DNA from: Escherichia phage vB_EcoM-P3322 | Length of the DNA: 64,000 bases | Sequence record: PV191315.1 | Reading direction: 5' to 3' (one strand) | Shown here: piece after piece, positions 1 through 64,000 of the stretch | Layout of the letters: every line of letters starts with the position of its first letter | Numbering within the stretch: the stretch's first letter is position 1 | Made by a program: the position numbers and the translations under genes | The notes under the pieces: model-generated | Database searches by the model: none | Told to the model about the DNA's origin: nothing | The model's input: the letters and a program-made list of their open reading frames with translations, nothing else

Positions 1-222
1 TGGTAAAAGCATGTGTTGCTCATATTCAGCAAAAGTGTTTTTGTTAATCTCAAGCAAAGCACCCATCATAACATCATACTGATAATCTTTATGACCAGGA
101 TTGTTTAAAATAACATCTTCAAAGATATTAAGAAGAATCTTAGTAACAAAAGCATTGTTTTCGGCACCTTCCATCTGACGGATTACCGTGATTACTTCTT
201 TTTCTTTAGTGTTTTGGCTCAT
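1..222 (-). CDS. hypothetical protein (3' end cut by window edge)
   Basis: ATG at rc 220-222, 74 sense codons with no stop to position 1; begins MSQNTKEKEVITVIRQ. Confidence 0.45.
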   Translation of the reverse strand, partial: MSQNTKEKEVITVIRQMEGAENNAFVTKILLNIFEDVILNNPGHKDYQYDVMMGALLEINKNTFAEYEQHMLLP

Positions 223-412
223 AGTGTTTCTCCTCTGATTCTATTTGGATATAACCTGTGGTTTTGCACGGGTTACACTCGTAAATTTGACCTACATCCG
301 CCATAACATATCCTGCACCACCACAATAGGGACAAGGCATAGGAGGACAAGGTATGGACGTAGTGATTGTTACGACATTATCAATTTCCAACATTTTCGC
401 CATTATTACCAT
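206..412 (-). CDS. hypothetical small Cys-rich protein
   Basis: 68-aa ORF; CPPMPCPYCGG and CNPC motifs suggest a zinc ribbon. Confidence 0.45.
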   Translation of the reverse strand: MVIMAKMLEIDNVVTITTSIPCPPMPCPYCGGAGYVMADVGQIYECNPCKTTGYIQIESEEKHYEPKH

Positions 413-624
413 TCCGCTATTAACGTCAAACCAAGTGCATCGTTAAAACGCTCAACATTTGAGTATAGGTATGGAGGGGTTATTTGCTCTAAAATTTGTG
501 CTGCTTCCACTTGGTGTTCTATGTTTTGAGAAGTTCGGGCATAAACTAAGACACCCATTTTATTCAAAATAAAAACAGAATCAGACCCATCCAGCTTATC
601 AACGGCTGCATACATTTTAGTCAT
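406..624 (-). CDS. hypothetical protein
   Basis: Start moved to internal ATG (rc 622-624) preceded by AGGAGA RBS; minus-strand array. Confidence 0.5.
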   Translation of the reverse strand: MTKMYAAVDKLDGSDSVFILNKMGVLVYARTSQNIEHQVEAAQILEQITPPYLYSNVERFNDALGLTLIAEW

Positions 625-637
625 ATTTTCTCCTGGA

Positions 638-853
638 TTACCACTCAGCAACAAGACTAGGATTCATAGCAAAAGCTTTGAAAGTTGTTATGTCATGACT
701 AACATTAAAACTAACACCTTTTACTTTCTCTAGTATTTGAACTTTCGTCTCTCCGTCCCACGGCAGGATGATAACACCATCTGCTGTGATCAACCACCAA
801 TGGTTCTCTCCATCTCGTGAATCTTTTGCTTTGTATAGAAAATTGGAACTCAT
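638..853 (-). CDS. hypothetical protein
   Basis: 71-aa ORF in minus-strand array; C-terminus ...VAEW resembles neighbour 406-624. Confidence 0.5.
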   Translation of the reverse strand: MSSNFLYKAKDSRDGENHWWLITADGVIILPWDGETKVQILEKVKGVSFNVSHDITTFKAFAMNPSLVAEW

Positions 854-1054
854 TCTTCCTCCTGTTCGGTATTATTCACCTGTGAGACACAATGTAACAC
901 AAGCTTTGTGAGTTTGTCAAGGATCTAATTACATTCTACAGAAGAAGAGGGTTAATAACTATAGGAATAGTCTTACTATAGGTGCAATACTAGTTAAGAG
1001 TTAGATTGATAGGTAAGATTTATCTTAAACGGATAATTGATAGGTGAGTCAGCA

Positions 1055-1112
1055 TTGACTTTTTCAAAAAAATATGGTACCCTAAACATATGTTTACGAG
1101 CGATAGCGAGTA
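1055..1112 (+). promoter_or_regulatory. conserved promoter-like element copy A (TTGACT-N17-TACCCT, short hairpin, CGAGCGATAGCGAGTA box)
   Basis: TTGACT 1055-1060, TACCCT 1078-1083, palindrome AAACATATGTTT, box 1098-1112; second copy at 36432-36489. Confidence 0.45.
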
Positions 1113-1213
1113 GTAGATTTCTATATAATAGTGTTTCATGTTACTCACGATAGTGAGGTATGAAACGTAAGTGAAGGTAGATAAACTATGATCATCTATC
1201 TACCATCTATTAA

Positions 1214-1423
1214 TCAGTATAGATCCAATGTTAGACTAACAGTTATCCAACAAACAATAACAGTCCATATAACAAGTAATGATCTACAAACTACATCCCA
1301 TTCAAATACATTGTATGTTAACCATTCTCCCATCACAACACAAGAACCTAACCAACATCCGACAATAACTATAATCCAATAAAAGAATCCTACAGTAGAG
1401 TATATAGCAAAAGCTTTTAACAT
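1214..1423 (-). CDS. small membrane protein
   Basis: 69 aa with two hydrophobic segments; GGAGGA RBS; ATG 4 nt after upstream stop. Confidence 0.5.
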   Translation of the reverse strand: MLKAFAIYSTVGFFYWIIVIVGCWLGSCVVMGEWLTYNVFEWDVVCRSLLVIWTVIVCWITVSLTLDLY

Positions 1424-1836
1424 CTTTCCTCCAGAAGTTGTTCAACAGTTTGACGAGTATGATTGTCCCAGTAAACCTTAGTGAAGTCAAGAGTTCCTTG
1501 TTCGTTTCTCTTAGTTTCGAAGAAGTATCCGCCTTCTCTTTCTACTCTGTCTCTAATGTGCTCTATGAGGTGCTTTTTACAAGATGCTGATAAACAATAG
1601 TCATACTCCCCACGAAGCAATGCTATAGCTGCAAGTCTGTTATCACCAACTTGAGATATTGTCCAAGAAAGCATACTACCTTTTATACCTAAAGGTGTTT
1701 GTTTAATTGAATATCCACCATACCGACTGATAGAAATTATGGCAAGTGGTTCTCCTGTTAGAGATCTTCCTAATGCACCTTCTGTTGGACTTCCTTCAAC
1801 AATACGTTTGAAAAAAGCTTTGATCTTACCTAACAT
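1417..1836 (-). CDS. hypothetical protein
   Basis: 139-aa ORF, minus-strand array, start/stop overlaps with neighbours. Confidence 0.55.
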   Translation of the reverse strand: MLGKIKAFFKRIVEGSPTEGALGRSLTGEPLAIISISRYGGYSIKQTPLGIKGSMLSWTISQVGDNRLAAIALLRGEYDYCLSASCKKHLIEHIRDRVEREGGYFFETKRNEQGTLDFTKVYWDNHTRQTVEQLLEERC

Positions 1837-1853
1837 AAGTCCCCCTTAAAAAT

Positions 1854-1988
1854 TTACTTGTTTAAAGTATCTCTTACTTGTTCTGCTTGACGTTTAGTAA
1901 TAAAAGTCCCAACCGAAACGTTAAACTCATTGACTACAGAGAACGATCCATCACGGTTCTCACGAATATTAAACAATTTCTTACTCAT
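1854..1988 (-). CDS. hypothetical small protein
   Basis: 44-aa ORF (MSKKLFNIREN...) with GGAGG RBS; below ORF-track size cutoff. Confidence 0.4.
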   Translation of the reverse strand: MSKKLFNIRENRDGSFSVVNEFNVSVGTFITKRQAEQVRDTLNK

Positions 1989-2184
1989 TTCTACCTCCTT
2001 CAATGCTTTGTGCCGTACCATCCCAAGCCATTAGAATGTTTTCCAATAGTTCACGAGGCTCTTTAAACCAAACTTCCATTTCATCAAGAATCTCGTCCGT
2101 GTCGTAAGTATAACCTGGAACACCAAGTTCACATTTCTTAAGATAGCTTTCTAACCAGCGGTGATAATTCTTAACCCCATTCAT
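1981..2184 (-). CDS. hypothetical protein
   Basis: 67-aa ORF in minus-strand array. Confidence 0.5.
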   Translation of the reverse strand: MNGVKNYHRWLESYLKKCELGVPGYTYDTDEILDEMEVWFKEPRELLENILMAWDGTAQSIEGGRNE

Positions 2185-2557
2185 ACTGTGCTACCTTTTC
2201 TTTTACCCAATCTACACGATCTTTATCATAATGTTGAGTGCCAAGGAAAAGACCATTGTGGAAACTTTCCTCACCGAAAGGATAAATTGGATCTAAACCA
2301 TCTTCTTCAAACAACATTTTTAATCTGTTTGATGTAGATTTCTTAGTTTCTGAATTGTAGTTTGTGGTTATAAGCCAATCTTCCAAACAACGACACAAGC
2401 CTTGACGAGAATCCCAAGGAAAAACACAATCTCCGACAGGAGCTTGTTCCGCCCATTTCAACCAACCTTTAAAAAAGTTATACAATATGTAGTCTTCAGT
2501 GTAATACATTAGCGCCTCCTTTACATATACAATAACACCCCGCAGAACGGGGTGCAA
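2171..2557 (-). CDS. hypothetical protein, paralog family A
   Basis: Shares GLC...YPF...R(V/I)xWVKxR motif set with 5 other ORFs in 2-15 kb. Confidence 0.55.
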   Translation of the reverse strand: MHPVLRGVIVYVKEALMYYTEDYILYNFFKGWLKWAEQAPVGDCVFPWDSRQGLCRCLEDWLITTNYNSETKKSTSNRLKMLFEEDGLDPIYPFGEESFHNGLFLGTQHYDKDRVDWVKEKVAQYEWG

Positions 2558-2560
2558 CTA

Positions 2561-3172
2561 TTATTTAATCTGTTTAAAAATTTCGTTTGGAACGGTACCG
2601 TTTAAAATACCTTCTACGATCTCTTGTGCAGATGTGTAAGAGAGTCCAAAAGAAGCTACGCCTAAAATTGCCTCCTTCAAAGGATCTGGCAGGGGTTCAA
2701 AATTACCTGCAACAAAGCCACCTGCACAAGCAGCGCCTTCATCATCCCAGAAAACAACTGCTACATCGTTACCATGCGAAGTTGTGCGATGTGCAATAAC
2801 TTCAACTTCGGTGCCTTCTTTAGGAATAGAATAAGAACTGTCCCAAGAATATCTTTCCAAATCAGGAACAAAGATAACCTTTACACCTACTGGCGGCAGT
2901 TCACAACGATAATACCAAGAATTTTTTTCGTTCATTGTTTTATTTTCCTCCACGTCTTCAAAAGTAACGATCCAATCGTAGCCGTAAGAAAACGGATATT
3001 TTAGATCTAAAGAATAAGTTTGACCCAGATCGTCCTCAACAAGAACCATCCTATCAAAGTTTGCGATGTTAGGATTATGTTTAATGACAGGATATGTTTC
3101 CCCTACAGTAAATTGTCCCAAATGGTAAAGTTCATCTCTCCAAGTAATTTGGATATGAGTGCATTGAATCAT
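2561..3172 (-). CDS. hypothetical protein
   Basis: 203-aa ORF, no recognised motif. Confidence 0.55.
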   Translation of the reverse strand: MIQCTHIQITWRDELYHLGQFTVGETYPVIKHNPNIANFDRMVLVEDDLGQTYSLDLKYPFSYGYDWIVTFEDVEENKTMNEKNSWYYRCELPPVGVKVIFVPDLERYSWDSSYSIPKEGTEVEVIAHRTTSHGNDVAVVFWDDEGAACAGGFVAGNFEPLPDPLKEAILGVASFGLSYTSAQEIVEGILNGTVPNEIFKQIK

Positions 3173-3176
3173 AAAA

Positions 3177-3449
3177 TCACCCCCAAGAAATATTTATATA
3201 TCTTACAATGTTTGCACTGTCTAAAGCCATGTTTGCACCACACCCACGCTCGCGCCAGTAACTAACAATACCTTCACAGATACTCTCTTGTATCTTCTTA
3301 TCACTTGGCATTTCTAGTATAAGACTTGGGTTGTGGATGTTTATGTTATAATATCCTTCCTCTGCGGCTTGAGCTACCAATTTACTTACTTTTTCAAAGT
3401 ACGGGGAATTAGTGGCATCTGCCATTGTTTTTAAGGTTTGTCTATCCAT
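3177..3449 (-). CDS. hypothetical protein
   Basis: 90-aa ORF in minus-strand array. Confidence 0.5.
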   Translation of the reverse strand: MDRQTLKTMADATNSPYFEKVSKLVAQAAEEGYYNINIHNPSLILEMPSDKKIQESICEGIVSYWRERGCGANMALDSANIVRYINISWG

Positions 3450-3814
3450 TATTCTGCCTCATCATAGAAGAAATCCAACTCTTGTTCCAGTTGTTTAACT
3501 CGATCCTTAACCCACTGTACACGTTTTTCATTAAACATGCAACGTTTTTCCTTACACTCTTGCTCAAAAGATTTTGCTGTGTTAAATGGGAAAGTTGTAT
3601 CTAAGCCAGCGTTTTCAAAACTGGCTAATTGCATACCATAAACAGAATATGCTAAAGAATGCTCGGCCCGAAATTCATCACTTATATACATACGTAGACC
3701 TCGGCATAAGCCAACATCAGCGTAACCACTTTCTCTTGGAAAGAGCCGGAGGTGTTCTAACCAATTATTATAGAAATCTAAAAGAATCCTCTTACACTTC
3801 AAATCGATTGTCAT
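3449..3814 (-). CDS. hypothetical protein, paralog family A
   Basis: Start at internal ATG (rc 3812-3814) with GAAGGAGA RBS; GLC / FPF / RVQWVKDR motifs. Confidence 0.55.
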   Translation of the reverse strand: MTIDLKCKRILLDFYNNWLEHLRLFPRESGYADVGLCRGLRMYISDEFRAEHSLAYSVYGMQLASFENAGLDTTFPFNTAKSFEQECKEKRCMFNEKRVQWVKDRVKQLEQELDFFYDEAE

Positions 3815-4214
3815 AAAAAGTTTCTCCTTCATCAAACAAGTTGGCAAGATTGTTCACGGCAATCTGGGTGGAAAGAAGACAACTGTTTGCAGACACATAA
3901 GCACGAGCTATTTTGTAAACATAGACTTTCGTATTACAATTATCTAGGATCGGAAGACTTTCGTCGATAGCATCTATAACACTAAACATCACATCTAAAA
4001 CTTTAATGGTGAGTGTTGTATTTGTATCTTCGTAACCTTTTTCAATCCGACCTGAATAGAAAGCATAGTCCTCAACAGTTCGTCGTTTAAACTGGCGCAT
4101 AAAATCGGAACCATCTGTAGCAGAATTGAACAAATTTTCAAAAAATACGTCCCATCCGGCAAAAAGGGCTGACAGCATGATTAAGTGATCTACAGATTCA
4201 TTTTCTTGTTTCAT
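3792..4214 (-). CDS. hypothetical protein
   Basis: 140-aa ORF in minus-strand array. Confidence 0.5.
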   Translation of the reverse strand: MKQENESVDHLIMLSALFAGWDVFFENLFNSATDGSDFMRQFKRRTVEDYAFYSGRIEKGYEDTNTTLTIKVLDVMFSVIDAIDESLPILDNCNTKVYVYKIARAYVSANSCLLSTQIAVNNLANLFDEGETFYDNRFEV

Positions 4215-4222
4215 ATCCTCTC

Positions 4223-4900
4223 CTATTTAATGTTCAGTCTGGCACACAAACGAGAAACAGTTTTAGCATCCCATTTACCACCACGTGCTGTTGCTATTTT
4301 CTTACTATTGAATTTTTCAGCAATAGTTTTGTAAGGGGTATTTAAATCTCTAAGGATCTCCAAGCGTTCACGGAATGTCTCTGCAAAAGCGTCTGCTTTA
4401 ACAGAATTGTATTCCATTTTTCCTTTTCTACGTGCAGCGGCAGTTTTAGGATTAGCACTGCCTAATAAAACACCTTTACTTTTTGCTACAGCAAGACCCT
4501 TTTTAATACGATCAGCAATACCTCTAACTTCTTGTTCAGCCAGAACAGACAGAAGCTGTATAACCATTTTATCTGCGTCTGGCATAATGGCTATCTTAAC
4601 ATCGATCATTTCTAGAAGAGTTGCTACGGAGGCGTTGTTACGACCCAAGCGGTCAACTTTAGCTACCAATAAAGTTGCTCCGGTAGCTTTACACATTTCA
4701 ACCGCTTTAACCAGTTCCTTACGTTGCTTCCAATCGCCCTTACCCGAATAGTATTCAGAAAATTGACCAATAACTTCCGCATCAGGCACAGAGTCTAAGA
4801 AGTAACGGATATCATTCTCTTGGCTCTCCATACCATATTGTGCCTCACCTTTTTTCTGTTTAGAAAGACGACTGTAAACAACAAACTTTTTCATAACCAC
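4223..4900 (-). CDS. small serine recombinase (resolvase/invertase family)
   Basis: N-terminal VYSRLSKQ catalytic-Ser region, LLVAKVDRLGRN signature, C-terminal basic HTH-like tail; own promoter. Confidence 0.8.
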   Translation of the reverse strand: MVMKKFVVYSRLSKQKKGEAQYGMESQENDIRYFLDSVPDAEVIGQFSEYYSGKGDWKQRKELVKAVEMCKATGATLLVAKVDRLGRNNASVATLLEMIDVKIAIMPDADKMVIQLLSVLAEQEVRGIADRIKKGLAVAKSKGVLLGSANPKTAAARRKGKMEYNSVKADAFAETFRERLEILRDLNTPYKTIAEKFNSKKIATARGGKWDAKTVSRLCARLNIK

Positions 4901-4923
4901 TCCTAAACTATTGCTGTATTCTC

Positions 4924-4952
4924 ACTTTACAAAACGAATAAACACTTGTCAA
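4924..4952 (-). promoter_or_regulatory. sigma70-like promoter of recombinase gene
   Basis: rc strand TTGACA (4947-4952), 17-nt spacer, TAAAGT (4924-4929); AGGAG RBS follows. Confidence 0.5.
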
Positions 4953-4964
4953 GGTATTTATTAT

Positions 4965-5177
4965 TTACAGCCATTCTACTCTTAAGCAGTATTCCTCGAC
5001 ATGTTGTTTACGCTTGTTTTTGTCTATGTAAGTGTATTCAACAAATGTCCCAAGATAGTCCTTGTCTACATTGTGTGGGCTATTGATTGGACATTTAGTA
5101 CGACAAACCCGTTGCCACTGACGAAGAATTACGGCTTTGTTTTTAGGATCAAAGGGATGAGGGTAATGTACCTTCAT
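4965..5177 (-). CDS. hypothetical protein
   Basis: 70-aa ORF. Confidence 0.45.
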   Translation of the reverse strand: MKVHYPHPFDPKNKAVILRQWQRVCRTKCPINSPHNVDKDYLGTFVEYTYIDKNKRKQHVEEYCLRVEWL

Positions 5178-5501
5178 TCACGCCTCCTGTTTTAGTCGAA
5201 AAATATTTTGAATAACTAGAGATGTATAGTTATCACCTAGTCCCATAAGTTCTACTTCCAAGTTTCGAATATCCTCCACCGTAGGAGGATATGTTGGTAA
5301 AAATGCTTGAGCATTACCAGATCCAACTTCATTGCTGTAAGCAGTTGTAAAATTGTAAGATACAAAACATGAAACACCTTTTTGTCGGTACCCGATTAAT
5401 CGACGAATACACCAGATAAGAGCCAAACCTATGAGAACACCTCCTAAACCAGCTAACAAGAAGGATAAGTTCATAATAGCTTCGTTAACAACTGCTTCCA
5501 T
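5178..5501 (-). CDS. membrane protein
   Basis: 107 aa; N-terminal hydrophobic helix LSFLLAGLGGVLIGLALIW. Confidence 0.5.
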   Translation of the reverse strand: MEAVVNEAIMNLSFLLAGLGGVLIGLALIWCIRRLIGYRQKGVSCFVSYNFTTAYSNEVGSGNAQAFLPTYPPTVEDIRNLEVELMGLGDNYTSLVIQNIFRLKQEA

Positions 5502-5511
5502 TCTTTTCTCC

Positions 5512-5811
5512 TTAGTTATGTAAACCCAAATGTGCTACAACTTCTCTACGATAAGACAACTGCATAGCGATTTTATAGCCAGGATGAAAACCATTTACAT
5601 CAATGTCATCAAACCAAATCTCAAACGAACCGTGCTTAAGAGTCATTAAGTTGATATACCATTCGATAATATAATGATCGTCAGCAATACCTTCGATGTA
5701 AAATTCTCGGCAACAGTGAGATAGGTCTTCACTCGTTTCACGTTTCCAGTCTTTGATAGCACCCTTCTCTTTGGCTTTATTCAGAATCTGGATCAGGTCT
5801 TCAACTTGCAT
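5512..5811 (-). CDS. hypothetical protein
   Basis: 99-aa ORF. Confidence 0.5.
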   Translation of the reverse strand: MQVEDLIQILNKAKEKGAIKDWKRETSEDLSHCCREFYIEGIADDHYIIEWYINLMTLKHGSFEIWFDDIDVNGFHPGYKIAMQLSYRREVVAHLGLHN

Positions 5812-5864
5812 TTTCTCTCCTTTTGTGGTTAATCTTTATATTTTAAATATTGCACCGTTTTCTG

Positions 5865-6278
5865 TCAAATAGCCTCTTTCTCTAAAACAACTCTTTGGAT
5901 CACAACATCTTCAATGTTTGCCAAACAATGACCCAAAGTCAATCCCGCCTTGAAAGGTGCTTGTAGCTTGGATTCGGCTTCTACGCGAACAGAATGTTCC
6001 GCTCCGCACATGGTGTAATCTACACGGTAAACGTTTAAACCTAAGAACATAGATTCTTCTTCTTCACAACAAGGATTGAGTTCAGCCCAGTCCCAAGCAT
6101 CTCCTTCTAAAGCAAATGGAGTGTTGTAATTGAAGAAAGTGCAGCGCGGATATTCCCCGTTGAAAGAATCTTTCAGCAGAATATATTTCTTACCGTTTGC
6201 ATGGAAGAGTTCTCCTTTGATAACCTTACCTACAAGGATATCACTGTTAGTGGAACGGGTGCAAATAAACTTTTTCAT
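5865..6278 (-). CDS. hypothetical protein
   Basis: 137-aa ORF. Confidence 0.55.
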   Translation of the reverse strand: MKKFICTRSTNSDILVGKVIKGELFHANGKKYILLKDSFNGEYPRCTFFNYNTPFALEGDAWDWAELNPCCEEEESMFLGLNVYRVDYTMCGAEHSVRVEAESKLQAPFKAGLTLGHCLANIEDVVIQRVVLEKEAI

Positions 6279-6332
6279 GATTTTCTCCTCTTTGTTTCGA
6301 TGAGATGATTATGACAAAGACAGATCCTTCTG

Positions 6333-6659
6333 TCAACTATTTATTTCTTCTGCTACACGTTCTTTTACCCAGTTCACACGATCCACATTCAAATGACAAC
6401 GGCTTTTTTCCGCTTCTAAGGTGTACTTTCCAAAATTACTGTTGAAAGGCAACACCATAACCAAATCTTTGTGGTAGAACTGCTCATGCATTTCATCCAG
6501 TACGGGTTCGTATCGTTCGCTTTCACCCATATCGTAAAAATCATAGAGGTTCGAGCACAAACCTGTGCAACGGGTGAACGGTTCGCCTTCAGGAGCACCA
6601 GCTTCCAACCATGCCAAATACGTGCGGTAAAATGTTAATAGTTCTTCGCTCATTTCCAC
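6333..6659 (-). CDS. hypothetical protein, paralog family A
   Basis: FYxxYLAWLEAGAP...GLC...LPF...RVNWVKER; closest to 7092-7418. Confidence 0.55.
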   Translation of the reverse strand: MEMSEELLTFYRTYLAWLEAGAPEGEPFTRCTGLCSNLYDFYDMGESERYEPVLDEMHEQFYHKDLVMVLPFNSNFGKYTLEAEKSRCHLNVDRVNWVKERVAEEINS

Positions 6660-6868
6660 TCTCCTTCATGATAGTAAACCTCAAAAGAATAGTAAGTGAA
6701 CATGCTCATTGTAACACCTGCCATTTCTGGATCAACGGAAGTGTTGTTATACATGTCAACTACTGCCTGACCCGCTGCTTTGGCATGTGCTGCCGAATCA
6801 CAAGCACAAACATCTTTCTCCCACGGAAACTTGCCATCATACTTAAGACGCACAATCCACATGATCAT
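6650..6868 (-). CDS. hypothetical protein
   Basis: 72-aa ORF. Confidence 0.45.
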   Translation of the reverse strand: MIMWIVRLKYDGKFPWEKDVCACDSAAHAKAAGQAVVDMYNNTSVDPEMAGVTMSMFTYYSFEVYYHEGEWK

Positions 6869-7092
6869 TCTTCCATCTCAAACCATTCAGGGAACACTTT
6901 GCGGAAGACCCGCGTGTTTTCTAAGAGAAATTCCAACTCTTTTTCCAAATCTGCGTTCCAACCGTTTATTTTAACACGGATTGCCAATGCACTTGCACGG
7001 CGACTCAATTCTTGACAGATTGGATCACGCAGAACTATTGAGTCATAAAACTGACAAACAGCCTCAAGTTCATACCAGTTATAATCCGACAT
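6865..7092 (-). CDS. hypothetical protein
   Basis: 75-aa ORF. Confidence 0.45.
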   Translation of the reverse strand: MSDYNWYELEAVCQFYDSIVLRDPICQELSRRASALAIRVKINGWNADLEKELEFLLENTRVFRKVFPEWFEMEE

Positions 7093-7418
7093 TATTCATC
7101 CTCCTCTGCAATACGATCTCTTACCCAATTAATCCTGTCCACATTCAGGTGACATACCTCTGCATCTGATTCTAAGACATATGCATCGTAGTTCTCATTG
7201 AAGGGTAATTCTTGACTCAACCCTTTGTGGTAAAACTGTGCGTGCATTTCATCTGCCAAGGTTGTTATAAGGGGATTGTAGCCATCCGCGTGCACATAGT
7301 CGAATAAGTTGGCACACAAACCGCAATCCCGCCGAAAAGGTTTACCATCAGGAGCACCAACATCAATCCATGCTAGATAAATTTTATAAAACTCCATCAA
7401 CCTTGCGCTTGTTTTCAT
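7092..7418 (-). CDS. hypothetical protein, paralog family A
   Basis: FYKIYLAWIDVGAP...GLC...LPF...RINWVRDR. Confidence 0.55.
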   Translation of the reverse strand: MKTSARLMEFYKIYLAWIDVGAPDGKPFRRDCGLCANLFDYVHADGYNPLITTLADEMHAQFYHKGLSQELPFNENYDAYVLESDAEVCHLNVDRINWVRDRIAEEDE

Positions 7419-7656
7419 TTAGCCACCTCGTTAGTTTTTCTTGCTCTTTGTTTGCGCGTTCTAAGCTTCTGAACTTTAAACAGAGGGAACGAGAATCCCT
7501 ACCCATGCACAAGCTTTCATCTAAGCTGTGCTCCCCAACCAACCAAAGAGAGTATGTTTGAACATCTAACCCATAGTTTCTGTCTTTCCATAATCTCACC
7601 CCAAGAACATCAAAAGGCGCTTCCGCGACTAAAGAAAGAAACCGATCTTTATTCAT
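7384..7656 (-). CDS. hypothetical protein
   Basis: 90-aa ORF; 3' end overlaps next gene start. Confidence 0.4.
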   Translation of the reverse strand: MNKDRFLSLVAEAPFDVLGVRLWKDRNYGLDVQTYSLWLVGEHSLDESLCMGRDSRSLCLKFRSLERANKEQEKLTRWLNENKRKVDGVL

Positions 7657-7714
7657 ATTACACCACCTTGCTCACGTTGATAATGTACACCATACATAAA
7701 ATAAATGTCAAGGC

Positions 7715-7933
7715 TTATCGACACAGATGGTTGTAACGATCTGCTTTATCCTCTGCTTCAGCAAAGTCAGCAATCAAGGAAGTTTTGAGTTCTTCCAACT
7801 CTTTCACCCAAGAGTCGTAATCGTTCTGTGTTTCTCCAATAGTTTGGAGAAAACAATCGTCGTAGCCAATAGACATGGCTAACTCGATAATACGTTCCAG
7901 TTTTTCTTCCATCACTTCTCTCCTTCTACACAC
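7715..7933 (-). CDS. hypothetical protein
   Basis: 72-aa acidic ORF. Confidence 0.45.
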   Translation of the reverse strand: MCRRREVMEEKLERIIELAMSIGYDDCFLQTIGETQNDYDSWVKELEELKTSLIADFAEAEDKADRYNHLCR

Positions 7934-8274
7934 TTCTGTTTAACATAGAAGTAAGCACCACGAGCAAGATACAAATCATGTTCAATATCGCTCACAGGAA
8001 AACCATCTGGATTTTTAAAGCCATCTTCTACAGCCAAAATGAGAGATCGTAAACTGATAGCTAACAACTCCATTTGATCTTGTAGTTTTCTATTTTCTGC
8101 GTAAAGGTTTTTGCATTTTTGTTCTGCATTTTTCCATTGTTCTAGTGCATGATCATAGCGGTGCATAAGAATAGCTTTTTCTTGTTCACGCTTAAAAGTT
8201 TCTTCACAAATGAAACCCGTGCCTAAACCAGTTTCTTCATCTTTAACAAATACTTCAACAAAATCTTTAGACAT
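7912..8274 (-). CDS. hypothetical protein
   Basis: Start moved to internal ATG (rc 8272-8274, MSKDFVEV...) with AGGAGA RBS. Confidence 0.5.
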   Translation of the reverse strand: MSKDFVEVFVKDEETGLGTGFICEETFKREQEKAILMHRYDHALEQWKNAEQKCKNLYAENRKLQDQMELLAISLRSLILAVEDGFKNPDGFPVSDIEHDLYLARGAYFYVKQKCVEGEK

Positions 8275-8275
8275 A

Positions 8276-8539
8276 TTATCTCCTATTTGCTTTTGGATAC
8301 TCCCAACCCTCTGGGAGATCTTCTTTACACATCCACTCAAAAGGCCAGCGACAATAACTGTGCCACTTTCCATCGAGATACAAGCAATCTTCATCTACTG
8401 GTCCACAAGGGTTGATAACTACAACACACCCTTTCGCTCGCCAATATTGAACTATTTCAGGGTAAAAACAAGAAACGTCGGTCCACTCCCAAATACGCTC
8501 ATCATTCAAACGGTATGCTGCTGGCAATGTTTCTTCCAT
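8276..8539 (-). CDS. hypothetical protein
   Basis: 87-aa Trp/Cys-rich ORF. Confidence 0.5.
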   Translation of the reverse strand: MEETLPAAYRLNDERIWEWTDVSCFYPEIVQYWRAKGCVVVINPCGPVDEDCLYLDGKWHSYCRWPFEWMCKEDLPEGWEYPKANRR

Positions 8540-8543
8540 ATTA

Positions 8544-8990
8544 TTAAACCTCTGTCAAAGAGAAACGCCAATCCTTACTACTACCTACACCAAGGAAGAT
8601 ATAGTTTCCGGTACTAACGGAATATCTCCAAGCGGGAATCCAATCAGGAATCTCTGGCTTATGGCTGTAGCCATAACGCTCGCCACTCGAATCTGTTGCA
8701 ATATAATTAACAAATTCAGGAACCTCTAAAGTTTCACCTTGATACTCTACACGCTTGAAGCCATCTTCCACTTCTTTCTCACCTTCTACCAGACAAGCAA
8801 GAAGTTTGATGTGAGGGCAAGTGAAATCTTGTCCTGGATAACGTGAACGGATATCGGTTAACAATGCGATCACAGCATCCGATAACTCTTTATAATCCTC
8901 ATATCTTACAAATGTGCCTTCTGTCGGATCATCAGGACACAAACGCCAAGCATCGTTGCAGTTTACAGCATAATGTCGCACTTTAGTCAT
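8544..8990 (-). CDS. hypothetical protein
   Basis: 148-aa ORF. Confidence 0.55.
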   Translation of the reverse strand: MTKVRHYAVNCNDAWRLCPDDPTEGTFVRYEDYKELSDAVIALLTDIRSRYPGQDFTCPHIKLLACLVEGEKEVEDGFKRVEYQGETLEVPEFVNYIATDSSGERYGYSHKPEIPDWIPAWRYSVSTGNYIFLGVGSSKDWRFSLTEV

Positions 8991-9000
8991 AAATACCCCC

Positions 9001-9399
9001 TTATCGTTGCGTACAATCAGCTTCTAGAGTAAGAACATTCGTTATTGTTTTATCATTTTTTAGAAATGCAAACCAAGCTAAAGTGTCTCGATACTCTGTG
9101 CGCATCATCACAACTTCAGTAGTGCCAATAAACTGTTGTGAACCATACATAGCACTACCATCTTTACTTTTTTCTCCTGTGTATTGCAGAATGCCACTCA
9201 TCAAAGCACCACCTGAATTTTTAAGGATAAAGGAGTTATCTTTATTAATGACAACAGAAGCCATTTTCTTAGGACCAGAAATCACTTCACCTTTCAGATT
9301 TTTAACAACCACATCTGACACACACTCATAAACTTGAGACGCATTTGCTGTTCCGAGTGATGCAATGAGTAACAATAAACCTACGATGATCTTTTTCAT
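9001..9399 (-). CDS. secreted/periplasmic protein
   Basis: N-terminal signal peptide MKKIIVGLLLLIASLGTANA. Confidence 0.6.
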   Translation of the reverse strand: MKKIIVGLLLLIASLGTANASQVYECVSDVVVKNLKGEVISGPKKMASVVINKDNSFILKNSGGALMSGILQYTGEKSKDGSAMYGSQQFIGTTEVVMMRTEYRDTLAWFAFLKNDKTITNVLTLEADCTQR

Positions 9400-9494
9400 A
9401 TAAACTCTCCTCTTTATTTACCCGACGCGCCCCTGTTGGGCGGAAAGGGTTGTACGCAAAATTTTTAGCTCCAATCGTCGGGTGTCCCGACTCC

Positions 9495-9701
9495 TTACGC
9501 TTTTAATGTTTTAACAGAATGACAAGCTTTGCAAACCATAACCGGAACAAGTTCGTCTCCACTGTCCGCATAAATCACTGTTTTCTTCATTCTGCTACCA
9601 CATGAACAATACTCTGTATGATCCGCTGGAATATTAAATATTCCGTAATCACTTTCATACTGTTTCTTACATATGGACACTGCTTTTGTAAAACGAGACA
9701 T
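9495..9701 (-). CDS. hypothetical Cys-rich protein
   Basis: 68 aa with CSCG...CKAC pairs (zinc-ribbon-like). Confidence 0.45.
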   Translation of the reverse strand: MSRFTKAVSICKKQYESDYGIFNIPADHTEYCSCGSRMKKTVIYADSGDELVPVMVCKACHSVKTLKA

Positions 9702-9703
9702 AC

Positions 9704-9925
9704 CTACTCCGCAAGAACATTCACTTCGTCAGAGAAAAATACGTAATCACAACCTTCCCAAACATCTTCTTCAAACCACTCCCATCCCTCAACTTTGGAC
9801 ATTTCTTCTATCGTAACAAAGAATGTTGTCATATCATCGCTAACAAGATGCGCTTCAACAACAAAAGGAATCTGAACATTCTCAAAACCAACATAACCCA
9901 ATACATCACAAACTCTAATTTTCAT
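9704..9925 (-). CDS. hypothetical protein, paralog family B
   Basis: Shares W(E/F)W...DYVFF motif with 13957-14187. Confidence 0.5.
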   Translation of the reverse strand: MKIRVCDVLGYVGFENVQIPFVVEAHLVSDDMTTFFVTIEEMSKVEGWEWFEEDVWEGCDYVFFSDEVNVLAE

Positions 9926-9926
9926 A

Positions 9927-10127
9927 TTATGCTCCTTTGTAGATTATGTTGGTGCGTTCACACTCTGCCACCAGCAAGCGATTAGCAATGTTGTCCATAG
10001 GAACATCAATCTCTACGCTCCAGGCATTGATATACACTTCTTCAATCTTTGCTCCAAGCATTTGTGCGATCAGAGCAACAGCCCCAGCATATTCAAGTTT
10101 AATCTCAATTACCATTTTGCACCTCAA
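9927..10127 (-). CDS. hypothetical protein
   Basis: 66-aa ORF. Confidence 0.45.
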   Translation of the reverse strand: MRCKMVIEIKLEYAGAVALIAQMLGAKIEEVYINAWSVEIDVPMDNIANRLLVAECERTNIIYKGA

Positions 10128-10129
10128 GG

Positions 10130-10330
10130 TTATTTATCTTGCTTGTATCTTACAAGGCGATCACACTCCAGGTCAAGAAATTTCTCCGCATTTCGTTCGT
10201 GTTTGAGCACAATACATTGTTCTTTCCAGTCTGTAGCTCTTTGCTGCGCTGCTCCTGGGTCAAAATCCCAAAGCCATGCCGCGAAAAGAACAACCATAAC
10301 AATTACTAAGAAACTAAACACTATTGGCAT
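10130..10330 (-). CDS. small membrane protein
   Basis: Start at internal ATG (rc 10328-10330) with AGGAGG RBS; TM helix IVFSFLVIVMVVLFAAWLW. Confidence 0.45.
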   Translation of the reverse strand: MPIVFSFLVIVMVVLFAAWLWDFDPGAAQQRATDWKEQCIVLKHERNAEKFLDLECDRLVRYKQDK

Positions 10331-10635
10331 TGCACATCCTCCTGTGTAGCATGGTCTTTTACCCATTTTATACGGGCAGCATTCAAATGCAATAGCCCGT
10401 TTCTTTGTGCAAAATCATATTTAAACCAGTCTCCGTCATCAAACGGGTATTCTTCAGACAATCCTGCCTCACGGAATTGCATTTGCATTTCATAATTTAG
10501 ATCATCATAACCTCCAGTCCAAAGGTAGAGGCAACTACATAATCCTTTATCATGCCAGAAAGGATTATTATCTGGAGCACCAGCTAATAGCCAATTATGA
10601 TATGCCTGATAAAATTCTTTAAGTTCCTCTGACAT
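10321..10635 (-). CDS. hypothetical protein, paralog family A
   Basis: FYQAYHNWLLAGAP...GLC...YPF...RIKWVKDH. Confidence 0.55.
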   Translation of the reverse strand: MSEELKEFYQAYHNWLLAGAPDNNPFWHDKGLCSCLYLWTGGYDDLNYEMQMQFREAGLSEEYPFDDGDWFKYDFAQRNGLLHLNAARIKWVKDHATQEDVQCQ

Positions 10636-10812
10636 TTAACCTCCTGTATATAGTGTTGAAAGATACACAGCAAAAGCATTCTCGGCTGTTTTCACCTCCT
10701 CTTCAAGATCTTCACGCTCTGCTGGCGTTAATGCATTCCGCACAGCAGCGTCTGCTTCTCGGATTTTTCTTACTAAACGTGAAACATCTTTCAGTTGTTG
10801 AAAAGTAGCCAT
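10636..10812 (-). CDS. hypothetical small protein
   Basis: 58-aa ORF (MATFQQLKDV...); stop overlaps next ATG (GGAGGTTAAATG). Confidence 0.4.
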   Translation of the reverse strand: MATFQQLKDVSRLVRKIREADAAVRNALTPAEREDLEEEVKTAENAFAVYLSTLYTGG

Positions 10813-10827
10813 AGTCTTTCTCCTGTT

Positions 10828-11187
10828 TTAGTGAGTGTCGCGCCATTCGGCAATCTCTTCGGCTAAACGATCACAAGAATCGAAAGCCACTTTACCTTCG
10901 CCAGGGTAGTTCCAGAAGACACCCCGTGAATCTGTAATGTTTATATGATACTTGTCCCACATCTCTTTTGCAAGTGGTCGATCAACATATCCTTCAAAAT
11001 ATACTTCAGTTTCTGCTGAATATGGAGTGTAATCGCTGGCAGCAAAAGCGTTCTGGAAGATCACCATCACATTACGTGTTGTGCTTGGATGCATCAATTG
11101 GTGAAATTTTAACAATCTTCCGTTGATCCTAACAACATCTCCTTCAAACAAGGAGATATCTTTTACTTTACGAAATTCTCCGCTCAT
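10828..11187 (-). CDS. hypothetical protein
   Basis: 119-aa ORF. Confidence 0.55.
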   Translation of the reverse strand: MSGEFRKVKDISLFEGDVVRINGRLLKFHQLMHPSTTRNVMVIFQNAFAASDYTPYSAETEVYFEGYVDRPLAKEMWDKYHINITDSRGVFWNYPGEGKVAFDSCDRLAEEIAEWRDTH

Positions 11188-11196
11188 TTTACCCCC

Positions 11197-11388
11197 TTAA
11201 TACACATCTCCTACAAACCAGATTTCTGGATCGCCATACTGATCCTTCTCGTAAGATTTATAGACACTACAGCAATATTTCAAAACACCATCGACAAGGA
11301 TTGTTGATCTTTCTTCTGGAATCTCTGTGATTTCACCTTTGCGGGTTTCGAAGATGGTATCACCCTTTTCAATCAGTCTGATTTTCAT
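11197..11388 (-). CDS. hypothetical protein
   Basis: 63-aa ORF. Confidence 0.45.
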   Translation of the reverse strand: MKIRLIEKGDTIFETRKGEITEIPEERSTILVDGVLKYCCSVYKSYEKDQYGDPEIWFVGDVY

Positions 11389-11587
11389 ATCGTACTTCCT
11401 TCAATGCGAGTAATGCATTTACCAGATTATCAACACCTTGATCATCCAGTGCGATAACATCGAAGTTAAACCCTGTGTCAGTTGGGACTTTACGTTTTAT
11501 GGTGTAATAGTCCCCTTCATGACGTTCAACATACACGTATGGGTAACTGCTGTTCGGATCATGTTTCACGCGAATAGATGTTTTCAT
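11369..11587 (-). CDS. hypothetical protein
   Basis: 72-aa ORF. Confidence 0.45.
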   Translation of the reverse strand: MKTSIRVKHDPNSSYPYVYVERHEGDYYTIKRKVPTDTGFNFDVIALDDQGVDNLVNALLALKEVRYENQTD

Positions 11588-11602
11588 GTTTTGTTCTCCT
11601 CT

Positions 11603-11854
11603 TTAGTCAAACCAGTTGTATTCAGAAGGGTAACGAGCGTAGTTTGGCTTATACCCCAGCCTTTTCATCTTGACAGACATACGAGTGAAGCCAAAAGTTG
11701 TTTTGCCCTTAGACATAAACTTCTTCCCACTCTTCATTGGCTTCTTAGGGTCTTTGATCGTCTGGTGTAACGCTCGCGCAAGCCACAAAGTGTATGCGCT
11801 CGGCACTTGATTAACTTTCATCTTGTTACCTTTCATCATTTTACCTCGGACCAA
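11603..11854 (-). CDS. small basic protein
   Basis: 83 aa, Lys/Arg-rich (possible nucleic-acid binding). Confidence 0.5.
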   Translation of the reverse strand: MVRGKMMKGNKMKVNQVPSAYTLWLARALHQTIKDPKKPMKSGKKFMSKGKTTFGFTRMSVKMKRLGYKPNYARYPSEYNWFD

Positions 11855-12135
11855 TCAATAGTGATCCACTCGTATGCCCCGTTCAGATCCATTTCTTTAT
11901 AAACAATAAGCCCACGCTCACGAAGAATTGCTACTGCTTCATCCATCCACTTCACCTGATTGTAGATCTGCTCTGGGTGGGTGGGAGAATTATTCAGACC
12001 AAAATCGGATGGCGTGAAATTTCTTGAAGAGTTTCCCGCTCGGGCTTCAGCAAAACATGTCTCGATCACTTCTTCAACAGGGAAATTGAAGGAAGCTTCT
12101 TTTGCAATACGGCGTAACTGTTCGGTCAGATTCAT
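11836..12135 (-). CDS. hypothetical protein
   Basis: 99-aa ORF. Confidence 0.5.
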   Translation of the reverse strand: MNLTEQLRRIAKEASFNFPVEEVIETCFAEARAGNSSRNFTPSDFGLNNSPTHPEQIYNQVKWMDEAVAILRERGLIVYKEMDLNGAYEWITIDWSEVK

Positions 12136-12162
12136 CTTATTCTCCTTTCGTTGTGCGAAACA

Positions 12163-12600
12163 TTATAACAGATCTAATGCTTTCAACTCTTCTTTCAATG
12201 ATTCAGGCAGGTCACATTCAATGTCAATCAGAGATAACAAGTGACCAACAATGCCTTCCAGATGTTGATACTCACTATAACTTATAAATTCAGAATTGTA
12301 AACAGAAACATCCTTAGTTTCTTTCACAACTTCCCCCGCAGACACGCACATAAAAAAGTTACGCTCTCCGCGAGCTAACAATATCTCCCAACTCCTGAAC
12401 GGATACTGTCCAGCTTCAATAATATCTCCACTGTCCAGTAAAGTCAATGAGCAAACAGACCCTGATTCACTAACATCTTCGACGCGGAAACAAGACCCTT
12501 CAATCAAAGCTGCCATTTTGAAATTTTCATCAGAGATCATAGAGAAAGCTTCACATGCAGCTTTACTTTTGAAACAATAAACAGCATTAACTTTAAACAT
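12163..12600 (-). CDS. hypothetical protein
   Basis: 145-aa ORF. Confidence 0.55.
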   Translation of the reverse strand: MFKVNAVYCFKSKAACEAFSMISDENFKMAALIEGSCFRVEDVSESGSVCSLTLLDSGDIIEAGQYPFRSWEILLARGERNFFMCVSAGEVVKETKDVSVYNSEFISYSEYQHLEGIVGHLLSLIDIECDLPESLKEELKALDLL

Positions 12601-12612
12601 AACATTCCCCTT

Positions 12613-13068
12613 TTAAACAAAAGATACGCCGATGGTAGCAACAACCAAACGTTTATAAACTTCAACCTCTTCTGTAGGATTAGCCATTTTATGCTCTGCT
12701 GCTTCTTTCAAAGCTTCTTCATAACTTTCAAATCCAGAAATACAGGTGTCATCAGTCATTACAACATACCACTCTTCTTTTGTTGTATCAACAGGTTCTT
12801 CTTGGGGTTTTCCACGACCACCGCGAATACCACCGTCAACAAAATAATCTATATGAGCAGAATTGATTATGTAACGATCCCCATCACTAGCAGTGATAAT
12901 ACCGTCTCTCCCTATCACAACAATTGACAAGATATTACCATTTGCATCAGTGCTCAACACCTCGAAAAAATTCTCTCCAATGATAGCAGCAATACTGTTA
13001 TCAAAGGTAGAATATAGTCGCATATAATCCTCATCCTGGAAACGGTAGACATGACCTTCTTTAAACAT
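12613..13068 (-). CDS. hypothetical protein
   Basis: Start moved to internal ATG (rc 13066-13068, MFKEGHVYRF) with AAGGAG RBS. Confidence 0.55.
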   Translation of the reverse strand: MFKEGHVYRFQDEDYMRLYSTFDNSIAAIIGENFFEVLSTDANGNILSIVVIGRDGIITASDGDRYIINSAHIDYFVDGGIRGGRGKPQEEPVDTTKEEWYVVMTDDTCISGFESYEEALKEAAEHKMANPTEEVEVYKRLVVATIGVSFV

Positions 13069-13246
13069 TGTATGCTCCTTCTTGTTCAAGAGTAAAAGGA
13101 ATGATCTCACCATAGCTGTATTGCATGGCATCCACTTCTGCTTCTGCACGTTGTGCTAGTTCTAATGTTGCACAGATCTTGTAAGGGACAGTGCTGCATT
13201 GGCTCCAGCCTGGGTATTCTTTGTTACTAAATATACAGTAGTTCCT

Positions 13247-13708
13247 TTATTCATAACTTTCTCCTCTTAGTTCATCATACCATTTCAAAGCGTCTTTTGG
13301 AAGCATACCAAAATCTTCTTTTAGTTCTTTTTCAATCTCTTCTTGCATTTCCATCAGCGTTTTCAGTTGACGGACTTTTTTGTGCATAGCCACATTCCTT
13401 TCATTAAGGTTTGTCACTACATTATTTGCACGACTTGGTGGAAATGACAAAGGTTTCACGGGAAGATAATCTTCGATATTATCTAGTGCGTTACGAAAAT
13501 TATGATCCAAGAAACGTACATCTACACGATTGTAATCGGCAGCTACAACAGTGAACACTTTAAACGGCACATTGGATAAAGTATGTTGCACATAGACAGT
13601 ACCCATATTGCCTTCAATTTTACTATTAACTTCCAGCAAACCTGTATGAGCACTAACATAATCGTGAACACATTGCACATAAGCTGCCAGTATAGTGAAT
13701 TGTCTCAT
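13247..13708 (-). CDS. hypothetical protein
   Basis: 153-aa ORF. Confidence 0.55.
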   Translation of the reverse strand: MRQFTILAAYVQCVHDYVSAHTGLLEVNSKIEGNMGTVYVQHTLSNVPFKVFTVVAADYNRVDVRFLDHNFRNALDNIEDYLPVKPLSFPPSRANNVVTNLNERNVAMHKKVRQLKTLMEMQEEIEKELKEDFGMLPKDALKWYDELRGESYE

Positions 13709-13953
13709 TTTCTACCTCCCCATAATGCTAACATTTTATTGAAAATGGAAACGCGTCGTGCGCGAGATGCCATATCATAATTCATTCTTTCCGTCTCTGC
13801 AAGAAATTGATCTACTGTAATCAACGCTTTTGTCTTCTCTTTCAGAGTTTGCATATTCATCCATTCACATTCAGAATACCAATTATCGAAATACAAACTA
13901 TCAAGAAGATCCATTGCTGCTTCGTTCTGCTGTGGTGTGATCATTGCACACAA
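13705..13953 (-). CDS. hypothetical protein
   Basis: 82-aa ORF. Confidence 0.45.
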   Translation of the reverse strand: MCAMITPQQNEAAMDLLDSLYFDNWYSECEWMNMQTLKEKTKALITVDQFLAETERMNYDMASRARRVSIFNKMLALWGGRK

Positions 13954-13956
13954 CCT

Positions 13957-14187
13957 TTAATAGACAATTTCATATTCGTGAGGAAAGAAAACATAATCTT
14001 CCCCTTCTCGTGCATCTATCTCGTCCCAAAACCATTCCTGCACTTCCATCATCTTCGAGAATCGCACATGAGCAAGCCCACTGTATTCCACCGTAGCTTC
14101 CAGCACAAGTGGAAATTTTGCATGTGCCAATCCTTTATAACCACCATCATTCTCAATACGAATTTTCATGCGTTTCATATTATGCAT
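13957..14187 (-). CDS. hypothetical protein, paralog family B
   Basis: EWFWDE...EDYVFF motif shared with 9704-9925. Confidence 0.5.
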   Translation of the reverse strand: MHNMKRMKIRIENDGGYKGLAHAKFPLVLEATVEYSGLAHVRFSKMMEVQEWFWDEIDAREGEDYVFFPHEYEIVY

Positions 14188-14389
14188 CCTTCAGACCCTT
14201 AATGAAATAACGACCAACCGGATTCCCTCGGAAGTATTCGTTAATGAAATCGATAACACACGTTTCACTACCTGTCACAACGGACGGTGCGAAGTTTCGG
14301 AACTGCACGAGTACACGACTTGCGTTAGCAAGGGTGTGCACACGATCAGTGTTAGCTAAATACAAGGATACAGTTTTCAAATTCTTCAT
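14180..14389 (-). CDS. hypothetical protein
   Basis: 69-aa ORF. Confidence 0.45.
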   Translation of the reverse strand: MKNLKTVSLYLANTDRVHTLANASRVLVQFRNFAPSVVTGSETCVIDFINEYFRGNPVGRYFIKGLKDA

Positions 14390-14438
14390 TTCATCTCCTC
14401 ATTGGCTATCTGTTATGTCATCCATTATACAAACATCT

Positions 14439-14813
14439 TTATTCAAAGCAAACATTATTTGCATCTTCAATTCTGTCTTTCACCCATTGAAGACGTAACG
14501 TGTTGGTATGACACGCCAAGTTTATACACTCTGAAAGGTAATCCATGCAATCTGCATTGAACGGAAGATTGTAGTCCAGCCCTGCACATGTAAACTGTTT
14601 CCTCATTTCGTATTTCAAACTATCCAACAAACGATCACGCCATCTTTTATCTTCTTCTCTGGTTGTCTCACCAACAAAATCATCTACATAATCTACCAGA
14701 CAACCACATAAGCCACTCGTTGTGCGATTCATTGCAGGATAGTTGGCAATCCATGCTTTATAGAAGCGAAGCAATGTTGCACTACTCAACGGAATATTTT
14801 TACTCTCTTGCAT
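14439..14813 (-). CDS. hypothetical protein, paralog family A
   Basis: FYKAWIANYP...GLC...LPF...RLQWVKDR. Confidence 0.55.
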   Translation of the reverse strand: MQESKNIPLSSATLLRFYKAWIANYPAMNRTTSGLCGCLVDYVDDFVGETTREEDKRWRDRLLDSLKYEMRKQFTCAGLDYNLPFNADCMDYLSECINLACHTNTLRLQWVKDRIEDANNVCFE

Positions 14814-14819
14814 GACAAT

Positions 14820-16391
14820 CTCCTCTCATCGTTAGCCATCTTTCATGGCAATCATCAATCACCAACATCATACGATCAATCTCAGGGAATTACAATCGAA
14901 TTATCATAGGGGATTCCTATCAATTATCCCATATATACCGATTATTTTTGACACCCCACTCTTGTATAAAAAGTAACCCAAAATATCTACGGGGAGAGAT
15001 TATTTCGGGACACCCTGTTTCATGGCAATCATGGCAAGAATATCTAATAGAATCAATATCATATGGCAAAAATCATGACGCATACGTAAGAAGTGCTTAA
15101 CGCGAATTTTCGGGCCGTCAGGTCCACGCAGCGACAATTCCCAAATATCATGAGAATGAGAATAATTATCATTCGTATTCAATGACTTATGCAAGGCTCA
15201 TGCCAACATAGCGACAAGGTGGGCCACTTGATTATAAATCACACAAACACTTATTTATCAATAGGTTGGCAACTTCATCATATGACGGAACATTGTCAAC
15301 TGATCCCGCTCATGACAAGCAGACTATTATTTATATGAGAATGATTATTATTTAAACGTTTATTAACATAAAAATTAAAATAAATCAAGAATTTTCTGAT
15401 TTTATTTACGTTTAAGAGAAGATGCTCAACATCCTACCGGATCGCCGTTGGCAATCCTCGGATATTTACGCCCCCATGATTAAGGTTTATCTCTTTTCTT
15501 AGTGCTCAACATTCCCGCCCGTGGCGGTAACATTTCGCCCCCAAAATTATTGCTTTTTATTCTATTATGTGCATAGTGTGCAATGTATCGGAATGATGAT
15601 AATCATCCTCCCATTGCCCCCATAATTATTGCCATGCTAATGATTTCATCTTGTAATTACCACAATGATTATTGTTATTGCGCTAATGTTATGATCTTGG
15701 TAATTACATATAATGCTAATAATAAGCCAGCGCAATAAGTGTAAGCGTCATTACGCTTGCAATTATTGCAAGCTACGCAGTAACAAGAAATAACCATCAC
15801 CGATGGTTATGATTGTTGGGGTGTAGTTGGCTTATTATTAGCTCGCTATGTGTCCGGCATAGCGTGCTAATGATGATCCTGGGAATGATTCGTTTTGTAA
15901 TGATTTCATTCAGTCACTATTATGGCAATAGTTATTATTTTAATGGTTTCGTTTGTTATTGTTCGTTAGTTGGTTGTTTTGTCGTGTTATCGTTATCTTG
16001 CTTAGTATTCATCATGGTTTGATTGTTTGTCGTTATCAATCATCTTGCTATTATTCCTTTGATTATGATTAGTTTGCTTATTGTTTTAGGTTGTTGGTTA
16101 GTTAGTTGTTGCGAACTATTATCAACATTATAGTTATGCACTTATATTGCATAGATAAACATGGATAGATGATAATGGTTATCATTGAACTAGAAAAGAG
16201 GTAAAAGGGTGTTTTTGATGGTTTGTTGTTGGTTGTTGATCGATTTTAACCGCTATAAATGGCTCTCTAACAGCCTGTTACCCTGGGAGGTATGGTTATT
16301 CGTTTAATGGTTGATTAGCTCGATACCGCGATTTATTCAATTTTGTTCTGTGTCGGTTTTTCATAGGCGAAAGCTATCAACATTGTTCGGG
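14820..16391. other. 1.6-kb non-coding AT-rich region with GATAAT/ATCATT palindromes and short repeats
   Basis: No credible ORF; palindromes GATGATAATCATC (~15596) and TGATAATGGTTATCA (~16166), AAGCGTCATTACGCTT, GCAATTATTGC; recurring GCTAATGAT and GAGAATGA motifs. Confidence 0.5.
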
Positions 16392-16428
16392 CAAAAAGAA
16401 AGGGCGCTTGGTGCGCCCCTTGTTTTGT
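16392..16428 (-). terminator. bidirectional intrinsic terminator-like hairpin
   Basis: GGGCGCTTGGTGCGCCC stem-loop flanked by A-run and T-run; just downstream of 16435-16854. Confidence 0.55.
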
Positions 16429-16434
16429 TGTCGC

Positions 16435-16854
16435 TTATAACGCTTCATAGATTGAGTAGATCCGGTTTGCCAGATCATTACGAAAGCGGAATTTTTCATC
16501 ACGTTTGATCATCAGATCCTTAAAACCGCATTCTTTCAGTGCTTCATTAACTTTATGGCGGCAAACGTTCATATTATCCTGCGCGTCACCAATAAACTTA
16601 TTGCTGTGATGCATTGCTTTGATCTCTTCCTCTAATACCAGGGCAACTACACGGATCGGATCAAGCTGATATGCGGTAACATCCATGCGGCATTGTAGAC
16701 GGCTTTTAACATCGTTTACCGGATATACTGCAACCTCTTCCCCGTCAACGTTCACAATAACCAATTTACCATCGATTTCGAAGCCTTTGGCGGCGCTACC
16801 GTGACAAAAAGCGTTATCGAAGGAGTAAGCTGGATTATTTGATTTAATGTTCAT
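16435..16854 (-). CDS. hypothetical protein
   Basis: Start at internal ATG (rc 16852-16854, MNIKSNNPAY); flanked by terminator hairpins. Confidence 0.5.
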   Translation of the reverse strand: MNIKSNNPAYSFDNAFCHGSAAKGFEIDGKLVIVNVDGEEVAVYPVNDVKSRLQCRMDVTAYQLDPIRVVALVLEEEIKAMHHSNKFIGDAQDNMNVCRHKVNEALKECGFKDLMIKRDEKFRFRNDLANRIYSIYEAL

Positions 16855-16949
16855 AGTGTTATCCTTTGTTTCGTTGTTTGCTGCCAGTGAATTAAATATA
16901 ATATAACGCCGATCCCCTGTCAATAGGGGATAGCGCATTATTTACATTT

Positions 16950-16980
16950 CTTTACGTTAAAGGGCGCTTAGTGCGCCCTT
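16950..16980 (-). terminator. terminator-like hairpin
   Basis: AAGGGCGCTTAGTGCGCCCTT inverted repeat after stop of 16989-17357; weak U-tract. Confidence 0.45.
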
Positions 16981-16988
16981 GTATAATC

Positions 16989-17357
16989 TTACTTTGTGCT
17001 GTTGTAAACGTTATCGCGTTCAACCATCACGGCAAGGCGGATCAGTTGATCAGTTGTATCGCGTAAATTGTCGGGCCATGTTTTACTGTTCCAGCTATCC
17101 AGGTTTGATTGTATATAGGTTTCAATGGCTTGATCCATATTATCAAACAAGTTTTCCTCCAGGCTCTCGGCTGTTTCACACTGGAAAGCATTAGCGACAC
17201 TATTAATCAATAAGCAAGCCAGTAAATCAGCATTACGCCAATTTTTACGGATAGTTTCATCTGTCAAATAACCAACGAGATTAACCTTTGCGCCAGTGGT
17301 TGACGTTGCGATCACTTCTTGTGCTTTTTCAAGTGCTTTAATTGCTGATTTGCTCAT
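16989..17357 (-). CDS. hypothetical protein
   Basis: 122-aa ORF. Confidence 0.5.
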   Translation of the reverse strand: MSKSAIKALEKAQEVIATSTTGAKVNLVGYLTDETIRKNWRNADLLACLLINSVANAFQCETAESLEENLFDNMDQAIETYIQSNLDSWNSKTWPDNLRDTTDQLIRLAVMVERDNVYNSTK

Positions 17358-17435
17358 CTTCTTTTCCTCTTTGTGGGCTTGCTGTATTGCTCGCCCTACG
17401 CAATAACTATAAGTTAACAGGAGAAATAAAGCAAG

Positions 17436-17669
17436 CTATTTTTTATAAAATTTTTCTGCTGTGATATTCTTCCCAGTAGGCTTAACCACTTGCAAGATCT
17501 TATCATGTGCCGAACGTCCAAAAGAGTAAGATCCGTACACGGTAAACCAATAATCCCCGTTCGGTTGAACGGTTACGGCGGCGTACGGTGTACCTCTTTC
17601 ATTATCCCCGATGAAGTGAGAAACATTACCGTTAACATTTGGTTTAGTGCTTTTAATTTGTTCGATCAT
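17436..17669 (-). CDS. hypothetical protein
   Basis: 77-aa ORF, AGGAG RBS, preceded by promoter-hairpin module. Confidence 0.5.
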   Translation of the reverse strand: MIEQIKSTKPNVNGNVSHFIGDNERGTPYAAVTVQPNGDYWFTVYGSYSFGRSAHDKILQVVKPTGKNITAEKFYKK

Positions 17670-17687
17670 GATATGACTCCTAAATCA

Positions 17688-17746
17688 GGCGGGAAACATT
17701 CCCGCCCTACGTGATAAATGATAATGTAAGCGTGATCCGGTGTCAA
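17688..17746 (-). promoter_or_regulatory. promoter + 5' GC-hairpin module
   Basis: rc: TTGACA (17741-17746), ~17-nt spacer, -10, then CACGTAGGGCGGGAATGTTTCCCGCC hairpin. Confidence 0.55.
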
Positions 17747-17880
17747 TAGGTAGGATTGTAAAGATTTGATAGTTTATCTCTTTGATGTTTTGTTGTTTGA
17801 TAGATGTTAGCTATCAATATATAGCGGGGTCGTCCGGTGATTATCTTCCCCTGCTCCCAGGTGCCGCCCGTTCAATAAGT

Positions 17881-17913
17881 ATAACAAAAAACAGGACAAA
17901 AACAAGCCCTGTT
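17881..17913 (-). terminator. terminator-like hairpin
   Basis: AACAGG...CCTGTT stem followed on minus strand by TTTTTGTTAT. Confidence 0.4.
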
Positions 17914-17921
17914 TATTTATC

Positions 17922-18056
17922 TTAAAACCAGTTGCCAACCGTTTCCAATAGGTCACTGACTACCAGGACAACATTAATCAGCACATATTCAACCAGGAAG
18001 GGAATAAGCGCCAGCGTTGCTACTACGATCCCCATTGTGATGATTACCTTTCTCAT
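17922..18056 (-). CDS. small hydrophobic peptide
   Basis: 44-aa ORF (MRKVIITMGIVVATLALIPFL...), single TM segment. Confidence 0.35.
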   Translation of the reverse strand: MRKVIITMGIVVATLALIPFLVEYVLINVVLVVSDLLETVGNWF

Positions 18057-18058
18057 GG

Positions 18059-18343
18059 TTAGCGGCTTACGTAAGCTTTACCGTTTACGGTCATCGGTAT
18101 GGCCTCAAGGTCTGGATCTTCCTTAAGGTCGCGTGCAAGCTCACCGCAGCGGATACCCTCGAATCCGTGGTATTCTGTCGCGCCGTCCTGGAAAGTTTTA
18201 GCGGCAAGGCATAGGCGATAATTAACACCGATCCGGTTTACCGCGTTGATATCGGTTAACGTGATGGATTCAGGCAAATCATTAGCCATTACAGGCGCGT
18301 TAATACCAACAACCAGGGCAACTACTGCGATCATCTTTTTCAT
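18059..18343 (-). CDS. secreted small protein
   Basis: Signal peptide MKKMIAVVALVVGINAPVMA. Confidence 0.55.
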   Translation of the reverse strand: MKKMIAVVALVVGINAPVMANDLPESITLTDINAVNRIGVNYRLCLAAKTFQDGATEYHGFEGIRCGELARDLKEDPDLEAIPMTVNGKAYVSR

Positions 18344-18398
18344 GTGTCTATCCTCTTCCTATTGCGTTTAATGGGGGCGTTACCGCCCTGCTTATGGT

Positions 18399-18635
18399 TT
18401 ATTGATTGATGTTATAATGAAAATTATTTTCTTCAATAGCTTTTAAAATAAAAGCCGTGATCGCTTTCGTGTCTACTTGTTCGAACGTATCAGAATAGCA
18501 CCAATAATAATCATCCCCTACTTTCGGCGGGTAAACCTGGACAAGGAGATCGCCACCTGGTTGATCTATAAGCTCAACATGCAAGCCGGATGATTCAGCG
18601 GTTTTAACGGCGGTTAATACTGTTGCAATACTCAT
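18399..18635 (-). CDS. hypothetical protein
   Basis: 78-aa ORF; GC hairpin 18651-18666 in 5' leader. Confidence 0.5.
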   Translation of the reverse strand: MSIATVLTAVKTAESSGLHVELIDQPGGDLLVQVYPPKVGDDYYWCYSDTFEQVDTKAITAFILKAIEENNFHYNINQ

Positions 18636-18679
18636 AATCTTTTCCTTTCTGATGTGGGGCGTTGCCGCCCCTTTGTTGA

Positions 18680-18979
18680 TTAGATCGCTGTTTCCAGTAG
18701 TTCGGCTAACGTCTTACCGCCTGATAGTTGGTCTAACGTTTGCTCTTCTGGCAAGAAATTAGCTGATATTAATCCGACTTGATTTCCTTTGTGCCAATTA
18801 GCTTGACGGATGATTCCATCCTTTAAAGATTTTACCGCCATTGTGCAACCGTCGCCAAATGATTCATTTTTATGATCCATCACTTCATAAGCGCCCAGCT
18901 TGCTACTGTTAGGCACCATTAACGCGAATACATCACCAACAACCAGTTTTTCTACGGTAATAATAGCGATAGTTTCCAT
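18680..18979 (-). CDS. hypothetical protein
   Basis: 99-aa ORF, GAGGA RBS, module upstream. Confidence 0.5.
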   Translation of the reverse strand: METIAIITVEKLVVGDVFALMVPNSSKLGAYEVMDHKNESFGDGCTMAVKSLKDGIIRQANWHKGNQVGLISANFLPEEQTLDQLSGGKTLAELLETAI

Positions 18980-19007
18980 TTTACTTTCCTCATTATCGGC
19001 GGCACCA

Positions 19008-19064
19008 TTGCCGCCCTACGTGGTAAATATTAGCACACTGGCGATCTGTGTCAATACTTTTTAT
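19008..19064 (-). promoter_or_regulatory. promoter + 5' GC-hairpin module
   Basis: rc: TTGACA, 17-nt spacer, TAATAT, CACGTAGGGCGGCAATGGTGCCGCC. Confidence 0.55.
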
Positions 19065-19447
19065 TCAATATAAATCAAATTATCTTCACCAATGTAAGCC
19101 GACACGTTCGGCATAAACTTAGCTGCATTGGTTAGGCGGTTGGCTGTGTTAGTGGTGTATATTTCAGGGCGATCCCAAAAGCCTACGCCGTGACCGTTAC
19201 GGGTAAAATGTAAATCATTCCCGATCTGGTTGGCTGTTGCGCCGTCGCTCATTGCCTCAGAGATAGCGGCAAGATTAGCATTAATAAAGGCTGTTACATC
19301 CTGGGCGATCCGTTGATCTGCGCTAGGAGAAAAATCATAATCGTCTAAGTTATCAATAAAATTACCTTCATGATCCCTTGCTGATTCAGCAAAAATAAAG
19401 GCTTCTTTATAGCCGTTGATGATTTCAATAATGATTTCTGTTTTCAT
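19061..19447 (-). CDS. hypothetical protein
   Basis: 128-aa ORF. Confidence 0.55.
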   Translation of the reverse strand: MKTEIIIEIINGYKEAFIFAESARDHEGNFIDNLDDYDFSPSADQRIAQDVTAFINANLAAISEAMSDGATANQIGNDLHFTRNGHGVGFWDRPEIYTTNTANRLTNAAKFMPNVSAYIGEDNLIYIE

Positions 19448-19668
19448 GCTGTACGCTCGACAATAATAATAGTTTGCGGGATCTCGTTTTCTACTACTAA
19501 CAAGGCTTTTTTCTGTGTGATAGATATTTTAACACGTTGTAAAGTAGCGGTAAAATCTTTCATTTCATTATGCGCGGATTTAGTACAATGCCAGATCTCA
19601 GGCTTACCAACTTGTAAGCCGCGTAAAAATTCCGTTTTGCCTGTTTTGTTCGTGATCATTTGTTTCAC
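19444..19668 (-). CDS. hypothetical protein
   Basis: 74-aa ORF. Confidence 0.5.
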   Translation of the reverse strand: MKQMITNKTGKTEFLRGLQVGKPEIWHCTKSAHNEMKDFTATLQRVKISITQKKALLVVENEIPQTIIIVERTA

Positions 19669-19669
19669 C

Positions 19670-19774
19670 TTAACCGATACCGTGGGAAGATAGGATCATA
19701 TTAGCCATAGTTGCAACTACTCCAACCGATAACGCCAGGCCAACCACTGCAACCGTGAAAATTTTCTCTAACAT
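19670..19774 (-). CDS. small hydrophobic peptide
   Basis: 34-aa ORF (MLEKIFTVAVVGLALSVGVV...) directly downstream of a module; track ORF extended through the promoter. Confidence 0.3.
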   Translation of the reverse strand: MLEKIFTVAVVGLALSVGVVATMANMILSSHGIG

Positions 19775-19793
19775 GATTCTACCCTCATTAATG

Positions 19794-19854
19794 GGCGTTG
19801 CACCATTGCCCCGCCCTACGTAATACACTTTACTAGATAACAAATTATTGTCAA
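19794..19854 (-). promoter_or_regulatory. promoter + 5' GC-hairpin module
   Basis: rc: TTGACA (19849-19854), -10, TACGTAGGGCGGGGCAATGGTGCAACGCCC. Confidence 0.5.
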
Positions 19855-19995
19855 GCTTTATTTTACTTCCCAAACGGAAAATTCGCTGCCTGTTGGGATC
19901 ATTTTTTTAATCTTGTTTGCTGCCGCTACCAGGTCAACGGCTTGTACTGTAATAATATAACCAATTGTCGAGGCTGTTGCGTTGAAAGTTTTCAT
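19816..19995 (-). CDS. hypothetical small protein
   Basis: 59-aa ORF (MKTFNATASTIGY...), AAGGG RBS; 3' end overlaps downstream module. Confidence 0.35.
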
Positions 19996-20014
19996 TATAT
20001 TGCCCTTTAATACA

Positions 20015-20037
20015 GGCGGGATTAATCCCGCCTTTTT
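20015..20037 (+). terminator. terminator-like hairpin (plus-strand orientation)
   Basis: GGCGGGATTAATCCCGCC followed by TTTTTG on plus strand, inside minus-strand block. Confidence 0.4.
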
Positions 20038-20039
20038 GA

Positions 20040-20210
20040 TTACTCTTCATTATCGCCGTTATAGTATTCAATGCCGTTTTCATCGGTTACGGTGATGTTA
20101 ACGCCACCGATAGCAACACGATCACGGGCAAACGTCATAGCTTCATTTAAATCTTCAGACCAAAAAATATTGTGACCTTTGCGCGATACATAAAACATAG
20201 TCGGGATCAT
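20040..20210 (-). CDS. hypothetical small protein
   Basis: Start at internal ATG (rc 20208-20210, MIPTMFYVSRKG); longer track ORF would run through the upstream module. Confidence 0.45.
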   Translation of the reverse strand: MIPTMFYVSRKGHNIFWSEDLNEAMTFARDRVAIGGVNITVTDENGIEYYNGDNEE

Positions 20211-20232
20211 GATTTGTTTCTCTTCTGTTATG

Positions 20233-20293
20233 AGCGGTGGACCATTCCGCCGCCCTATGTGGTAAACTTTACTACGTTGTTTGCCTGCTGTCA
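20233..20293 (-). promoter_or_regulatory. promoter + 5' GC-hairpin module
   Basis: rc: TTGACA (20288-20293), -10, CACATAGGGCGGCGGAATGGTCCACCGC. Confidence 0.5.
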
Positions 20294-20295
20294 AA

Positions 20296-20580
20296 CTATT
20301 TTTTAATGTTTTGCCCTACAAAATCGATCACTTCCTTAAGCTGTCTCTCTGTCATGATCGTACCTGGTAACTCTTCTTTAATTTCTTCCGGTAAATAGAT
20401 ATTACCGCGCCAGGTTAACAAACAACCGTTTTGATCTTCGCAGATAGAATAAGAAAACATCCACTCGCAATCATTTTCAAGCTCCCAAAAACACAAAAAG
20501 TCTTCTTTCCCTAAGTTTTCAACGGTTAAACATAATCCGCGACGTGCTGCATAATTAGTTAGGCTTTTTGTGATTTTCAT
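20296..20580 (-). CDS. hypothetical protein
   Basis: Start at internal ATG (rc 20578-20580, MKITKSLTNY). Confidence 0.5.
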   Translation of the reverse strand: MKITKSLTNYAARRGLCLTVENLGKEDFLCFWELENDCEWMFSYSICEDQNGCLLTWRGNIYLPEEIKEELPGTIMTERQLKEVIDFVGQNIKK

Positions 20581-20599
20581 GATTTTTCTCTCTTCTTGT

Positions 20600-20657
20600 G
20601 AGCGGCACCATTGCCGCCCTACAAGATACATATTACCAGATTAAGCGGACTTGTCAA
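20600..20657 (-). promoter_or_regulatory. promoter + 5' GC-hairpin module
   Basis: rc: TTGACA (20652-20657), TAATAT, TTGTAGGGCGGCAATGGTGCCGCTC. Confidence 0.55.
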
Positions 20658-20658
20658 A

Positions 20659-20769
20659 CTATTTTTTCTTTTTCTTTGCTTTCAATCGTCTAAGGTTACG
20701 GCTGGACTTATTGCGCAAGGCGCTTAGATCGTCGTACCCTTTCCATGCTTGCATATCTTTCGGATTCAT
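20659..20769 (-). CDS. small basic protein
   Basis: 36-aa ORF (MNPKDMQAWKGY...KAKKKKK) with AAGGGGA RBS. Confidence 0.35.
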   Translation of the reverse strand: MNPKDMQAWKGYDDLSALRNKSSRNLRRLKAKKKKK

Positions 20770-20778
20770 GTTATCCCC

Positions 20779-20940
20779 TTACTTGTTAGCCGGATCATAT
20801 ACCAGGACCGCGCCGCTTGCTTTCACGCTTTCCGCTTCATAGTTGCGCAGATCGTTTTCTGTAAGATTGAGCGCGATCACTTCCTCGATCTCAACGCCAG
20901 CGGCAAGGGCGATCTCTTTGATAATATCTGTTGTTTTCAT
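20779..20940 (-). CDS. hypothetical small protein
   Basis: Start at internal ATG (rc 20938-20940, MKTTDIIKEI). Confidence 0.4.
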   Translation of the reverse strand: MKTTDIIKEIALAAGVEIEEVIALNLTENDLRNYEAESVKASGAVLVYDPANK

Positions 20941-20950
20941 GGTGTGCACC

Positions 20951-21070
20951 TTATAAGATGATTGATAAGATAGTGACAACGAAAGCGATTATACTGATGG
21001 CAAATGTCATCTTTTTACCTTCGGATACTGCCGGATTTTCTACCGTGTATTCTACTGTGTACTTGCTCAT
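20951..21070 (-). CDS. small membrane peptide
   Basis: 39-aa ORF with C-terminal TM segment FAISIIAFVVTILSIIL. Confidence 0.35.
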   Translation of the reverse strand: MSKYTVEYTVENPAVSEGKKMTFAISIIAFVVTILSIIL

Positions 21071-21093
21071 CGTGTAATCCTCTCGTTTGCTTT

Positions 21094-21150
21094 GGGAACT
21101 ATTCCCGCCGCCCTATGAATTAAATATACACTATCTCAAAATGATTGCAA
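21094..21150 (-). promoter_or_regulatory. promoter + 5' GC-hairpin module (TTGCAA -35 variant)
   Basis: rc: TTGCAA, -10, TTCATAGGGCGGCGGGAATAGTTCCC. Confidence 0.5.
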
Positions 21151-21168
21151 GCCTTTTTCTAAATTATT

Positions 21169-21453
21169 TTATTCAGTAAACAAACCATCATTTACAACGG
21201 CGGCGATGATCTCCCGTGCCATTGATTCAGGGAAAGGGGCGCTATAGTCCTGGCTTGTCTCATCGGTATCGGTGATCCAATGATAAGCTAACGAGTAAAA
21301 GCCTTTACTAACTGTTTTCAGTGAGATGATGATCACTCGGTCAAGCTTATTGGTGAATGTTGCCGTTAATGTGTTACCCTCCTGCGTCATGTTGGACAAG
21401 TAAGCGAGATCATTAATCAGGGAAAACATTAGCACGGTGTTAGCTTTACTCAT
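21169..21453 (-). CDS. hypothetical protein
   Basis: Start at internal ATG (rc 21451-21453, MSKANTVLMF) with GAGGA RBS. Confidence 0.5.
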   Translation of the reverse strand: MSKANTVLMFSLINDLAYLSNMTQEGNTLTATFTNKLDRVIIISLKTVSKGFYSLAYHWITDTDETSQDYSAPFPESMAREIIAAVVNDGLFTE

Positions 21454-21471
21454 GATTGCATCCTCAAAGGG

Positions 21472-21530
21472 GCGCGGCACCATTGCCGCCCTACACGATA
21501 ACTATAACACAATGTAAAACAGGGTCAACC
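21472..21530 (-). promoter_or_regulatory. promoter + 5' GC-hairpin module
   Basis: rc: TTGACC, TATAGT, TATCGTGTAGGGCGGCAATGGTGCCGCGCC. Confidence 0.5.
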
Positions 21531-21731
21531 TTTATTTTTCCACGGTGTCAGCTTGTTAATCATTGGTGATAAATAGCGTTTACCAACGTAAAACAGTACG
21601 CCAACTGATGCAACGGCGGCGACCTCATGCATAGCCGACGGGAAACGGGTATCATAATAAGATCCAATAATAGCAATAGCGGCAACGGCTGCAACGTCGA
21701 TAATGATTTTCTCTTGTTTTGCGGTGATCAT
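21525..21731 (-). CDS. small membrane protein
   Basis: 68 aa with two hydrophobic segments. Confidence 0.5.
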   Translation of the reverse strand: MITAKQEKIIIDVAAVAAIAIIGSYYDTRFPSAMHEVAAVASVGVLFYVGKRYLSPMINKLTPWKNKG

Positions 21732-21752
21732 AGTATTTACCTTTTTGTATGG

Positions 21753-21810
21753 TGGGGAACTATTCCCCGCCTGATGTAATACAGTTTAACAGGTCCGGTT
21801 ATGGTGTCAA
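21753..21810 (-). promoter_or_regulatory. promoter + 5' GC-hairpin module
   Basis: rc: TTGACA (21805-21810), -10, ACATCAGGCGGGGAATAGTTCCCCACC. Confidence 0.5.
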
Positions 21811-21816
21811 CCACTT

Positions 21817-22002
21817 TTAAAGATATTTTATGCTAATGACGTTTTCAGGTTTTACCTTGTTATAATGTGCATCAACATAGATCAAACCATCGTCAGAAAA
21901 GCCCAGGATCACGCCCTGCGCGATAAAACCGTACTCGTCACGGTAACGCACGGCTATTTTTAATGTTGCGTTGTAGGCTGTTTTAAGCTCGTTTAAAGTC
22001 AT
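21817..22002 (-). CDS. hypothetical protein
   Basis: 61-aa ORF. Confidence 0.45.
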   Translation of the reverse strand: MTLNELKTAYNATLKIAVRYRDEYGFIAQGVILGFSDDGLIYVDAHYNKVKPENVISIKYL

Positions 22003-22021
22003 TTTTGTTTATCCTCTACAT

Positions 22022-22051
22022 GTAAAAAGAAAGGGCGCTTGATGCGCCCTT
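22022..22051 (-). terminator. intrinsic terminator
   Basis: AAGGGCGCATCAAGCGCCCTT hairpin followed on minus strand by TTCTTTTTAC. Confidence 0.6.
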
Positions 22052-22057
22052 GTTATG

Positions 22058-22204
22058 TTAATCCTCTAAATCCATCCAATTATATTTGTCACTCTTCCCG
22101 CGCTTTGTTTTATTACGCTTGTCACCTTTGCGGATCACTTCCTCGTTCCAGGCCTTGCGGATCTTGGAAGATTGAATTTTTTCTGCGCGATTAGATGTAT
22201 TCAT
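22058..22204 (-). CDS. small basic protein
   Basis: 48-aa ORF (MNTSNRAEKIQSSKIRK...) between module and terminator. Confidence 0.4.
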   Translation of the reverse strand: MNTSNRAEKIQSSKIRKAWNEEVIRKGDKRNKTKRGKSDKYNWMDLED

Positions 22205-22221
22205 TTTGTTTCCTCTTTATA

Positions 22222-22277
22222 TGAGCGGCACCATTGCCGCTATATTGTTAATTTAAACTGTTTTGTAAAATTGTCAA
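22222..22277 (-). promoter_or_regulatory. promoter + 5' GC-hairpin module
   Basis: rc: TTGACA (22272-22277), spacer, -10, TAGCGGCAATGGTGCCGCTC. Confidence 0.5.
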
Positions 22278-22283
22278 GGTTTA

Positions 22284-22637
22284 TCATTCATAAGAGCAAG
22301 CAAGGATCACGCCTGCAATATAAAGCCAATAATTTTCCCTTTCTCGTTGGATTTTATCATCGCTGCTATTCTCTTTAATGTATCCCCAGGATGTTAACAA
22401 GCGATCAATTTCCCAATATTCGAAAGCTATATTAATATCTGATGGCAAACCTTGTAACCATGATGCAAGTGCTTTAACAATACTATAATTAAAACGTGAT
22501 TGATTATCAGGGTACCAGTACTCGGAATTAAAACGGCGCATCAATTCCGCGATCTTCTCTTTTTCGGTTGTAATACCGTAATCATTAAAATCGATAGCGG
22601 CAAGGATGTACTCTTTAATTGCATTTTGTGCTTTCAT
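22284..22637 (-). CDS. hypothetical protein
   Basis: 117-aa ORF. Confidence 0.5.
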   Translation of the reverse strand: MKAQNAIKEYILAAIDFNDYGITTEKEKIAELMRRFNSEYWYPDNQSRFNYSIVKALASWLQGLPSDINIAFEYWEIDRLLTSWGYIKENSSDDKIQRERENYWLYIAGVILACSYE

Positions 22638-22654
22638 GGTCTTTCTCTCTTTTT

Positions 22655-22712
22655 AGCGGGAACTATTCCCGCCCTACGTGTAACAGTTTACTGAAAATTA
22701 AATCCGTGTCAA
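22655..22712 (-). promoter_or_regulatory. promoter + 5' GC-hairpin module
   Basis: rc: TTGACA (22707-22712), -10, CACGTAGGGCGGGAATAGTTCCCGCT. Confidence 0.55.
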
Positions 22713-22715
22713 GCT

Positions 22716-22937
22716 TTATTTTGTTACTACCATTTGGTACCCTGTTTCAATGTTAGTAAATACTGTTATCCCGTCCTGGCGTTCACTCATTAGCATACAA
22801 GGCGCTAACATCCTTTCTACTGCCTTGCACTCATTGTAAACGGCGGTTATGTCTCCTGCGGCCTTGTCTTCTGTGGTGAATGTATCGTTTATGTAAACTT
22901 GACTAGCGACAACGGCGACAATAGCGAAAGTGATCAT
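22716..22937 (-). CDS. hypothetical protein with hydrophobic N-terminus
   Basis: 73 aa; MITFAIVAVVASQVY signal/anchor-like start. Confidence 0.5.
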   Translation of the reverse strand: MITFAIVAVVASQVYINDTFTTEDKAAGDITAVYNECKAVERMLAPCMLMSERQDGITVFTNIETGYQMVVTK

Positions 22938-23010
22938 GATATTTTTCTCTTTATGTGTTTCTATTAGTTGATATTACAGCAATTCGCAGATTATTTTTTA
23001 GCAATTCGTG

Positions 23011-23229
23011 CTATTTACTCATAACAGTATCGAAAACAAATTTTTCTTTGTTGTCAAAGCTCACGTATCCGATTCTACCACGCAAGCCGCAAGTAGTGCC
23101 GTATTCGTAACCGTCAAGACCTTTAACCTTCCAATCCACGCCCATTAAAACCGCATTATATTTCTGACCAACTACAAACGCGCCACCAGTTGATTCAATG
23201 CAAACAACTTTAATTTTACGGATTGCCAT
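23011..23229 (-). CDS. hypothetical protein
   Basis: 72-aa ORF. Confidence 0.5.
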   Translation of the reverse strand: MAIRKIKVVCIESTGGAFVVGQKYNAVLMGVDWKVKGLDGYEYGTTCGLRGRIGYVSFDNKEKFVFDTVMSK

Positions 23230-23265
23230 TTTCTTTCTCTCTTTCTGGTGATTGGTTTCTCTTCT

Positions 23266-23305
23266 CTATAGCGCCCATTGTAAGGCGCTATAACGAAAAG
23301 TCAAC
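23266..23305 (-). promoter_or_regulatory. promoter with palindrome spanning the -10
   Basis: rc: GTTGAC -35, 16-nt spacer, TACAAT; 9-bp arms TATAGCGCC...GGCGCTATA (23266-23291) flank the -10. Confidence 0.45.
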
Positions 23306-23307
23306 GA

Positions 23308-23475
23308 TTATTTTTTAAGGCTTAAAGTACCTAACTTGTCAGCATGACGCAGACCAGGGAATATCCATTTGCCTGACTCATCTTTCACCGGGGCTTTAAG
23401 CGTAGCGCCCAGGTTGGCGGCGTTAACTTTACGTGCAACGTTGCGAGCGGCTTCACGGGTAGCGAAAGTGATCAT
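23308..23475 (-). CDS. hypothetical small protein
   Basis: 55-aa ORF (MITFATREAARNVARKV...). Confidence 0.4.
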   Translation of the reverse strand: MITFATREAARNVARKVNAANLGATLKAPVKDESGKWIFPGLRHADKLGTLSLKK

Positions 23476-23499
23476 GGTGTTTTCCTCTTCTCTTTGTTA

Positions 23500-23561
23500 G
23501 GCGGTGGACCATTCCGCCGCCTTGATGTAATACAGTTTACTTTATTTTATTAAGATTGCAA
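23500..23561 (-). promoter_or_regulatory. promoter + 5' GC-hairpin module (TTGCAA variant)
   Basis: rc: TTGCAA, -10, CATCAAGGCGGCGGAATGGTCCACCGCC. Confidence 0.5.
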
Positions 23562-23567
23562 GCGGTT

Positions 23568-23783
23568 TTATGAAATAATTGTCAAAGTAAAATCATAAGA
23601 CTGATTTAATTTATATTGTACTTTATTGCCGTAGTAGTCACCTTTACGTAAAGATCCGCGAATACCTATCACATCCTTTACATCTTTAAGATTTTTTACG
23701 CCTGTAATGTCTTTATTGAAATACTCGTCATCTGAAAATAAAACTTGACTTGCATTTTTTAACAGTGTACGGATATTAGCCAT
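23568..23783 (-). CDS. hypothetical protein
   Basis: 71-aa ORF. Confidence 0.45.
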   Translation of the reverse strand: MANIRTLLKNASQVLFSDDEYFNKDITGVKNLKDVKDVIGIRGSLRKGDYYGNKVQYKLNQSYDFTLTIIS

Positions 23784-23806
23784 CGTGATAATCTCTCTTC
23801 TGTTGT

Positions 23807-23864
23807 GAGCGGCACTATTGCCGCCCTACGTAATACAGTTTACTCTTTTTCTTTCCGGTGTCAA
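23807..23864 (-). promoter_or_regulatory. promoter + 5' GC-hairpin module
   Basis: rc: TTGACA (23859-23864), -10, TACGTAGGGCGGCAATAGTGCCGCTC. Confidence 0.55.
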
Positions 23865-23873
23865 CAATCTTTT

Positions 23874-24101
23874 TCAGATTAATTCATCCAGGCATAACAG
23901 GCGATCAACGTTGAGATCGGTTAGGCTGATGGTTGGCACCTGGTAGGATTCGATGTACTCGACGCTTGCATATTCCCCAAAATTAGCAACAGCCCACTTA
24001 TTCAAGATCTCACATACATCATTAATCTTTTTGTTTGTTACAACTGCAATGACCTGGGAAGTGCCAACGGTGCCGGATACGCGAACAATATTGATAGCCA
24101 T
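23874..24101 (-). CDS. hypothetical protein
   Basis: 75-aa ORF. Confidence 0.45.
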   Translation of the reverse strand: MAINIVRVSGTVGTSQVIAVVTNKKINDVCEILNKWAVANFGEYASVEYIESYQVPTISLTDLNVDRLLCLDELI

Positions 24102-24122
24102 AATCTTTAATCTCTCTGTTTT

Positions 24123-24182
24123 GGCGGGAAACCACTTCCCGCCCTATGTGATACATCTTACACTAATTTTAAACGTTGTCAA
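24123..24182 (-). promoter_or_regulatory. promoter + 5' GC-hairpin module
   Basis: rc: TTGACA (24177-24182), TAAGAT-type -10, CACATAGGGCGGGAAGTGGTTTCCCGCC. Confidence 0.55.
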
Positions 24183-24191
24183 CTGTTTTTA

Positions 24192-24431
24192 TTACATTCC
24201 AACCATCGCGGCACGGATCGCAGTAGTGCTATATTTGAAACCGTCTGGCGTTTTATCTTGTCCAGTTTGTTCCAGAAAAAGCATCATATCCCGCGCCGCA
24301 TCATTACGATTAGCATTAGCGTTAATAAAATCTTGGGCCAACCGGTATAACGATTCATCGTTATTAATCCAAAGGCTTACATTCCAATGAGTTTTGTTTT
24401 TGTGACCGTTGTACATTTTAGATTTAGCCAT
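24192..24431 (-). CDS. hypothetical protein
   Basis: 79-aa ORF. Confidence 0.45.
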   Translation of the reverse strand: MAKSKMYNGHKNKTHWNVSLWINNDESLYRLAQDFINANANRNDAARDMMLFLEQTGQDKTPDGFKYSTTAIRAAMVGM

Positions 24432-24465
24432 GATTTTTCTCTCTTTTTCAGTGAGGCGGGAAGTG

Positions 24466-24514
24466 TTCCCGCTCTCTATGTAATACAGTTTACTCTTTTT
24501 ATTCGTGCTGTCAA
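24466..24514 (-). promoter_or_regulatory. promoter + 5' GC-hairpin module
   Basis: rc: TTGACA (24509-24514), -10, CATAGAGAGCGGGAACACTTCCCGCC. Confidence 0.5.
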
Positions 24515-24520
24515 TGCTTT

Positions 24521-24886
24521 TTATAAATCTTTTTTACGTTTTACATCGCTCGCATGACTGTATACAGTGATCCCATTGTCACGGCAAAAACGGGAAAGAT
24601 ACGCGCCGCGTGAAAACTCTTTACCTTCCATATTAATAACCTTGCTAAATTCTTCTAGGGCAACGGTATCAAAATGATCCCCATAGCCATATTGAAACGG
24701 AACGTTAACTACTTCGATCAGTTTACCGCCGATCTCAACATCAACCATCAAAGAGAAATAAGTATTACCATAAGACTTTTGAAACCAGCGACGGGCGCTA
24801 ATATGTACCGCTTCAATGCTGGATAGTTCAATTTTAGCAGTGTTAGCCAGGGTAGCATAAGCAGAAACATTGATATTTTTAGCCAT
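24521..24886 (-). CDS. hypothetical protein
   Basis: 121-aa ORF; degenerate module upstream (24890-24975). Confidence 0.5.
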   Translation of the reverse strand: MAKNINVSAYATLANTAKIELSSIEAVHISARRWFQKSYGNTYFSLMVDVEIGGKLIEVVNVPFQYGYGDHFDTVALEEFSKVINMEGKEFSRGAYLSRFCRDNGITVYSHASDVKRKKDL

Positions 24887-24981
24887 AGTCTTTAATCTCT
24901 TTTGATTAGTTAGGAGTATTCCCGATAAAAGTTATTATGCTTATACTATCACTCATTGTCAATAGTATAAGACTAAAACTT

Positions 24982-25161
24982 TTAACGATAATCGTTATAG
25001 GCTTTATTGACCTGGCGAATGTAACATTCGAAAGCAAGATCAATGTATTCGTATTCACGCACATAATCACCATAGGTCACTACATACATTTTTAAAGTTT
25101 CCTCATAAGCCAGGAGGATCGAATCTAAACCTATAATCTCAGTTTTTGCAATGATAGCCAT
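24982..25161 (-). CDS. hypothetical small protein
   Basis: 59-aa ORF (MAIIAKTEIIGLD...). Confidence 0.4.
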   Translation of the reverse strand: MAIIAKTEIIGLDSILLAYEETLKMYVVTYGDYVREYEYIDLAFECYIRQVNKAYNDYR

Positions 25162-25181
25162 GATGTTAACCTTTTATTGTT

Positions 25182-25238
25182 GGCGGCACCATTGCCGCCC
25201 TACGTGATAAACTATACCAGAATTTTAAACAGTGTCAA
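25182..25238 (-). promoter_or_regulatory. promoter + 5' GC-hairpin module
   Basis: rc: TTGACA (25233-25238), 16-nt spacer, TATAGT, CACGTAGGGCGGCAATGGTGCCGCC. Confidence 0.6.
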
Positions 25239-25244
25239 CCGTTT

Positions 25245-25607
25245 TTATTCGTAAATTTTACCGCTTTCGGCCCATACCATAACGCGGCGCATACTATCCC
25301 AAGTGTTTTGATCCAAGTTTAAGCCGTGCAACTCTTCGGTACTTCCCAGACCAGGTACCGCTTTGTTGTAAGTTGCATATAAGCGCCCTTGATACTCATA
25401 CGCCAGAGTAAGATCCGTTTGAATCATCTTTTTAAGCATAGCATTAAGCATCATATTAGCGGCATGTTGATCACGTTTTAGCGGTAACATATCAATAAGG
25501 GCGCGATAAGCTGAAACATGAATATCAACCGTTTCACGTGGTAAATTTTTCATATCATCACGGAAAGATACCAGATTAAACATGATAGTATTGATTTGCT
25601 TGCTCAT
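25245..25607 (-). CDS. hypothetical protein
   Basis: 120-aa ORF. Confidence 0.5.
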   Translation of the reverse strand: MSKQINTIMFNLVSFRDDMKNLPRETVDIHVSAYRALIDMLPLKRDQHAANMMLNAMLKKMIQTDLTLAYEYQGRLYATYNKAVPGLGSTEELHGLNLDQNTWDSMRRVMVWAESGKIYE

Positions 25608-25628
25608 TGTGTTACCCTTTTTTGTTTT

Positions 25629-25689
25629 GGCGGGGAAGTATTCCGCCGCCCTATGTGATACATCTTACCAGATTAAAAAACGTTGTCAA
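25629..25689 (-). promoter_or_regulatory. promoter + 5' GC-hairpin module
   Basis: rc: TTGACA (25684-25689), 16-nt spacer, TAAGAT (25662-25667), CACATAGGGCGGCGGAATACTTCCCCGCC. Confidence 0.6.
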
Positions 25690-25698
25690 GAATATTTT

Positions 25699-25794
25699 TT
25701 AGAAAATAATAACCGCTACTACAACCCAAAATGGAACGGCTAGAATGATAGCGTTAATCGTTCCAACCGTCAAGCTATTTTCTTTATTAATCAT
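25699..25794 (-). CDS. small membrane peptide
   Basis: 31-aa ORF (MINKENSLTVGTINAIILAVPFWVVVAVIIF). Confidence 0.3.
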   Translation of the reverse strand: MINKENSLTVGTINAIILAVPFWVVVAVIIF

Positions 25795-25822
25795 TGTAAG
25801 CCTCTTGCATAATTTCACTATT

Positions 25823-25880
25823 AGCGGCACCATTGCCGCCCTACGTGGTAAATATTATGCCAGTGGCGGCGATATGTCAA
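25823..25880 (-). promoter_or_regulatory. promoter + 5' GC-hairpin module
   Basis: rc: TTGACA (25875-25880), 17-nt spacer, TAATAT, CACGTAGGGCGGCAATGGTGCCGC. Confidence 0.6.
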
Positions 25881-26443
25881 AGACTATTTTCAAAGTTTTC
25901 TAGTGCGATCCTTTTTTCTTCCTCTGTTGGCTGATAATCAGGAAAAGCATCAACACACAACAACGGCGGGATCTCTTCGTACTCTTCCTCTTCCGTTGTC
26001 TCCTCGTCTTCCTCCTGGGCTATGGCTGCAATTTTGGCTAATTTTCTTTCAGCTTGAATCAATTTACCATCAAGTACGTTTTTTGCCATGTTGTAAGCGG
26101 TCCAGGTGATGCGCTTACTTTCCAATGCTTCATCAAGCGCCGCTATCTTGCTGGGGTATTCATCCAGGACACGAAAAGCCGGATCAATTTTGTACAAAGG
26201 ATTATCTTTCGCGCCGTCGCTCGCATCTTCCGCACTGGATAAATCAGCGTTACCATTTGCCAGCCAGCCAGGGCGCACATAACGCGCTTTTACGTTGCCG
26301 TTACTACGTGCTAATCTGTTACCTATTTGCTCACCGCTATATCCCGTGGATTCATCGATAAGATGATCGGGAATGATGCGCGGATCATCTGCTTCATGTT
26401 TTACCCAAGACTGGATCACATATTCGCGGCCCATATTAACCAC
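25877..26443 (-). CDS. hypothetical protein with acidic C-terminal stretch
   Basis: 188 aa; EEDEETTEEEEYEE acidic segment. Confidence 0.55.
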   Translation of the reverse strand: MVNMGREYVIQSWVKHEADDPRIIPDHLIDESTGYSGEQIGNRLARSNGNVKARYVRPGWLANGNADLSSAEDASDGAKDNPLYKIDPAFRVLDEYPSKIAALDEALESKRITWTAYNMAKNVLDGKLIQAERKLAKIAAIAQEEDEETTEEEEYEEIPPLLCVDAFPDYQPTEEEKRIALENFENSL

Positions 26444-26693
26444 CTTTTTTCAACAATTGGCATACTTTAAAAAGACTTGCTGAATCCTTGCAAGGGTAGA
26501 AAGATGTACGATAATCACGTACGCCAACCTTGCGGATCTCGATGTTTTCGCATGTTGTTTGATCAAAGATATTTATTTCATCACGCCCCCTTATATAAAC
26601 ATAGTGGGGATGTATTAACGCATATTTTGCTAATCTGTAAAAAGCGTTATCTTTGAACGCGATCACGTGACCTTTTAATTTGATGTAAAACAT
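26436..26693 (-). CDS. hypothetical protein
   Basis: 85-aa ORF. Confidence 0.45.
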   Translation of the reverse strand: MFYIKLKGHVIAFKDNAFYRLAKYALIHPHYVYIRGRDEINIFDQTTCENIEIRKVGVRDYRTSFYPCKDSASLFKVCQLLKKGG

Positions 26694-26710
26694 TCTACCA
26701 CCTTACAAAT

Positions 26711-26766
26711 AGCGGGAACTATTCCCGCTTTATGTAACATATTAACAAATTATTCGTTAATGTCAA
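26711..26766 (-). promoter_or_regulatory. promoter + 5' GC-hairpin module
   Basis: rc: TTGACA (26761-26766), -10, CATAAAGCGGGAATAGTTCCCGCT. Confidence 0.55.
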
Positions 26767-26769
26767 GCC

Positions 26770-27042
26770 TTAAAGCAAAAACGCTACATCTTGCGCTTTT
26801 AGTGTAGTATCAACCATTTTCGGGCTTTTATAATCAACAAAGCGCGCGGTTTTTTCAATAGCGAAACCGAGATAATCTTGCTTGTTGAAATTACATTCTT
26901 TCTTAAATGTTTCCCGTGCAATGGCAATCGCTGCGTCCAGGGATAAACGCCCGTCAATATTGATATTAGCGAAAGATCCGCCACCGCTCATAGGTTTACC
27001 AGTGGTGCCAGCTACGATCATTGTTGCGCTATATGATGCCAT
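26770..27042 (-). CDS. hypothetical protein
   Basis: 90-aa ORF. Confidence 0.5.
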   Translation of the reverse strand: MASYSATMIVAGTTGKPMSGGGSFANINIDGRLSLDAAIAIARETFKKECNFNKQDYLGFAIEKTARFVDYKSPKMVDTTLKAQDVAFLL

Positions 27043-27067
27043 GATGATAATCTCTCTTCTGTTACGA

Positions 27068-27126
27068 GCGGGAAACCACTTCCCGCCCTATGTGATACAT
27101 CTTATCAGGTTGTTGTTTGTTGTCAA
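27068..27126 (-). promoter_or_regulatory. promoter + 5' GC-hairpin module
   Basis: rc: TTGACA (27121-27126), TAAGAT-type -10, CACATAGGGCGGGAAGTGGTTTCCCGC. Confidence 0.55.
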
Positions 27127-27132
27127 TACTTT

Positions 27133-27330
27133 TTATTCTATCCCTGCAATTTGATTAACGCGCTTGCATTTTGTAGCGTGCTGGTCTTCTGTAATGACTC
27201 CCATTTCTAACAGGGAATCAATGAAAGATAAAACCGTTTCATGATCATCCTGGGGATGACTGAACTCAGTAAAACCGTTTACTATTACGTTGATTTGTCC
27301 AGCTTTCGCCACAATATGCAATGTTGCCAT
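27133..27330 (-). CDS. hypothetical protein
   Basis: 65-aa ORF; unusually long GC-rich 5' leader. Confidence 0.45.
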   Translation of the reverse strand: MATLHIVAKAGQINVIVNGFTEFSHPQDDHETVLSFIDSLLEMGVITEDQHATKCKRVNQIAGIE

Positions 27331-27603
27331 GATCTTAACTCCAGGTGATGAATGATGTTTTTTGTTGGTGGACGGTGGATTATGGAGATCCTCACCTTTG
27401 CCCGTCCTGCATTGCGCCCTCCTGTTGTTTATTGTCGTTGTGCCGCGCCCCCCTCGACAAGATGAATACTACGCTACCAGGCGAGGAACGTCAACCACTT
27501 TTTCAATCTTTTTTATTTTCTTTTTGCTTGCTATATATAAAGGAAAGGGCTATCATCTTTCTACCGCGCCAACCAGGGCGCACAACAAAGAAAGGGCGAC
27601 ACC

Positions 27604-27870
27604 ATGACAAATACTACATTACACCTTATGCACTCATTGGGCTGGCAAGGCGGCACGGTGCACCAGGTAGCAAGCGCAACGGGCTTAAAGGTTGAAACAG
27701 TTCTCAACCTGGGCGATCATAAGGTGGAAGAGATAGACCATTTTGATCCGTTCGCTGATGGTTATTTATGGGCTTGCAGTGGCGGCGGGGAAAGCAAGAT
27801 CCCACCAGGGGCGCGGGGCGATATGCATTTTTGGTTAGGTGTCCTTTCCTGGCAAGAAAACAAAAAATAA
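27604..27870 (+). CDS. hypothetical protein in GC-rich island (uncertain)
   Basis: 88-aa plus-strand ORF with AAGGG RBS and upstream TTGCTA-N17-TATCAT; GC content clearly above surroundings. Confidence 0.3.
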   Translation: MTNTTLHLMHSLGWQGGTVHQVASATGLKVETVLNLGDHKVEEIDHFDPFADGYLWACSGGGESKIPPGARGDMHFWLGVLSWQENKK

Positions 27871-27872
27871 TC

Positions 27873-27901
27873 TTGACAAGCCCAGGGATCGGGCTTATAC
27901 T
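27873..27901 (+). promoter_or_regulatory. strong sigma70-like promoter with operator-like palindrome in spacer
   Basis: TTGACA (27873-27878), 17-nt spacer AGCCCAGGGATCGGGCT, TATACT (27896-27901); GC-rich structured sequence follows, no convincing ORF. Confidence 0.5.
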
Positions 27902-28130
27902 GTTTTACATACAGAAGAGGAAGCGCCACCCCACGGCGTAAAGGCGGGGCTAACATACCAGGGCGCTGGTTGGAAGGTTGATCGCCGGTAGGCTGGGCGC
28001 TATATATTTGTAAAGAAATGTAAAGATAAAATAATCGCTTGCTTTCCTGGCTGGATCTGTTATTCTTATTACATGGCGAGGGGACACGGGAGCGCGAGAC
28101 AAACACCGCCCCTGCGCGTCATTCTCTAAA

Positions 28131-28202
28131 TGAGAATGATTATCATTTACCTTATCAAATAAGAATCAATCTCATTTATAAACCTAAATGCGAATCATTA
28201 TC
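28131..28202. promoter_or_regulatory. pair of Fur-box-like sites
   Basis: GAGAATGATTATCATTTAC and GCGAATCATTATCATTTGC match about 14-15 of 19 positions of GATAATGATAATCATTATC. Confidence 0.35.
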
Positions 28203-28253
28203 ATTTGCATTTCCATATGAGAACTCTTCTCATTCCCATCTGCATAAATTTTT

Positions 28254-28434
28254 GTAAACTTTAAATTTTGCTTTTGTACTTTCATTTTTGTAAAAGCAAA
28301 AAAACTTTAAATACTGTGGGCGCGCAAAATTTTTAAAATTTTCCTTGACTTTTGAGTTTTGTTTTGTATCTAACATTTTAAGATAATTTTCCTAAACTTT
28401 AAATTTTGGTTTTCAACTTTCACTTTTGTAAATT
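28254..28434. repeat. degenerate tandem direct repeat (~138-bp period), iteron-like
   Basis: TAAACTTTAAATTTTGCTTTTGTACTTTCATTTTTGTAAAAGC (28254-28296) vs TAAACTTTAAATTTTGGTTTTCAACTTTCACTTTTGTAAATTC (28392-28434); ATTTGAGATAAC repeated twice nearby. Confidence 0.6.
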
Positions 28435-28674
28435 CTTAAAAAGTTTAAATAATTTGAGGAATTTTTGAGATAACAAGTAGGGGTAATTTGAGATAACCTT
28501 TAATCTTATTGGCAGACCTTCAGGAACCCACCTAGATCGAATCCTAATGATGCAAACTGAAAAAGATAAGTGTTTGTATAGGACAAAATAATAGGCTCTC
28601 TACAGTGTTGTAGGAGCCTTATTTCTGTGCTACAAAGTGACACCTTTGTTCTAAAAATGAAAAAAGTTAAAATA

Positions 28675-29217
28675 TCACAAATATCGTCTTTGCGGTATTT
28701 TGTCTGGGAAAAGTATTTCGATCAGTTTGTTATGATATTTGCCTAAAAGATTCTGCCCTTTCCAGGTGGCAGGGTTTAGCACCCCTGGTTCATACATCCC
28801 CATTCCAATTCCGTAAACCTTATCGTAGGGGCTTGCTTCAACAAACGTTTTGTATTGGTAAAGGTGTAAGTCTGCATACAAATCTGGATTCTGTACATAT
28901 TTCAAGCATAAACCTCGCATAACAATACGCTCACGGTTCTCTTCCCATACGTTGTTATCAAAATCCGACACTGCCCTACCCATACGTTTGTAATAAGCTT
29001 GGATCTTCTCATCTTTCCGTATCAAACTATGAGTCAGAATAGCCTGTGCAGTGTTGTGGTCATTAAAAAGCAAAGCTTTACGCCACATCATGTATTGTTC
29101 GACACAATTAAATGTCTGATTGTAACCTGGTTCGGTTTCTGTAAAGGGTGCAATATACCAATTACTAAAAACATCTTTATGTGAAAAGAAGAATACATAT
29201 TCGTCAGTTATTCTCAT
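28675..29217 (-). CDS. NADAR-domain protein (YbiA-like, DUF1768)
   Basis: FSNWY...P, EQYMMWRKALLF, ILTHS, MGRAV, NVWEENRERIVMRGLCLKYVQNPDL, GIGMG...GQNLLGKYHNKLIE follow the NADAR motif order. Confidence 0.75.
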   Translation of the reverse strand: MRITDEYVFFFSHKDVFSNWYIAPFTETEPGYNQTFNCVEQYMMWRKALLFNDHNTAQAILTHSLIRKDEKIQAYYKRMGRAVSDFDNNVWEENRERIVMRGLCLKYVQNPDLYADLHLYQYKTFVEASPYDKVYGIGMGMYEPGVLNPATWKGQNLLGKYHNKLIEILFPDKIPQRRYL

Positions 29218-29429
29218 TTTTTCATACCTTCTAAGACTTTAGCTTGCCCGTCTTGAAAAGCTTTCATCAGAACTATCTTAAGATTGACTTCCAAGCGTTC
29301 TTCATCCTCTTTATAACAATCCAACACTGCTTTAAGTTCATCATAGTGGTTCAGAATAGGTTTAAAGATTTCATGATCTGCTAAACGTGCCATAGTTTCT
29401 CCTTTGTTAATCCATCCACCAGTAGCCAT
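29214..29429 (-). CDS. hypothetical protein
   Basis: 71-aa ORF, start/stop overlap with neighbours. Confidence 0.45.
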   Translation of the reverse strand: MATGGWINKGETMARLADHEIFKPILNHYDELKAVLDCYKEDEERLEVNLKIVLMKAFQDGQAKVLEGMKK

Positions 29430-29772
29430 AAACTGCGTCTGCGTCGATTAGTTTGTGTTTGTTGTTCCGCATGTAGTCTAAGATAAGTAGGCGTTTATTG
29501 TATCTGGAGAGATTATGACCCTCTTTTCCGCCATAGTCAAAATATTTTGCAAGATCTTTGCACTCAAACAAAATTAGTTCGGGAGTTTCTTCACACTGGT
29601 CTGTCTGGTACACTTGACGAATGATCATGTATACATCGTCGTCTTCCGCTAAATGCTCTACTGGTCCACATCCAGCAGGAACAAATTCATAGTCCCATCT
29701 GATCAGATGTTTCTCTACTGCTTCAAAGAAGTCCATTCTTTCGTTGCGCATAATTTGAACGTCAACTAACAT
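29407..29772 (-). CDS. hypothetical protein
   Basis: 121-aa ORF. Confidence 0.5.
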   Translation of the reverse strand: MLVDVQIMRNERMDFFEAVEKHLIRWDYEFVPAGCGPVEHLAEDDDVYMIIRQVYQTDQCEETPELILFECKDLAKYFDYGGKEGHNLSRYNKRLLILDYMRNNKHKLIDADAVYGYWWMD

Positions 29773-30764
29773 GTTTCCTCCTGTAATGTTCCACCATAAA
29801 GTTTATAAATGTTTTGTATTGAGGCCATGCAAGATAACTCTACTGTTTCTGTGTAGCCATCTGGCATAGAATATTTGCTCACTGCTTCCGTGTGAAGGAC
29901 ACGCTTACAACGCTTTTCTGCATCTTTGCATTGCTTCACAGTAGGGAAGTGCCACACTTGGCTCTGTTTCATAGTAAACACATTATGACTATTTTGTTCT
30001 TTGATACGGCGATCACTACTATTGGCAATACCAAACTTCAAAGCACAGAGAAGATTTTGTTCATCGTAGATATAGTTGATGTATGCCTGTTGTTGTGTAT
30101 GCCCTTTACACTTCGGACAACCACGCCCCTTATGTAATAAGTGGTCAGCATTCCCTATTTGCTCCCCGTGATCCTTACATCCATATTTAAACTCTCCTGT
30201 TGAGGAAGGTTTACTAATCCACTCTATCCAGATATATCCTTTACTTTCTAAACCTTTTCTCACCTTGTAAGTGATCTGATCTTTTGTATAACGGTAAACT
30301 CTAGTACAACGACAAGGGATAATCCCTTTTTTAAGATCGTTCCCTGCAATGTAAAATTTACCATCACACACTCCTGCTTGTACGTATTCATCATGAGAAC
30401 AAACAGGACATTCAACCATCCAGAGAATATGACTCCCTTTACGTTTGCCTGTATTGGTGAAAATGGTACCAGGTTTAAACTTTCCTGTGTTAATGAAATC
30501 TTTTATGTGCTGATCGTCTGTCTTACCTCCTTTCCCAAATCCTTTCCCAATTGCACAGACAGGACAACCAGCACGACCAGTTTTAAAGTTTTTAAATGTT
30601 GTAGTGTTCCATTCATGAGCATACTGACAACGATTGATCATTTTCGTGTGTTGTCCTGTAAACGGCTCAACAATTCCAATAATCTCAATCCCTTTAGCAG
30701 CAGCAATAGGTTGACACTCTTCAATATATTGTTCAATACTCTTCTTTACTGGCATATCTAACAA
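29766..30764 (-). CDS. Cys-rich protein with repeated zinc-ribbon/HNH-like modules
   Basis: Three repeats of C-x2-H ... G-x-G-C-P-x-C (CQYAHEW...GCPVCA; CPVCSHD...PCRC; CKDHGEQIGNADHLLHKGRGCPKCKG). Confidence 0.6.
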   Translation of the reverse strand: MLDMPVKKSIEQYIEECQPIAAAKGIEIIGIVEPFTGQHTKMINRCQYAHEWNTTTFKNFKTGRAGCPVCAIGKGFGKGGKTDDQHIKDFINTGKFKPGTIFTNTGKRKGSHILWMVECPVCSHDEYVQAGVCDGKFYIAGNDLKKGIIPCRCTRVYRYTKDQITYKVRKGLESKGYIWIEWISKPSSTGEFKYGCKDHGEQIGNADHLLHKGRGCPKCKGHTQQQAYINYIYDEQNLLCALKFGIANSSDRRIKEQNSHNVFTMKQSQVWHFPTVKQCKDAEKRCKRVLHTEAVSKYSMPDGYTETVELSCMASIQNIYKLYGGTLQEETC

Positions 30765-30792
30765 TTATCTCCCTGTTAAACTGAAATCAATA

Positions 30793-30817
30793 TAACAAAA
30801 CCCGCCGAAGCGGGTTT
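30793..30817 (-). terminator. bidirectional intrinsic terminator
   Basis: AAACCCGCCGAAGCGGGTTT hairpin; on minus strand followed by TTTTGTTATA; 17 nt after ATPase stop. Confidence 0.6.
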
Positions 30818-30833
30818 AGCTATTTGTGCTGTA

Positions 30834-31973
30834 TCAGAATACGCTACCCAGGGTAGTGGAACGTTGTGTTACAGGCTCCAGCACCACTCGCAGAGTGTTT
30901 CCTGGTGTAGTGCTCATAACCAGAATCTTACCACCTTCAATCAGATCACAAGTTAGACCATCAGCCGTTGCACATAGATCAATATGTGGATCACCATCTT
31001 CATCCAGGATAACATAACTGTTGGTTTCCATTGCTTCCACTTCATCATCTTTCAAACTTTGTAGATAGATGTTCAGGGAACAAGCACCCGACAAAAACTT
31101 AGTAGGGGTGAAGTCGTGCCAGTTATTGATCCAATTCACCTTCAGCGTTTTGCCATTAGCTACGATAGAAGCCACATTCCATTTAGCATCGTTGCCTAAA
31201 GAAATACCCATCATTTCAAGACATTCTTTAAAAGTCATTTTTGGATAGAAATTCAATTCTTCTACAATACCTTGAATAACATCGAAAGACAACTCTGTGC
31301 TAACATCCCATAAACGTTGGAAGTTATCTACGTGTTTTTTATTTACCAAGTTCTTATCCAAGTAATCTAACATAGTTTCACTAGACAGTTTATCGTAATT
31401 GAAACTGTAATAGATACGACTAGGACGGTTTACAAAATATTCCGAGATATAACCACTATTTTTAGTTAGGATGTAAAGTTTATTCCCACTTCCTGTTCCA
31501 TCCAACAAGGTCAACAGTGCTTCCTGATCTTCTTTCTTAGCGTACACTTTATCAAATTCGTCAAATAAAACAACAGCACGATCTGTAATTTTACTCATAA
31601 ATTCTAAGAAGCCAGCATCTGTGTAAGGCTGTGTAACCAAAATGGTTGGAATACCTAAACCTTCTGTGGACATTAGGGACATGCTAATTAGTTTAGCTAA
31701 CATCGTCTTACCACTGCCTTTTGTGCCTGTCAGTAACACCCCAGTATTTTTACCTTCTTTACTACGACGAGCAAATGTTTTAATAACATGTGCGGCGCGG
31801 TCTTTAGTTTCCCCATAAAGAGTGTTCGGAAGAGAGAAACTTTCGCCACGCACTAAAGAGTAGTTACCGTGCGGATCGCAGTTGACAACCCAAACTCCAG
31901 CAGGAAGTTTATTAGCTTCAACACCATATTCCTTATTTACAACAGCCACATCTCCAAAAATAGTGTATTTCAT
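30834..31973 (-). CDS. AAA-family ATPase
   Basis: Walker A LLTGTKGSGKT, Walker B VVLFDEFDK, sensor-1 LYILTKN, arginine-finger-like FVNRPSRIYYSF. Confidence 0.75.
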   Translation of the reverse strand: MKYTIFGDVAVVNKEYGVEANKLPAGVWVVNCDPHGNYSLVRGESFSLPNTLYGETKDRAAHVIKTFARRSKEGKNTGVLLTGTKGSGKTMLAKLISMSLMSTEGLGIPTILVTQPYTDAGFLEFMSKITDRAVVLFDEFDKVYAKKEDQEALLTLLDGTGSGNKLYILTKNSGYISEYFVNRPSRIYYSFNYDKLSSETMLDYLDKNLVNKKHVDNFQRLWDVSTELSFDVIQGIVEELNFYPKMTFKECLEMMGISLGNDAKWNVASIVANGKTLKVNWINNWHDFTPTKFLSGACSLNIYLQSLKDDEVEAMETNSYVILDEDGDPHIDLCATADGLTCDLIEGGKILVMSTTPGNTLRVVLEPVTQRSTTLGSVF

Positions 31974-32329
31974 TAGAACGTTTCTCCTTTTAAAATAATT
32001 ACTGTAAACTTTGCAGTTTTTTCACTCTTAATATTCTTGACTAATAAGTATTCTCCTCCAGGGGCATCTTTATACTGTTTAATAGCTACTATTTCATTTT
32101 TGCAAGTGGCTATAATCGAATAAAAAGGACGTTCCGTGTTATCTTCTTTTCCTGTATATGCCTCAACATCTTTACACTCTTCTAGAACACCATTTCCAGG
32201 TGTATAGTAAAACTTGTTGCCTGTGATCACAACATCTTTACCAATATCTGTTTTAACTGCTACAAATTTTTGAGCGTAAGTGGTGAAGCTTACGGTAGCC
32301 AGCAATGTGGCTAAGATTAATTTTTTCAT
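31973..32329 (-). CDS. secreted protein
   Basis: Start at internal ATG (rc 32327-32329) with GAGGGA RBS; signal peptide MKKLILATLLATVSFTTYA. Confidence 0.55.
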   Translation of the reverse strand: MKKLILATLLATVSFTTYAQKFVAVKTDIGKDVVITGNKFYYTPGNGVLEECKDVEAYTGKEDNTERPFYSIIATCKNEIVAIKQYKDAPGGEYLLVKNIKSEKTAKFTVIILKGETF

Positions 32330-32340
32330 AAACTTCCCTC

Positions 32341-32505
32341 CTATTCCCACAACATACAAATCGCAGCGACAAACATATTAGCAATAGCCGCACCAAGAAC
32401 TATAAACATCGCCAGTTCAGAACAATATTCACCAACCAGAGGGGATACTATTGCACAAAGTAGTCCCAATGTCAAACACAAGTTGATGATGAAGTTTAAA
32501 ATCAT
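32341..32505 (-). CDS. small membrane peptide
   Basis: 54-aa hydrophobic ORF with AAGGAGAG RBS. Confidence 0.35.
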   Translation of the reverse strand: MILNFIINLCLTLGLLCAIVSPLVGEYCSELAMFIVLGAAIANMFVAAICMLWE

Positions 32506-32514
32506 ATTCTCTCC

Positions 32515-32706
32515 TTACAACCAACCCTTTGCCTGGTAGCCTTTAGAAAATCCATCTTCCCATTCTTCGAATTCCTTTTTGTGTGTCTTTGGACAATATG
32601 GATTTACTTTATTAAACATACCAAACTTGAACCCTGCGGTATACCCCTTCTTAAAAGCTATTGATTCTAAAGAGATCATATTCTTTCTCCTCTTAGAATT
32701 CGACAA
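32515..32706 (-). CDS. hypothetical protein
   Basis: 63-aa ORF. Confidence 0.45.
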   Translation of the reverse strand: MSNSKRRKNMISLESIAFKKGYTAGFKFGMFNKVNPYCPKTHKKEFEEWEDGFSKGYQAKGWL

Positions 32707-32944
32707 TGATTTTGTCTAAGTGTTCTGCTTCAACTTGGGATAATGTTAACACCTGCACCAAACCTCTGTCAATGCCTAATTTGATCACTTGCAAATAATC
32801 ACCGAAAAGATCAGAGATTTCAATCTGGTGTTCAGTAACCACCACGACCTCGTTACCCTTGGTATACTCTCTCCAGATTCGTCCACACTTGTAAATGAAA
32901 TCTTTCTGGTCTTCACTGATCATCTTAGGCTTAACGCTTAACAT
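32693..32944 (-). CDS. hypothetical protein
   Basis: 83-aa ORF. Confidence 0.45.
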   Translation of the reverse strand: MLSVKPKMISEDQKDFIYKCGRIWREYTKGNEVVVVTEHQIEISDLFGDYLQVIKLGIDRGLVQVLTLSQVEAEHLDKIIVEF

Positions 32945-33300
32945 TACATACTCCCGTATTCTGGTTCAATATTATGTTTACGACAAATGGTATCCCAACG
33001 TTCATTACCAAAACTTCTTCCATGTAGAGCGTTAAATGCGAAATGCTCTGCCAACCACAATACTACATCATCAGGATCTGTGTCAAGAGGAATTCTAAAC
33101 TCTCGATCATAACGCATACGCAGAATAAAATCCTTATCATCTTCAAGGAGATACATGTGACTTTTAGCCCGTGATGCCAAATCAAAGAAAGGAGACTCAT
33201 CTTTCCAAACGTGACGCTCAACTTCAACACCATGATCAACTACCAGAGTAGCGATTACCTCTCTCATTTCTTTACTAAACATATTACCTCCATTAACCAA
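32944..33300 (-). CDS. hypothetical protein
   Basis: 118-aa ORF. Confidence 0.5.
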   Translation of the reverse strand: MVNGGNMFSKEMREVIATLVVDHGVEVERHVWKDESPFFDLASRAKSHMYLLEDDKDFILRMRYDREFRIPLDTDPDDVVLWLAEHFAFNALHGRSFGNERWDTICRKHNIEPEYGSM

Positions 33301-33481
33301 TTAGTTCAACCGATTTGCAAATGTAAATCCAAACTGGAGTGAGCATAAGAGCTGTACCGAATACACAATTCCACTTAATTCCCATTTCCTCTATTAGAGA
33401 CATGATTAAGCCAACAGCACTAATAATCAGATAGATCCCTAAGAAAGCCATTGTGAAGAATTCAGACATATTTAGCTCCAA
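33293..33481 (-). CDS. small membrane protein
   Basis: 62 aa, two hydrophobic segments. Confidence 0.45.
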   Translation of the reverse strand: MELNMSEFFTMAFLGIYLIISAVGLIMSLIEEMGIKWNCVFGTALMLTPVWIYICKSVELIG

Positions 33482-33828
33482 AGATTATCAAAATAACTAG
33501 CGAATAAAAGACGGCCCTCTAATCGTGCCTTCCTTTGATCTTCAGCATACACGATTTCTGGATTACCACTATCAATAAAAGCATTCTCCATCTTTTCTAA
33601 AATATTTAACCACTCTCTTCTACCTGTCTCCTCTTCTTCATCTGTATACGGCGCACTTCTATTTGGATACAAAACACGCATCAGTTTAGTGGGGATCATG
33701 ACAAACGTGCTATTGTTTGCCTTCTCACGGAAGGCTTTAATTCCTGCATAGATTACCTTCCCCAAAGCTGCATCCAAATCCATCAGGTCACTTTCTTCTA
33801 TTTGAATTTCATCGTGTACAATTTTCAT
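33472..33828 (-). CDS. hypothetical protein
   Basis: 118-aa ORF. Confidence 0.5.
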   Translation of the reverse strand: MKIVHDEIQIEESDLMDLDAALGKVIYAGIKAFREKANNSTFVMIPTKLMRVLYPNRSAPYTDEEEETGRREWLNILEKMENAFIDSGNPEIVYAEDQRKARLEGRLLFASYFDNLWS

Positions 33829-34112
33829 CGTGCCTTCTCCCGATCTGCATCTAATTTCAACAAGAAAGCTGTATACTCTTCCGAACCTTGGTGTAAAAAC
33901 ATGTGATAAGAGCTTACCAGTTTCTTCGTTGTCGTATAACGTTCCATTTCCCCAACAACACCTCCACCTAGTGTGTAGAGCACAATACCTTCAACTCCAA
34001 CATAGGTTACTACTTCAACCAAATCTGTGTTATCCCAATAGTAGTTAGGTGACACAATAAGATCGCCCACTGCCAGTTTAATGTTTGCTACTTCATCTTG
34101 TGAATAATACAT
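33825..34112 (-). CDS. hypothetical protein
   Basis: Start at internal ATG (rc 34110-34112) with GAGAGGAGAA RBS. Confidence 0.45.
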   Translation of the reverse strand: MYYSQDEVANIKLAVGDLIVSPNYYWDNTDLVEVVTYVGVEGIVLYTLGGGVVGEMERYTTTKKLVSSYHMFLHQGSEEYTAFLLKLDADREKAR

Positions 34113-34149
34113 TTGGTTCTCCTCTCTTAATTGATGGAAATAGTATACC

Positions 34150-34641
34150 TTACCACATAATCTCGCGCAACTCTTTTTCTTCTTTAAAATTACGCAAGTT
34201 TTCCAGTGCACGGTTTAGGTCTTCTTCCGTCTCTGCTTTCTGGACTTTTTCCATCATTTTCGCAACAATATTTTTCTTAACTTGCAAATCTGGAACAGGC
34301 ATACGTTTTTCCATTTCATAAACTTCTCGTTTATGACGTTCCTCCATCTCTGCTTTTTCTTTTACCCAATCCGCCTCGTCCATTGCACCTTTGCAGACAC
34401 AAGTGTAACCTTTAATAGTATAATCACCATGTTCAATACCAGGTTGAAGAGCTAAGGCTTCATTACCACAATACGCGCACAACGGACGACCCGGCATTTT
34501 CAAAGTTTTGGTAGCCTTAGCGCCACATTGACTATCCCAGCTTGTTTTATAACTGGAACCATCATCTCCGTGAGAACGACCGACTAAGAAGTTACGGAAG
34601 AAGCCAGTAGCACGTTCGTCGATGTAGTCAGGGTAAGCCAT
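34150..34641 (-). CDS. hypothetical Cys-containing protein
   Basis: 163 aa; CAYCGN...CVCKG cysteine pairs. Confidence 0.55.
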   Translation of the reverse strand: MAYPDYIDERATGFFRNFLVGRSHGDDGSSYKTSWDSQCGAKATKTLKMPGRPLCAYCGNEALALQPGIEHGDYTIKGYTCVCKGAMDEADWVKEKAEMEERHKREVYEMEKRMPVPDLQVKKNIVAKMMEKVQKAETEEDLNRALENLRNFKEEKELREIMW

Positions 34642-34654
34642 TGTATTTCTCCTT

Positions 34655-34948
34655 TCACATTAAGACACGTTTTGTGTCGATGGGTGCATTATCAAACATG
34701 TTAAGAACATTGTCAAGCAGTTTTACTAATTCGTTTGTAATTTGTTCCTTTGAACGGGAGGAAGTGAGCACTTTGCTTTCACCAACAATATGCATAACTT
34801 TTATAGGAGCGTCTAAAATGATGTTGTGCTGACGATCCTCTTCAAAAGAAGCCAACCATTTCTCATTGTTACCGTGCAAGGCTACAATCACACCAAAACC
34901 GTTAATTGTTTCAGAAATATTCTTAGTTGCTAAAGTAATGTTCATCAT
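34655..34948 (-). CDS. hypothetical protein (first gene of minus-strand arm)
   Basis: 97-aa ORF next to divergent promoter region. Confidence 0.5.
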   Translation of the reverse strand: MMNITLATKNISETINGFGVIVALHGNNEKWLASFEEDRQHNIILDAPIKVMHIVGESKVLTSSRSKEQITNELVKLLDNVLNMFDNAPIDTKRVLM

Positions 34949-34980
34949 CTACCTCTCTTGTTAATGTTCATACATGATAC

Positions 34981-34996
34981 CTGAAAATAATTTCAG
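34981..34996. promoter_or_regulatory. perfect palindrome (operator-like) in divergent promoter region
   Basis: CTGAAA-ATAA-TTTCAG, 6-bp arms, between the minus- and plus-arm promoters. Confidence 0.4.
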
Positions 34997-35004
34997 ATCA
35001 AGTA

Positions 35005-35032
35005 TTGACATACTTTTTAATCTTGTTAAGAT
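35005..35032 (+). promoter_or_regulatory. sigma70-like promoter of plus-strand arm
   Basis: TTGACA (35005-35010), 16-nt spacer, TAAGAT (35027-35032); RBS AAAAGGAGAAAA and ATG 35063 follow. Confidence 0.6.
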
Positions 35033-35062
35033 CAACTCCTACCAAACAAAAGGAGAAAACAA

Positions 35063-35506
35063 ATGCAAAACATCCAAAACATCAAACTGACTTGGCCCGA
35101 AGCTAAAGAAGCAATGAAGGAAGGTAGACGTGTTGAGCACCGCCATTTTTGTGGTGGCGAATGGTTTGAGATGCGAGATGGTGTTATTCTCGACGAACAA
35201 GGTTATAACATGGAAACTTGGTTCAGAGGGGAAGCTTGGCAGGAAGAGGGTTGGTCTGTAATTGAAAAAGAAGACAGTAAGGAAGAAGGCGTGTTGTCTA
35301 ATGTAGAACGCGAGATGAGGGAAACAAAGATACCTGCTTTGGATTTTGTATACCTGGAAGAACTTGTGGCAGCATCTTTTGTAGCAGGAAACCTTTGGAA
35401 TACACCTGTTAGCCGACTGGAGAACCTAAATAACCCGTCTGCTCGTAATCACAAGCTTTATAAGGGTAAAGGTCACAACAAATTAAAGAAAGGAAAGAAG
35501 AAATGA
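35063..35506 (+). CDS. hypothetical protein, possible DUF2829-like N-terminus
   Basis: 147 aa; N-terminal LTWPEAKEAMKEGRRVEHRHF...W pattern; Lys-rich C-terminal tail. Confidence 0.5.
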   Translation: MQNIQNIKLTWPEAKEAMKEGRRVEHRHFCGGEWFEMRDGVILDEQGYNMETWFRGEAWQEEGWSVIEKEDSKEEGVLSNVEREMRETKIPALDFVYLEELVAASFVAGNLWNTPVSRLENLNNPSARNHKLYKGKGHNKLKKGKKK

Positions 35507-35652
35507 TCTACAAAAACAAGTTCACTGGTTGTCTCCGTAAATTTATCAATAAGAAAGGGTATGTTTCTCTTGACAAGGGTGTTACGTGGGTGCAAAATGG
35601 CACTTCAGAACAACTGATCAAGGCTTTACCTTACTATGAGGAGGTTTTATGA
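35503..35652 (+). CDS. hypothetical small protein
   Basis: 49-aa ORF; ATGA start/stop overlap on both sides. Confidence 0.35.
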   Translation: MIYKNKFTGCLRKFINKKGYVSLDKGVTWVQNGTSEQLIKALPYYEEVL

Positions 35653-35909
35653 CACTTTATCACGTAACTACAGAAGGCGACTGTGAAGGCCGCACTACAA
35701 AAGATTTGGGGTATGTTGAAGCAGATTCACCTGAACATGCTATCAAATACCTGCATTCCATCGGGAAGTATGCGGGTTATGAGTATACTATCTACGAGGT
35801 TGAAATTATTAACCTTATACAAGTGGCAACTCCTATGGCAGAGTTGAAACATCTTAAGGCAAAAGTAAGACCTGGTATAGTGTCCGATTACAAAGGGGAA
35901 GTAAAGTGA
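35649..35909 (+). CDS. hypothetical protein
   Basis: 86-aa ORF with GAGGAGG RBS. Confidence 0.5.
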   Translation: MTLYHVTTEGDCEGRTTKDLGYVEADSPEHAIKYLHSIGKYAGYEYTIYEVEIINLIQVATPMAELKHLKAKVRPGIVSDYKGEVK

Positions 35910-36118
35910 GTGGATGGATTAAAGTATCTGGTACCGAGGATGTTCCTATCGGAGAGTGGCTTGTAATCATGGCAAACGGCAAGAAGGGATTCTGTGAAGT
36001 TAACAAAACACGCAATGGCACGATAGCTGTTATCAATGGTCATTTTTATTTTGACTTGGCACCTGTGATCGCATACCATGCACTACCAACATATGAAGAG
36101 GAGATTAACAATGGCTAA
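35906..36118 (+). CDS. hypothetical protein
   Basis: 70-aa ORF. Confidence 0.45.
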   Translation: MSGWIKVSGTEDVPIGEWLVIMANGKKGFCEVNKTRNGTIAVINGHFYFDLAPVIAYHALPTYEEEINNG

Positions 36119-36428
36119 CAAAGAACCACATGTATATACTGCACTGGTAAAGCACTTGAACAAAGAACGTAACAGGATCATTGCAGATTATCGTAAATTT
36201 AAACGTAATAGTCTAAATCGTAAATACATGCCACATGCAGCTTTTGACGCTACACGTGCAGTATTTCGTGCAAAGATTGCGGAAATGGATAATCTGCTTA
36301 AGCTTGCACGATTATCTATTCATGCATCCAAAGTAACAGGAGTCACTCACTTCTTTGACTTCGATACTAAAGCACTATATGCACCAGAAGCAGGTGAACA
36401 ATTGATTTATCTACTTACCAAAAAATAA
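36111..36428 (+). CDS. hypothetical protein
   Basis: Start at ATG 36111 (MANKEPHVY) after GAGGAG RBS. Confidence 0.5.
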   Translation: MANKEPHVYTALVKHLNKERNRIIADYRKFKRNSLNRKYMPHAAFDATRAVFRAKIAEMDNLLKLARLSIHASKVTGVTHFFDFDTKALYAPEAGEQLIYLLTKK

Positions 36429-36431
36429 GTG

Positions 36432-36489
36432 TTGACTTTTTTCAAAAAATATGCTACCCTAACCCCGAAGGGTCGAGCGATAGCGAGTA
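36432..36489 (+). promoter_or_regulatory. conserved promoter-like element copy B
   Basis: TTGACT (36432-36437), 17-nt spacer, TACCCT (36455-36460), hairpin ACCCCGAAGGGT, box CGAGCGATAGCGAGTA. Confidence 0.5.
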
Positions 36490-36604
36490 TAGATTATGTA
36501 ATAGATTAATCTCTATCGTTAGATGTTCGAAGAACAGAGATTTAAGTACTTGTTCTTATCGGTAGATGATCGTAAGATCAAGAACAATAATAGGAGAGTG
36601 TGTT

Positions 36605-36802
36605 ATGTTAGTCAGTGAAATACTACCTGACTCTAATGGTAATCAGATCACTGTTGATTGGTTTCCTGGTACTGGTACACTAGATCTAACTGCTGAATGG
36701 TCTGGTGATATTTATGGAGAAGGTGTATTATCATTGTCTACAGAACAAATGATCATCCTTCGTGACTTCTTAATTAGTTTAGATCTAGGAGAAAACAAAT
36801 GA
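36605..36802 (+). CDS. hypothetical protein
   Basis: Start at ATG 36605 (MLVSEILPDS) after AGGAGA RBS. Confidence 0.45.
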   Translation: MLVSEILPDSNGNQITVDWFPGTGTLDLTAEWSGDIYGEGVLSLSTEQMIILRDFLISLDLGENK

Positions 36803-37068
36803 GTAAAACTTCTGTTGAGTTTATCGAGAAATCCCCTGTTCCAAAGTTATACCGTTTATCTGAAATTGAACCTATGTCTGTTTTCTACTACTACGATTCA
36901 GAAGTAAGTGAACAAGAACGGGACTACTACTTAGCTACAGATACAGGTGCAGTGTGCTTAACAGGTTCTCGTGCAGGAGAATACATTGTGACTAGTCGTT
37001 TTAATGAAGCAGATTACTGTTGGGCTAAGGTTGAAACTAAGATTGTCATCAACATCACTAATCATTAA
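36799..37068 (+). CDS. hypothetical protein
   Basis: 89-aa ORF. Confidence 0.5.
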   Translation: MSKTSVEFIEKSPVPKLYRLSEIEPMSVFYYYDSEVSEQERDYYLATDTGAVCLTGSRAGEYIVTSRFNEADYCWAKVETKIVINITNH

Positions 37069-37090
37069 GACTAATCTGACAAAGAGTTAC

Positions 37091-37120
37091 TTGACATGTG
37101 CAAAGCTCTTTGTGTAGAAT
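37091..37120 (+). promoter_or_regulatory. sigma70-like promoter
   Basis: TTGACA (37091-37096), 18-nt spacer, TAGAAT (37115-37120). Confidence 0.5.
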
Positions 37121-37150
37121 AAAGATTCACTTACTAAGGAGATTTTATAA

Positions 37151-37348
37151 ATGGCTACAAAGAAACAGAAAATGAAATGTCTTACTCTCACTGAACTGGG
37201 TCAAGCTTCCAACTGCGTTACTGTTGGTAAGATTTATTCTACAGTTCTTGATAAAGACAACAACAGTTTTACTTTCAAAGATGATAACGGAAACCCTCAA
37301 GTTGGAATCTACCCTTCCTGTGCTTTTGGTACTTGGGAAAAAGTGTAA
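37151..37348 (+). CDS. hypothetical protein
   Basis: 65-aa ORF with AAGGAG RBS. Confidence 0.45.
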   Translation: MATKKQKMKCLTLTELGQASNCVTVGKIYSTVLDKDNNSFTFKDDNGNPQVGIYPSCAFGTWEKV

Positions 37349-37391
37349 CTAATTAGAGGGTATACTTGTAAACAAGATTAAGGAGGCATTT

Positions 37392-37565
37392 ATGGGAGAT
37401 AAACAAAGTAACATCCGTTACGCGCTTTATGGAAGAATGGGTGCAGATTGTGAATGGATGCTTCTGTCGCAACGTATACCCTCTTACAAAGAGGCTCTTG
37501 AAAAAAGAGACTATTACAAACAAACATGGCGTTTTGTCATTTGTAAACACTATTTGGAGGCGTGA
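37392..37565 (+). CDS. hypothetical small protein
   Basis: 57-aa ORF (MGDKQSNIRYALYGRMG...) with AAGGAGG RBS. Confidence 0.35.
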   Translation: MGDKQSNIRYALYGRMGADCEWMLLSQRIPSYKEALEKRDYYKQTWRFVICKHYLEA

Positions 37566-37873
37566 TGAGTACATTATCATTAGCAGTTACGGTGCACCAG
37601 TATTACGAAGAAGCTGTAAAAGATTCAGAAAATCCATCTACATTAGTATTTGAAGATCGGACTGGTCTTAAGTGGGTAGAATCTTGTGGTGAACTTTACT
37701 TTTGGTATCCACAAGGTTGCACAAGTAATTCTAATTTGTATAGTTATGAATTGGAGTATCGTGCGCCTGTAGACGAAGATGATAATTACATCATGTATTA
37801 TGTTAATAATGGTTGCGGTGAAACGTTTAATGTAGTATTCTCTAAAGCCTTGAAGTCCGACGAGGAAATGTAA
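37565..37873 (+). CDS. hypothetical protein, tandem paralog 1
   Basis: TLSLAVTVHQYYEEAVKD...YRAPVDEDDNYIMYYVNNG; paralog of next gene. Confidence 0.5.
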   Translation: MSTLSLAVTVHQYYEEAVKDSENPSTLVFEDRTGLKWVESCGELYFWYPQGCTSNSNLYSYELEYRAPVDEDDNYIMYYVNNGCGETFNVVFSKALKSDEEM

Positions 37874-38178
37874 TGCGGCACAATACGACTTTAAGTTTGG
37901 CAGTTGCAGCCCACATGCTGTACAATGATTCTGTGAAGGATGAGTTGTCGCCTGTGAGTTTAGCTTTCCATCTGATAGACAGGGATTGGATGTTCTCTGG
38001 TGAGGATGAAATCTACTACGTAAATTCACGCGGTTTTATTGAAAGTTTTGAACTTGAACATCGCGCACCAACAGCAGAAGATGATCGTTTTATTATGTTC
38101 TGTGTAAATGATGGTTACGGAGAGGTATATGACGTAGTATTCTTCAAAAACCGACAGAAGACTGAAGAGGAATTCTAA
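37873..38178 (+). CDS. hypothetical protein, tandem paralog 2
   Basis: TLSLAVAAHMLYNDSVKD...HRAPTAEDDRFIMFCVNDG. Confidence 0.5.
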   Translation: MRHNTTLSLAVAAHMLYNDSVKDELSPVSLAFHLIDRDWMFSGEDEIYYVNSRGFIESFELEHRAPTAEDDRFIMFCVNDGYGEVYDVVFFKNRQKTEEEF

Positions 38179-38541
38179 ATGAAAAGGCTACTTTGTGTCC
38201 TGATGTTGATGATTGCCACCAATGCTACAGCCGCCCGTGATGGTTTCAAGATTGGGGTGGAAGGTAGCCAATTCTTCACTTGGTATGGTGGTGAAGCTGT
38301 CTACCAGGTGGATGATAAAAAGTATAACTGTAAGTTTGATCGTATAGATCGTGGAGTGGATAATTGGGGTGACGCTTACAAAGCCACAGGTTTCTATTGC
38401 ACAAAAGATTTATATATTACAGTCAAAGAACCACAAGACAACAGAAAGGTGTTGTTCATTGTGGTAAACCCTGCTAAATTTGAAGAACGTAAAGCTTACT
38501 ATGCAGATATGTTCATTGAATACAAAAAGGAGGAAAAATGA
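38179..38541 (+). CDS. secreted protein
   Basis: Signal peptide MKRLLCVLMLMIATNATAA. Confidence 0.55.
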   Translation: MKRLLCVLMLMIATNATAARDGFKIGVEGSQFFTWYGGEAVYQVDDKKYNCKFDRIDRGVDNWGDAYKATGFYCTKDLYITVKEPQDNRKVLFIVVNPAKFEERKAYYADMFIEYKKEEK

Positions 38542-38900
38542 GAGAAACAATCGTAGATGTTGTTATTAATGGTCAACGTTATGTGCCTGTTGTAGAGAAA
38601 GCTGAACCAGATGCTTTAGATGTTGTTTTTGAAGACGATGATCTTGGCACTGTTACTGTGCGTGAATATTTCAGACGACTGCTCTCTACGCTTTGGGAAG
38701 AAGAAGATAGTTTCAGTGGAAAACGCCCTTTCGGTAACTCTTGCTGGCAGTTCGATTTGATTATTGGTTTGATCGATGCTGGGTACCTGGAAGGTAAAGT
38801 TTATCGTGACGAAGATGGTGGTATAGAAGATACCGACTATGATCGGGAAGAAGCAGATAAACTCATCCAGGGTCTGATCGCACGTATGTGTTTAGGTTAA
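38538..38900 (+). CDS. hypothetical protein
   Basis: 120-aa acidic ORF. Confidence 0.5.
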   Translation: MRETIVDVVINGQRYVPVVEKAEPDALDVVFEDDDLGTVTVREYFRRLLSTLWEEEDSFSGKRPFGNSCWQFDLIIGLIDAGYLEGKVYRDEDGGIEDTDYDREEADKLIQGLIARMCLG

Positions 38901-38901
38901 T

Positions 38902-39270
38902 ATGAAGGTATTAAACTTTTACCATTTAGGCAAAACAATCCCAGAGGGTGCTGTTTATATTGGTAGAGCAATGCCACATATGGGACTAAAAGCCTCTAAG
39001 TTTGCAAATCCTTTTAAGTTAAAAGATGATGAACCACGAGGATCAACCATACAAAGGTATAAAGAGTGGTTGTGGGAGCAAATTCGTTGTGGTAAGATCA
39101 CTCTTGAAGATTTATTAGAGTTAGAAGCGAAAGATTTAGTTTGCTTCTGCTCACCTCAACCTTGTCATGGAGATGTATTGGTAGCAGCCGTAGCTTGGGC
39201 TAGAAAAGAGTGGGACAAAAGGCATCCTACTTATGTAGACAATTATTGGATTTGGGAGGAGAATTTTTGA
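38902..39270 (+). CDS. hypothetical protein, possible DUF4326-like
   Basis: GRAMPHMGL...FANPF...YKEWLW...CFCSPQPCHGDVL pattern. Confidence 0.45.
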   Translation: MKVLNFYHLGKTIPEGAVYIGRAMPHMGLKASKFANPFKLKDDEPRGSTIQRYKEWLWEQIRCGKITLEDLLELEAKDLVCFCSPQPCHGDVLVAAVAWARKEWDKRHPTYVDNYWIWEENF

Positions 39271-39620
39271 AAAATATTATTGATGTAGATGTGTTTGGTA
39301 TCACAACACTACAAGACAAACAAGCAACACTGTATTATCATAAAAAAGAGGACCAAGCTTACATCTACATCGGGGCAGAAAAGTTTGGTGTTGGAGATAT
39401 GGTTTTAAATGTTGAAGGAGATCTTCCTTTAGAACAAAAGTTGAAAGTTTTTCGTTTCACAGGAGATGTTAAACTAGACGGCGTTATCGCAATCCTACAA
39501 GAAGACCATTATTACATGGTAACTTTCGTTACTCCTGCTTTCTCTGGCCTTAATGGAGAAGAAGCTCTTAATGATGTTATTATCTTAAAGATTGGTAATG
39601 CTCTAAACGATGTAAACTAA
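39267..39620 (+). CDS. hypothetical protein
   Basis: Probable TTG start at 39267 after GGAGGAGAA RBS. Confidence 0.45.
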   Translation: MKNIIDVDVFGITTLQDKQATLYYHKKEDQAYIYIGAEKFGVGDMVLNVEGDLPLEQKLKVFRFTGDVKLDGVIAILQEDHYYMVTFVTPAFSGLNGEEALNDVIILKIGNALNDVN

Positions 39621-39633
39621 AGGAGGAGTGAGT

Positions 39634-40143
39634 ATGTTCTTTGATGCAAATTCTCTTTTTGTATCTACAGCAGGGCAATCTGCTGTTAATGCAGAATTTG
39701 AGGAAAGAGAAGAATGGATTGATAATCACAACTACGATCCAAGTAATTTAAACTGGTGCAGTTTGGATGTTGGTAATCTTAGTAGAGATAATGCACTTAG
39801 AGCATACTACTCTGTATATACTGTTGACAATCTTTATCAATACTACGTGTTTCGTAGTCTTATTGTTAATCTTAATTTAGCTGGACGTTTAAAGAACAAT
39901 AAGGCATTCACATTGGGACATTATATTCCCTTCCGTAAAGGTGGTGTGCATTTTCCATGCAATTGGATTATTCAAACACGAAAAGAAAACAGTTTAGCAG
40001 GAGACACCATGCCAAGATTTAAAGATAAGTGGACATGGGAAAAACAAATGGGGTACATTAATGCACATTTGCCACCTAATCTAAAAGAACCTTACGCCAG
40101 CAGAGCTAAGGAAATGATGAGGATTGTCAAGAGTTTTTATTAA
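39634..40143 (+). CDS. putative HNH-type nuclease
   Basis: GHYIPFRKGGVHFPCNWIIQTRKENSLAG resembles the His-Me finger H-x-IP...GG...N...N motif. Confidence 0.45.
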   Translation: MFFDANSLFVSTAGQSAVNAEFEEREEWIDNHNYDPSNLNWCSLDVGNLSRDNALRAYYSVYTVDNLYQYYVFRSLIVNLNLAGRLKNNKAFTLGHYIPFRKGGVHFPCNWIIQTRKENSLAGDTMPRFKDKWTWEKQMGYINAHLPPNLKEPYASRAKEMMRIVKSFY

Positions 40144-40157
40144 GAGAGGAGAAATAC

Positions 40158-41750
40158 GTGTCTACACAATTGAGTTTTACACCTACTGATGAACAATACG
40201 CTATTGAAAGCGGGTATAAAGAAAATCGTTTCGTTACAATTCAAGCTAAATCTGGATCAGGTAAAACGTCAACACTGTATATGTTGGCTAATGGCACAAA
40301 TGATAGTATTCTATATTTGGCATTTAACAAAAGTATGGCAGAGGAAGCTCGACGTAAAATGCCGCCCAATGTTATGTGCCGAACGCTACATTCTATTTGT
40401 TACCAGCGTCTTCCACAAAACCTTCGACACAAATTATCTCGTCCAGAAGGTCAATATGTTAACGTAGCTGGAACTGGTAGTGAGATTGCCAAGAAATTCA
40501 AGATTCAGAACTTGATCGATAAGAATGGTAAAGTGCTACTGACTCGTGCAATGATCGGGTTAATGGTAAAACAAACTTTAGCTAAATATGAGTTTTCTGA
40601 CGATGAACATATCGGACATAAACATTTTCCTAAAGTGCACATGTCAGACCTAAAACGTAAAAACATCAACGAACAAAAACTTATTAACGAAGTTGTTAAA
40701 TATGCGAAGCAACTTTGGCGTGAGCGTATTGATCCTAAATCAGAAACCATTATGACTCATGACACCTATGTGAAACTCTTTGAATTGAGCAAAGAAGATT
40801 TAGGATACGATATTATTTTTGGAGATGAATTCCAGGATGTTAACCCTGCATTCCTGTCTATCCTTCGTAATGCTAAATCGGCTAAACGTATTGTTGTTGT
40901 GGGTGATGAATTTCAGAGTATTTATCAGTTCCGTGGAAGCCAGAACATGATGAAGCAAACGGCTACATATGGGGTTGAGTTGCCTCTGACAGCTTGTTTT
41001 CGCTTTGGTTCTAAAGTTGCGGACATTGCTAATGCGATCCTTTCTGATCGTTCACCTCTGAAGCATCCGCTGGTAGGCAAAGGTTATGATACTGTCACTG
41101 GAAGTTTTCATTCTGATGTGGTAGATTATAGTAAACCTTACACCATTATTTTCCGTAAGAATTTGACTCTGTTGCTCGAAGCTATGGACCGAATCGCTAA
41201 CGGAGAAGAGATTATTATTAACGTAGATACCAAAGATTTCATTTCTATGGTTGATAGTGTTAATGCTTTACGTAGAGGTGATTTGGACAAAGTTAAACAT
41301 GAGACAGTTCTCCCTTACACTTCTTGGGAAGAATTTGTAGAGTGTGCAGAATCAGATCCTGATGCAAAACGACTTTTAAACATTGTTGTTTCTGGTAAAG
41401 CTAATAATATTGCATATACTTTACGTATGCACCGTAACTCTCCAACGGCTAAAGTTACTTTAACTACAGCCCACAAATCAAAAGGTTTGGAGTGGGATCA
41501 GGTTATTGTTGCAAATGACTTCCCTTCCAATTATGATAAGAAGGGTGAGTGGGTAGGTCTTGAAGAATCAGAACGAAATCTTCTGTATGTTGCACATACA
41601 CGTTGTATTAAATGTCTGCAATGGAACCGAACTGTTCAAGAGATTTTAGACATGCATCGTTTAGGTAAGAGCACGGCTCCTGTATCTGAAGAAGATAAGC
41701 TTATAGCTGCCCTTGCTCGTAAGATTAATCAAATCAGAGAGGATCGTTAA
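40158..41750 (+). CDS. UvrD/PcrA-like SF1 DNA helicase
   Basis: GTG start; Walker A AKSGSGKT, Ia LAFNKSMAEEAR, II FGDEFQDVNP, III VVVGDEFQSIYQFRGS, C-terminal TAHKSKGLEWDQVIV. Confidence 0.85.
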   Translation: MSTQLSFTPTDEQYAIESGYKENRFVTIQAKSGSGKTSTLYMLANGTNDSILYLAFNKSMAEEARRKMPPNVMCRTLHSICYQRLPQNLRHKLSRPEGQYVNVAGTGSEIAKKFKIQNLIDKNGKVLLTRAMIGLMVKQTLAKYEFSDDEHIGHKHFPKVHMSDLKRKNINEQKLINEVVKYAKQLWRERIDPKSETIMTHDTYVKLFELSKEDLGYDIIFGDEFQDVNPAFLSILRNAKSAKRIVVVGDEFQSIYQFRGSQNMMKQTATYGVELPLTACFRFGSKVADIANAILSDRSPLKHPLVGKGYDTVTGSFHSDVVDYSKPYTIIFRKNLTLLLEAMDRIANGEEIIINVDTKDFISMVDSVNALRRGDLDKVKHETVLPYTSWEEFVECAESDPDAKRLLNIVVSGKANNIAYTLRMHRNSPTAKVTLTTAHKSKGLEWDQVIVANDFPSNYDKKGEWVGLEESERNLLYVAHTRCIKCLQWNRTVQEILDMHRLGKSTAPVSEEDKLIAALARKINQIREDR

Positions 41751-42002
41751 ATGGCAGGGTATCACATAACAGACATTAAGAAACAATCTTACGGAAGCAT
41801 AGAAAAGATTAAAGAGGAAGTGGAAGAACTTTTCGATGCTGTTGAACAGGATTGCAAAATAATGCAACTTGTTGAACTATCTGATATTATAGGTGCTGTC
41901 GAGGGAGTGTTAGAACAACAGTTCCCAGGTACGACTTTACAAGATTTGATCATTATGTCAAACATTACTAAACGTGCGTTTCGCACAGGAGGAAGGTCAT
42001 GA
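41751..42002 (+). CDS. hypothetical protein, possible MazG-like pyrophosphatase
   Basis: 83 aa; IEKIKEEVEELFDAV...LVELSDIIGAVEGV helical EExxE/D pattern. Confidence 0.4.
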   Translation: MAGYHITDIKKQSYGSIEKIKEEVEELFDAVEQDCKIMQLVELSDIIGAVEGVLEQQFPGTTLQDLIIMSNITKRAFRTGGRS

Positions 42003-42556
42003 ACACAGGTGTGATTGCCGAAGCCATCCAGAGTTATGGACGCTTTGCTGAAATGTTAGATGTTCCTTATTTAGTAGATGCAGATATTTTGGCATTCACA
42101 CTGCCACCTGGCAAAGAAGATGCTCCTTTGGGGCATCCTAATGGGAAGTTTTATGTTGCCAGTGCCGAGCAATCATTCTTGCAAATGGAAAAGGATGGCT
42201 ACGAGTTTATCGCTGGTCATCCCTACATGGCCCTGACACCATGTTACCGCACAGAGGAAGTGTTGGATGATTCTCACTTCAACATCTTCTTGAAGCTGGA
42301 GTTGATTGAGTTCTATCCCAGCTTTGGTGAAGTGAAAGAGTATGCCGAAGAAATGCGATACTTCTTCTGGACCTACTACAAAGTCCAAACAAGAATTGTA
42401 GAAACAGAAATAGGGCTTGACGTGGAAGACATGAATGGTTTAGAATTAGGGTCATTCGGAACAAGATTGTCCCCACAAGGTCATCCATATATTTATGCAA
42501 CAGCCATAGCCGAACCTCGTGCATCTATGGCAATTAACAGGAGGAATCATGATTAA
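41999..42556 (+). CDS. hypothetical protein
   Basis: 185-aa ORF. Confidence 0.5.
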   Translation: MNTGVIAEAIQSYGRFAEMLDVPYLVDADILAFTLPPGKEDAPLGHPNGKFYVASAEQSFLQMEKDGYEFIAGHPYMALTPCYRTEEVLDDSHFNIFLKLELIEFYPSFGEVKEYAEEMRYFFWTYYKVQTRIVETEIGLDVEDMNGLELGSFGTRLSPQGHPYIYATAIAEPRASMAINRRNHD

Positions 42557-43937
42557 TAAATTTGCCCGTAAACAGGAAGTTGCTGAAGCAGCACGTCGCG
42601 CTGGTGTGTATGACAAATTGTGTGAAGGTATTGTGAAGGTGTATGGCTGGGAGGGAGAAGATGATCCAACCTGTTCAGGTGATTTTGCAATGAACGATAT
42701 GACCTTCCCATATATTTCCTACAATGCCTCCACTGGTGAAATAAACGGTGTAACCAGCACCAGTGTTGATCGTTATCCAGACGCAGAACAAACCACAGGA
42801 GGTTACATGTTAGATCTGATTCTTAAGAAATCAGGGTTATTGGGAATCGAAGACGTTTTCGTAGATGCAGATAGTTTATCATTAAGAGATGTTGTTAAAC
42901 TACTGGTAGACTTTAGATTTGCAACAGGTAAAAGCTTCTGGAAGCCAGAAGATGCTGAACGTTTGAAGACAATCGACCCAAGTATGTATGAACTGCCACA
43001 ATATAAAGATAAACAATTCCGCAAGGTTATCTTCTTTGATCGTCAAGCAGGCTTAGATGCAATGCATATTGAAGTTGGGGATTTACCACGCCCACACTCT
43101 GCTGCTACTGGTGATCGCGGCCTTGTAGAAGTCACGGCCCAAGAATTTAAAAATATGTTTGCTGCGAAATACGATGAAGCTGCGCCTGTGCCAAGTATTG
43201 AGGAGCAAGAGGAAGAACAGTTTGTAGCGGAAGATACTGCATTTGAATATCTGCCGAACACAGGTGTTATGCCTTCAGAAGATTTCGTGCAGGTTCGCTT
43301 CAACAATGGTCAAACAGATGTTGCTAAGGGAACAGTATTCACTTGGAATATCGACAATCTGGAAGAGTGGGCGATTAAAGAATACTTCATTCTCCCGCGC
43401 ACGGCAAAATACAACTATAATAATGGTGGACACCGCCCTTGTGGTGGTCACGTAGAAGTTCTCTTTCGTGACGGAACTACGGATAGTGGATCGGCTACGC
43501 ATTTCACTTGGGGTCATGTTGGATATGATCGGGATATTGTTGGTTGGCTTCCAACTAACAACCCTAAACCACGTTACCGTAAGCCTCGTAAGAAGCCGCC
43601 AGTAGGTAAGAAGAGTGTCGTTCGTGTCCTTTACACTACACAGCAGACATACACATTTAAAAATGTGGTAGACGTGCAAGTGACCGAGGAGCGAGTTTAT
43701 ATCCAATATGATCGTGAAGTTACAGAGGGTATTAAAGAATCGGTTACTACCGAAATTGAAAATAAGCTTGTTATGGCAATCATTGTTGAAGAAAGTAAAG
43801 TAGAGAACGGTAAAGCCTACACTGTTCGTGATAGCTTCTTGCGTAACATTGATGGAACTTGGGATTATAATGGACACGATGGGACCGCTGTAAAGAACGG
43901 TAAGATCATGGGAAGACAATTCCTCTCCAAACGATAA
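42549..43937 (+). CDS. hypothetical protein with internal repeats
   Basis: Start at ATG 42549 after AGGAGG RBS; repeated ...G(Q/T)TD...(T/S)xFTW... segments. Confidence 0.55.
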   Translation: MINKFARKQEVAEAARRAGVYDKLCEGIVKVYGWEGEDDPTCSGDFAMNDMTFPYISYNASTGEINGVTSTSVDRYPDAEQTTGGYMLDLILKKSGLLGIEDVFVDADSLSLRDVVKLLVDFRFATGKSFWKPEDAERLKTIDPSMYELPQYKDKQFRKVIFFDRQAGLDAMHIEVGDLPRPHSAATGDRGLVEVTAQEFKNMFAAKYDEAAPVPSIEEQEEEQFVAEDTAFEYLPNTGVMPSEDFVQVRFNNGQTDVAKGTVFTWNIDNLEEWAIKEYFILPRTAKYNYNNGGHRPCGGHVEVLFRDGTTDSGSATHFTWGHVGYDRDIVGWLPTNNPKPRYRKPRKKPPVGKKSVVRVLYTTQQTYTFKNVVDVQVTEERVYIQYDREVTEGIKESVTTEIENKLVMAIIVEESKVENGKAYTVRDSFLRNIDGTWDYNGHDGTAVKNGKIMGRQFLSKR

Positions 43938-43943
43938 AACTTA

Positions 43944-43967
43944 AAGGCGCACTTTGCGCCTTTTTTG
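43944..43967 (+). terminator. intrinsic terminator
   Basis: AAGGCGCACTTTGCGCCTT hairpin followed by TTTTTTG. Confidence 0.7.
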
Positions 43968-44037
43968 ATTTTCCTCAAAGCTTTTTTCGGTTGGAAGAGG
44001 TAGAATAATAGTTCTACTCACAAAATAAGGATTAATA

Positions 44038-45864
44038 ATGAAAGATTTGTACCAAGATGTTTTTTCTTTTTTAGATCGCACTTCAGAAACATACACTAGA
44101 GAGAATGCAAACAAACCTTCCCACCTCGTTAACACGCATAGGGATCTCTTGGCGGGGATTTTAAGCAAACATATGGCAATGACACAGATACTGCCAAAAA
44201 ACTTGTCAGAATGGCATACAGAAGGTTTTGGACATATTCACGACTTGGATTATCTGCTCTCTCCTCTTACAAACTGTTGTCTTGTTAATTATCAAGATAT
44301 GTTAGAAAATGGTTTTAAGATCGGTGCTGCACAGATAGAAAAACCAAAATCTATTGGAGTAGCTACCACAGTGCTAACTCAAATCATCCAAGCTGTAGCA
44401 TCGAGCCAGTATGGTGGACAGACTTGTGCGCATATTGACGAGGGATTAAAACAATACGTAGAAAAAAGCTACAACAAAATCTTTAATAATCTCAGCAAAA
44501 ATTATCGTGGTCCTAATACAGAGGACTTAGAGAAAAGGGCGATGGAAGTGGTGGACAGTCTTGTTTATGACGCAATGCAAACACTTCTGTATCAAGTTAA
44601 TACCTTGATGAGTGTGAATGGTCAATCACCATTCATCACTATCAGCCTCGGCTTGGACACCTCTGTTTTTGGACGAATGATCACTAAGAACTATTTAAAG
44701 GTTCATACAGGAGGTCTTGGGAAGGATCGCGTGACCCCAGTATTCCCGAAAGTCGTGTTCTTCCTGAAAGACGGGGTGAATATGAAACCGGGTGACCCGA
44801 ATTACGATCTCAAGCAACTGGCAATGGAATGTTGTGCAGAAAGGATTTACCCTGATTTCATCTCTGTTCCACTGAACATGGAAGTCACAGGATCTTCAGA
44901 TGGCAAGGTTACAAGCATGGGTTGCAGAAGCTTCCTTTCTCACTATGCCACCGAACAAGGAGAAAAATACGATGGACGATTCAACCTTGGAGTAGTTTCT
45001 ATCAACTTACCTCTGATCGCTGCGGAAGCGAGAAGTAAAGGAGAATCTTTCACCGATCTTCTTAATAAACATATGGAGATAGCCTACGATGCTCACATGC
45101 TACGTGTAAACCGTATCAGACATACCAAAGCATCTGAAAACCCTATTCTTTTCATGGAAGGGGCTTTAGCTCGTTTAAATGCCAACGATGAAATTGGTGT
45201 TTTGTTTGAAGGTGGTTATGCTTCTATTAGTATTGGTTATGTAGGTCTTGCCGAAGCTTTGGAAATCCTTTATCCAGAAGAAAAAGATAAAAAGGAACTT
45301 GGTAAAAACATTCTGCAACATATGAAAGATGTGTGTGCTGTGTTTAAAGAACGATCTAATTTGGCGTTTAGTCTCTATGGAACTCCAGCAGAATCTTTGT
45401 GCTATAAGTTTGCAACAGCTTTAAATGAAAAATACCCAGGTTTGGTAGAAAGAGACTATCTTACTAACTCTTTTCATCAACCTGTGTGGTTGGTAACAAA
45501 CCCTTTTGAAAAATGGGATTATGAAGCAGGTTTTGCACAGATTAGTAATGGTGGTAACATAAGTTATGTCGAAACACCAAACTTAAAGAATAACTTAGAA
45601 GCTTTGGAAACTTTAGTAGACTACGCTTATGAACATATTCACTATTTTGGTATTAATCAGCCCGTGGATCAATGCTTTAAGTGTGGTTTTCATGGGGAAT
45701 TTAAGGCAACGGCTAAAGGGTTTGAGTGTCCTGATTGTGGCAACCATGAAGAAGAAACTATTTCTGTAGTTAGACGTGTATCAGGGTATCTTTCTGCCCC
45801 TAATTCACGGCCTTATAACAAAGGTAAAATGCAGGAAGTTTTGCAAAGGGAGAAACATTTTTGA
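44038..45864 (+). CDS. nrdD: anaerobic ribonucleoside-triphosphate reductase (class III)
   Basis: 608 aa; C-terminal glycyl-radical RVSGYL and Zn site CFKCG...CPDCG; followed by activase gene; no intron. Confidence 0.9.
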   Translation: MKDLYQDVFSFLDRTSETYTRENANKPSHLVNTHRDLLAGILSKHMAMTQILPKNLSEWHTEGFGHIHDLDYLLSPLTNCCLVNYQDMLENGFKIGAAQIEKPKSIGVATTVLTQIIQAVASSQYGGQTCAHIDEGLKQYVEKSYNKIFNNLSKNYRGPNTEDLEKRAMEVVDSLVYDAMQTLLYQVNTLMSVNGQSPFITISLGLDTSVFGRMITKNYLKVHTGGLGKDRVTPVFPKVVFFLKDGVNMKPGDPNYDLKQLAMECCAERIYPDFISVPLNMEVTGSSDGKVTSMGCRSFLSHYATEQGEKYDGRFNLGVVSINLPLIAAEARSKGESFTDLLNKHMEIAYDAHMLRVNRIRHTKASENPILFMEGALARLNANDEIGVLFEGGYASISIGYVGLAEALEILYPEEKDKKELGKNILQHMKDVCAVFKERSNLAFSLYGTPAESLCYKFATALNEKYPGLVERDYLTNSFHQPVWLVTNPFEKWDYEAGFAQISNGGNISYVETPNLKNNLEALETLVDYAYEHIHYFGINQPVDQCFKCGFHGEFKATAKGFECPDCGNHEEETISVVRRVSGYLSAPNSRPYNKGKMQEVLQREKHF

Positions 45865-46331
45865 ATTTTGCAGGATACGAACCTGTAGATCTTATTAATG
45901 GTGAGGGAGTTAGGTGCTCCCTCTGGGTTAGTGGTTGTAGCCACGGTTGTCGTGGCTGTTTTAACCAAAAAGCCTGGTCTTATTCTTATGGGAAACCGTT
46001 TACTCACGAAAATGTAGAGCAAGTTTTAAAAGATTTGTCAAGACCGTTTGTAAAAGGTTTAACAATTTTAGGAGGAGAGCCATTAGATCCACAGAATATT
46101 TACAATGTTAAAAACCTTATAGAAAAGGTTAGAGACGTTTATGGGTCAAGCAAAGATATAATGGTGTATACAGGGTATACTTTTGAGGAAGTGCCTTTGT
46201 ATATTAAAAATCTTGTTGACATTATTGTAGACGGAAAGTATGAAATAAACAATCCAACTGCAAAACCTTTCAGAGGGTCAGATAATCAAAGATTATGGAC
46301 CAAAACGGCAAGTGGTTGGCAATCAGATTAA
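45861..46331 (+). CDS. nrdG: anaerobic RNR activating protein (radical SAM)
   Basis: TTG start overlapping nrdD stop; CSHGCRGCFN radical-SAM cluster motif; GLTILGGEPL. Confidence 0.85.
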   Translation: MNFAGYEPVDLINGEGVRCSLWVSGCSHGCRGCFNQKAWSYSYGKPFTHENVEQVLKDLSRPFVKGLTILGGEPLDPQNIYNVKNLIEKVRDVYGSSKDIMVYTGYTFEEVPLYIKNLVDIIVDGKYEINNPTAKPFRGSDNQRLWTKTASGWQSD

Positions 46332-46344
46332 CTTAGGAGGTTTC

Positions 46345-46536
46345 ATGGTTACATATTTTGCTGTAGGAGATAGAGTAGGGACGGCGGGAGAACTTTTGAA
46401 GAACAGTGATCGGGACGTTAAGGACATTCTTGCAACCCTTGTGGATATTTTACAAAGAAAAGAGTTGCTTTCTGATCGAGATGTTGCTAAATTACTTGAT
46501 ATCGGAGGAGATGAACTTCAAAGACTTCCATTTTAA
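46345..46536 (+). CDS. hypothetical small protein
   Basis: Start at ATG 46345 after AGGAGG RBS. Confidence 0.4.
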   Translation: MVTYFAVGDRVGTAGELLKNSDRDVKDILATLVDILQRKELLSDRDVAKLLDIGGDELQRLPF

Positions 46537-46551
46537 GTGAGGAGATAAGTA

Positions 46552-47157
46552 ATGCAACATAGTGTAGTAGTCAACATGCCGAATAGTGGGGATAAATCTT
46601 TTGGTGTCCCTGCTAAAAAAGTGTGGAAAGCCCATTTTCATCTTACTTTATCTAATGTTAGTTCTGAAGAGTTGATGAAAGCAGCTAAGATTATTGGTGC
46701 CAAATGCACAACAATTGATTTACATCGGGATACAAAGTCTCAACGTGATCGTATGTTAACAAAGTATCAAAGCGATCTCGACACTACTTTAATGTTGCAG
46801 TGTGTAGAAAAACTTGAGAATGCAGGTTTCAATGTTGTTCGTTACAAACTGGAACGAATGTTTAAACATGTTGCCTGTGTTCTTTTCATGGATCTAAGTA
46901 AAGAAAATTACGGAGAAGTTCACATTAAGACTTCAGCAAGTGATCCCGAAGTAGAAACAAACTTCTTCCGTATTTCTTCTAATGCTGAAGAAGTTGATTA
47001 CCGATTTTATAATGCTCGCTTATATTCCGCAGAAGATAAGTTGCGTTTCAATGAAGCGTATGATATGCTCTTGAACAGTGGGATACAGATAAAAGGCTAC
47101 CACATAGAACAAGTGGTAGTGGACAGTAATCTTAACTTAGACGCATGGTGGGCTTAA
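46552..47157 (+). CDS. hypothetical protein
   Basis: 201 aa; single HxTx-like HFHLTL motif only. Confidence 0.5.
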   Translation: MQHSVVVNMPNSGDKSFGVPAKKVWKAHFHLTLSNVSSEELMKAAKIIGAKCTTIDLHRDTKSQRDRMLTKYQSDLDTTLMLQCVEKLENAGFNVVRYKLERMFKHVACVLFMDLSKENYGEVHIKTSASDPEVETNFFRISSNAEEVDYRFYNARLYSAEDKLRFNEAYDMLLNSGIQIKGYHIEQVVVDSNLNLDAWWA

Positions 47158-47158
47158 T

Positions 47159-47815
47159 ATGACTATTAAACATATCTCTTTTGATGTATGGAACACACTG
47201 ATCACAGCAAACTCCAATTACGCAGACATGCGAGCCTGGACTATCGCAAAATATGGAGATATTACGGAAGTGGAAGCAAGAGCAGCTTATAAAAAGATCA
47301 AAAAGGAACTGGATAATGCAGCACTTCAAGGCAAAGCCGAGTGTGCAGCATATGCTTGGGAAAGACTTGGTTCTGAACTTGGGATAACGCCTTGGAAGTC
47401 TGCAAAGCTTCGTTTCGAGTGTGAACAGTGGTTCCTTAAGTTTCCACCACACGTAGCCGTGGATCTGCCGATGTACTTGCTGTATCTTTCGGGGCGTTAT
47501 GATTTGAGTATTAAGAGCAATACCAACTTCATATCAGGGGATATCCTGCGTCGTGCTTGTAAGTTTGATAGTTGGAATTGTTTTGAGTTCACCCATTTCT
47601 CGGATGAAGCTTTACTTTGTAAACCAGATCCGCGATTCTTTGCTCGCACGCTCACGTATTCTCCGATCCCTCTGTTAGGGCACGAAGTGTTGCACGTAGG
47701 CGATAGTGAAGAATATGATGGAAAATGTGTTGACTTAGGATTTAACTTCTGTCATATTAAGAACCCTAACGACTTACTAGAGAAACTTAAAAGAGGAGAA
47801 ATTGTAAATGCGTAA
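47159..47815 (+). CDS. HAD-like hydrolase
   Basis: Motif I FDVWNTL, II LSIKSNTN, III KPDPRFF, IV VGDSEEYD. Confidence 0.7.
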   Translation: MTIKHISFDVWNTLITANSNYADMRAWTIAKYGDITEVEARAAYKKIKKELDNAALQGKAECAAYAWERLGSELGITPWKSAKLRFECEQWFLKFPPHVAVDLPMYLLYLSGRYDLSIKSNTNFISGDILRRACKFDSWNCFEFTHFSDEALLCKPDPRFFARTLTYSPIPLLGHEVLHVGDSEEYDGKCVDLGFNFCHIKNPNDLLEKLKRGEIVNA

Positions 47816-48635
47816 TCAAACTCAAATTTTTGCAAATAAATTTGATGACCTGGAAACTGCTACTTTTGATATCCAAGATTATTCAAAATTGAAATTTGGT
47901 AGTAACCAAGCTGCGCGTCGTATGGGTAAAGAATTGGCACTTCAGTTTTTTGCTCAAGTGGCAATGAAACATATTGGGGAACAATTTGTTATCATTCCTT
48001 CTCCTTATAACCATGTGCATAATGCTGCAACAATGATGACAGATCATTTTATTAATTACTTTAATATGTTGCAATCACAATATGATCAAGGTCGTTCAGC
48101 AGAACTGGACATTATTCATCGTAAAGTTAGCTATATCAACGATTATGGTTTCTTGGATAAAGCTAGTCGTAAGAAACTTATTGATGGGGATACATTCTAC
48201 TGCAACAAAGAATTCTGGGGTGATAAGAAGCTTGTATTCATTGATGATGTAAATATCACTGGAACGCATGAAGACAAACTGATTGAGATCCTTGATGAAA
48301 ATCAAGTTAAAAATGATGTTTACTTCCTGTATTTTGCAAAATACGAAGGTAATCAAGCAGATACCGAAGCTAAACTGAATTTTAACTACATTAATACACC
48401 AGAAGCGTTTGTTAAAATGATTAATGAAGAACGTGATGCACAGTGTCTTGTTCGTCCTATTAAGTATCTTATGGGCCAAAATCATGAAGACTTCAAAATC
48501 ATTCTTAGCCAATTGCCACATTACTATGTAGAGCAACTTTTCTTTGGATGCTTGGGAGAAGGTTACAACCGAATTTCAAAGTATGCTGAAAACTTTGAAT
48601 TCTTGGATCGTTACACAAAACAACACATTCTGTAA
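47808..48635 (+). CDS. phosphoribosyltransferase (type I PRTase)-like protein
   Basis: PRPP-binding-loop-like KKLVFIDDVNITGTHE; 8-nt overlap with HAD gene. Confidence 0.55.
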   Translation: MRNQTQIFANKFDDLETATFDIQDYSKLKFGSNQAARRMGKELALQFFAQVAMKHIGEQFVIIPSPYNHVHNAATMMTDHFINYFNMLQSQYDQGRSAELDIIHRKVSYINDYGFLDKASRKKLIDGDTFYCNKEFWGDKKLVFIDDVNITGTHEDKLIEILDENQVKNDVYFLYFAKYEGNQADTEAKLNFNYINTPEAFVKMINEERDAQCLVRPIKYLMGQNHEDFKIILSQLPHYYVEQLFFGCLGEGYNRISKYAENFEFLDRYTKQHIL

Positions 48636-48648
48636 TAAGGAGCTAAAA

Positions 48649-49122
48649 ATGCTTAAAATTAAAACAGGTAATCTTATTGATGCCGCTAAAGCAGGTGAAG
48701 TAACTGTTATTGCTCATTGTTGCAACTGTATGTGTAATATGGGGGCAGGTATTGCCCCACAAATCAAACGAGCATTTCCTTACGCATATGCAGCAGACTT
48801 AGACACAATGGCTGGTGATCAAAGTAAACTAGGTTGTTTTAGTTTAGGGGTGCCAGACGAACAATCCGACCCTTTGGTATATAATCTATACGGGCAATAC
48901 CGTTACGGATACAATGCTAAAGGTCGTCAGTTGGACTATGATGCACTTTACGATGCACTAATAGCTATGGCTAACGATTTGCTTCTCCGTGACCAAAAAT
49001 GTAAGATCGGCTTACCTATGATTGGCGCTGGATATGCTGGAGGTAATTGGGCTATCATCCAAGTGATGATTGAAGAAACTTTAGTAAAAACAGGTCACGA
49101 TGTGACTATTTATAAACTTTAA
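48649..49122 (+). CDS. macro-domain-like protein
   Basis: Start at ATG 48649 after AAGGAG; GNLIDAAKAGEVTVIAHCCNCMCNMGAGIAPQIKRAFP and GLPMIGAGYAGGNWAII resemble macro-domain loops. Confidence 0.55.
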   Translation: MLKIKTGNLIDAAKAGEVTVIAHCCNCMCNMGAGIAPQIKRAFPYAYAADLDTMAGDQSKLGCFSLGVPDEQSDPLVYNLYGQYRYGYNAKGRQLDYDALYDALIAMANDLLLRDQKCKIGLPMIGAGYAGGNWAIIQVMIEETLVKTGHDVTIYKL

Positions 49123-49134
49123 GAGGAGATTAGT

Positions 49135-49356
49135 ATGGGTGTTTTTGCAGGTATTGTTGCAGTGGTAAGCTTTTTTGTTATTGCTTTTATGCTTAGTTTG
49201 ATTCCAGCTTGGTTACTGTTGCTGGCTTACAACTATGTTGCTGAAGTTATGGGTCATGCAGATATCACTGTCCCAGTAACCTTCTGGACCGTGGTTTGTG
49301 TTTCGTTTATTCTGGCTGTATTACGAGGAATCTTTTCCTCTCATTCAACAAAATAA
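49135..49356 (+). CDS. small membrane protein
   Basis: 73 aa, two TM helices. Confidence 0.5.
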   Translation: MGVFAGIVAVVSFFVIAFMLSLIPAWLLLLAYNYVAEVMGHADITVPVTFWTVVCVSFILAVLRGIFSSHSTK

Positions 49357-49359
49357 GTG

Positions 49360-49418
49360 TTGACATAGTTCTTAAAAAGAGTAAGATGTATCACATGAAG
49401 CGGGGAATAGTTCCCCGC
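49360..49418 (+). promoter_or_regulatory. promoter + 5' GC-hairpin module upstream of terC
   Basis: TTGACA (49360-49365), 16-nt spacer, TAAGAT (49382-49387), GTATCACAT, hairpin GCGGGGAATAGTTCCCCGC; same class as the minus-strand modules. Confidence 0.6.
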
Positions 49419-49435
49419 AAAGAGAGGAGAAAAGA

Positions 49436-50410
49436 ATGCAACTTGGTTTCCCAATTATTGATGTAGTTGTTTTAGTTGGTATTTTAGCATTGTCTATTGG
49501 TATTGATTTCTTTGGTCACAAAGAAAATAAAGAAATTTCATTCAAATCCGCAGTTGGTTGGTCGATCTTTTGGATTGGTGTATCATTAGCTTATTATGGT
49601 TTTGTATACTTCCAACATGGTGCCGATTTTGCTAACTTGTTTTTAAGTGGATATGTGTTGGAAAAATCTTTGTCGGTAGATAACTTGGTAGTATTTGTAG
49701 CAGTATTCGCAAGTTTTGGTATTAAAAGCACACACTTGCAGCACAAGATTCTACTTTGGGGTATTGCAGGTGCGATTGTCTTCCGAGGTGTGTTTGTAGC
49801 AGTAGGCACTTACTTGTTAAGTTTGGGCTGGTATGTTAATATCTTCTTCGGTGCGGTCATCCTTTTCTGTGCAGCTAAAATGGTATTTGCTGGAGATAAT
49901 GACGCAGAAGTTGATTACTCTAAACACTGGGCTACCCGTATTGTTCGTAAACTGTTCCCTGTATCTAATAAAATGGATGGGGAGAAGTTCTTCACAATCG
50001 AAAATGGTGTTCGTGTAGCAACTCCAGCTTTGGTTTGCGTATTCGTGATGGAAATGGTGGATGTAATCTTTGCAGTAGATTCGGTTCCAGCGGTGATCGC
50101 AGTGACACAAGAACCCCTGCTTGTATTCTCTTCGATGTTATGTGCAATCTTAGGTCTACGTGCTCTGTTCTTTGTTCTTAGTGTCGCACTGAAGTATCTG
50201 GTTCACTTGGAGAAAGCAGTTATTGTGGTTCTGGTGTTTGTAGGCGTTAAACTGATGTATCACCCGTTTGCAGAAACATTGCATGAGAAAATGAGTTTCC
50301 TGCCAGCACATATTGATCCAACTATTAGTATGTATATCGTGCTTGGTACTTTGGCCCTTGGTGTTATTGCAAGCTTTATCTTCCCTGAAAAAGAAGAAGC
50401 TACTGTTTAA
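49436..50410 (+). CDS. terC: TerC/Alx-family integral membrane protein
   Basis: Multi-pass membrane protein with YVLEKSLSVDN and FAVDSVPAV...ILGLRALFF signatures. Confidence 0.85.
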   Translation: MQLGFPIIDVVVLVGILALSIGIDFFGHKENKEISFKSAVGWSIFWIGVSLAYYGFVYFQHGADFANLFLSGYVLEKSLSVDNLVVFVAVFASFGIKSTHLQHKILLWGIAGAIVFRGVFVAVGTYLLSLGWYVNIFFGAVILFCAAKMVFAGDNDAEVDYSKHWATRIVRKLFPVSNKMDGEKFFTIENGVRVATPALVCVFVMEMVDVIFAVDSVPAVIAVTQEPLLVFSSMLCAILGLRALFFVLSVALKYLVHLEKAVIVVLVFVGVKLMYHPFAETLHEKMSFLPAHIDPTISMYIVLGTLALGVIASFIFPEKEEATV

Positions 50411-50416
50411 TAAATG

Positions 50417-50440
50417 AGCCTCCTTCGGGAGGCTATTTTA
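50417..50440 (+). terminator. intrinsic terminator
   Basis: AGCCTCCTTCGGGAGGCT hairpin followed by ATTTTAT. Confidence 0.65.
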
Positions 50441-50452
50441 TAGGAGAGACTT

Positions 50453-50803
50453 ATGAGTAATTTTGATGAAATTCAAGAACTTGTTTGGGATTTATCTGGT
50501 GATGTGGATTACATTTCAGATTATCTTTCAAAAGTTTACCCTGGGGTAAGCGTTATGATTGTGACCAAAGATCCAATTAATTTGCCTCCTAACGTGGTAG
50601 CTTGTTGTGGAAGTGGTTCAGGAGAAGTAGAGCCTGTATCTCGTTGGGAATTAACTAAAGCTGTTTCAAAACGAAATGGTGAAGTTTTGAATATTGATAT
50701 CGAACAAATATGGACTTCTCCAGCAGCCAAATGGAATGATCCTAATGGTTGGGATTTGTTCTTCTGGGATAATGAAACTGATGATGAGGTATTTTTAAAA
50801 TGA
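50453..50803 (+). CDS. hypothetical protein
   Basis: 116-aa acidic ORF. Confidence 0.5.
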   Translation: MSNFDEIQELVWDLSGDVDYISDYLSKVYPGVSVMIVTKDPINLPPNVVACCGSGSGEVEPVSRWELTKAVSKRNGEVLNIDIEQIWTSPAAKWNDPNGWDLFFWDNETDDEVFLK

Positions 50804-51045
50804 AATACTTGTTGGTTGTGTTTGAAAATATTTGTTTTGCAATAGGGTTGTTTGTTGTAATTTTTGTATTGACAAGCGTAATCAACGGCAGTAAAGTGAG
50901 TTTATACCGAGATGGAGAGCAACTCTATTGCTTCTCTGGAGATTTCAAACACAGATGTATTAATAGTCAAAATGAGGAAAGCAAATATGAAAAAACTAGC
51001 CCTGATTTTAATTGGTTGTATCTTTTTAACAGCTTGCGAGGATGA
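50800..51045 (+). CDS. hypothetical membrane protein (uncertain)
   Basis: ATGA overlap with upstream stop; N-terminal TM helix; 3' end overlaps lipoprotein gene. Confidence 0.35.
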   Translation: MKYLLVVFENICFAIGLFVVIFVLTSVINGSKVSLYRDGEQLYCFSGDFKHRCINSQNEESKYEKTSPDFNWLYLFNSLRG

Positions 51046-51424
51046 AACAAATCCTGCACAATACCAACAACCTCCTCAACAATACACTCAACAAGGATCT
51101 GACGGAGATACAACTATTATCAACAATGGTGGCGGTTCTAGTAGTAGTGGTGTTGGTGAGTTTGCTACAGGTATGTTGTTAGGGCATATGATGAGTGGCA
51201 GTAGTAATCGTAGCAGTGGTGATTATAACGATAACAGAACGATTATTAATAAGCATTATAATACACCTAAACCGAAAACTAATTTTTATGGTAAGCCTAA
51301 ACAAGAGATAAAAACTTATGAAAAGCCGAGACAAACTTTTAAAACAAATAGTAGCTATACAACTCGTAAATCTTACAATAGCCCTTTAAGTAAAAAGAGT
51401 TCATCTCGTAGCAAGCGACGTTAA
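50987..51424 (+). CDS. putative lipoprotein
   Basis: Start at ATG 50987; lipobox MKKLALILIGCIFLTAC; Gly/Ser/Asn-rich middle, basic C-terminus. Confidence 0.5.
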   Translation: MKKLALILIGCIFLTACEDETNPAQYQQPPQQYTQQGSDGDTTIINNGGGSSSSGVGEFATGMLLGHMMSGSSNRSSGDYNDNRTIINKHYNTPKPKTNFYGKPKQEIKTYEKPRQTFKTNSSYTTRKSYNSPLSKKSSSRSKRR

Positions 51425-51438
51425 TAAGGAGAAAAACA

Positions 51439-52032
51439 ATGACAATTTCTATTCGTACTTCCATCGTAGGTGTTAAAAGGTTGCCTAATGCTTTGCAAAT
51501 CACACGCGCTTTGAGGGATACATTCTCTGCTGTGGACGAGCATAAGATGCTTGATAATCTTTCAAATTGGCCCTATTTCCATTATTTTAAAAATGAAGAT
51601 GACGAGTTTATAGACGCTGTTTCTTATGGTTATGATTTCGGTAAGGAGGTTTCTGCTGAAGAATTTGTAGCTATGGTGTTCCCAAACGGTTTGCCTACTC
51701 GCAGTAAACGTAAAAAAGGACCAAAAAACAAGAAACGTGCTACTAATAAAGCTACCATTTTCTTTACTGATGGCACACAATATACGATTAAAGATTTTGA
51801 AGAGGTATCTTATACAGCAGGTGGGAATCTTTCTTTCTACACCATCAAAAAACAAAACTCTACGTTCAGCCATGTTTCTAACATGATTGAAATGTTAGTA
51901 GAAGATATTGAAAGCGTGGCTGTGTTAGGTATGCATAAAAGCTTTTTAATTACAAATATTTCAGATTTCAGTGCAAGTTTATCTGGCCCTGATTTTGAAG
52001 CCACGACCACGCATTTCGCTTTTAAGGTGTAA
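51439..52032 (+). CDS. hypothetical protein
   Basis: 197-aa ORF. Confidence 0.5.
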   Translation: MTISIRTSIVGVKRLPNALQITRALRDTFSAVDEHKMLDNLSNWPYFHYFKNEDDEFIDAVSYGYDFGKEVSAEEFVAMVFPNGLPTRSKRKKGPKNKKRATNKATIFFTDGTQYTIKDFEEVSYTAGGNLSFYTIKKQNSTFSHVSNMIEMLVEDIESVAVLGMHKSFLITNISDFSASLSGPDFEATTTHFAFKV

Positions 52033-52035
52033 GTT

Positions 52036-52626
52036 ATGCATACCGAGAGAGACTTGCAACTCTTGTGGTGGGAAGTGATGCAGGAAATAAAAGAAGATTT
52101 TCCTGCTTACTACAACATGTTACGTGAAGCAGGATATAAAGCTTGTGTTAGAAACAAAGTGAATAACTCTTTCGGTTGGTGCAACTACCGAGATAAAATT
52201 GTTGTTGTAAATTGGCACTTGCATAAGAACTCCACAAGAGATATGATCGTGGATACAATGAAGCACGAAATTGCTCATGCTATTGATGGTTGTATGGGTA
52301 AGTTTAGTAGGCACGGTGCTCATTGGCAAAAACTGGCAGCAGAATTAGGGGCTAATCCTAAAGCCACTTCCAAAGAGCCGTTGAACCACGAATATAAATA
52401 TGTTCTTGTTCTGGTAGATAGGTTTGCGACAAGATGTGTTAGAGGTTATAATCGTAAACCTAATCGCATGTACCCAGGTAAGCAACCTAATATGTGGTTG
52501 AAATCAGATAAAGAAGGGACCGAAGGAAAATTATGGTTGTATAAATGGGACGATTGGGTTAAAGTAGCTAAAGAGTACGGTGTTTCACCATATATAAGAG
52601 ATGCAGAAGAGGAGAATGAAGAATGA
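52036..52626 (+). CDS. SprT-like zinc metalloprotease-domain protein
   Basis: HEIAHAIDG (HExxH) followed by HGAHWQ. Confidence 0.6.
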   Translation: MHTERDLQLLWWEVMQEIKEDFPAYYNMLREAGYKACVRNKVNNSFGWCNYRDKIVVVNWHLHKNSTRDMIVDTMKHEIAHAIDGCMGKFSRHGAHWQKLAAELGANPKATSKEPLNHEYKYVLVLVDRFATRCVRGYNRKPNRMYPGKQPNMWLKSDKEGTEGKLWLYKWDDWVKVAKEYGVSPYIRDAEEENEE

Positions 52627-53735
52627 CAAGTCCATTTTTAAAAGCAGCTACTGGTGGTCAGAAGAAGCCTGAAATGAGCGTATTTGCTGCAACAACAGAT
52701 GCAAGTAAATCTGTATTCGCTCCAAGCGTGTTAGATGCCAGTCCTGTTTATGCACCAGCGGCACCGCAAGAAGTTCCAGTTTTGCCTTCTATGACCCGAC
52801 AAGAGATCGAAGAGATTGGGGCAGAGGCAGGAACAACCTTGCGTTCCTTGAATGCCGAGGTATTAAAACATCAACGTAGTAATCAAGGCGATCAGATGAG
52901 TGAACGACTCACAGCTTTGATTAAACAGGCAAAACAACTTGATCCAAACTCTATTAAACAAAGCAAGGGTATTACTAAACTCATTAAAAAAGTTATGGGT
53001 ATGAAAGAAGATCTGTTTGGGGAGTTTGATAATGTTAATAACCGTATTGAAGAGTTGGTAAAGAACCTTCAAATGGATATTCGCAAAGAAGAAGATTCCT
53101 TGGTATATCTTGAAAAGCTACATCAAGCTATTGGACAATATGCTGCAAGTTTGAACCGAGATATGCAGCTTCTAACAGCAACCTATGAAAAAGAAGAACA
53201 AGCTTTGGCTGCTCTTCCAGAAGATGCAGTAGAACAGCGACAAGTGATCCGAGATACTTTGGATCTTCTGGAGATTCGTATTGCAGATTTAAAAGCATTG
53301 CGCCTACTGTGTGTCCAAATGGGACCGCGTGTACAAGGTATGCAAAAAGTTTCTGCAAGCTTAATGCGATCTGCGCGTAACATAGTAAATAATGTTATTC
53401 CTGCTTACTCTGCTAACTTCTCAATGTATATCGAGAGCTTACGTCAAATGAAAGCAGCAGAGACGCAGAATAACGTTCTTGATGAATTTAACCTGGCAAT
53501 TAAACTGGGTAGCGATCTTGCCACACAGAATCAGATCGAAGCAGCAGCACTGGCTAACCGTCAAGTGTTGGATATTGAAACTCTGCGTCACGATCAGGAA
53601 AACTTGGTTAAGATGTTGGAAGAAACTAACCGCATCAATACGGAAGCCCGTGCTGCTCGTGTTGATTATATTAATGAAGTTCAATCTCTGGAAGACGGGA
53701 TGGTAGCTGCTGTGAAACGAGGGCTTGGTAAATGA
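52623..53735 (+). CDS. hypothetical helical protein, possibly TelA-like
   Basis: 370 aa, Gln/Glu/Leu-rich helical composition; size and Ter context fit TelA; no motif verified. Confidence 0.5.
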   Translation: MTSPFLKAATGGQKKPEMSVFAATTDASKSVFAPSVLDASPVYAPAAPQEVPVLPSMTRQEIEEIGAEAGTTLRSLNAEVLKHQRSNQGDQMSERLTALIKQAKQLDPNSIKQSKGITKLIKKVMGMKEDLFGEFDNVNNRIEELVKNLQMDIRKEEDSLVYLEKLHQAIGQYAASLNRDMQLLTATYEKEEQALAALPEDAVEQRQVIRDTLDLLEIRIADLKALRLLCVQMGPRVQGMQKVSASLMRSARNIVNNVIPAYSANFSMYIESLRQMKAAETQNNVLDEFNLAIKLGSDLATQNQIEAAALANRQVLDIETLRHDQENLVKMLEETNRINTEARAARVDYINEVQSLEDGMVAAVKRGLGK

Positions 53736-53929
53736 GAATCCGTATCTATATAATTGATGAAGACATTGGTGTCCGTTATGATGACGAAAAACGATTCGCA
53801 CCGATGGGAGGTATATATCCCCCAAGTGTTCTAGCAGTTTGTCGTGATTGTTATATTTATGAAGGTTGTCGTAACTTCCGTAAATTCGAACTCCTTGCAG
53901 ATATTGACTTCAATGAGGAGGAGGAGTAA
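53732..53929 (+). CDS. hypothetical protein
   Basis: 65-aa ORF. Confidence 0.45.
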   Translation: MRIRIYIIDEDIGVRYDDEKRFAPMGGIYPPSVLAVCRDCYIYEGCRNFRKFELLADIDFNEEEE

Positions 53930-54102
53930 TGAAAATATTACGAGTGAATATTGAAACTGCTTGGTGTGGATGCAATGAGGTTGTGGATATCGAAATTGAA
54001 GATGATATGTCTCAAGAGGATATAGAAGATCTTGCGCACGAAACCTTTCAGGATTATTGTAATTACGGGTTCCATATTTTAGAGGAGGAAGAAGATGTTT
54101 AA
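53929..54102 (+). CDS. hypothetical small acidic protein
   Basis: 57-aa ORF with GAGGAGGAGG RBS. Confidence 0.35.
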   Translation: MKILRVNIETAWCGCNEVVDIEIEDDMSQEDIEDLAHETFQDYCNYGFHILEEEEDV

Positions 54103-54298
54103 CTACGATAACGATCCTAATATTATCCAGTTAACCCGACAAGAACTGATCACAATCATTGAAGATGCTTTTATTGATGGCTGGAATACACAAGATAATG
54201 ACTGGGGTGGACCCGAAGCTTTTCTGGAACATCATAAAACTTATGGAGACTCTTGTGAAACCACTGTAGCTCTTGATAATCTGAAGGAGGGTTTGTAA
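54095..54298 (+). CDS. hypothetical protein
   Basis: 67-aa ORF. Confidence 0.45.
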   Translation: MFNYDNDPNIIQLTRQELITIIEDAFIDGWNTQDNDWGGPEAFLEHHKTYGDSCETTVALDNLKEGL

Positions 54299-54861
54299 TG
54301 GGTTGTTTTAGCTTTTTGTGCAAAGAATCGGGCAAAGCTGCCCTTTCTACTTCTTTCGACGGATCACCTTGCTACCTCTTTCTTTTGAAGGACGGTGTTG
54401 TTATTGAAGAGATGTATGGCAACTATGATAGTTATGGTTGTGTTTTCTCTGGAAAGGAGGATGAAAACGGCGTTCGTGAACGGTTCGAATGGGCTATGGA
54501 TTGGGGTAAGGTTTGTGATTTGATGCATTCCTCAAATCCAAGGGACGGTATCGCTATGGTGCTGGAAGAGTACTTTACAGGTGAAATCCCTACAGAACAA
54601 TCTGACGGAGATCCTAACCAAGGTTGGGGTGATGGTGAAGAAGATCCAGATTGTTTTTTCAGCACAGAAAAGAATAAGTTTAAACGTGTTGACAACCCTT
54701 ATCACAAAGTGCATAATACTCTCATTGAAACAGAAGATGACAAGATGGAAATTGAAGAAGATGATCCTCTTGTAACACTTCCTATAAGTGAGTTACAAAA
54801 GATCACTAAGGAAGCTTACGATTTGGGCTTCAAAATTGGTAGAGGAGGTATGCGTGTTTAG
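54298..54861 (+). CDS. hypothetical acidic protein
   Basis: 187-aa ORF. Confidence 0.5.
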   Translation: MGCFSFLCKESGKAALSTSFDGSPCYLFLLKDGVVIEEMYGNYDSYGCVFSGKEDENGVRERFEWAMDWGKVCDLMHSSNPRDGIAMVLEEYFTGEIPTEQSDGDPNQGWGDGEEDPDCFFSTEKNKFKRVDNPYHKVHNTLIETEDDKMEIEEDDPLVTLPISELQKITKEAYDLGFKIGRGGMRV

Positions 54862-55132
54862 ATTCAATATTCAAGAAGAAAAAAGTCAGGATTTACCTAT
54901 TGCTTTCGAAGATCTTGACGTAGGGGCCACATTCATGTATTATGATGCCTATGAAGACGCAGGGTTGGATACCTACCGTAACTTGGTGTTCATTAAAAAT
55001 TCCACAAACAGTGCGATTTGTATTAATGGATCACTAGCACAACGAGGCTATACTCATTGCATCCCACCAGATACAAATATGGTGGAAGTAGATTTAGAAG
55101 TTACCAATATTACACTTAAGAAGGAGAAATAA
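54854..55132 (+). CDS. hypothetical protein, Ter-associated small paralog 1
   Basis: GTG start after AGAGGAGG; (D/E)DLDVGATFMYYDAYEDAGLD...VTNITLKK parallels 56154-56423. Confidence 0.45.
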   Translation: MFRFNIQEEKSQDLPIAFEDLDVGATFMYYDAYEDAGLDTYRNLVFIKNSTNSAICINGSLAQRGYTHCIPPDTNMVEVDLEVTNITLKKEK

Positions 55133-55133
55133 T

Positions 55134-55928
55134 ATGTCCGAGAAAATCAGCCTGAAAAAACGTCAAGAAAACCTTGCTTTCTCTCTGAAAAAGAATAAGA
55201 ACCTGAACGAAGGTAAGATTGTTCTTCGTGTAGCATGTGCTCTAGATATTTCTGGTAGTATGCATGGTCTATATTCTAGTGGGGTAGTGAGTGATTTTGT
55301 AGGTAAACTGCTTCCTTTTGGTATGCTGTTCGACGATAATCAACAAATTGATATGTGGGCCTTCAATACGAGTTCCCAAGAGCTTACTCCAGCAACAGCA
55401 GATGTTTACGATGACTATGTTGGTAAATGTATGCGTAATGTTCGTATCGGAGGTGGAACAAATTACGCCCCTGTAATGGCGGATATCTACGATGAGTATT
55501 TTGGCACTGTTACTAAATATATTACCACTAAACAAGTGGTACAAGAGGAGGCTCCAAAGAAAGGTTTCTTTAATCGTCTACTTGGTAAAACTGAAACAGT
55601 ATCTGTAGAGCGTGAAAAGGTCGTAGCTGTATCTGAACCAGGTGCTGACGTTACCCCTGGTGTTGTATTCTTCCAAACGGATGGTGAGAATGGTGATCCT
55701 AGTGCTGTTCGTCGTCTTATCGAAGAGAATAAGAATAAACCTATTTATTGGTTCATGGTTGGCGTTGGTAATGAGAAGTTTGGCTTCCTGAAAGAACTGG
55801 CAAATGCTTATGATAATGTTGGTTTTATTGGTATTAAAGATTTAGACTTGACAGATTCAGAGCTTTATGACAAACTCTTATCTGAAGAGTTCGGAGAGTG
55901 GGTTGTTAAAGTAGGTGCTAAAAAATGA
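55134..55928 (+). CDS. von Willebrand factor A domain protein (TerY-like)
   Basis: MIDAS DISGSM...GGGTNY...FQTDGENGD; N-terminal MSEKISLKK like TerD N-terminus. Confidence 0.75.
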   Translation: MSEKISLKKRQENLAFSLKKNKNLNEGKIVLRVACALDISGSMHGLYSSGVVSDFVGKLLPFGMLFDDNQQIDMWAFNTSSQELTPATADVYDDYVGKCMRNVRIGGGTNYAPVMADIYDEYFGTVTKYITTKQVVQEEAPKKGFFNRLLGKTETVSVEREKVVAVSEPGADVTPGVVFFQTDGENGDPSAVRRLIEENKNKPIYWFMVGVGNEKFGFLKELANAYDNVGFIGIKDLDLTDSELYDKLLSEEFGEWVVKVGAKK

Positions 55929-56173
55929 TCGACGAGCTTGCCTCTCAAGTCATAGAAAATTATTGGCGCGAGAGAGAAGCTTTCATTATGCGCAGTCTCA
56001 AAGAGTATTTCATTGGGACTGTGCGAATGGAAGATATTGTAAGTAGAGTAGAGATTCATGTATGGCCTGATTATGAAGAATGGGTTGACAAAGAAAATGA
56101 AAATGCTATAATTCTTCGTATATACAAACCGGAGATAACATTAGGAGGAAGAAGTGTTAAACTTCGAAATTGA
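55925..56173 (+). CDS. hypothetical protein
   Basis: 82-aa ORF. Confidence 0.45.
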   Translation: MIDELASQVIENYWREREAFIMRSLKEYFIGTVRMEDIVSRVEIHVWPDYEEWVDKENENAIILRIYKPEITLGGRSVKLRN

Positions 56174-56423
56174 TGAGCAAAAAGTAAATAAACGATGCCT
56201 TACCATTAAAGATTTGGATGTAGGAGATACTTTCGTCTATGAAAATGCATTTGACGAAAATGGTTTAGACCTTAGTGAAATCATTGTTTATTTAAAAGTA
56301 GATGATGGGGAAAACGATTATTCTGCTGTAGAACTAAACCATCATGCACAATTAGTATCAATCCAAAACACATCTAAGCTTTTGGAAGTAGAATTGACTG
56401 TAACTGGTATTACACTTAAATAA
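56154..56423 (+). CDS. hypothetical protein, Ter-associated small paralog 2
   Basis: GTG start after GGAGGAAG; KDLDVGDTFVYENAFDENGLD...VTGITLK. Confidence 0.45.
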   Translation: MLNFEIDEQKVNKRCLTIKDLDVGDTFVYENAFDENGLDLSEIIVYLKVDDGENDYSAVELNHHAQLVSIQNTSKLLEVELTVTGITLK

Positions 56424-56438
56424 TAGAGGAGACAAAAG

Positions 56439-57041
56439 ATGACTGATAAAATTTCCCTGAAAAAAGGCTCTAGCGAAAAAATTTCCCTGAAGAAAGTTGC
56501 TCCGGCTCTGAAAGAACTGCGCCTGGAATTCTCTTGGAAATCTGATTCTAAACTGGATCTGGATGTAAGTGCACTGGTTTGTCGTCATAATGCCGCTGGC
56601 AATCCTGAAATGTTGTCTGCACGTCATCTGGTTTGCTATGCTAACAAGTTTGATCCTGAACGTTCTACCTTCGCTGGTGACGATGTTCGTGATGGAACTG
56701 GTAGCATGGAGCAGATTGATATTACTCTGGCTAAAATCTCTCCTGATGCACAAGAGATTGCCTTTGTTCTGACCATTGATGATGATACAGGTCTGAAACG
56801 TTTTGGTCATGCTTCTGAAGGTATGCTTAAAATCTTCGACTCCGAGCGCAATGTGGAAATTCTGGATTTTGACTTCCTGGCTCCTGAAGTAGCTGGCAAC
56901 ACAATCTGCCACGTGGCTTCCTTGGTTCGTGAAGATGGGGAATGGAAGCTGAAAGCATATGGTGTAGGTAAAGCTGGTCTGGATATTTGTGATGTGGTGA
57001 TGGCCTTCGGTGGTAAAAAAGAATGGTATGAATGTCCATAA
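56439..57041 (+). CDS. terD: TerD-family protein
   Basis: KISLKKG...LEFSWKS...DLDVSALV...GDDVRDGTG...EQIDITLAKI...IAFVLTIDD...GEWKLKAYGVG follows TerD strand pattern. Confidence 0.85.
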   Translation: MTDKISLKKGSSEKISLKKVAPALKELRLEFSWKSDSKLDLDVSALVCRHNAAGNPEMLSARHLVCYANKFDPERSTFAGDDVRDGTGSMEQIDITLAKISPDAQEIAFVLTIDDDTGLKRFGHASEGMLKIFDSERNVEILDFDFLAPEVAGNTICHVASLVREDGEWKLKAYGVGKAGLDICDVVMAFGGKKEWYECP

Positions 57042-57059
57042 TAATTAACAAATGATTTT

Positions 57060-57081
57060 GAGGGGGAGAAATCCCCCTCTT
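57060..57081 (+). terminator. terminator-like hairpin
   Basis: GAGGGGGAGAAATCCCCCTC followed by TTG (weak U-tract). Confidence 0.4.
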
Positions 57082-57140
57082 GCAATAAAGCCTCTATCGT
57101 GTTATACTAGAAATTCGTTAACTTAAAAAGGAGGCAAAAT

Positions 57141-57662
57141 TTGCTGATAAAAAACTTTGTAACAGTTGCGTTACTATCCTTAACTGCTTTTACATTTACA
57201 CCTGTTGTGGCGAAAGCCGAAGCTGCAAACGTAAAAACCGCTAAAGTAGTTCACAAATGTACAAAGCAATATAATGATAAAATTCTATTAGCTTGTGCAA
57301 TTTACGCAGAAGGTCGCGGTCTGGGTAAAAAAGGAATGAATGCCGTTGGGAATGTGGTAATCAACAGAAGAAATGATACATACTTCCCTAACACAGTCAG
57401 AGGAGTCTTGTTCCAGAAAGGGCAATTCTCATATGCGAAAACTTTTAACGTAACAGAGAAAGATAAGTGGCAGGAAGCAAAAGCAATAGCGGAGCGTTTA
57501 CTTTATTTAGAGAAACATTTTCCTGAATTGCGGTCTGTTTTAGATGTTACTAAAGGTGCTCTATACTTCAAGAAACGGAATATAAGAACACACTGGGAAC
57601 GTGATATGCGTCTTGTTTATCGAGATAAAGTGCATGGTTTCTATCTACCAAAGGGGAGTTAA
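57141..57662 (+). CDS. SleB/CwlJ-like cell-wall hydrolase with signal peptide
   Basis: TTG start after AAAGGAGG; signal LLSLTAFTFTPVVAKA; LLACAIYAEGRG...AVGNVVINRRN...FPNTVRGVLFQKGQFS. Confidence 0.7.
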   Translation: MLIKNFVTVALLSLTAFTFTPVVAKAEAANVKTAKVVHKCTKQYNDKILLACAIYAEGRGLGKKGMNAVGNVVINRRNDTYFPNTVRGVLFQKGQFSYAKTFNVTEKDKWQEAKAIAERLLYLEKHFPELRSVLDVTKGALYFKKRNIRTHWERDMRLVYRDKVHGFYLPKGS

Positions 57663-57663
57663 A

Positions 57664-57948
57664 ATGCAAGAAGATAATACTGTTGTTGTAGCAAGTTACC
57701 TGGTTGTCGGTCTTACTGAAGAGGATGTATACTACACCCGTAAGCATTTAGAAGCATACGCTACTTTGTTTATGGAAGATGAAAAGGATGTAGATAAATA
57801 TAGCATTGACATGATCAACGACAGTATTTATCCTTGTATGGTTCTTAAAGTAGATGCTGTGTTGTGGGAGCGTTTTGCAAGGACTCATGATGCTGTAGAA
57901 TGCTCCGCAGTAATGTCTCAAAACAACATTTTAGGGGAGATTCATTGA
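57664..57948 (+). CDS. hypothetical protein
   Basis: Start at ATG 57664 after AGGGGAG. Confidence 0.45.
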   Translation: MQEDNTVVVASYLVVGLTEEDVYYTRKHLEAYATLFMEDEKDVDKYSIDMINDSIYPCMVLKVDAVLWERFARTHDAVECSAVMSQNNILGEIH

Positions 57949-58178
57949 TGGGAGAAGTCATTGAAGTCAATTTTCGCACTAAACAGAAAGTGCAAAAATA
58001 TGTCGTTATTAAAAACATTTGCGTTGTCTGCTTCAATACGGTAATATACGACTCACGACGCGGAGAAAACGAAAATGAACCTTACATTGAAATTTCTAAG
58101 AACAAAGGTCAATGTATTTGTAAGAACTGTGCAGTAGCTATTAAGGAGGTTGTAAATGAAAACGCTTGGGACCAATGA
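57948..58178 (+). CDS. hypothetical zinc-ribbon protein
   Basis: Start at ATG 57948 (TGATG overlap); CVVC...CICKNC. Confidence 0.45.
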   Translation: MGEVIEVNFRTKQKVQKYVVIKNICVVCFNTVIYDSRRGENENEPYIEISKNKGQCICKNCAVAIKEVVNENAWDQ

Positions 58179-58347
58179 AACTGGCGAGATCTCTCTTCAA
58201 GAAGTGACAAACGACAAACTGATTAAACTACGGGACGTAGCCCGTGACCATCTCCAAGAATCTTTTAAAGAATATATGGAAGCACGAGATCGTGTGATCC
58301 AAATCCAACAAGAAATGATTAAACGTGGGATTGTAGCTGACAGTTAA
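58156..58347 (+). CDS. hypothetical protein
   Basis: 63-aa ORF. Confidence 0.4.
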   Translation: MKTLGTNETGEISLQEVTNDKLIKLRDVARDHLQESFKEYMEARDRVIQIQQEMIKRGIVADS

Positions 58348-58363
58348 TATAACGGAGGGGAGA

Positions 58364-58927
58364 ATGATTTATTATATTACTCCCTATCTGACAGGAAATA
58401 TCGGCAAGGCTATCAATGAAGCCATTGCCGTTCTTCCAGATGATAGTTGGGTGTGTTTAAGAGATACCGATACAATGTTCCTCCTACCTGATCAACCGTC
58501 TATGCTTGAAGAGCTTGTTATGTCAAACCCGCCTTTTGATGTAATAGGTGCAACTTGTAACAGGTTAGGCAGTGGTTATCAACTTTTCTCTAACCAAATT
58601 AACGATGATCCAGATATTCTAAACCATATAGAATATGCTAAGATTGCAAGAGAATATCATAAAGTGAGTGTTGAAGAAGTTCCTTTCGGAACACCTCTGG
58701 CAGGTTTCTTTTTGCTTTTTAGAAAATCATTGTGGAATGAAATTCCTTTCGAAGAAAAATCTATCCAATTCGACTTAATTTTCTCTCGCACTTTACATGA
58801 AAAAGGAAAGAGGTTAGGATTGATGCGGGGAATGTATCTGTTTCACATTTACAGATTAGGTCAAACAAATCCTCAACGGTCTATACATCATTTATTACAC
58901 TGTCATGATCACAGTAAAACTATTTAG
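58364..58927 (+). CDS. putative glycosyltransferase (GT-A-like)
   Basis: N-terminal IYYITPY...GNIGKAINEAIAVLPDDSWVCLRDTDTMF (DxD-like DTD). Confidence 0.4.
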   Translation: MIYYITPYLTGNIGKAINEAIAVLPDDSWVCLRDTDTMFLLPDQPSMLEELVMSNPPFDVIGATCNRLGSGYQLFSNQINDDPDILNHIEYAKIAREYHKVSVEEVPFGTPLAGFFLLFRKSLWNEIPFEEKSIQFDLIFSRTLHEKGKRLGLMRGMYLFHIYRLGQTNPQRSIHHLLHCHDHSKTI

Positions 58928-58935
58928 GAGAGAAA

Positions 58936-59619
58936 ATGGAAAATATTAAAATCGGAGTGGGTGTTATCACTGTAGGTGTCCGTCCACTTAAAGACTACCT
59001 TGTAACAGATCCACGTGCAGATTTTCGAGTATTCAACGATCCAGATCGTAAAGGTGTAGCTTATGCCAGGAATGAACTTATGCACCAGTTTTATGAAGAA
59101 GGTTATGATTATTGGTTTATTTTTGACGATGATTGCTACCCAGTCATGGAGGGATGGGAAACATACTTTGTAGATCAAGCTGTCTCTGGAGGATGGGATT
59201 TCTTTGGTATGCCGGAGTATTTCAAAGATAAAGTTGTTGGAAGCAAAGGAGAAGTTATTCTCTGGGAACTTGCAATGTGTCAATTTGCAATGTATTCTCG
59301 TGCCGTTGTTGAGAAGATGGGTTATTTCCGTCCTTACACTCACGGTTATGGTTTTGAAGATGCTGAATGGGGACACCGTTTGCAAGCTGCTGGTTTGAAT
59401 CATGGTATTCAGGCAACACCTTGTCCACTTCGTATCATGGCTTATATCCACCCAGACGATGTTTTTGGAAACAATCCTATGCCTTTTGCTAACCTGACAA
59501 AAGAAGAGAAAGAGGCTGCTATTGGGATTAACTGGGAAGAATATAAAGCATCTTTAGAGGATATTAAAAATGGGAAAATCCGAATTTCCTATGAGGAGGC
59601 ACTAGCACATGTCAAATAA
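58936..59619 (+). CDS. glycosyltransferase family 2-like protein
   Basis: GVGVITVGVRP...KGVAYARNE...YWFIFDDDCYP (DxD)...GYGFEDAEWGHRL. Confidence 0.6.
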   Translation: MENIKIGVGVITVGVRPLKDYLVTDPRADFRVFNDPDRKGVAYARNELMHQFYEEGYDYWFIFDDDCYPVMEGWETYFVDQAVSGGWDFFGMPEYFKDKVVGSKGEVILWELAMCQFAMYSRAVVEKMGYFRPYTHGYGFEDAEWGHRLQAAGLNHGIQATPCPLRIMAYIHPDDVFGNNPMPFANLTKEEKEAAIGINWEEYKASLEDIKNGKIRISYEEALAHVK

Positions 59620-60559
59620 AAAATGGTCTAAACTAAAAATTGATGCAAAACCTCACAGCGGTTGTGACTATCATCGTATTGTTATACCATTTAACAACAA
59701 CAATAATATTCAACCTAAGAAAGATGTTGTTGTGTTTAACCGTATCCACTCTAAAGGTGCAGAATACGTTTTATCTTTGAAACGTCAAGGTGTTAAGGTT
59801 GTTGTAGACTTAGATGATTTTTACCAACTTAATCCAGAACATTATTTAGCAAGTCTATACGAGTCAAACACTCATGCTATTGTAGCTATGGTTAAGCTTG
59901 CTGATGTGGTTATTGTGACTACGGAATATTTGGCATATAAGATCCGTCACTTAAATAGGAATGTTGTTGTGATCCGAAATGCACTTCCTTTTGATAGCGG
60001 ACAATTCACTTTGTCAAATGATCGTTCATCCGGTACCCCTGTTGTATGGGCTGGCGGTGCTAGTCACGAACCAGACTTACGACTAGTCTCTAATACTTTC
60101 GATGATGAACTTCTTACTATTGCGGGATATGAAGCATCACAAAGCATCACGGGACAAGAGTGGATTAAGATTCGCAGAAATTTACCAAATGCCAAATATA
60201 AAGCCGCTGTAAAAGATTTAGATAATTACATGAGTGTTTACGAAAGTCATGCTATTGCTATAGCTCCTTTGGTAGATAATGATTTTAATAATTGTAAAAG
60301 TAATCTCAAAATCCTGGAAGCTGGAGCAAAAGGTATTCCAATTGTTTGTTCTAAGGTATTACCTTATTTTAACCCTGTAGATGCTCGCGCTGTTGCTTAC
60401 GCAGAGAATAAAGCAGAATGGCATTACGAAATTGTTAAGCTTCTTCGCAATCCAAACTATCGGGAAGATCGTGGCTTGTTCTTGGCTGAACATGTTCGAA
60501 CACATTATAATCTGGCAGATGCAAACGAGTTGCGACGCCAGGTTATTGAAAGTTTGTAG
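59609..60559 (+). CDS. putative glycosyltransferase-like protein, tandem paralog 1
   Basis: 316 aa; VVVFNRIHSKG...VVDLDDF...ADVVIVTTEYLAYKI...NVVVIRNALPFD; paralog of 60567-61511. Confidence 0.45.
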   Translation: MSNKKWSKLKIDAKPHSGCDYHRIVIPFNNNNNIQPKKDVVVFNRIHSKGAEYVLSLKRQGVKVVVDLDDFYQLNPEHYLASLYESNTHAIVAMVKLADVVIVTTEYLAYKIRHLNRNVVVIRNALPFDSGQFTLSNDRSSGTPVVWAGGASHEPDLRLVSNTFDDELLTIAGYEASQSITGQEWIKIRRNLPNAKYKAAVKDLDNYMSVYESHAIAIAPLVDNDFNNCKSNLKILEAGAKGIPIVCSKVLPYFNPVDARAVAYAENKAEWHYEIVKLLRNPNYREDRGLFLAEHVRTHYNLADANELRRQVIESL

Positions 60560-60566
60560 GTGAAGT

Positions 60567-61511
60567 ATGGGACAAATAATTCTTGACAATCGTAACGGAA
60601 TCAATTATAGTGTCTGCGATTTCCATAGGGTAGTGCTGCCTTACTCAAGGCAGTTCTCTTCACAACCTAAACACAACGTTTTCGTTTTTAACGGGGTGCC
60701 AACAAAAGGTAAAGAGGGCTTTTTAGCCCTTAAAAACCTAGGCTTTAAAATGGTTATGGATTTGGATGACTCTTTAGTTATTCCAAAAGGACACATGTTA
60801 GAAGGTATTTTTGAATCAGGTATTCGTGAACATTTAAAATGGTTTTTAGAGCACAGCGATCTCGTTACAACTACGACACCTGCTTTGCAAGTTGAACTTT
60901 CACAATACAATGATAATGTGCACATAATCCCTAATGGACTTCCTTACGATGAAGGTCAATTTGTGTTGACCCGTGATCGCTACTCCAAAACTCCATTAGT
61001 CTGGGCTGGAAGTGAAACACATAAACAAGACTTGGCTATCTTGCCCGATTTTGGTAAAGATCTTACAATATGTGGTTTTCGTAGGGATTCTGAAGTTTTA
61101 AGTAGTCGTGAATGGTCTGTGATCAGAGAAAATGTAGCACCAACTTGTGTTTATGAAGGTGTAAGACCATATGCCAACTACATGGAATCTTACGATGGTC
61201 ATCAAATCAGTCTTGCGCCATTGATTGATAACGTGTTTAATAATGCAAAAAGCAATCTTAAAATTCTTGAGGCAGGTGCTAAGGGTTTACCTTTGATCTG
61301 TTCTCCTCGTGAGAATTATCATACACAAGAGTTTAAAGATTTGTTATTCTTTGCTGAAACACCTTCCGAGTGGAAAGATATTACGGAATACTTATTAAGT
61401 GCTCCCGATGTTTGCATGGAGAAAGGATTAGCATTAGCTAAGTATGTCAGGACTCATTATCACATTGATGTGTTGAATGAGCGTCGTAGACTTTTATTTG
61501 AGGAGCTATAA
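60567..61511 (+). CDS. putative glycosyltransferase-like protein, tandem paralog 2
   Basis: 314 aa; VFVFNGVPTKG...VMDLDDS...SDLVTTTTPALQVEL...NVHIIPNGLPYD. Confidence 0.45.
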   Translation: MGQIILDNRNGINYSVCDFHRVVLPYSRQFSSQPKHNVFVFNGVPTKGKEGFLALKNLGFKMVMDLDDSLVIPKGHMLEGIFESGIREHLKWFLEHSDLVTTTTPALQVELSQYNDNVHIIPNGLPYDEGQFVLTRDRYSKTPLVWAGSETHKQDLAILPDFGKDLTICGFRRDSEVLSSREWSVIRENVAPTCVYEGVRPYANYMESYDGHQISLAPLIDNVFNNAKSNLKILEAGAKGLPLICSPRENYHTQEFKDLLFFAETPSEWKDITEYLLSAPDVCMEKGLALAKYVRTHYHIDVLNERRRLLFEEL

Positions 61512-61789
61512 TGATTAACACTTTTGATTTTGAATACACCACTCGTAACGGGAAAGCTTTAGTCGTGGAGGTGGATTACTATTATGAAGAGCCTAACCCG
61601 CTTTCTCGTGAAAGTGATTGGGATTACCACGGAGGGCTTTTAATTGACGGTATTCGTTTTTATGAAGGCTCTACAGAAGTTTTTGAAAAAGATTTAAATG
61701 TAACTGTAGCAGAAATTGCTTTCCAATTTAGAAAGCATATGGAAGAACTAGAAGCAGAATATATGATGGAGACTAACGAACCATTTTAA
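61511..61789 (+). CDS. hypothetical protein
   Basis: 92-aa ORF, ATGA overlap. Confidence 0.45.
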   Translation: MINTFDFEYTTRNGKALVVEVDYYYEEPNPLSRESDWDYHGGLLIDGIRFYEGSTEVFEKDLNVTVAEIAFQFRKHMEELEAEYMMETNEPF

Positions 61790-61801
61790 CAGGAGAACAA
61801 A

Positions 61802-63580
61802 GTGTCGCACATTATAACTAAATATGGATTTGATGTTGATCTTAGCAAGGAAGGACATACAGGTTGTCCGCGCTGCATGAAAAATGGCAAGGATCGCTCT
61901 CGTAATAACCTGATGGTTTATGGATTAGATTCTAATGGAGAGCATAAAGGTGCTAAGTGCTTTGCGTGTGAATACACTATTCCTAGCGTAGAATGGTTAC
62001 GAGAAAATGGTGAAGTTTTAGAAGAAGAGGAGGAGATTGTGGGTTCGGAATTTAATAAACAGATTCATCGTAAAATTGTTCAAGAAACATCAACCAACCC
62101 ACGTGGTTATCGAGGCATTAAAGAAAAAGTTTCATCTTTCTATGGTGTTCGTTATGAATACCGCCAGGAAGGGGATCAGATGGTAGTAGAAAGTTGTTTA
62201 TATCCAACTACTATCGGTAAAGAATTAGTTGGTTTTAAGCGTCGTATTCATCCTAAAGATTTCAGTAAACCTATTGGTCAAGTAGGTAAAGATGTAGATC
62301 TTTTTGGACAAATTCGTTTTGCAGACCGTTCTCATACTGTGGTAATTACAGGTGGTGAACACGATGCTCTGGCAGCTTATCAAATGCTGTCTGAAAACTT
62401 GGACAACAAATATGAACTTCCAGCAGTAGTTAGTGGCACAACTGGTGAAACCAGTATGTATAAACAAGTTCAGGCACAATATCCTTTCTTTGAAAAATTT
62501 AAGAAGATTATTGTTTGCATGGATAATGACAAAGCAGGTAATGAGGCATTTGAAAATATTGTTAAGGTGTTGCCTCGTAACAAAGTCTACCGTATGCAGA
62601 TGGATCTTAAGGATGCCAATCAGTATCTGGAAGAAGGTCGTGCAAAAGATTTCGTAAAAGCTTTTTGGAGTGCTCGTCTATACACCCCAGCAGGTGTTTA
62701 TGCTTCTAATGTCTTGTATGAAGCTGCATTAGAATGCTTGGAATCCAAGATGATTACCTTGCCTCCTTTTATGCGTGTTGCTGCAAATATGCTGGGTGGT
62801 GGTTTAGTAGAGGAAGAGATTACAGTTATCCTGGCGAAGACCAGTATCGGTAAAACTTTGATGGTGAACGAGATCACCAAACATATTATTGTTGCGCACC
62901 CAGAACATACCCTAGGTATTCTGTCCTTGGAAGCAACTTATAAGAAATATTCTCGTAACCTGTTGTCCTCGTTCCTGCATATTCCTCTACACAGGAAAAC
63001 ACCGGAAGAGAAATTTCAAATCTTGGAAGAGAATAAAGAAAAAATCCTAGATTTTTACGAAAGAGAAGATGGATCACCACGTTTTTATGTGTGTGATGAT
63101 CGTGGAGCAGATGTGGAGTCTATCAAAGAAAAAGTTTTGGAGATGATCATCTATTTTGGAGTAACAATTCTTGTTATCGACCCTTATTCTGATTTGCTTT
63201 CTGGTATGGATGTTCAAGCCCAGGAAGAGTTAGCAACATGGTTGAAGCGCATCATGAAAGAGTATGCTATAACTATTATTGTCATCTCACACGTTAAGAA
63301 ATCGGCTAATGGTGGCAATGAACACTTAACAGAGGACGATGCAATGGGTAGTAGTTTCTTGGCTAAAGGTGCTGGTATTACCTTGGCTTTGGAACGAGAT
63401 AAAGCCGCTGAAGACCCTGTAGAACGCAATACGACTCATTGCTTTATCCTAAAAAACCGTGAGTTCTCAGAAACTGGTCCGGCAGGGCAGTTTTACTATG
63501 ACATTAGAACTGCAACTCTGCATGACAAAGAGCAGTATTTCAACAATCCTGCTAATTTGCCTACGGATAGCAACTATTAA
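61802..63580 (+). CDS. bifunctional DNA primase/helicase (T7 gp4-like)
   Basis: GTG start; Zn ribbon CPRC...CFAC; TOPRIM VVITGGEHDALAAY and IVCMDNDKAGNEA; DnaB-like Walker A AKTSIGKT, Walker B ILVIDPYSDL. Confidence 0.85.
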   Translation: MSHIITKYGFDVDLSKEGHTGCPRCMKNGKDRSRNNLMVYGLDSNGEHKGAKCFACEYTIPSVEWLRENGEVLEEEEEIVGSEFNKQIHRKIVQETSTNPRGYRGIKEKVSSFYGVRYEYRQEGDQMVVESCLYPTTIGKELVGFKRRIHPKDFSKPIGQVGKDVDLFGQIRFADRSHTVVITGGEHDALAAYQMLSENLDNKYELPAVVSGTTGETSMYKQVQAQYPFFEKFKKIIVCMDNDKAGNEAFENIVKVLPRNKVYRMQMDLKDANQYLEEGRAKDFVKAFWSARLYTPAGVYASNVLYEAALECLESKMITLPPFMRVAANMLGGGLVEEEITVILAKTSIGKTLMVNEITKHIIVAHPEHTLGILSLEATYKKYSRNLLSSFLHIPLHRKTPEEKFQILEENKEKILDFYEREDGSPRFYVCDDRGADVESIKEKVLEMIIYFGVTILVIDPYSDLLSGMDVQAQEELATWLKRIMKEYAITIIVISHVKKSANGGNEHLTEDDAMGSSFLAKGAGITLALERDKAAEDPVERNTTHCFILKNREFSETGPAGQFYYDIRTATLHDKEQYFNNPANLPTDSNY

Positions 63581-63598
63581 GGGCTTCGGCCCTTTTAT
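63581..63598 (+). terminator. intrinsic terminator
   Basis: GGGCTTCGGCCC hairpin followed by TTTTATT. Confidence 0.65.
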
Positions 63599-63610
63599 TA
63601 AAAATACCTG

Positions 63611-63639
63611 TTGACAACTTTACGGAAGAGACTTATACT
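63611..63639 (+). promoter_or_regulatory. sigma70-like promoter
   Basis: TTGACA (63611-63616), 17-nt spacer, TATACT (63634-63639); RBS AAGAGGAGAAG and ATG 63673 follow. Confidence 0.6.
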
Positions 63640-63672
63640 TGTCTCATCAACCAAACAAGAGGAGAAGTAAAA

Positions 63673-64000
63673 ATGCGTATGACAATCGATCTGAATGCAA
63701 AAGTTAAAGCTGCTGGTGCTCTGGGTGCTGGTGTTATTAAACACAAACAAGCGTTGGCATTTGCCATCCCACATATGATTGTTGAGGATCATCCTGAAGA
63801 GTTTGCTGTAAAAGTTGTTGAGAACAATGTCTCTGTTATTGAACATCTTCCAACTGGACGTTCTTACCGTGTTGTTTCTTCTAAAGGTTTCCGTTTCGAT
63901 GTAAGCCCTTCTTTCACAAAAGGTGCTGGTCGTAGTAAAGTGGGTATTCTTTCTTACAAATATTATATCGATAAAGTTGCAGATGGTGTCGCATTCTGTC
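63673..64000 (+). CDS. hypothetical protein, 3' end cut by window edge
   Basis: Strong RBS; MRMTIDLNAKVKAAGALGAG...; open to window end. Confidence 0.5.
   Translation, partial: MRMTIDLNAKVKAAGALGAGVIKHKQALAFAIPHMIVEDHPEEFAVKVVENNVSVIEHLPTGRSYRVVSSKGFRFDVSPSFTKGAGRSKVGILSYKYYIDKVADGVAFC

Follow-up and report, generated by a model that had tools for sequence, protein, structure and literature searches.

Small phage proteins of the kind treated here, which we call family B, are already present in automatic collections. They fall in PHROG 15322, whose sister families are 13367, 13854, 20482, 9595 and 7345 (the first of these being matched more weakly by the two proteins described below), and the orthologues in phages alia and anhysbys carry the pVOG tag VOG6032. 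The PHROG clusters are automatic, are labelled 'unknown function' and say nothing about fold, domain architecture or paralogy. Small proteins from T4-like and T1-like phages, for example A0A2Z4QD94 of Klebsiella phage ZCKP1, A0A0K1LND4 of Citrobacter phage Merlin, Q76ZG7 of RB49, gp04 of Tls and gp045/gp046 of phiP4-3, are predicted to have the same fold (TM 0.68-0.83, Foldseek probability 1.0). Their sequence similarity to family B is weak and N-terminal, with an identity of 21-35% or lower, except for the protein of ZCKP1, a member of the Stephanstirmvirinae, which is 61% identical. Since all of them are uncharacterised, they extend the distribution of the fold and add no function. As the nearest known structures we take the SH3-like small beta-barrels, i.e. 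SH3, KOW, the retroviral integrase C-terminal domain and PsaE.

The window, by which we mean the whole stretch of 64,000 nucleotides that was analysed, belongs to a Phapecoctavirus (a phAPEC8-like E. coli myophage) and is about 97% identical to Mt1B1_P17, in whose annotation the two family B genes and a tandem pair on the plus arm are all hypothetical proteins. With moderate confidence, we read the family B genes, B1 and B2, as old paralogues of a modular barrel domain, each probably a stand-alone acidic protein-binding module that would act early on a host or phage partner. These genes and their neighbours are:

9704..9925, minus strand: B1, 73 aa, pI 4.05, consisting of the family B domain only (PHROG 15322)
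9927-10127 and 10130-10330: two small ORFs between B1 and the family A gene
10321..10635, minus strand: family A gene (PHROG 2510), upstream of B1 in the direction of transcription; all-against-all BLAST, PHROG 2510 E=8e-29, A-family HMM 3.4e-33
13957..14187, minus strand: B2, 76 aa (73 aa from ATG 14178), pI 5.25, consisting of the family B domain only
14180-14389: one small ORF between B2 and the family A gene
14439..14813, minus strand: family A gene (PHROG 2510), upstream of B2; all-against-all BLAST, PHROG 2510 E=3e-25, A-family HMM 2.3e-36

An earlier note had placed a pair of small paralogues with a common W(E/F)W...(E/G)xDYVFF motif near the C-terminus at 9704-9925 and 13957-14187, and minus-strand ORFs, about 4 kb apart, were found at precisely these coordinates. 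The motif is present in both, the C-terminal stretch reading ...GWEWFEEDVWEGCDYVFFSDEVNVLAE in B1 and ...EWFWDEIDAREGEDYVFFPHEYEIVY in B2. The similarity proved significant on pairwise alignment and spans the whole protein, beyond the motif, with 26 of 71 residues identical (37%), 54% positives and E=3e-13 in the single BLASTP comparison, or E=1.3e-10 when searched against all window ORFs of at least 40 aa (n=424). Database searches assigned both proteins to PHROG 15322, B1 over all 73 profile positions (E=3.3e-44) and B2 over the first 72 of the 73 (E=2.1e-41), and both match an HMM built from 52 family B domains at 1e-31/1e-32. With this HMM nothing else in the window scored below E=0.1, and the copy number in the window is exactly two. 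The ORF at 9927-10127, which gave a weak BLAST match to B2 (E=0.02 when three sequences were searched), was rejected as a further copy, the HMM giving it no support.

B1 is preceded by an AAAGGAG ribosome-binding site 7 nt before its ATG, and a ribosome-binding site was also found for B2. For B2 two starts are possible, ATG 14187 (MHNMKRMKIRI) and ATG 14178 (MKRMKIRI, 1 nt past the upstream stop), and its conserved domain starts at the third Met, at 14169. Values of dN/dS were 0.08-0.14 for B1, in comparisons with Mt1B1_P17, anhysbys and phiWec188, and 0-0.17 for B2. The ribosome-binding sites, dN/dS values of 0.08-0.17 and the pLDDT of 95.2 of the AlphaFold2 model of B2 show that both ORFs are genuine protein-coding genes of a Phapecoctavirus. 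Both share 96-100% identity with hypothetical proteins deposited for dozens of genomes of this genus. B1 occurs at 95% identity or more in 63 phage records and B2 in 44, B2 being absent from phage anhysbys.

We looked for traces of the duplication at the DNA level. A blastn comparison (word size 7) of 9401-10900 with 13701-15000 revealed only chance matches of at most 21 nt, neither the B copies nor their flanks showing similarity, and the small ORFs lying between A and B at the two loci are not similar to each other. A recent segmental duplication was rejected, as no residual nucleotide similarity is left. Phage phiWec188 keeps separate orthologues of B1 and of B2, each at 71-73%. Justusliebigvirus has a single copy, which is closer to B2 (53% identity) than to B1 (37%). 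In a neighbour-joining tree, which is based on the 72-column domain and is poorly resolved, B1 and B2 are found in different clades, each together with two-domain relatives. The lack of DNA similarity, the separate orthologues in phiWec188 and the separate clades suggest that B1 and B2 are old paralogues, whose duplication would be ancient and inherited rather than an event of this genome.

The different clades could also mean that B1 and B2 were acquired separately, by recombination with phages carrying different family members, and are xenologues that came to lie in the same accessory arm. Outside the genus, each clade has its closest relatives among two-domain proteins of unrelated metagenomic contigs, namely P0016 and P0017 for the clade of B1 and P0014, P0015, P0018 and P0019 for that of B2. 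The distribution is patchy, with anhysbys lacking B2 and Justusliebigvirus lacking copies of the B1 type, and the arm itself is a mosaic in which related genomes match in 2-6 pieces. However, the clades come from that same poorly resolved tree, and the order A, small ORF(s), B is kept at both copies in the window and in phiWec188, which is explained more easily by the duplication of a cassette. We regard separate acquisition as possible but somewhat unlikely.

In the window, and likewise in phiWec188, an A gene precedes each B copy at a distance of 250-400 bp. Because each B lies downstream of an A gene and this linkage recurs in other phages, the duplication of family B may be not fully independent of family A. 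Homology between the two families was rejected (hhalign probability 0.1%). A further step would be to see A and B as a two-gene module, in which B is a partner, regulator or adaptor of the upstream A protein and the cassette was amplified, not a single gene. Besides the spacing shared by the window and phiWec188, the start and stop of A and B overlap in phi1_175008 (order B-A-B) and at loci L002 and L049, and the two families also occur together in the orders A-B-B (SF1-1), A-X-B (L003), three A then B (L012) and B, B+C, A (L103). On the other hand, six family A genes are crowded into a 13-kb part of the window, so that chance proximity is not rare; four of these copies have no adjoining B; B is found without an A gene within 2-4 kb in KP13-26, L033 and the T4-like phiP4-3; and the linkage may largely reflect inherited synteny of related phages. 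A functional module of this kind appears unlikely to us.

The wider family became visible only through an exhaustive profile search, which yielded 47 cluster representatives, while word-indexed protein searches gave 7, 4 and 5 close matches. At least 21 of the 47 representatives add a helical module at the C-terminus (N+C forms of 112-246 aa), and three carry a tandem pair of B domains. The C-terminal module has about 55 residues, with the pattern RK..L..L...YG.A...YESECG...EEEKRLL.EI.KMIEEGV, and is also found as a separate ORF (L097). In P0050, P0019, P0036 and P0037 it weakly matches Pfam DUF7438, PHROG 26590 or PHROG 25740 (E=2e-4 to 6e-6), the DUF7438 matches falling under the Pfam gathering score. 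B1 and B2 are domain-only forms that end 3-5 residues past the barrel. The module HMM matched no window ORF (best E=0.31), and a split module beside B1 or B2 was rejected: 'YSECEW' (13705-13953) and 'QYESDYG' (9495-9701) resemble YESECG, but neither ORF is matched by the HMM (E=9.5 for 9495-9701). Scans of IMG/VR by the family alignment or by the C-module pattern yielded a single locus in each case, and a metagenome pattern scan gave at least 120 matching stretches. When 122 loci were scanned by HMM, a B domain or C-terminal module was confirmed in ten, eight of them new from the metagenome pattern scan. In the T4-like Proteus phage phiP4-3, the family members gp045 and gp046 form a tandem pair between alc and pseT, an early region. 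These searches show family B as a phage-restricted domain of about 70 residues, with members in Stephanstirmvirinae and in phages of the T4-like and T1-like kinds.

The AlphaFold2 model of B2 was obtained from 24 sequences, with a pTM of 0.83 beside the pLDDT given above and all five models at 93 or higher; it replaces a run with 7 sequences (pLDDT 75, the other four models 38-54). The high-confidence prediction for the domain is a compact five-stranded SH3-like beta-barrel with one short helix, in which an exposed acidic, aromatic loop (WxW...D..EG) runs into the DYVFF strand. Conserved aromatic positions in the sequence pattern of the family are Y17, W/F52, W/Y54, Y65 and F67. Among solved structures no significant relative was found, SH3-like barrels being the nearest folds with scores that are sub-significant only. 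A PDB sequence search with families A and B gave no match, Pfam has no family for B1 or B2 at E up to 1, nor NCBIfam or PADLOC at E up to 0.1, and Rfam and tRNA searches gave no result. Nucleic-acid-binding SH3-like barrels include KOW domains and integrase C-terminal domains, and it is conceivable, if very doubtful, that the family B domain binds nucleic acid or mimics DNA. That the similarity of B1 and B2 is a matter of chance or composition, or that the ORFs are not genes, has nothing more in its favour than their small size and missing functional annotation, and we count it as already refuted, with practically no probability left, by the alignment (E=3e-13), the common PHROG at 1e-41 to 1e-44, purifying selection, ribosome-binding sites, a pLDDT of 95 and 47 diverged cluster representatives.

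With regard to function, none was found, experimental or annotated, for any family B member in Pfam, NCBIfam, PADLOC, PDB sequences or the literature. B1 and B2 lie in a long leftward arm of closely packed tiny genes, the kind of arrangement in which large virulent phages typically carry their early, accessory, host-directed genes. From this position, both would be expected to be expressed early. A scan for sigma-70-like promoters showed only weak enrichment (34 sites versus 22.4 +/- 5.4 expected), and a literature search found no transcriptome of this genus. As many close relatives lack B2 (anhysbys among them, and 44 records against 63 for B1), the genes would seem to be dispensable and non-essential. 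Position in the arm of tiny genes, the A gene ahead of each B and this probable dispensability are consistent with the reading that we favour, in which B1 and B2 would serve as stand-alone, strongly acidic protein-binding modules that engage a host or phage partner early, for host takeover or counter-defence. After duplication, divergence in the variable WxW loop might then have given B1 and B2 different specificities. This role is our best guess, and a generic one, drawn from size, charge and context. A more far-reaching proposal strikes us as quite unlikely: family B would be an undescribed phage-specific SH3-like family that forms with A a co-amplified Stephanstirmvirinae cassette of diversifying inhibitors of host factors or defences, the WxW loop setting the targets and the optional C-terminal module serving oligomerisation or a second contact.

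B1 and B2 are already catalogued, as hypothetical proteins and as one automatic family in PHROGs and pVOGs, and the finding is real but ordinary and of little weight by itself. What is added here is a confident domain model, the modularity and phage distribution of the family, and the repeated occurrence of its genes next to those of a second multi-copy family. Host-takeover and anti-defence factors are usually sought among small, acidic, dispensable, duplicated genes of accessory arms, so the pair is a reasonable, if unremarkable, candidate for functional screens.

The earlier note had also pointed to a separate tandem pair on the plus arm (family C) and to several independent small-gene duplications in the window:

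37565..37873, plus strand: C1, 102 aa, first tandem gene (PHROG 7812)
37873..38178, plus strand: C2, 101 aa, second tandem gene (PHROG 7812)

Both points hold. C1 and C2 are 44% identical over 102 aa (E=3e-20) and match PHROG 7812 at profile positions 1-104 of 105 (E=4e-40 for 37562-37873, E=3.3e-17 for 37873-38178). Families B and C are each homologous pairs and are mutually unrelated, and an all-against-all search of window ORFs showed that further paralog sets exist. A relationship between B and C through the endings 'EGEDYVFF' and 'G.GE.Y.VVFF' was rejected (hhalign probability 0.2%). For C1, ATG 37565 is a better start than the mechanical GTG 37562, since it has GGAGG 4 nt upstream and overlaps the preceding stop as ATGA; the start of C2 in turn overlaps the stop of C1 (TAATG). 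Orthologues of C1 were found in about 130 phage records, and of the 132 phage records that match C2, only 35 do so at 90% identity or more.

B1 and B2, the two copies of family B, belong to a tightly packed run of genes of 60-180 codons within the leftward arm, which GC skew delimits at about 1-34000, with minus-strand genes, from a plus rightward arm. The coordinates given in the earlier note match the open reading frames (ORFs) exactly:

9704-9925, minus strand: B1, 73 aa, full-length match to PHROG 15322 (E=3e-44)
13957-14187, minus strand: B2, 76 aa, full-length match to PHROG 15322 (E=2e-41)

That note had read them as paralogs with a common DYVFF motif, and this reading is right: the proteins align over their whole length with 37% identity and 54% positives (E=3e-13; E=1.3e-10 when searched against all 424 window ORFs), both contain W(E/F)W...G.DYVFF, and both fall into the same PHROG. 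Searched with a profile of 52 family domains, the window yielded B1 and B2 and no third copy. B1 has the ribosome-binding site AAAGGAG 7 nt 5' of its ATG; B2 has two start candidates, 14187 and 14178, each with an AAGG-type site, the latter 1 nt past the upstream stop. Against phages Mt1B1_P17, anhysbys and phiWec188, B1 had a dN/dS of 0.08-0.14 and B2 one of 0-0.17; dS reached 1.3-1.5. B1 and B2 are genuine genes, and that the pair is an artefact can be dismissed as next to impossible.

The region 9000-15000 is 96-98% identical in DNA to about 45 complete E. coli myophage genomes of the genus Phapecoctavirus (Stephanstirmvirinae, phAPEC8-like), with Mt1B1_P17 as top match; in its record all genes under the matching region are labelled 'hypothetical protein'. 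In the phage collection, near-identical Phapecoctavirus genomes are also deposited as Campylobacter, Acinetobacter and Pseudomonas phages, names which probably reflect mislabelled hosts. At 95% identity or more, the collection has B1-type genes in 63 records and B2-type genes in 44. phiWec188 carries both copies at the same relative places (73% identity to B1, 71% to B2), anhysbys has B1 and lacks B2, and the single copy in Justusliebigvirus is closer to B2 (53% identity) than to B1 (37%). A neighbour-joining tree of the domains places B1 with the cluster representatives P0016 and P0017, and B2 with P0014, P0015, P0018 and P0019; no nucleotide similarity was found between the two copies or their flanks. 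Given the separate orthologues in phiWec188, the record distribution, the tree split and the lack of DNA similarity, the duplication or double acquisition is older than the diversification of Phapecoctavirus and is not an event of the vB_EcoM-P3322 genome. As to which of the two it was, separate acquisition is a possible though less favoured origin.

Each B copy lies directly downstream of a gene of family A, whose six members (PHROG 2510) have no relatives in Pfam or PDB and share 26-54% identity and invariant GLC, PF and R..WV motifs:

2171-2557, minus strand: family A
3449-3847, minus strand: family A
6333-6659, minus strand: family A
7092-7418, minus strand: family A
10321-10635, minus strand: family A, followed by 10130-10330, 9927-10127 and B1
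14439-14813, minus strand: family A, followed by 14180-14389 and B2

This proximity recurs twice in phiWec188. SF1-1 has the order A-B-B, Klebsiella phage phi1_175008 has B-A-B with stops and starts that overlap, A overlaps B in the metagenomic loci L002 and L049, and L003 has A-X-B; L012 and L103 show the proximity as well. It is lacking in KP13-26, L033 and the T4-like phiP4-3; in phiP4-3, two B-type genes stand in tandem between alc and pseT. Because family A is dense in the leftward arm, we take the linkage as a lead only, and a two-gene module of A and B seems rather unlikely. No homology between A and B was found on comparison. Directly 5' of the 14439-14813 orthologue, Mt1B1_P17 (10182-10526 of its locus), anhysbys and L012 carry one or two further A genes that the window lacks at about 14814-15200, so A copy number differs among close relatives.

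Between the cluster ending in B2 and gene 16435-16938 (minus strand) lies an AT-rich stretch with few ORFs, about 1.6 kb long (14814-16434; GC down to 29-31%), and the sign of the GC skew switches near 15700. A terminator-like hairpin (16421-16399) follows that gene. Among the short repeats scattered across the stretch, CC(A/C)T(C/G)TTTCATGGCAATCAT occurs in two copies 177 bp apart, containing a minus-strand TTGCCA -35-like hexamer; Rfam and tRNA searches of the stretch gave no match. At the equivalent position, alia, SF1-1, KP13-26, phiWec188 and L002 have unannotated gaps of 1.6-2 kb, and several Phapecoctavirus GenBank records begin or terminate inside the stretch.

The AlphaFold2 model of B2 (24-sequence alignment; pLDDT 95.2, pTM 0.83, all five models at least 93) predicts five strands (5-11, 27-33, 39-41, 65-67, 73-75) and one short helix (43-46); residues 47-64 form a long, ordered loop carrying the WxW...D..EG motif. 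Foldseek gave no solved relative (best PDB match E=0.75). Among predicted viral structures it found the fold again at TM 0.7-0.8 in small, uncharacterised proteins, which come from Klebsiella phage ZCKP1, Citrobacter phage Merlin, RB49 and T1-like phages. The label SH3-like is therefore limited to the predicted topology and stops short of family membership. The residues kept in at least 90% of sequences (K8, I9, G19, P26, V41, D58, G62, Y65, F67, E71) lie mainly in the core or at turns; variation is greatest in the WxW loop, which is shorter in one clade.

Word-indexed searches returned close relatives only, and Pfam, NCBIfam, PADLOC and PDB sequences gave no family B match. When 1.84 billion cluster representatives were searched exhaustively with a profile, 47 matched at E<=1e-3, 20 of them at E<=1e-10. 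In at least 21 representatives (112-246 aa), residues 1-70 form the B domain, and a linker joins it to a conserved helical module at the C-terminus (C module; RK..L..L...YG.A...YESECG...EEEKRLL.EI.KMIEEGV); three (P0025, P0043, P0051) have two tandem B domains, and L097 has an ORF that consists of the C module alone. This module matches DUF7438, PHROG 26590 and PHROG 25740 at sub-threshold level only, and its profile found no copy in the window; thus, B1 and B2 are minimal, domain-only members of a modular family. The metagenomic P0013 (141 aa) is B2-like at residues 1-55, and its remainder is similar to the C-terminal half of the protein encoded at 12613-13149; it would be a natural deletion-fusion variant, which implies that some relative has lost about 1 kb.

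Both proteins were classed as strongly acidic (pI 4.05 for B1, 5.25 for B2), and that the domain binds nucleic acid or mimics DNA appears improbable. We tentatively suggest that B1 and B2 might be stand-alone modules binding a host or phage protein in early infection, because of their small size, negative charge, SH3-like barrel, variable aromatic/acidic loop and fusion to the C module, together with their dispensability, duplication and accessory or early-type positions in three phage groups. Through such binding they would serve host takeover or counter-defence. We are highly confident of the evolutionary and structural description, and only slightly inclined to accept it and the functional proposal together. 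The B genes are already known as hypothetical proteins deposited many times and grouped by PHROGs and pVOGs, and among paralog families in the accessory arms of large virulent phages the pair is an ordinary case.

The plus-arm tandem pair 37565-37873 and 37873-38178 (family C), also proposed in the earlier note, is as real as the B pair (44% identity over 102 aa, E=3e-20; PHROG 7812 for both). The proposed ATG at 37565 is sensible, with GGAGG upstream and an overlap with the upstream stop, and in TAATG the start of the second gene overlaps the first gene's stop. Comparison of B with C showed no homology, and the inference of several independent small-gene duplications holds. The second C gene (plus strand) is polymorphic, with copies at least 90% identical in 35 of 132 family-carrying phage records; distant members occur in the jumbo phages Yersinia fHe-Yen9-04 and Erwinia pEa_SNUABM_50.

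Amid the small leftward-arm genes of this virulent myophage sits a serine recombinase of 225 aa (4223-4900, minus strand; Pfam Resolvase N-terminal domain, E=5e-18). Tandem paralogues of about 315 aa (59609-60559 and 60567-61511, plus strand; 41% identity over 303 aa, E=6e-77) match glycosyltransferase group 1 and family 4 weakly. The all-against-all search also gave weak paralogs on the plus strand at 54788-55132 and 56154-56423 (33% over 89 aa, E=1e-10) and at 23953-24390, 26882-27154 and 18900-19073 (54% over 54 aa, E=6e-11); the latter group may be repeated DNA rather than genes, because it runs against the minus-strand direction of the surrounding arm.

Follow-up and report, generated by a model that had tools for sequence, protein, structure and literature searches.

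What does a stretch of 1.6 kb without genes do in the genome of a large virulent phage? The question is raised by Escherichia phage vB_EcoM-P3322 (PV191315.1), of which a stretch of 64,000 nucleotides, here called the window, was analysed. The window is a Phapecoctavirus (Stephanstirmvirinae) genome. A sequence-only reading of it had singled out positions 14820-16391 as a non-coding region rich in palindromes resembling the Fur box. Three possible functions were offered: iron-responsive control, a binding array for a phage protein, and an origin or terminus. The sections below consider in turn the coding status of the stretch, the ends of the virion DNA, the signals that surround these ends, and the roles that the signals may play.

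A conserved stretch without genes

A megablast search with 14820-16391 matched 75 phage records, most of them 95-99% identical, and in 47 of these a single match spanned at least 80% of the query. All 75 relatives are phAPEC8-like myoviruses of ~150 kb, and the stretch is left without annotation in nearly all of these close records. The ORF-free stretch runs from 14814 to 16434, is kept across the subfamily Stephanstirmvirinae, and is genuine and non-coding. As the sequence-only reading had stated, it holds no credible ORF, the longest being 69 aa with a TTG start. Substitutions relative to ~80%-identical relatives show no 3-base periodicity (chi-square p = 0.16-0.94), and the indels, of 1, 2, 10, 18, 22 or 23 nt, are not confined to multiples of three. 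The flanking gene 16435-16854 does display the periodicity (p = 0.0005-0.002). Conservation within the stretch is uneven: 15636-16391 reaches 90% identity to the ~80%-identity relatives, again with no codon signal, as against 66% for the terminal repeat described in the next section.

The genes on either side both lie on the minus strand:

ATG at 14813, minus strand: left neighbour gene, the first gene of the physical right end
16435-16854, minus strand: right neighbour gene, with the terminator 16399-16421 at its end
16399-16421, minus strand: strong intrinsic terminator of the leftward gene 16435-16854, conserved and annotated in phAPEC8

A weaker terminator at 16399-16421 also reads on the + strand. 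The region had been described as flanked by terminator hairpins, which is correct on the right; on the left, no terminator was found. The neighbouring genes match only PHROGs of unknown function and a Pfam scan of them gave no match above threshold, so that no candidate binding protein emerged.

The ends of the virion DNA

Several GenBank records of relatives begin or end at one and the same base inside the gene-free stretch. In five independent records, representing four Phapecoctavirus phages, both virion ends fall at window positions 15098/15099 and 15426. Those of Mt1B1_P17, WPEC1 and BI-EHEC have their first base at 15099 and their last at 15426, and the ends of Schickermooser fall at 15098 and 15426 and carry an exact repeat of 329 bp, a difference between records of 1 nt at the left cut (15098 vs 15099). 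These record ends identify 15099-15426 as a direct terminal repeat (DTR), which is present in the window as a single copy. The ends assigned to vB_EcoM-P3322 are transferred from the records of relatives that are 96-98% identical. The single copy points to the window being a circularised or concatemer/junction-type assembly.

15099-15426, no strand: direct terminal repeat, 328 bp (record ends of relatives, published lengths)
15265-15300, no strand: inverted repeat halfway along the DTR, GTTGGCAA ... TTGTCAAC, read from the sequence
14814-15098, minus strand: unique non-coding leader of the physical right end, preceding the first gene there

Published lengths agree with this assignment. A terminal repeat of 328 bp was reported for Schickermooser (PMC6563267) and a DTR of 342 bp for BME3 (PMC12210895), and according to a 2025 paper direct terminal repeats end all Stephanstirmvirinae genomes. 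Records from other clades behave alike: those of BME3 and phi1_175008 likewise begin AACGCG, and that of PD06 begins directly past the equivalent of the right cut, just after GGCT. Two properties of T7-type ends are thus found, namely an identical sequence at the two ends of the virion DNA (in the five records of four near-identical phages) and fixed end positions, with boundary motifs conserved among relatives of other clades. That the gene-free 1.6 kb is the place where the linear phage DNA begins and ends is therefore strongly supported. Of the proposed origin or terminus, the terminus half stands, since the region contains the physical ends and the 328-bp DTR; an origin here is possible, though unlikely.

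The central inverted repeat of the DTR has an equivalent, TTGGCAAG...CTTGCCAA, in other clades. In the right-end leader (14814-15098), the motif TTTCATGGCAATCAT occurs twice (14841-14855 and 15018-15032), a 24-nt tandem repeat lies at 14884-14928, and the sigma-70-like sites are only weak. The sequence-only reading had overlooked the DTR, as well as the structured element, the hairpin repeats and the conserved motifs at the cut sites.

Cut-site motifs and box-hairpin-box units

Each boundary of the DTR is marked by a conserved motif, in which the vertical bar denotes the cut:

15084-15112, + strand: left DTR boundary motif ACGTAAGAAGTGCT(T)|AACGCGAATTTTC, conserved in all clades
15408-15432, + strand: right DTR boundary motif ACGTTTAAGAGAAGATGCT|CAACAT (record ends, clade comparison)

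The sequence AG(N)TGCT|YAAC is common to both boundaries, and the registers of the two cuts differ by no more than 1 nt. Conservation of the two motifs extends to Phapecoctavirus, the phiWec179 group, PsgM04F, Citrobacter phage Tr1, Klebsiella phages and Justusliebigvirus. In 12 of 14 genomes, 320-352 bp separate the left boundary from the first right cut; one metagenomic relative gives 400. Because the 9-mer RTGCTYAAC has three further occurrences elsewhere in the window, it is insufficient alone for recognition.

The right boundary motif is at the same time the first box of a repeated unit, which consists of [T/G]GCTCAACA, a hairpin of 5-9 bp, and then (A/T)TTTCGCCCC:

15423-15482, + strand: unit 1, TGCTCAACAT, hairpin, TTACGCCCCC; includes the right cut site
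15503-15549, + strand: unit 2, TGCTCAACAT, CCGCC/GGCGG hairpin, TTTCGCCCCC (repeat analysis)
15594-15632, + strand: degenerate unit 3, hairpin GATGATAATCATC and box B GCCCCCATAATTATTGC, without box A; the least conserved stretch

The boxes and the 5-9 bp stem are retained, while the sequence of the stem varies between copies as well as between phages. Unit copy number ranges from one to three: the window carries two and the degenerate third, phAPEC8 one, and KP13-26 three. In Justusliebigvirus the units are absent and CAACAAATA repeats stand in their stead.

A folded element on the + strand

Beyond the units, the left-end flank contains the following features:

15636-15704, + strand: GCTAAT repeats (15636, 15682) and an inverted repeat, 15652-15669 / 15691-15708 (repeat analysis)
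15705-15879, + strand: conserved structured element, 175 nt (covariation, covariance model, single-sequence fold)
15715-15729/15828-15842, + strand: helix P1 of the element
15732-15748/15753-15769, + strand: helix P2
15772-15786/15813-15827, + strand: helix P3
15790-15798/15802-15810, + strand: helix P4
15844-15864, + strand: helix P5
15880-16260, + strand: C-poor, T-rich tract (C 9.4%, T 46%; composition)
16134-16154, no strand: conserved palindrome TTATGCA-N7-TGCATAG (comparison with relatives)

The part best conserved across genera is 15714-15873 (80-97% column identity), and within the genus the structured element is 99-100% identical, compared with ~96% for the whole region. RNAalifold, applied to a MAFFT alignment of 17 distinct sequences, returned five helices with 53 pairs. 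In this alignment, 99.9% of cells are paired and 15 pairs have changed on both sides, so the compensatory changes that characterise a structured functional RNA in general are present. None of 500 shuffles paired as well, and sliding the 3' partners by 1-3 columns left only 23-52% paired. The alignment holds 85 G·U cells vs 0 A·C cells, an asymmetry that marks the + strand as the folding one.

Covariation is distributed over several helices. P1 occurs as AAGCCA/TGGCTT, AACGCA/TGCGTT, ACCGCA/TGCGGT and AACACA/TGTGTT, and P4 and P5 contain six and three covarying pairs, respectively. P2 is supported by GCAAT(N)(N), which covaries with the centre of an apparent palindrome, GCTTGCAA-NNN-TTGCAAGC; the local hairpin that this palindrome suggests was dropped in favour of P2 because its NNN covaries with the upstream GCAAT(N)(N). 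Similarly, P4 was considered as a minus-strand terminator and discarded, as its T-run is not conserved. The window sequence folded alone gives the same structure as + strand RNA (-76.8 kcal/mol, z = -8.6), compared with -60.9 kcal/mol for minus strand RNA; as + strand DNA, z is -9.3.

A metagenome pattern scan yielded eight more homologues, and scores with the covariance model, which was built on the 17 sequences, are 137-197 bits. The model finds exactly one copy per genome, in this phage lineage only, and nothing in rV5. An alignment including seven metagenomic sequences unused in model-building is 99.2% paired with 16 compensatory pairs, although, being fitted to the covariance model, it leans to the structure of that model. 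Pattern matches in bacterial genomes were chance matches in unrelated MAGs and gave no covariance model hit. Against Rfam 15, the window had no match at gathering thresholds (best sub-threshold scores 15-24 bits, cut-offs 39-117), and a tRNA/tmRNA scan found nothing.

The + strand element is most likely a cis-acting RNA or possibly acts as single-stranded DNA. Neither a conserved promoter upstream of the element nor a terminator after P5 was found, so that a role as single-stranded DNA must be considered beside one as RNA. A literature search for transcriptomes or promoter studies of Stephanstirmvirinae gave nothing useful.

The same observations could describe a free-standing phage ncRNA gene that acts in trans, for example by countering host defence or binding a host protein, and lies beside the genome end only by chance. 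Such a gene would account for the covariation and the G·U asymmetry, which are typical of functional RNA, for the single copy confined to one phage lineage, and for an identity within the genus that exceeds that of the whole region. However, the missing promoter and the lack of a terminator directly after the element speak against it. In addition, the GCTAAT repeat supplies the 10 invariant pairs of P1, a sign that the DNA itself may be recognised by sequence, and the fairly constant distance of the element to the DTR and to the terminator suggests a role in cis. A trans-acting gene is on balance somewhat unlikely.

Could the flank be a replication origin?

GCTAAT, which forms the invariant part of P1, occurs six times in the region where 1.1 copies are expected (0 of 1000 shuffles). 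The C-poor tract and its surroundings are ~90% identical to relatives of 80% ANI. One long structured RNA running through 15880-16400 was considered and dropped, since the consensus fold of these 520 nt has an energy of about 0 on both strands. Tandem Repeats Finder reported only trivial short arrays.

Promoters were sought in the region with sigma-70 scans that used the consensus and a custom weight matrix. No site exceeded 11 bits, vs 14-16 for the best of the window, and none was conserved upstream of the structured core. A TATAAT at 15709-15714, directly before P1, was rejected as a promoter, being genus-specific and so placed that a start there would truncate P1. The early-promoter/5'-hairpin motif of the phage itself, GTAGGGCGGCAATGGTGCCG, occurs seven times at 19-26 kb and is absent from the region.

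T7 carries secondary origins next to its terminal repeats, and a comparable arrangement can be envisaged here. A + strand transcript through the structured element would prime replication or open the DNA (cf. ColE1 RNA II, T7 phiOL, T4 oriF), with the GCTAAT repeats as iterons and the C-poor, AT-rich tract as the unwinding element. The strand specificity of the element, the excess of GCTAAT, the strong conservation of a non-coding tract of skewed composition and a shift of GC skew near 15 kb would all fit. Plasmids that hold an origin together with the junction are packaged (cited in PMC4281155). Nevertheless, the scans revealed no promoter, DnaA-type or known initiator sites were not identified, gene content can account for the change in skew, and a second non-coding region with many repeats, at 27.3-28.7 kb, qualifies just as well. 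An origin as the main function of the stretch is judged unlikely.

Fur-box-like palindromes

The four palindromes quoted in the sequence-only reading are all present, at 15152-15173, 15337-15352, 15594-15606 and 16170-16184. Three of them occupy positions that are conserved in relatives; the fourth, GATGATAATCATC, is unconserved and forms the stem of degenerate hairpin unit 3. The three conserved sites correspond to the following features:

15157-15171, no strand: palindrome A, TGAGAATAATTATCA, within the 16/19 match to the Fur 19-mer at 15152-15170
15336-15350, no strand: palindrome B, TGAGAATGATTATTA (7-1-7 scan)
16170-16184, no strand: palindrome C, TGATAATGGTTATCA, inside the C-poor tract (7-1-7 scan)

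The claimed richness in GATAAT/ATCATT holds for ATCATT (9 vs 3.65 expected, P = 0.009) and is marginal for GATAAT (6 vs 2.8, P = 0.067). How strong the enrichment is thus varies with the test, and the full 7-1-7 Fur unit, TGATAATnATTATCA, lies clearly above shuffled sequence. With at most 2 mismatches, the unit occurs 3 times in the region vs 0.059 expected (0 of 2000 region shuffles) and 7 times in the whole window vs 0.84 expected (0 of 100 shuffles). The best match to the Fur 19-mer, 16/19 at 15152-15170, was reached by 7 of 1000 shuffles.

The positions of the palindromes were compared in 14 genomes that span several genera. Palindrome A lies +53 to +66 from the left boundary in 10 of the 14, palindrome B +224 to +261 from it in 11, and palindrome C 430-625 nt downstream of the structured core in 12. 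The sites in the window have 1-2 mismatches to the 7-1-7 unit, and the Justusliebigvirus orthologue of palindrome B is a perfect TGATAATGATTATCA with 0 mismatches. The consensus of the three sites is AATGA(G/T)AAT-N-ATTATCATT. This enrichment, together with the conserved positions, argues that the three are genuine, selected palindromes of a protein-binding type.

Which protein would bind is a separate matter. Host Fur is a plausible ligand: the predicted sites match the Fur box very well and keep their positions. A phage regulator appears equally possible, given that most left half-sites read TGAGAAT rather than TGATAAT and that no convincing promoter overlaps the sites. Two more 7-1-7 copies and a related ATGAGAACTCTTCTCAT lie in the second non-coding region, at 28.1-28.2 kb, which makes the suggested binding array for a phage protein as possible as Fur.

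The iron-control proposal would have host Fur-Fe2+ bind the three palindromes and repress promoters at the genome ends, rendering early or terminal transcription iron-responsive. It draws on the 16/19 match to the 19-mer, on 7-1-7 units with 0-2 mismatches, on the -10-like hexamers (AATAAT, GATAAT) within sites A and C, and on the retention of the sites in phages listed mostly on Escherichia, Klebsiella and Citrobacter hosts, which have the Fur box in common. Yet the sigma-70-like sites that overlap A and C are weak (at most 7.4 bits vs 14-16 for the best of the window) and their -35 elements are not conserved. Furthermore, the preference for TGAGAAT and the recurrence of the palindrome in the phage non-coding region at 28.1 kb fit a phage-wide operator. 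Repression of this kind seems improbable. No useful report of Fur boxes in lytic phages came out of a literature search.

Small protein genes, which automatic annotations list here as 'hypothetical protein x6-8', are very improbable: several records annotate ORFs of 30-70 aa in the stretch and an AGAGG motif precedes a 32-aa ORF at 16209-16307, but the coding hypothesis was dropped because codon periodicity is absent and indels are not in threes, the GTG start of the 32-aa ORF is gone in phiWec179, its stretch is unrelated in Justusliebigvirus, and the + strand of the tract, almost only A, T and G, favours stop codons.

Comparison with known systems

The concatemer junction and left end of T7 comprise a 160-bp DTR, the short-repeat arrays SRL and SRR, phiOL/phiOR and a hairpin processing intermediate. 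In the account summarised in PMC4281155, this intermediate contains a hairpin and the repeat is duplicated during cutting. The stretch resembles T7 in its short, exact DTR, present once at the junction and requiring duplication during cutting; in short-repeat arrays directly beside the DTR; in hairpin-forming DNA implicated in processing; and in a non-coding flank that may hold an origin or promoter. In contrast to T7, the phage is a ~150 kb myovirus that presumably depends on host RNA polymerase, one motif is common to both boundaries, and the repeats are box-hairpin-box units of ~50-80 bp instead of 7-mers. Moreover, the genes beside the left end read towards the end and not away from it, and a covarying element of 175 nt is present.

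With lambda cos (cosN; cosB with R1-R3 and an IHF site), the stretch shares a cut site that has a repeat array on the first-packaged side, and perhaps an architectural contribution of a host DNA-binding protein; the Fur-like sites might serve in this way. The likeness is not claimed as homology. Lambda has 12-nt cohesive ends where a 328-bp repeat is found here, and its R sites are sequence-specific whereas the stems described above vary in sequence. The palindromes, in turn, resemble the E. coli Fur box (19-bp GATAATGATAATCATTATC; 7-1-7 TGATAATnATTATCA) in their 16/19 match, in having 0-2 mismatches to the 7-1-7 unit, and in being A/T-rich palindromes over -10-like hexamers. They differ in carrying G at half-site position 4 in most phage copies and in being predicted sites in the terminal repeat of a virulent phage, with no clear promoter.

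Two further systems offer analogies only. The early promoters of N4, left-end DNA hairpins whose flanks are conserved, need the virion RNA polymerase; here, too, between one and three small hairpins flanked by conserved bases lie near a genome end, although the first unit coincides with the DNA cut site. The injection-stop-signal region in the left terminal repeat of T5 is, like the present stretch, non-coding, close to a genome end and dense in direct and inverted repeats, but it lies inside a 10-kb repeat and relates to a two-step DNA transfer, which nothing in the present region suggests. Finally, rV5 has a 2.6-kb ORF-free region at 104013-106618 (PMC3606486), a large unexplained non-coding block in a small-gene region of a related large myovirus group, also at a skew change. 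Homology to this block was rejected: similarity is not detectable, the covariance model has no hit there, and the boundary motifs, palindromes and GCTAAT arrays are absent.

A model for the genome-end region

The best explanation of the stretch overall is probably that it forms the genome-end, or concatemer-junction, region of a myovirus with a short DTR. What the units, the palindromes and the core do is inferred from where they lie and from analogy. In this model, a terminase-associated nuclease would nick opposite strands at the two boundaries (TGCT|YAAC sites) in a staggered manner, and strand-displacement synthesis would duplicate the repeat, as proposed for T7. The one to three units directly inside the left end may serve as the site that the packaging machinery (terminase) recognises or assembles on, like cosB beside cosN. 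If the units are such a site, the left end would be packaged first and the right end would enter the cell first, bringing with it the small genes that read inward from there. The palindromes ATGA(G/T)AAT-N-ATTATCAT, three in number and two of them in the DTR, may be operator-type sites for host Fur or a phage regulator, and the 175-nt + strand element may have a cis role in replication priming or packaging at the left end.

A more far-reaching version is possible but tentative. Here, the 175-nt element and the box-hairpin-box units would represent a new class of strand-specific folded signal, RNA or single-stranded DNA, acting in cis, in a lineage of large DTR myoviruses, at the end where packaging starts and combined with Fur recruitment to the DTR. 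The folded signal would serve replication priming or terminal-repeat processing, and the Fur-box-like sites would recruit host Fur as a regulator or architectural factor.

Significance for phages of this group

Existing papers report the DTR and its length, and a few GenBank records imply the end coordinates. As far as a limited literature search extends, the motif common to both boundaries, the box-hairpin-box units, the Fur-like sites in the DTR and the 175-nt element appear undescribed. Phapecoctavirus and Justusliebigvirus phages are repeatedly isolated as phage-therapy candidates, and their records start at arbitrary points, with this region either empty of annotation or occupied by spurious small ORFs. 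Knowledge of the true ends and cut-site motifs allows more than 130 genomes to be oriented and annotated by one rule, and supplies the sequence required for packaging-competent constructs. As a candidate for a new RNA or DNA signal of phages, the structured element is well supported. A link between iron and infection through Fur in the DTR, of which the limited literature search found no description, would follow if host Fur binds within the repeat: the iron status of the host would then be tied to the first infection steps of a virulent phage.

Probable leader hairpins, and repeats outside the terminal repeat

Several further elements were recorded in and beyond the main non-coding region, which holds the direct terminal repeat:

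14836-14855 and 15013-15032: two copies of TTTCATGGCAATCAT, a short way upstream of where the right-end genes begin
16209-16307, plus strand: 32-aa hydrophobic ORF with a GTG start and AGAGG upstream, inside the C-poor tract
16320-16345: ATACCGCGATTTATTCA, ~1.2 kb inside the genome
19000-25844, minus strand: 20-nt hairpin motif GTAGGGCGGCAATGGTGCCG, seven copies
27340-28675: second ORF-poor region, conserved in 144 phage records
28131-28145 and 28189-28203: two additional Fur-like palindromes (sequence matches), within the second region
28218-28234: ATGAGAACTCTTCTCAT, within the second region
28250-28460: repeated TTTTGTAAA...CTTTAAAT units, within the second region

The hairpin motif, for which no copies were expected against the seven found, is annotated in the related phage phAPEC8 as 'PHIRE promoters'. 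Because strong TTGACA-17-TAATAT promoters lie directly upstream of these hairpins in phAPEC8, the copies do not look like promoters themselves but like conserved hairpins in the 5' leaders of early transcripts. The TTTCATGGCAATCAT repeat is kept across genera and, read on the minus strand, forms the start of mini-ORFs of 7 and 10 codons (ATGATTGCCATGAAA...).

The 32-aa ORF is probably not a gene, since phiWec179 lacks the start codon and Justusliebigvirus has no counterpart. The neighboring ATACCGCGATTTATTCA is replaced in Klebsiella phages by CATAACGCGATTTATTCAC (KP13-26, locus L013), and both resemble the left-boundary sequence at the start of the terminal repeat, TAACGCGA(A)TTTTC. On this similarity, ATACCGCGATTTATTCA may represent a second recognition site, or the match may be a coincidence.

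Irregularities in related records

In the BME3 record (PP239276, locus L015 at 144800-147371), a second, internal copy of the junction contains N bases, and a feature labelled 'DTR-L' is placed away from the record end; both look like assembly or annotation artefacts. Records named as Campylobacter, Acinetobacter, Pseudomonas or 'Dompiswa' phages share 80-98% identity with the main coliphage region, and these host labels are probably wrong, or derived from contamination or from claims of polyvalence. Two records, WPEC1 and WPEC2, exceed their relatives in length by ~10 kb.

A second ORF-poor region

The region at 27340-28675 passes from a GC-rich part (GC 0.47) to an AT-rich part (0.34), and may serve as an origin or a further control region.

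Follow-up and report, generated by a model that had tools for sequence, protein, structure and literature searches.

In the 64,000-nt stretch of Escherichia phage vB_EcoM-P3322 DNA analysed here (the window; PV191315.1), one small gene after another is preceded by nearly the same arrangement of promoter and hairpin, which raises the questions of what this repeated module is and what its hairpin does. The window is from a Phapecoctavirus genome (phAPEC8 group, Stephanstirmvirinae) with 97% identity to Escherichia phage Mt1B1_P17. An earlier note counted at least 19 modules between positions 17,688 and 27,126. Direct reading gives 20 on the minus strand, all co-oriented and spanning 17,358 to 27,140, and one on the plus strand at 49,346–49,435 (−35 hexamer start 49360), upstream of the orthologue of the Mt1B1_P17 gene for a TerC-like membrane protein. 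The earlier count of at least 19 is therefore correct; one copy falls just outside the start of the earlier range and another lies on the plus strand.

Extent and anatomy of the module array

The modules are concentrated in one ~10-kb region of small, unrelated ORFan genes without a known function. For the 34 proteins scanned from this region, PHROG matches were to single-member families without a named function, and only two proteins gave clear Pfam hits. The sequence TAGGGCGG, which ends the box described below, occurs 14 times, on the minus strand only, compared with 0.36 occurrences expected by shuffling. A loose scan for a promoter plus hairpin found 25 sites, where shuffled sequence gave 3.4 on average, and a covariance model made from 12 copies recovered all 21 copies in the window. 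When applied to the first 150,000 of the 151,202 bases of Mt1B1_P17, the closest relative, the model gave no significant match beyond the orthologous 10 kb and the isolated site. The Rfam 15 covariance models gave no match for the module hairpin, even at E ≤ 1.

Each module follows the same order: an A-rich stretch (AAAAA with the TAA or TGA stop codon of the preceding gene), TTGACA, 16 to 17 nt, TAnnnT, a box, a hairpin, a purine-rich ribosome site, and ATG. The elements described in the earlier note (TTGACA or TTGCAA, a 16–17-nt spacer, an A/T-rich −10, the box, and the inverted repeat) were all seen by direct reading. TTGACA serves as the −35 in 16 of the 21 copies, the spacer is 16 to 17 nt, and the −10 hexamer, TAnnnT, is often preceded by TG. 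The box has the consensus (G/T)TAT(C/T)AC(R)TAGGGCGG, and the GC stem that follows has 7 to 10 bp, with a stem-loop energy of −11 to −16 kcal/mol. From the −10 hexamer to the first paired base there are 8 to 12 nt (median 11), and from the end of the hairpin to the start codon 15 to 28 nt (median 18.5), with a purine-rich SD between. The 8 nt 3′ of the stem contain a median of one T and five A, and a promoter and terminator scan of the sense strand called none of the module hairpins terminator-like, in agreement with the earlier observation that they have no downstream U-tract. The whole module is ~90–100 bp, with the conserved unit reaching through the ribosome-binding region, and each copy faces the same way as a gene and includes a full promoter and ribosome site.

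Individual modules and exceptions

Modules are named here by the start of their −35 hexamer; those in the array are all on the minus strand. Module m27126 (27043–27140) has TTGACA-16-TAAGAT, box CACATAGGGCGG, hairpin arms GGGCGGGAA and TTCCCGCTC, an SD, and an ATG at 27042, and m26766 (26694–26780) has the box variant CATAAAGCGG and the hairpin GCGGGAA-TAG-TTCCCGC with a T-richer tail. Direct reading, the covariance model, leader folding, and geometry all identify m25880 (25795–25894), m25689 (25608–25703), m24514 (24432–24528), m23864 (23784–23878), m22712 (22638–22726), m21810 (21732–21824), m20294 (20211–20308), m19854 (19775–19868), m19054 (18980–19068), and m17746 (17670–17760), while m21528 (21454–21542) is identified by direct reading, the covariance model, and geometry, with a weak folding z-score. 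The hairpin of m25238 (25162–25252) is GGCGGCA-ATGG-TGCCGCC, and m24182 (24102–24196) contains a recurring homology breakpoint (24190/24192). Both m23561 (23476–23575), which was also found in the loose scan, and m21150 (21071–21164) have TTGCAA as the −35; the former has a C.A mismatch in its hairpin and the latter a degraded 3′ arm. The box is shortened in m22277 (22205–22291), CTTGT/ACAAG extends the stem in m20657 (20581–20671), and m17435 (17358–17449), the copy beyond the earlier range, has the weak −35 TTGCTT.

The exceptions inside the region, also on the minus strand, are two promoter-only sites and five intergenic hairpins without a promoter. The first promoter (24934–24962; TTGACA-17-CATAAT) lacks both box and hairpin. 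The second (23277–23304; TTGACT-16-TACAAT) has an inverted repeat, TATAGCGCC...GGGCGCTATA, that overlaps the −10 and resembles a subclass of the promoter-early stem-loops (PeSLs) of phage RB49 (PMC2839356). Among the lone hairpins, the one at 22031–22051 has a T-tract and is truly terminator-like, the GC hairpin at 20014–20033 has a T-tract on the opposite strand only, those at 18656–18671 and 18374–18389 read GGGGCG-GCAA-CGCCCC and GGGCG-GTAA-CGCCC, respectively, and the one at 17889–17914 is terminator-like with a T-tract and is followed by ~170 nt of conserved non-coding DNA. As these five lack a promoter, the hairpins have some role that is independent of a 5′-terminal position, a point against the explanation favoured below.

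Conservation of the hairpin, probably as a leader RNA structure

Alignment and covariance analysis of the copies showed conservation beyond the −35 and −10, in the box and in the stem. Pairwise identity is 0.86 in the −35, 0.69 in the −10, and 0.57 in the 18 nt after the −10, but 0.32 in the promoter spacer, and the spacer carries 0.31 bit per position compared with ~1 bit per position in the unpaired box. Leaders fold with z ≤ −2.3 in 18 of 20 cases, with the hairpin beginning at nt 4 to 5. Relatives supplied 91 distinct copies, and in their alignment, which was fitted to the structure of the covariance model, 95.2% of cells in the stem pair. Double changes occur at four of the eight pairs, one of which is CG in 40 copies and GC in 20. 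None of 500 shuffles reached any of the pairing measures and slid controls collapsed, with the p-values inflated because the module copies are related. Conservation of the box and the covarying stem next to an unconserved spacer points to selection rather than recent copying.

One stem pair is G.U in 40 of the 91 copies, and the fold is more stable in the sense than in the antisense strand in 70 of 91, both of which indicate a structure at the RNA level. As the first paired base lies 8 to 12 nt after the −10, the hairpin would be downstream of the likely transcription start. The proposal in the earlier note that the hairpins are 5′-leader structures rather than terminators is thus supported by their position 3′ of the likely start, the missing U-tract, the covariation, and the sense-strand folding, at least with regard to canonical terminators.

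Relation to known systems and to gene shuffling

The array is genuine but not novel in kind: it looks like the PeSL cassettes of T4-like phages, described in RB49/phi1, PST/T4, and nt-1/KVP40 (Arbiol et al. 2010, PMC2839356; Comeau et al. 2014, PMC4122927). Like the modules, PeSLs are intergenic composites of ~100 bp with an upstream stop codon in an A/T-rich tract, a near-consensus sigma-70 promoter, and a stable GC-rich stem-loop within the element, and they end in an SD and a start codon. They also cluster in a hyperplastic region of small ORFans without known function and lie at the junctions where close relatives differ by indels, replacements, or permutations. PeSLs are further associated with mini-circles formed when flanking elements recombine. 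In contrast to PeSLs, which are carried by T4-like myoviruses, the modules are found in a Phapecoctavirus of the Stephanstirmvirinae, contain an additional conserved unpaired box, lack a U-tract, and have their stem-loop at a fixed place 3′ of both the −10 and the likely start, hence in the transcribed leader. The PeSL stem-loop lies mostly between or over the hexamers in RB49/phi1 and upstream of the promoter in PST, positions from which its own promoter does not transcribe it, and only a rare RB49 subclass, 'downstream of the −10', approaches the placement seen here.

Other comparisons are partial. The GC hairpin near the 5′ end, A-rich linker, and SD recall the 5′-terminal stabiliser stem-loops of the ompA and papA leaders, a group that includes the phage T7 gene 10 leader. 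Protective stem-loops of this type need their stem at, or a few nucleotides from, the 5′ end, and in the modules 3 to 5 unpaired nt are predicted before the stem. Short GC-rich intergenic hairpins are also characteristic of intrinsic (Rho-independent) terminators, an identity that we rejected for the module hairpins because of the absent sense-strand U-tract and a place fixed relative to the downstream promoter. Finally, class-specific discriminators in phage T5 (PMC7472727) are likewise conserved −10 to +1 segments shared by sigma-70 phage promoters, but the T5 early signature ATATT is unrelated to the module box, which occurs once in T5 pre-early DNA.

In comparisons with relatives, 27 of 56 distinct ends of homology blocks fall within modules, which make up 18% of the region (p = 3e-7), an enrichment that partly reflects the expectation that breakpoints lie in intergenic DNA, here mostly module. 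In Justusliebigvirus alia the cassette order is permuted and HSPs overlap by 30 to 45 nt inside modules. Between m27126 and its Mt1B1_P17 orthologue the hairpin patch is swapped while the flanks are identical. From these sequence comparisons, the modules are best read as marking the breakpoints of gene-cassette shuffling and acting as homology patches.

Proposed working of the module

On balance, we favour a combined explanation in which the modules make self-contained cassettes of a sigma-70 promoter, a selected leader hairpin, and a recombination patch. With their consensus −35, spacer, TG-extended −10, and A-rich tract, they look like strong sigma-70-type promoters, and they are probably early promoters. 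The promoter look and the leader hairpin are the parts of the earlier interpretation that stand, while its further steps enter here as proposals. We found no transcriptome paper for this phage group in the literature. Each module would serve to express a single small accessory gene, in occasional cases a short operon, from a promoter that host sigma-70 RNA polymerase recognises, probably early in infection. The likely first transcribed base would be the purine of (C)AC-R-TAGGG or the position 2 nt before it, giving an mRNA with 3 to 5 unpaired nt, a GC hairpin of 7 to 10 bp, an A-rich single-stranded linker, and a ribosome-binding site, in that order. The hairpin would be maintained by selection as an RNA structure of the sense strand. 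Its likeliest job may be to render the transcript's 5′ end a poor target for 5′-end-dependent decay by RppH and RNase E (reviewed in PMC3997798 and PMC11194081), and it could also give every cassette a uniform, context-independent leader. The 5′-end protection argument is borderline, and protection itself doubtful, because a start 6 to 8 nt after the −10 is predicted to leave 3 to 5 nt unpaired. E. coli RppH behaves in the same way as B. subtilis RppH. The B. subtilis enzyme requires only 2 to 3 unpaired nucleotides (PMC3997798), and when the 5′ end is free, a simple stem-loop further along the RNA hardly impedes RNase E (PMC11194081).

In transcripts that read through from the cassette upstream, the same hairpin would find itself at, or close to, the 3′ end of the preceding cistron and could serve as a barrier or attenuator. 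A less likely but serious alternative is that the hairpin acts chiefly on such incoming transcripts, as the terminator/attenuator or 3′-end exonuclease barrier proposed for PeSL stem-loops, with the leader position a by-product of compaction. PeSL stem-loops were reported to cut downstream lacZ expression about as much as the rrnB T1 terminator (PMC2839356), other terminators are almost absent between the cassettes, the five promoter-less hairpins between genes of the same region have similar GGGCG-type sequences, and the orthologue of the m26766 hairpin in Schickermooser is annotated as an ARNold terminator. However, the tails of the module hairpins are A-rich rather than U-rich, with the single median T and lack of terminator calls noted above, and terminating the upstream gene would not call for the constant distance from the −10 (median 11 nt). 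The terminator or barrier role and the leader role are not mutually exclusive.

Conservation of the unpaired box, which extends to other phage families, is left unexplained by a function that any hairpin could serve. We consider it doubtful that a specific factor recognises the box, alone or together with the hairpin, as a class signature, whether a phage RNAP- or nucleic-acid-binding protein that shuts these promoters off or keeps them on at a set time, or a host protein exploited by several coliphage families. The ~1 bit per position in the box beside an unconserved spacer would fit such a factor, as would a 22-nt core, TTATCNCGTAGGGCGGCAATG, that directly follows −10-like hexamers in T5 pre-early DNA, Certrevirus, Vequintavirus, and Asteriusvirus, where the associated hairpin is kept in the Vequintavirus copy and degraded in the other three. 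A precedent exists in T5, where it is chiefly the discriminator region that sets promoter classes apart and where an RNAP-binding protein of the phage influences the contact with that region (PMC7472727). Against this explanation, no candidate factor was found, the cross-family matches are short (E-values of 0.02 to 0.9 per record) and may have arisen because promoter fragments were transferred, not because function is shared, and stem covariation with a half-site spacing that ranges from 7 to 14 nt speaks against a dimeric DNA operator. A search of 5,426 E. coli genomes for the box also found no match, and so it is not a mimic of a host site.

The combined explanation further holds that the modules would serve as patches for homologous recombination, because about 60 to 100 bp are nearly identical between cassettes, which, in line with the proposal for PeSLs, could then undergo insertion, deletion, permutation, and patch conversion among related phages. 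The R-TAG directly 5′ of the GC palindrome resembles REP elements. It is nevertheless very improbable that the modules are REP-like 'GTAG + palindrome' hairpins moved as DNA by a RAYT/HUH-type nuclease or a site-specific system, with the promoter secondary: one hairpin loop is inverted between relatives (AATAGC vs GCTATT), a DNA-level event, and site-specific recombination was left open in the PeSL work (PMC4122927), but all copies are co-oriented with a gene and complete with promoter and ribosome site, the 30–45-nt junction overlaps are as homologous recombination predicts, the annotations of relatives show no transposase or HUH protein, and the G.U pairs and sense-strand preference indicate RNA.

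Beyond the single array, there is a slim chance that the box (ATCAC-R-TAGGGCGG), alone or together with the hairpin, acts in cis as a signal for a dedicated factor, for which an RNAP-binding protein of the phage and a host protein that binds or processes RNA are candidates. Such a signal would mark transcripts as one temporal or stability class and would have spread among unrelated coliphage families by promoter-cassette exchange. If so, Stephanstirmvirinae, Vequintavirinae, T5-like pre-early DNA, and Asteriusvirus would have acquired the box signal through exchanged promoter cassettes.

Promoter–hairpin modules form a co-oriented array upstream of small genes

The array is best read as a set of cassettes of the PeSL type, named after the promoter-early stem-loop cassettes of T4-like phages, each with a promoter (probably early) and a leader hairpin, and serving also as a substrate for cassette shuffling. 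Twenty minus-strand modules, found by direct reading, lie between 17,358 and 27,140, with -35 hexamers starting at 27126, 26766, 25880, 25689, 25238, 24514, 24182, 23864, 23561, 22712, 22277, 21810, 21528, 21150, 20657, 20294, 19854, 19054, 17746, and 17435. The earlier note had counted at least 19 modules at 17688-27126; the 20 on the minus strand bear out that count, far above chance, over a slightly wider extent. The box sequence TAGGGCGG occurs 14 times, always on the minus strand, against 0.36 occurrences expected, and a loose promoter-plus-hairpin scan gives 25 sites vs 3.4 in shuffles. A covariance model built from 12 copies recovers 21/21 copies in the window, including an isolated full module far from the array, on the plus strand at 49346-49435 (-35 at 49360). 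This isolated module lies upstream of an orthologue of a gene annotated in phage Mt1B1_P17 as a TerC-like integral membrane protein. In the first 150,000 of the 151,202 bases of Mt1B1_P17, the model's only matches are in the orthologous stretch (2.2-12.3 kb) and at a single isolated position, 35.9 kb. An Rfam search of the feature at the gathering cut-off and at E <= 1 gave no match, and a tRNA scan found none. The feature is real and well defined.

Along its whole length, window 17,000-27,500 aligns with Mt1B1_P17 at 97% identity; its matches to many further Phapecoctavirus genomes (Stephanstirmvirinae) are 85-99% identical. The annotations inspected in relatives name hardly anything but hypothetical proteins here and mark no promoter. 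Its 34 proteins are mutually unrelated (mean column identity 8%), their PHROG matches each fall in a different family, none with a named function, and clear Pfam matches among the 34 small ORFs (window 16992-27330) are limited to DUF7249 and the T7 gene 1.1 family (PF08200), with one protein each. This gene content is as expected for a hyperplastic accessory-gene region. An 88-bp insertion in Schickermooser and several relatives (8398-8486 of the Schickermooser locus L005, corresponding to window 24191) encodes a 26-codon mini-ORF and sits between the stop codon of a gene and the following module.

The conserved unit is a complete cassette

At the head of each module is an A-rich tract, in most cases containing the stop codon of the gene before it. 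The -35 is TTGACA, with TTGCAA, TTGACC or TTGCTT in five copies, and is followed by a spacer of 16-17 nt and a -10 of the form TAnnnT, preceded by TG in eight copies. After the -10 comes a box, (G/T)TAT(C/T)AC(A/G)TAGGGCGG, continuous with a GC-rich hairpin of 7-10 bp and a loop of 3-6 nt, and then an A/purine-rich stretch of the type CACAACAGAAGAGAGA that contains the ribosome-binding site and leads to the ATG. The first paired base follows the -10 by 8-12 nt (median 11), the end of the hairpin precedes the start codon by 15-28 nt (median 18.5), and the -10 and ATG are 45-58 nt apart. The conserved unit is therefore a complete cassette of ~90-100 bp, extending beyond promoter and hairpin.

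Pairwise identity among the 21 window copies is 0.86 in the -35, 0.69 in the -10, and 0.57 in the 18 nt that follow it (about 1 bit per position), compared with 0.32 in the spacer (0.31 bit per position). Conservation thus extends past generic -35 and -10 elements, as the earlier note had read it. The spacer is essentially random among copies and therefore acts as an internal neutral control; its lack of conservation rules out chance or recent duplication as the origin of the modules. The box and stem are kept by selection or ongoing conversion, rather than by recent duplication.

The conserved hairpin probably acts as an RNA structure

Fold z-scores are -2.3 to -5.2 in 18/20 leaders; with a transcript starting at the R of RTAGGG, nucleotide 4-5 would be the first of the stem. 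Searching relatives with the covariance model gave 132 copies, 91 of them distinct. In the 91-copy alignment 95.2% of cells pair and four of the eight pairs change on both sides, although these figures are generous, the alignment having been fitted to the model and the copies being related. None of 500 shuffles reached any of five covariation measures, and sliding the partners loses both pairing and covariation, so the conserved stem-loop claimed at first reading does covary. At one inner pair, 40 sequences have C-G and 20 have G-C. All of the many distinct stems compared do pair, among them GGCGGCA/TGCCGCC, GCGGGAA/TTCCCGC, GGGGCG/CGCCCC, GGCGGGAAA/TTTCCCGCC, GGCCGGGAA/TTCCCGGTC, and GGCGGTGG/CCACCGCC. 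The hairpin is probably a conserved structure that acts in the sense RNA: one pair is G.U in 40/91 copies, and the sense fold is more stable than its complement in 70/91 (means -13.4 vs -11.8 kcal/mol). A dimeric DNA operator, for which the conserved GCGG and CCGC would form half-sites, is disfavoured by the covariation and because the distance between these half-sites varies from 7 to 14 nt. We also considered an extended lower stem pairing start-site nucleotides with the 3′ flank (R...CAY), but found its covariation unconvincing (10 G/C, 3 A/U, 6 A.C, and 2 G.U).

In orthologous hairpins with the stem GGCGGTGG/CCACCGCC, the loop occurs in reverse-complemented forms, AATAGC vs GCTATT (compared loci L035 at 12598 vs L021 at 626 and L019 at 4337). 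Identical stems with an inverted 6-nt loop imply a DNA-level hairpin or template-switch event. Modules with CAC-ATAGGG and a hairpin ending in GGTTTCCC (e.g. window 24140-24165) resemble the end of the T7 phi10 promoter and the gene 10 leader hairpin (CACTATAGGGAGACCACAACGGTTTCCC). This resemblance is probably convergence, and no single-subunit RNA polymerase is annotated in the relatives.

The sense-strand terminator scan called no module hairpin terminator-like, and the 8 nt after the stems hold a median of 1 T and 5 A, which upholds the initial observation that the hairpins have no sense U-tract. Judged by these features, the module hairpins are not canonical terminators. The T-richest tail is that of m26766 (modules are named by their -35 start), whose orthologue is annotated as an ARNold terminator in Schickermooser. 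Terminator-like hairpins were called by the consensus scan on the sense (minus) strand at 22051-22031 and 17914-17889. Three promoter-less intergenic GC hairpins, at 20014-20033, 18656-18671, and 18374-18389, each follow an A-tract, have GNRA-type loops in two cases (GTAA and GCAA), and are terminator-like solely for the opposite (plus) strand.

Two promoters in the region lack the box. One of them, TTGACT-16-TACAAT at 23277-23304 (minus strand), has an inverted repeat, TATAGCGCC...GGGCGCTATA, spanning its -10, an arrangement typical of the PeSLs of RB49 and phi1 and unlike the local module type. Between a terminator-like hairpin and m17746, ~170 nt without an ORF (window 17750-17890, minus strand) contain GGGCGGCACC; this stretch is conserved across Phapecoctavirus and Justusliebigvirus, with partial conservation in Vequintavirus slur12. 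Its fold z-score is only -1.5, and it may represent a small RNA or a module that has decayed. Outside the window, position 112062 of Mt1B1_P17 (12062-12140 of its locus L003), just upstream of the ribonucleotide reductase gene cluster, has the layout of a module in non-homologous sequence, with an unrelated promoter (TTGACT-16-TATAAT) and a different GC hairpin (GGGAGGA...TCCTCCC) at the same distance.

Modules coincide with probable recombination joints

Compared by BLAST with 12 related loci, window 16.5-28 kb yielded 56 distinct internal homology-block ends. Modules make up 18% of the region and contain 27 of these ends (binomial p = 3e-7, against a generous null, since junctions are expected in intergenic DNA). 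Individual cases are more telling than this overall enrichment. In Justusliebigvirus alia the cassette order differs from that in the window, and the three rearranged blocks share overlaps of 30 and 45 nt that fall exactly inside modules, which is what crossovers within repeats would produce. In the Mt1B1_P17 orthologue of m27126, the flanks with the promoter and ribosome site are identical and a ~25-nt hairpin patch differs, resembling the hairpin of m20294; a patch swapped between identical flanks indicates patch conversion between modules. An additional cassette of module and gene is present in Mt1B1_P17 at window position 20779.

Among described systems, the PeSL comes closest. It joins an A/T-rich tract containing a stop codon, a sigma-70-like promoter, a GC stem-loop, a Shine-Dalgarno sequence, and a start codon, and clusters in hyperplastic regions at indel and replacement junctions; experiments have shown promoter strength, attenuation by the stem-loop, and mini-circle formation (PMC2839356; PMC4122927). 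The modules share this overall cassette logic. However, they belong to another host lineage, hold the stem-loop at one fixed position in the transcribed leader, include a conserved unpaired box, and lack a U-tract. We therefore file them as PeSL-like in their working, outside the original PeSL family. We found no description of the modules in the literature on phAPEC8, phi92, and rV5-type phages, a search that did not extend to the phi92 and phAPEC8 genome papers, which may mention them.

The box recurs in other phage families

The 47-nt module core matches 559 phage records. Outside Stephanstirmvirinae, many T5-like phages carry a 22-nt core, TTATCNCGTAGGGCGGCAATG. The T5 copy occupies 5020-5041 of AY692264 (within 4970-5060 of locus L006), in the first-step-transfer pre-early DNA, directly downstream of a promoter-like site, TTGCGC-17-TATTAT. 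The core also occurs in Certrevirus (PBES 02 and P7_Pc), Vequintavirus slur12, and the jumbo Asteriusvirus G17 (L037, L039, and L036, each at 1470-1560, and L038 at 690-775), always directly after a -10-like hexamer. T5, Certrevirus, and G17 have a degraded 3′ hairpin arm, whereas the hairpin of the slur12 copy is intact; a further module in slur12 is a variant whose stem differs (GGGCA/TGCCC). These matches are short, with E-values of 0.02-0.9, and it is the shared context that makes homology of the box across families likely. Genes downstream of the cross-family copies are unrelated. T5p008, downstream of the T5 copy, has no homologue in the window or its relatives, and therefore only the regulatory piece is shared with T5. 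A host-derived motif is rejected, as the box has no match in 5,426 E. coli genomes. A pattern scan of IMG/VR gave 27 stretches, about half phAPEC8-like; the others were set aside, their number being close to that expected by chance for a 17-base pattern by our rough estimate.

Possible functions and implications

The assignment of the modules as promoters is well supported by their sequence. Y-R steps 6 and 8 nt after the -10 would place the start site so that 3-5 unpaired 5′ nucleotides precede the stem. A near-terminal GC hairpin is a classical means of slowing 5′-end-dependent decay, and E. coli RppH behaves like its B. subtilis counterpart. The B. subtilis enzyme accepts 2-3 unpaired nucleotides (PMC3997798), and RNase E is hardly impeded by a stem-loop behind a free 5′ end (PMC11194081). 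The margin for protection is thin here; we therefore give stabilisation slightly less than an even chance, which still makes it the most likely single function of the hairpin. In a second role that does not exclude the first, the hairpin could block or attenuate transcription reading through from the cassette upstream, which is supported by the existence of promoter-less hairpins in the region. The conserved box calls for a separate explanation: it could represent a start site and initial transcribed sequence that have been optimised, or a class signature read by a factor, for which the discriminator-specific promoter classes of T5 are a precedent (PMC7472727).

If this reading is correct, the promoter–stem-loop cassette principle is not confined to T4-like phages and would serve large virulent coliphages generally as a way of keeping and trading accessory early genes, whose likely roles are host takeover or anti-defence. 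The modules offer landmarks for annotating ~20 transcription units in each of >250 sequenced phage genomes, for which the inspected records list hypothetical proteins only, and their fixed promoter–box–hairpin–Shine-Dalgarno layout is a natural, compact, and portable expression unit suited to reuse in phage engineering. For the question of whether immediate-early transcripts are under the control of a shared factor, the cross-family box provides a concrete target.
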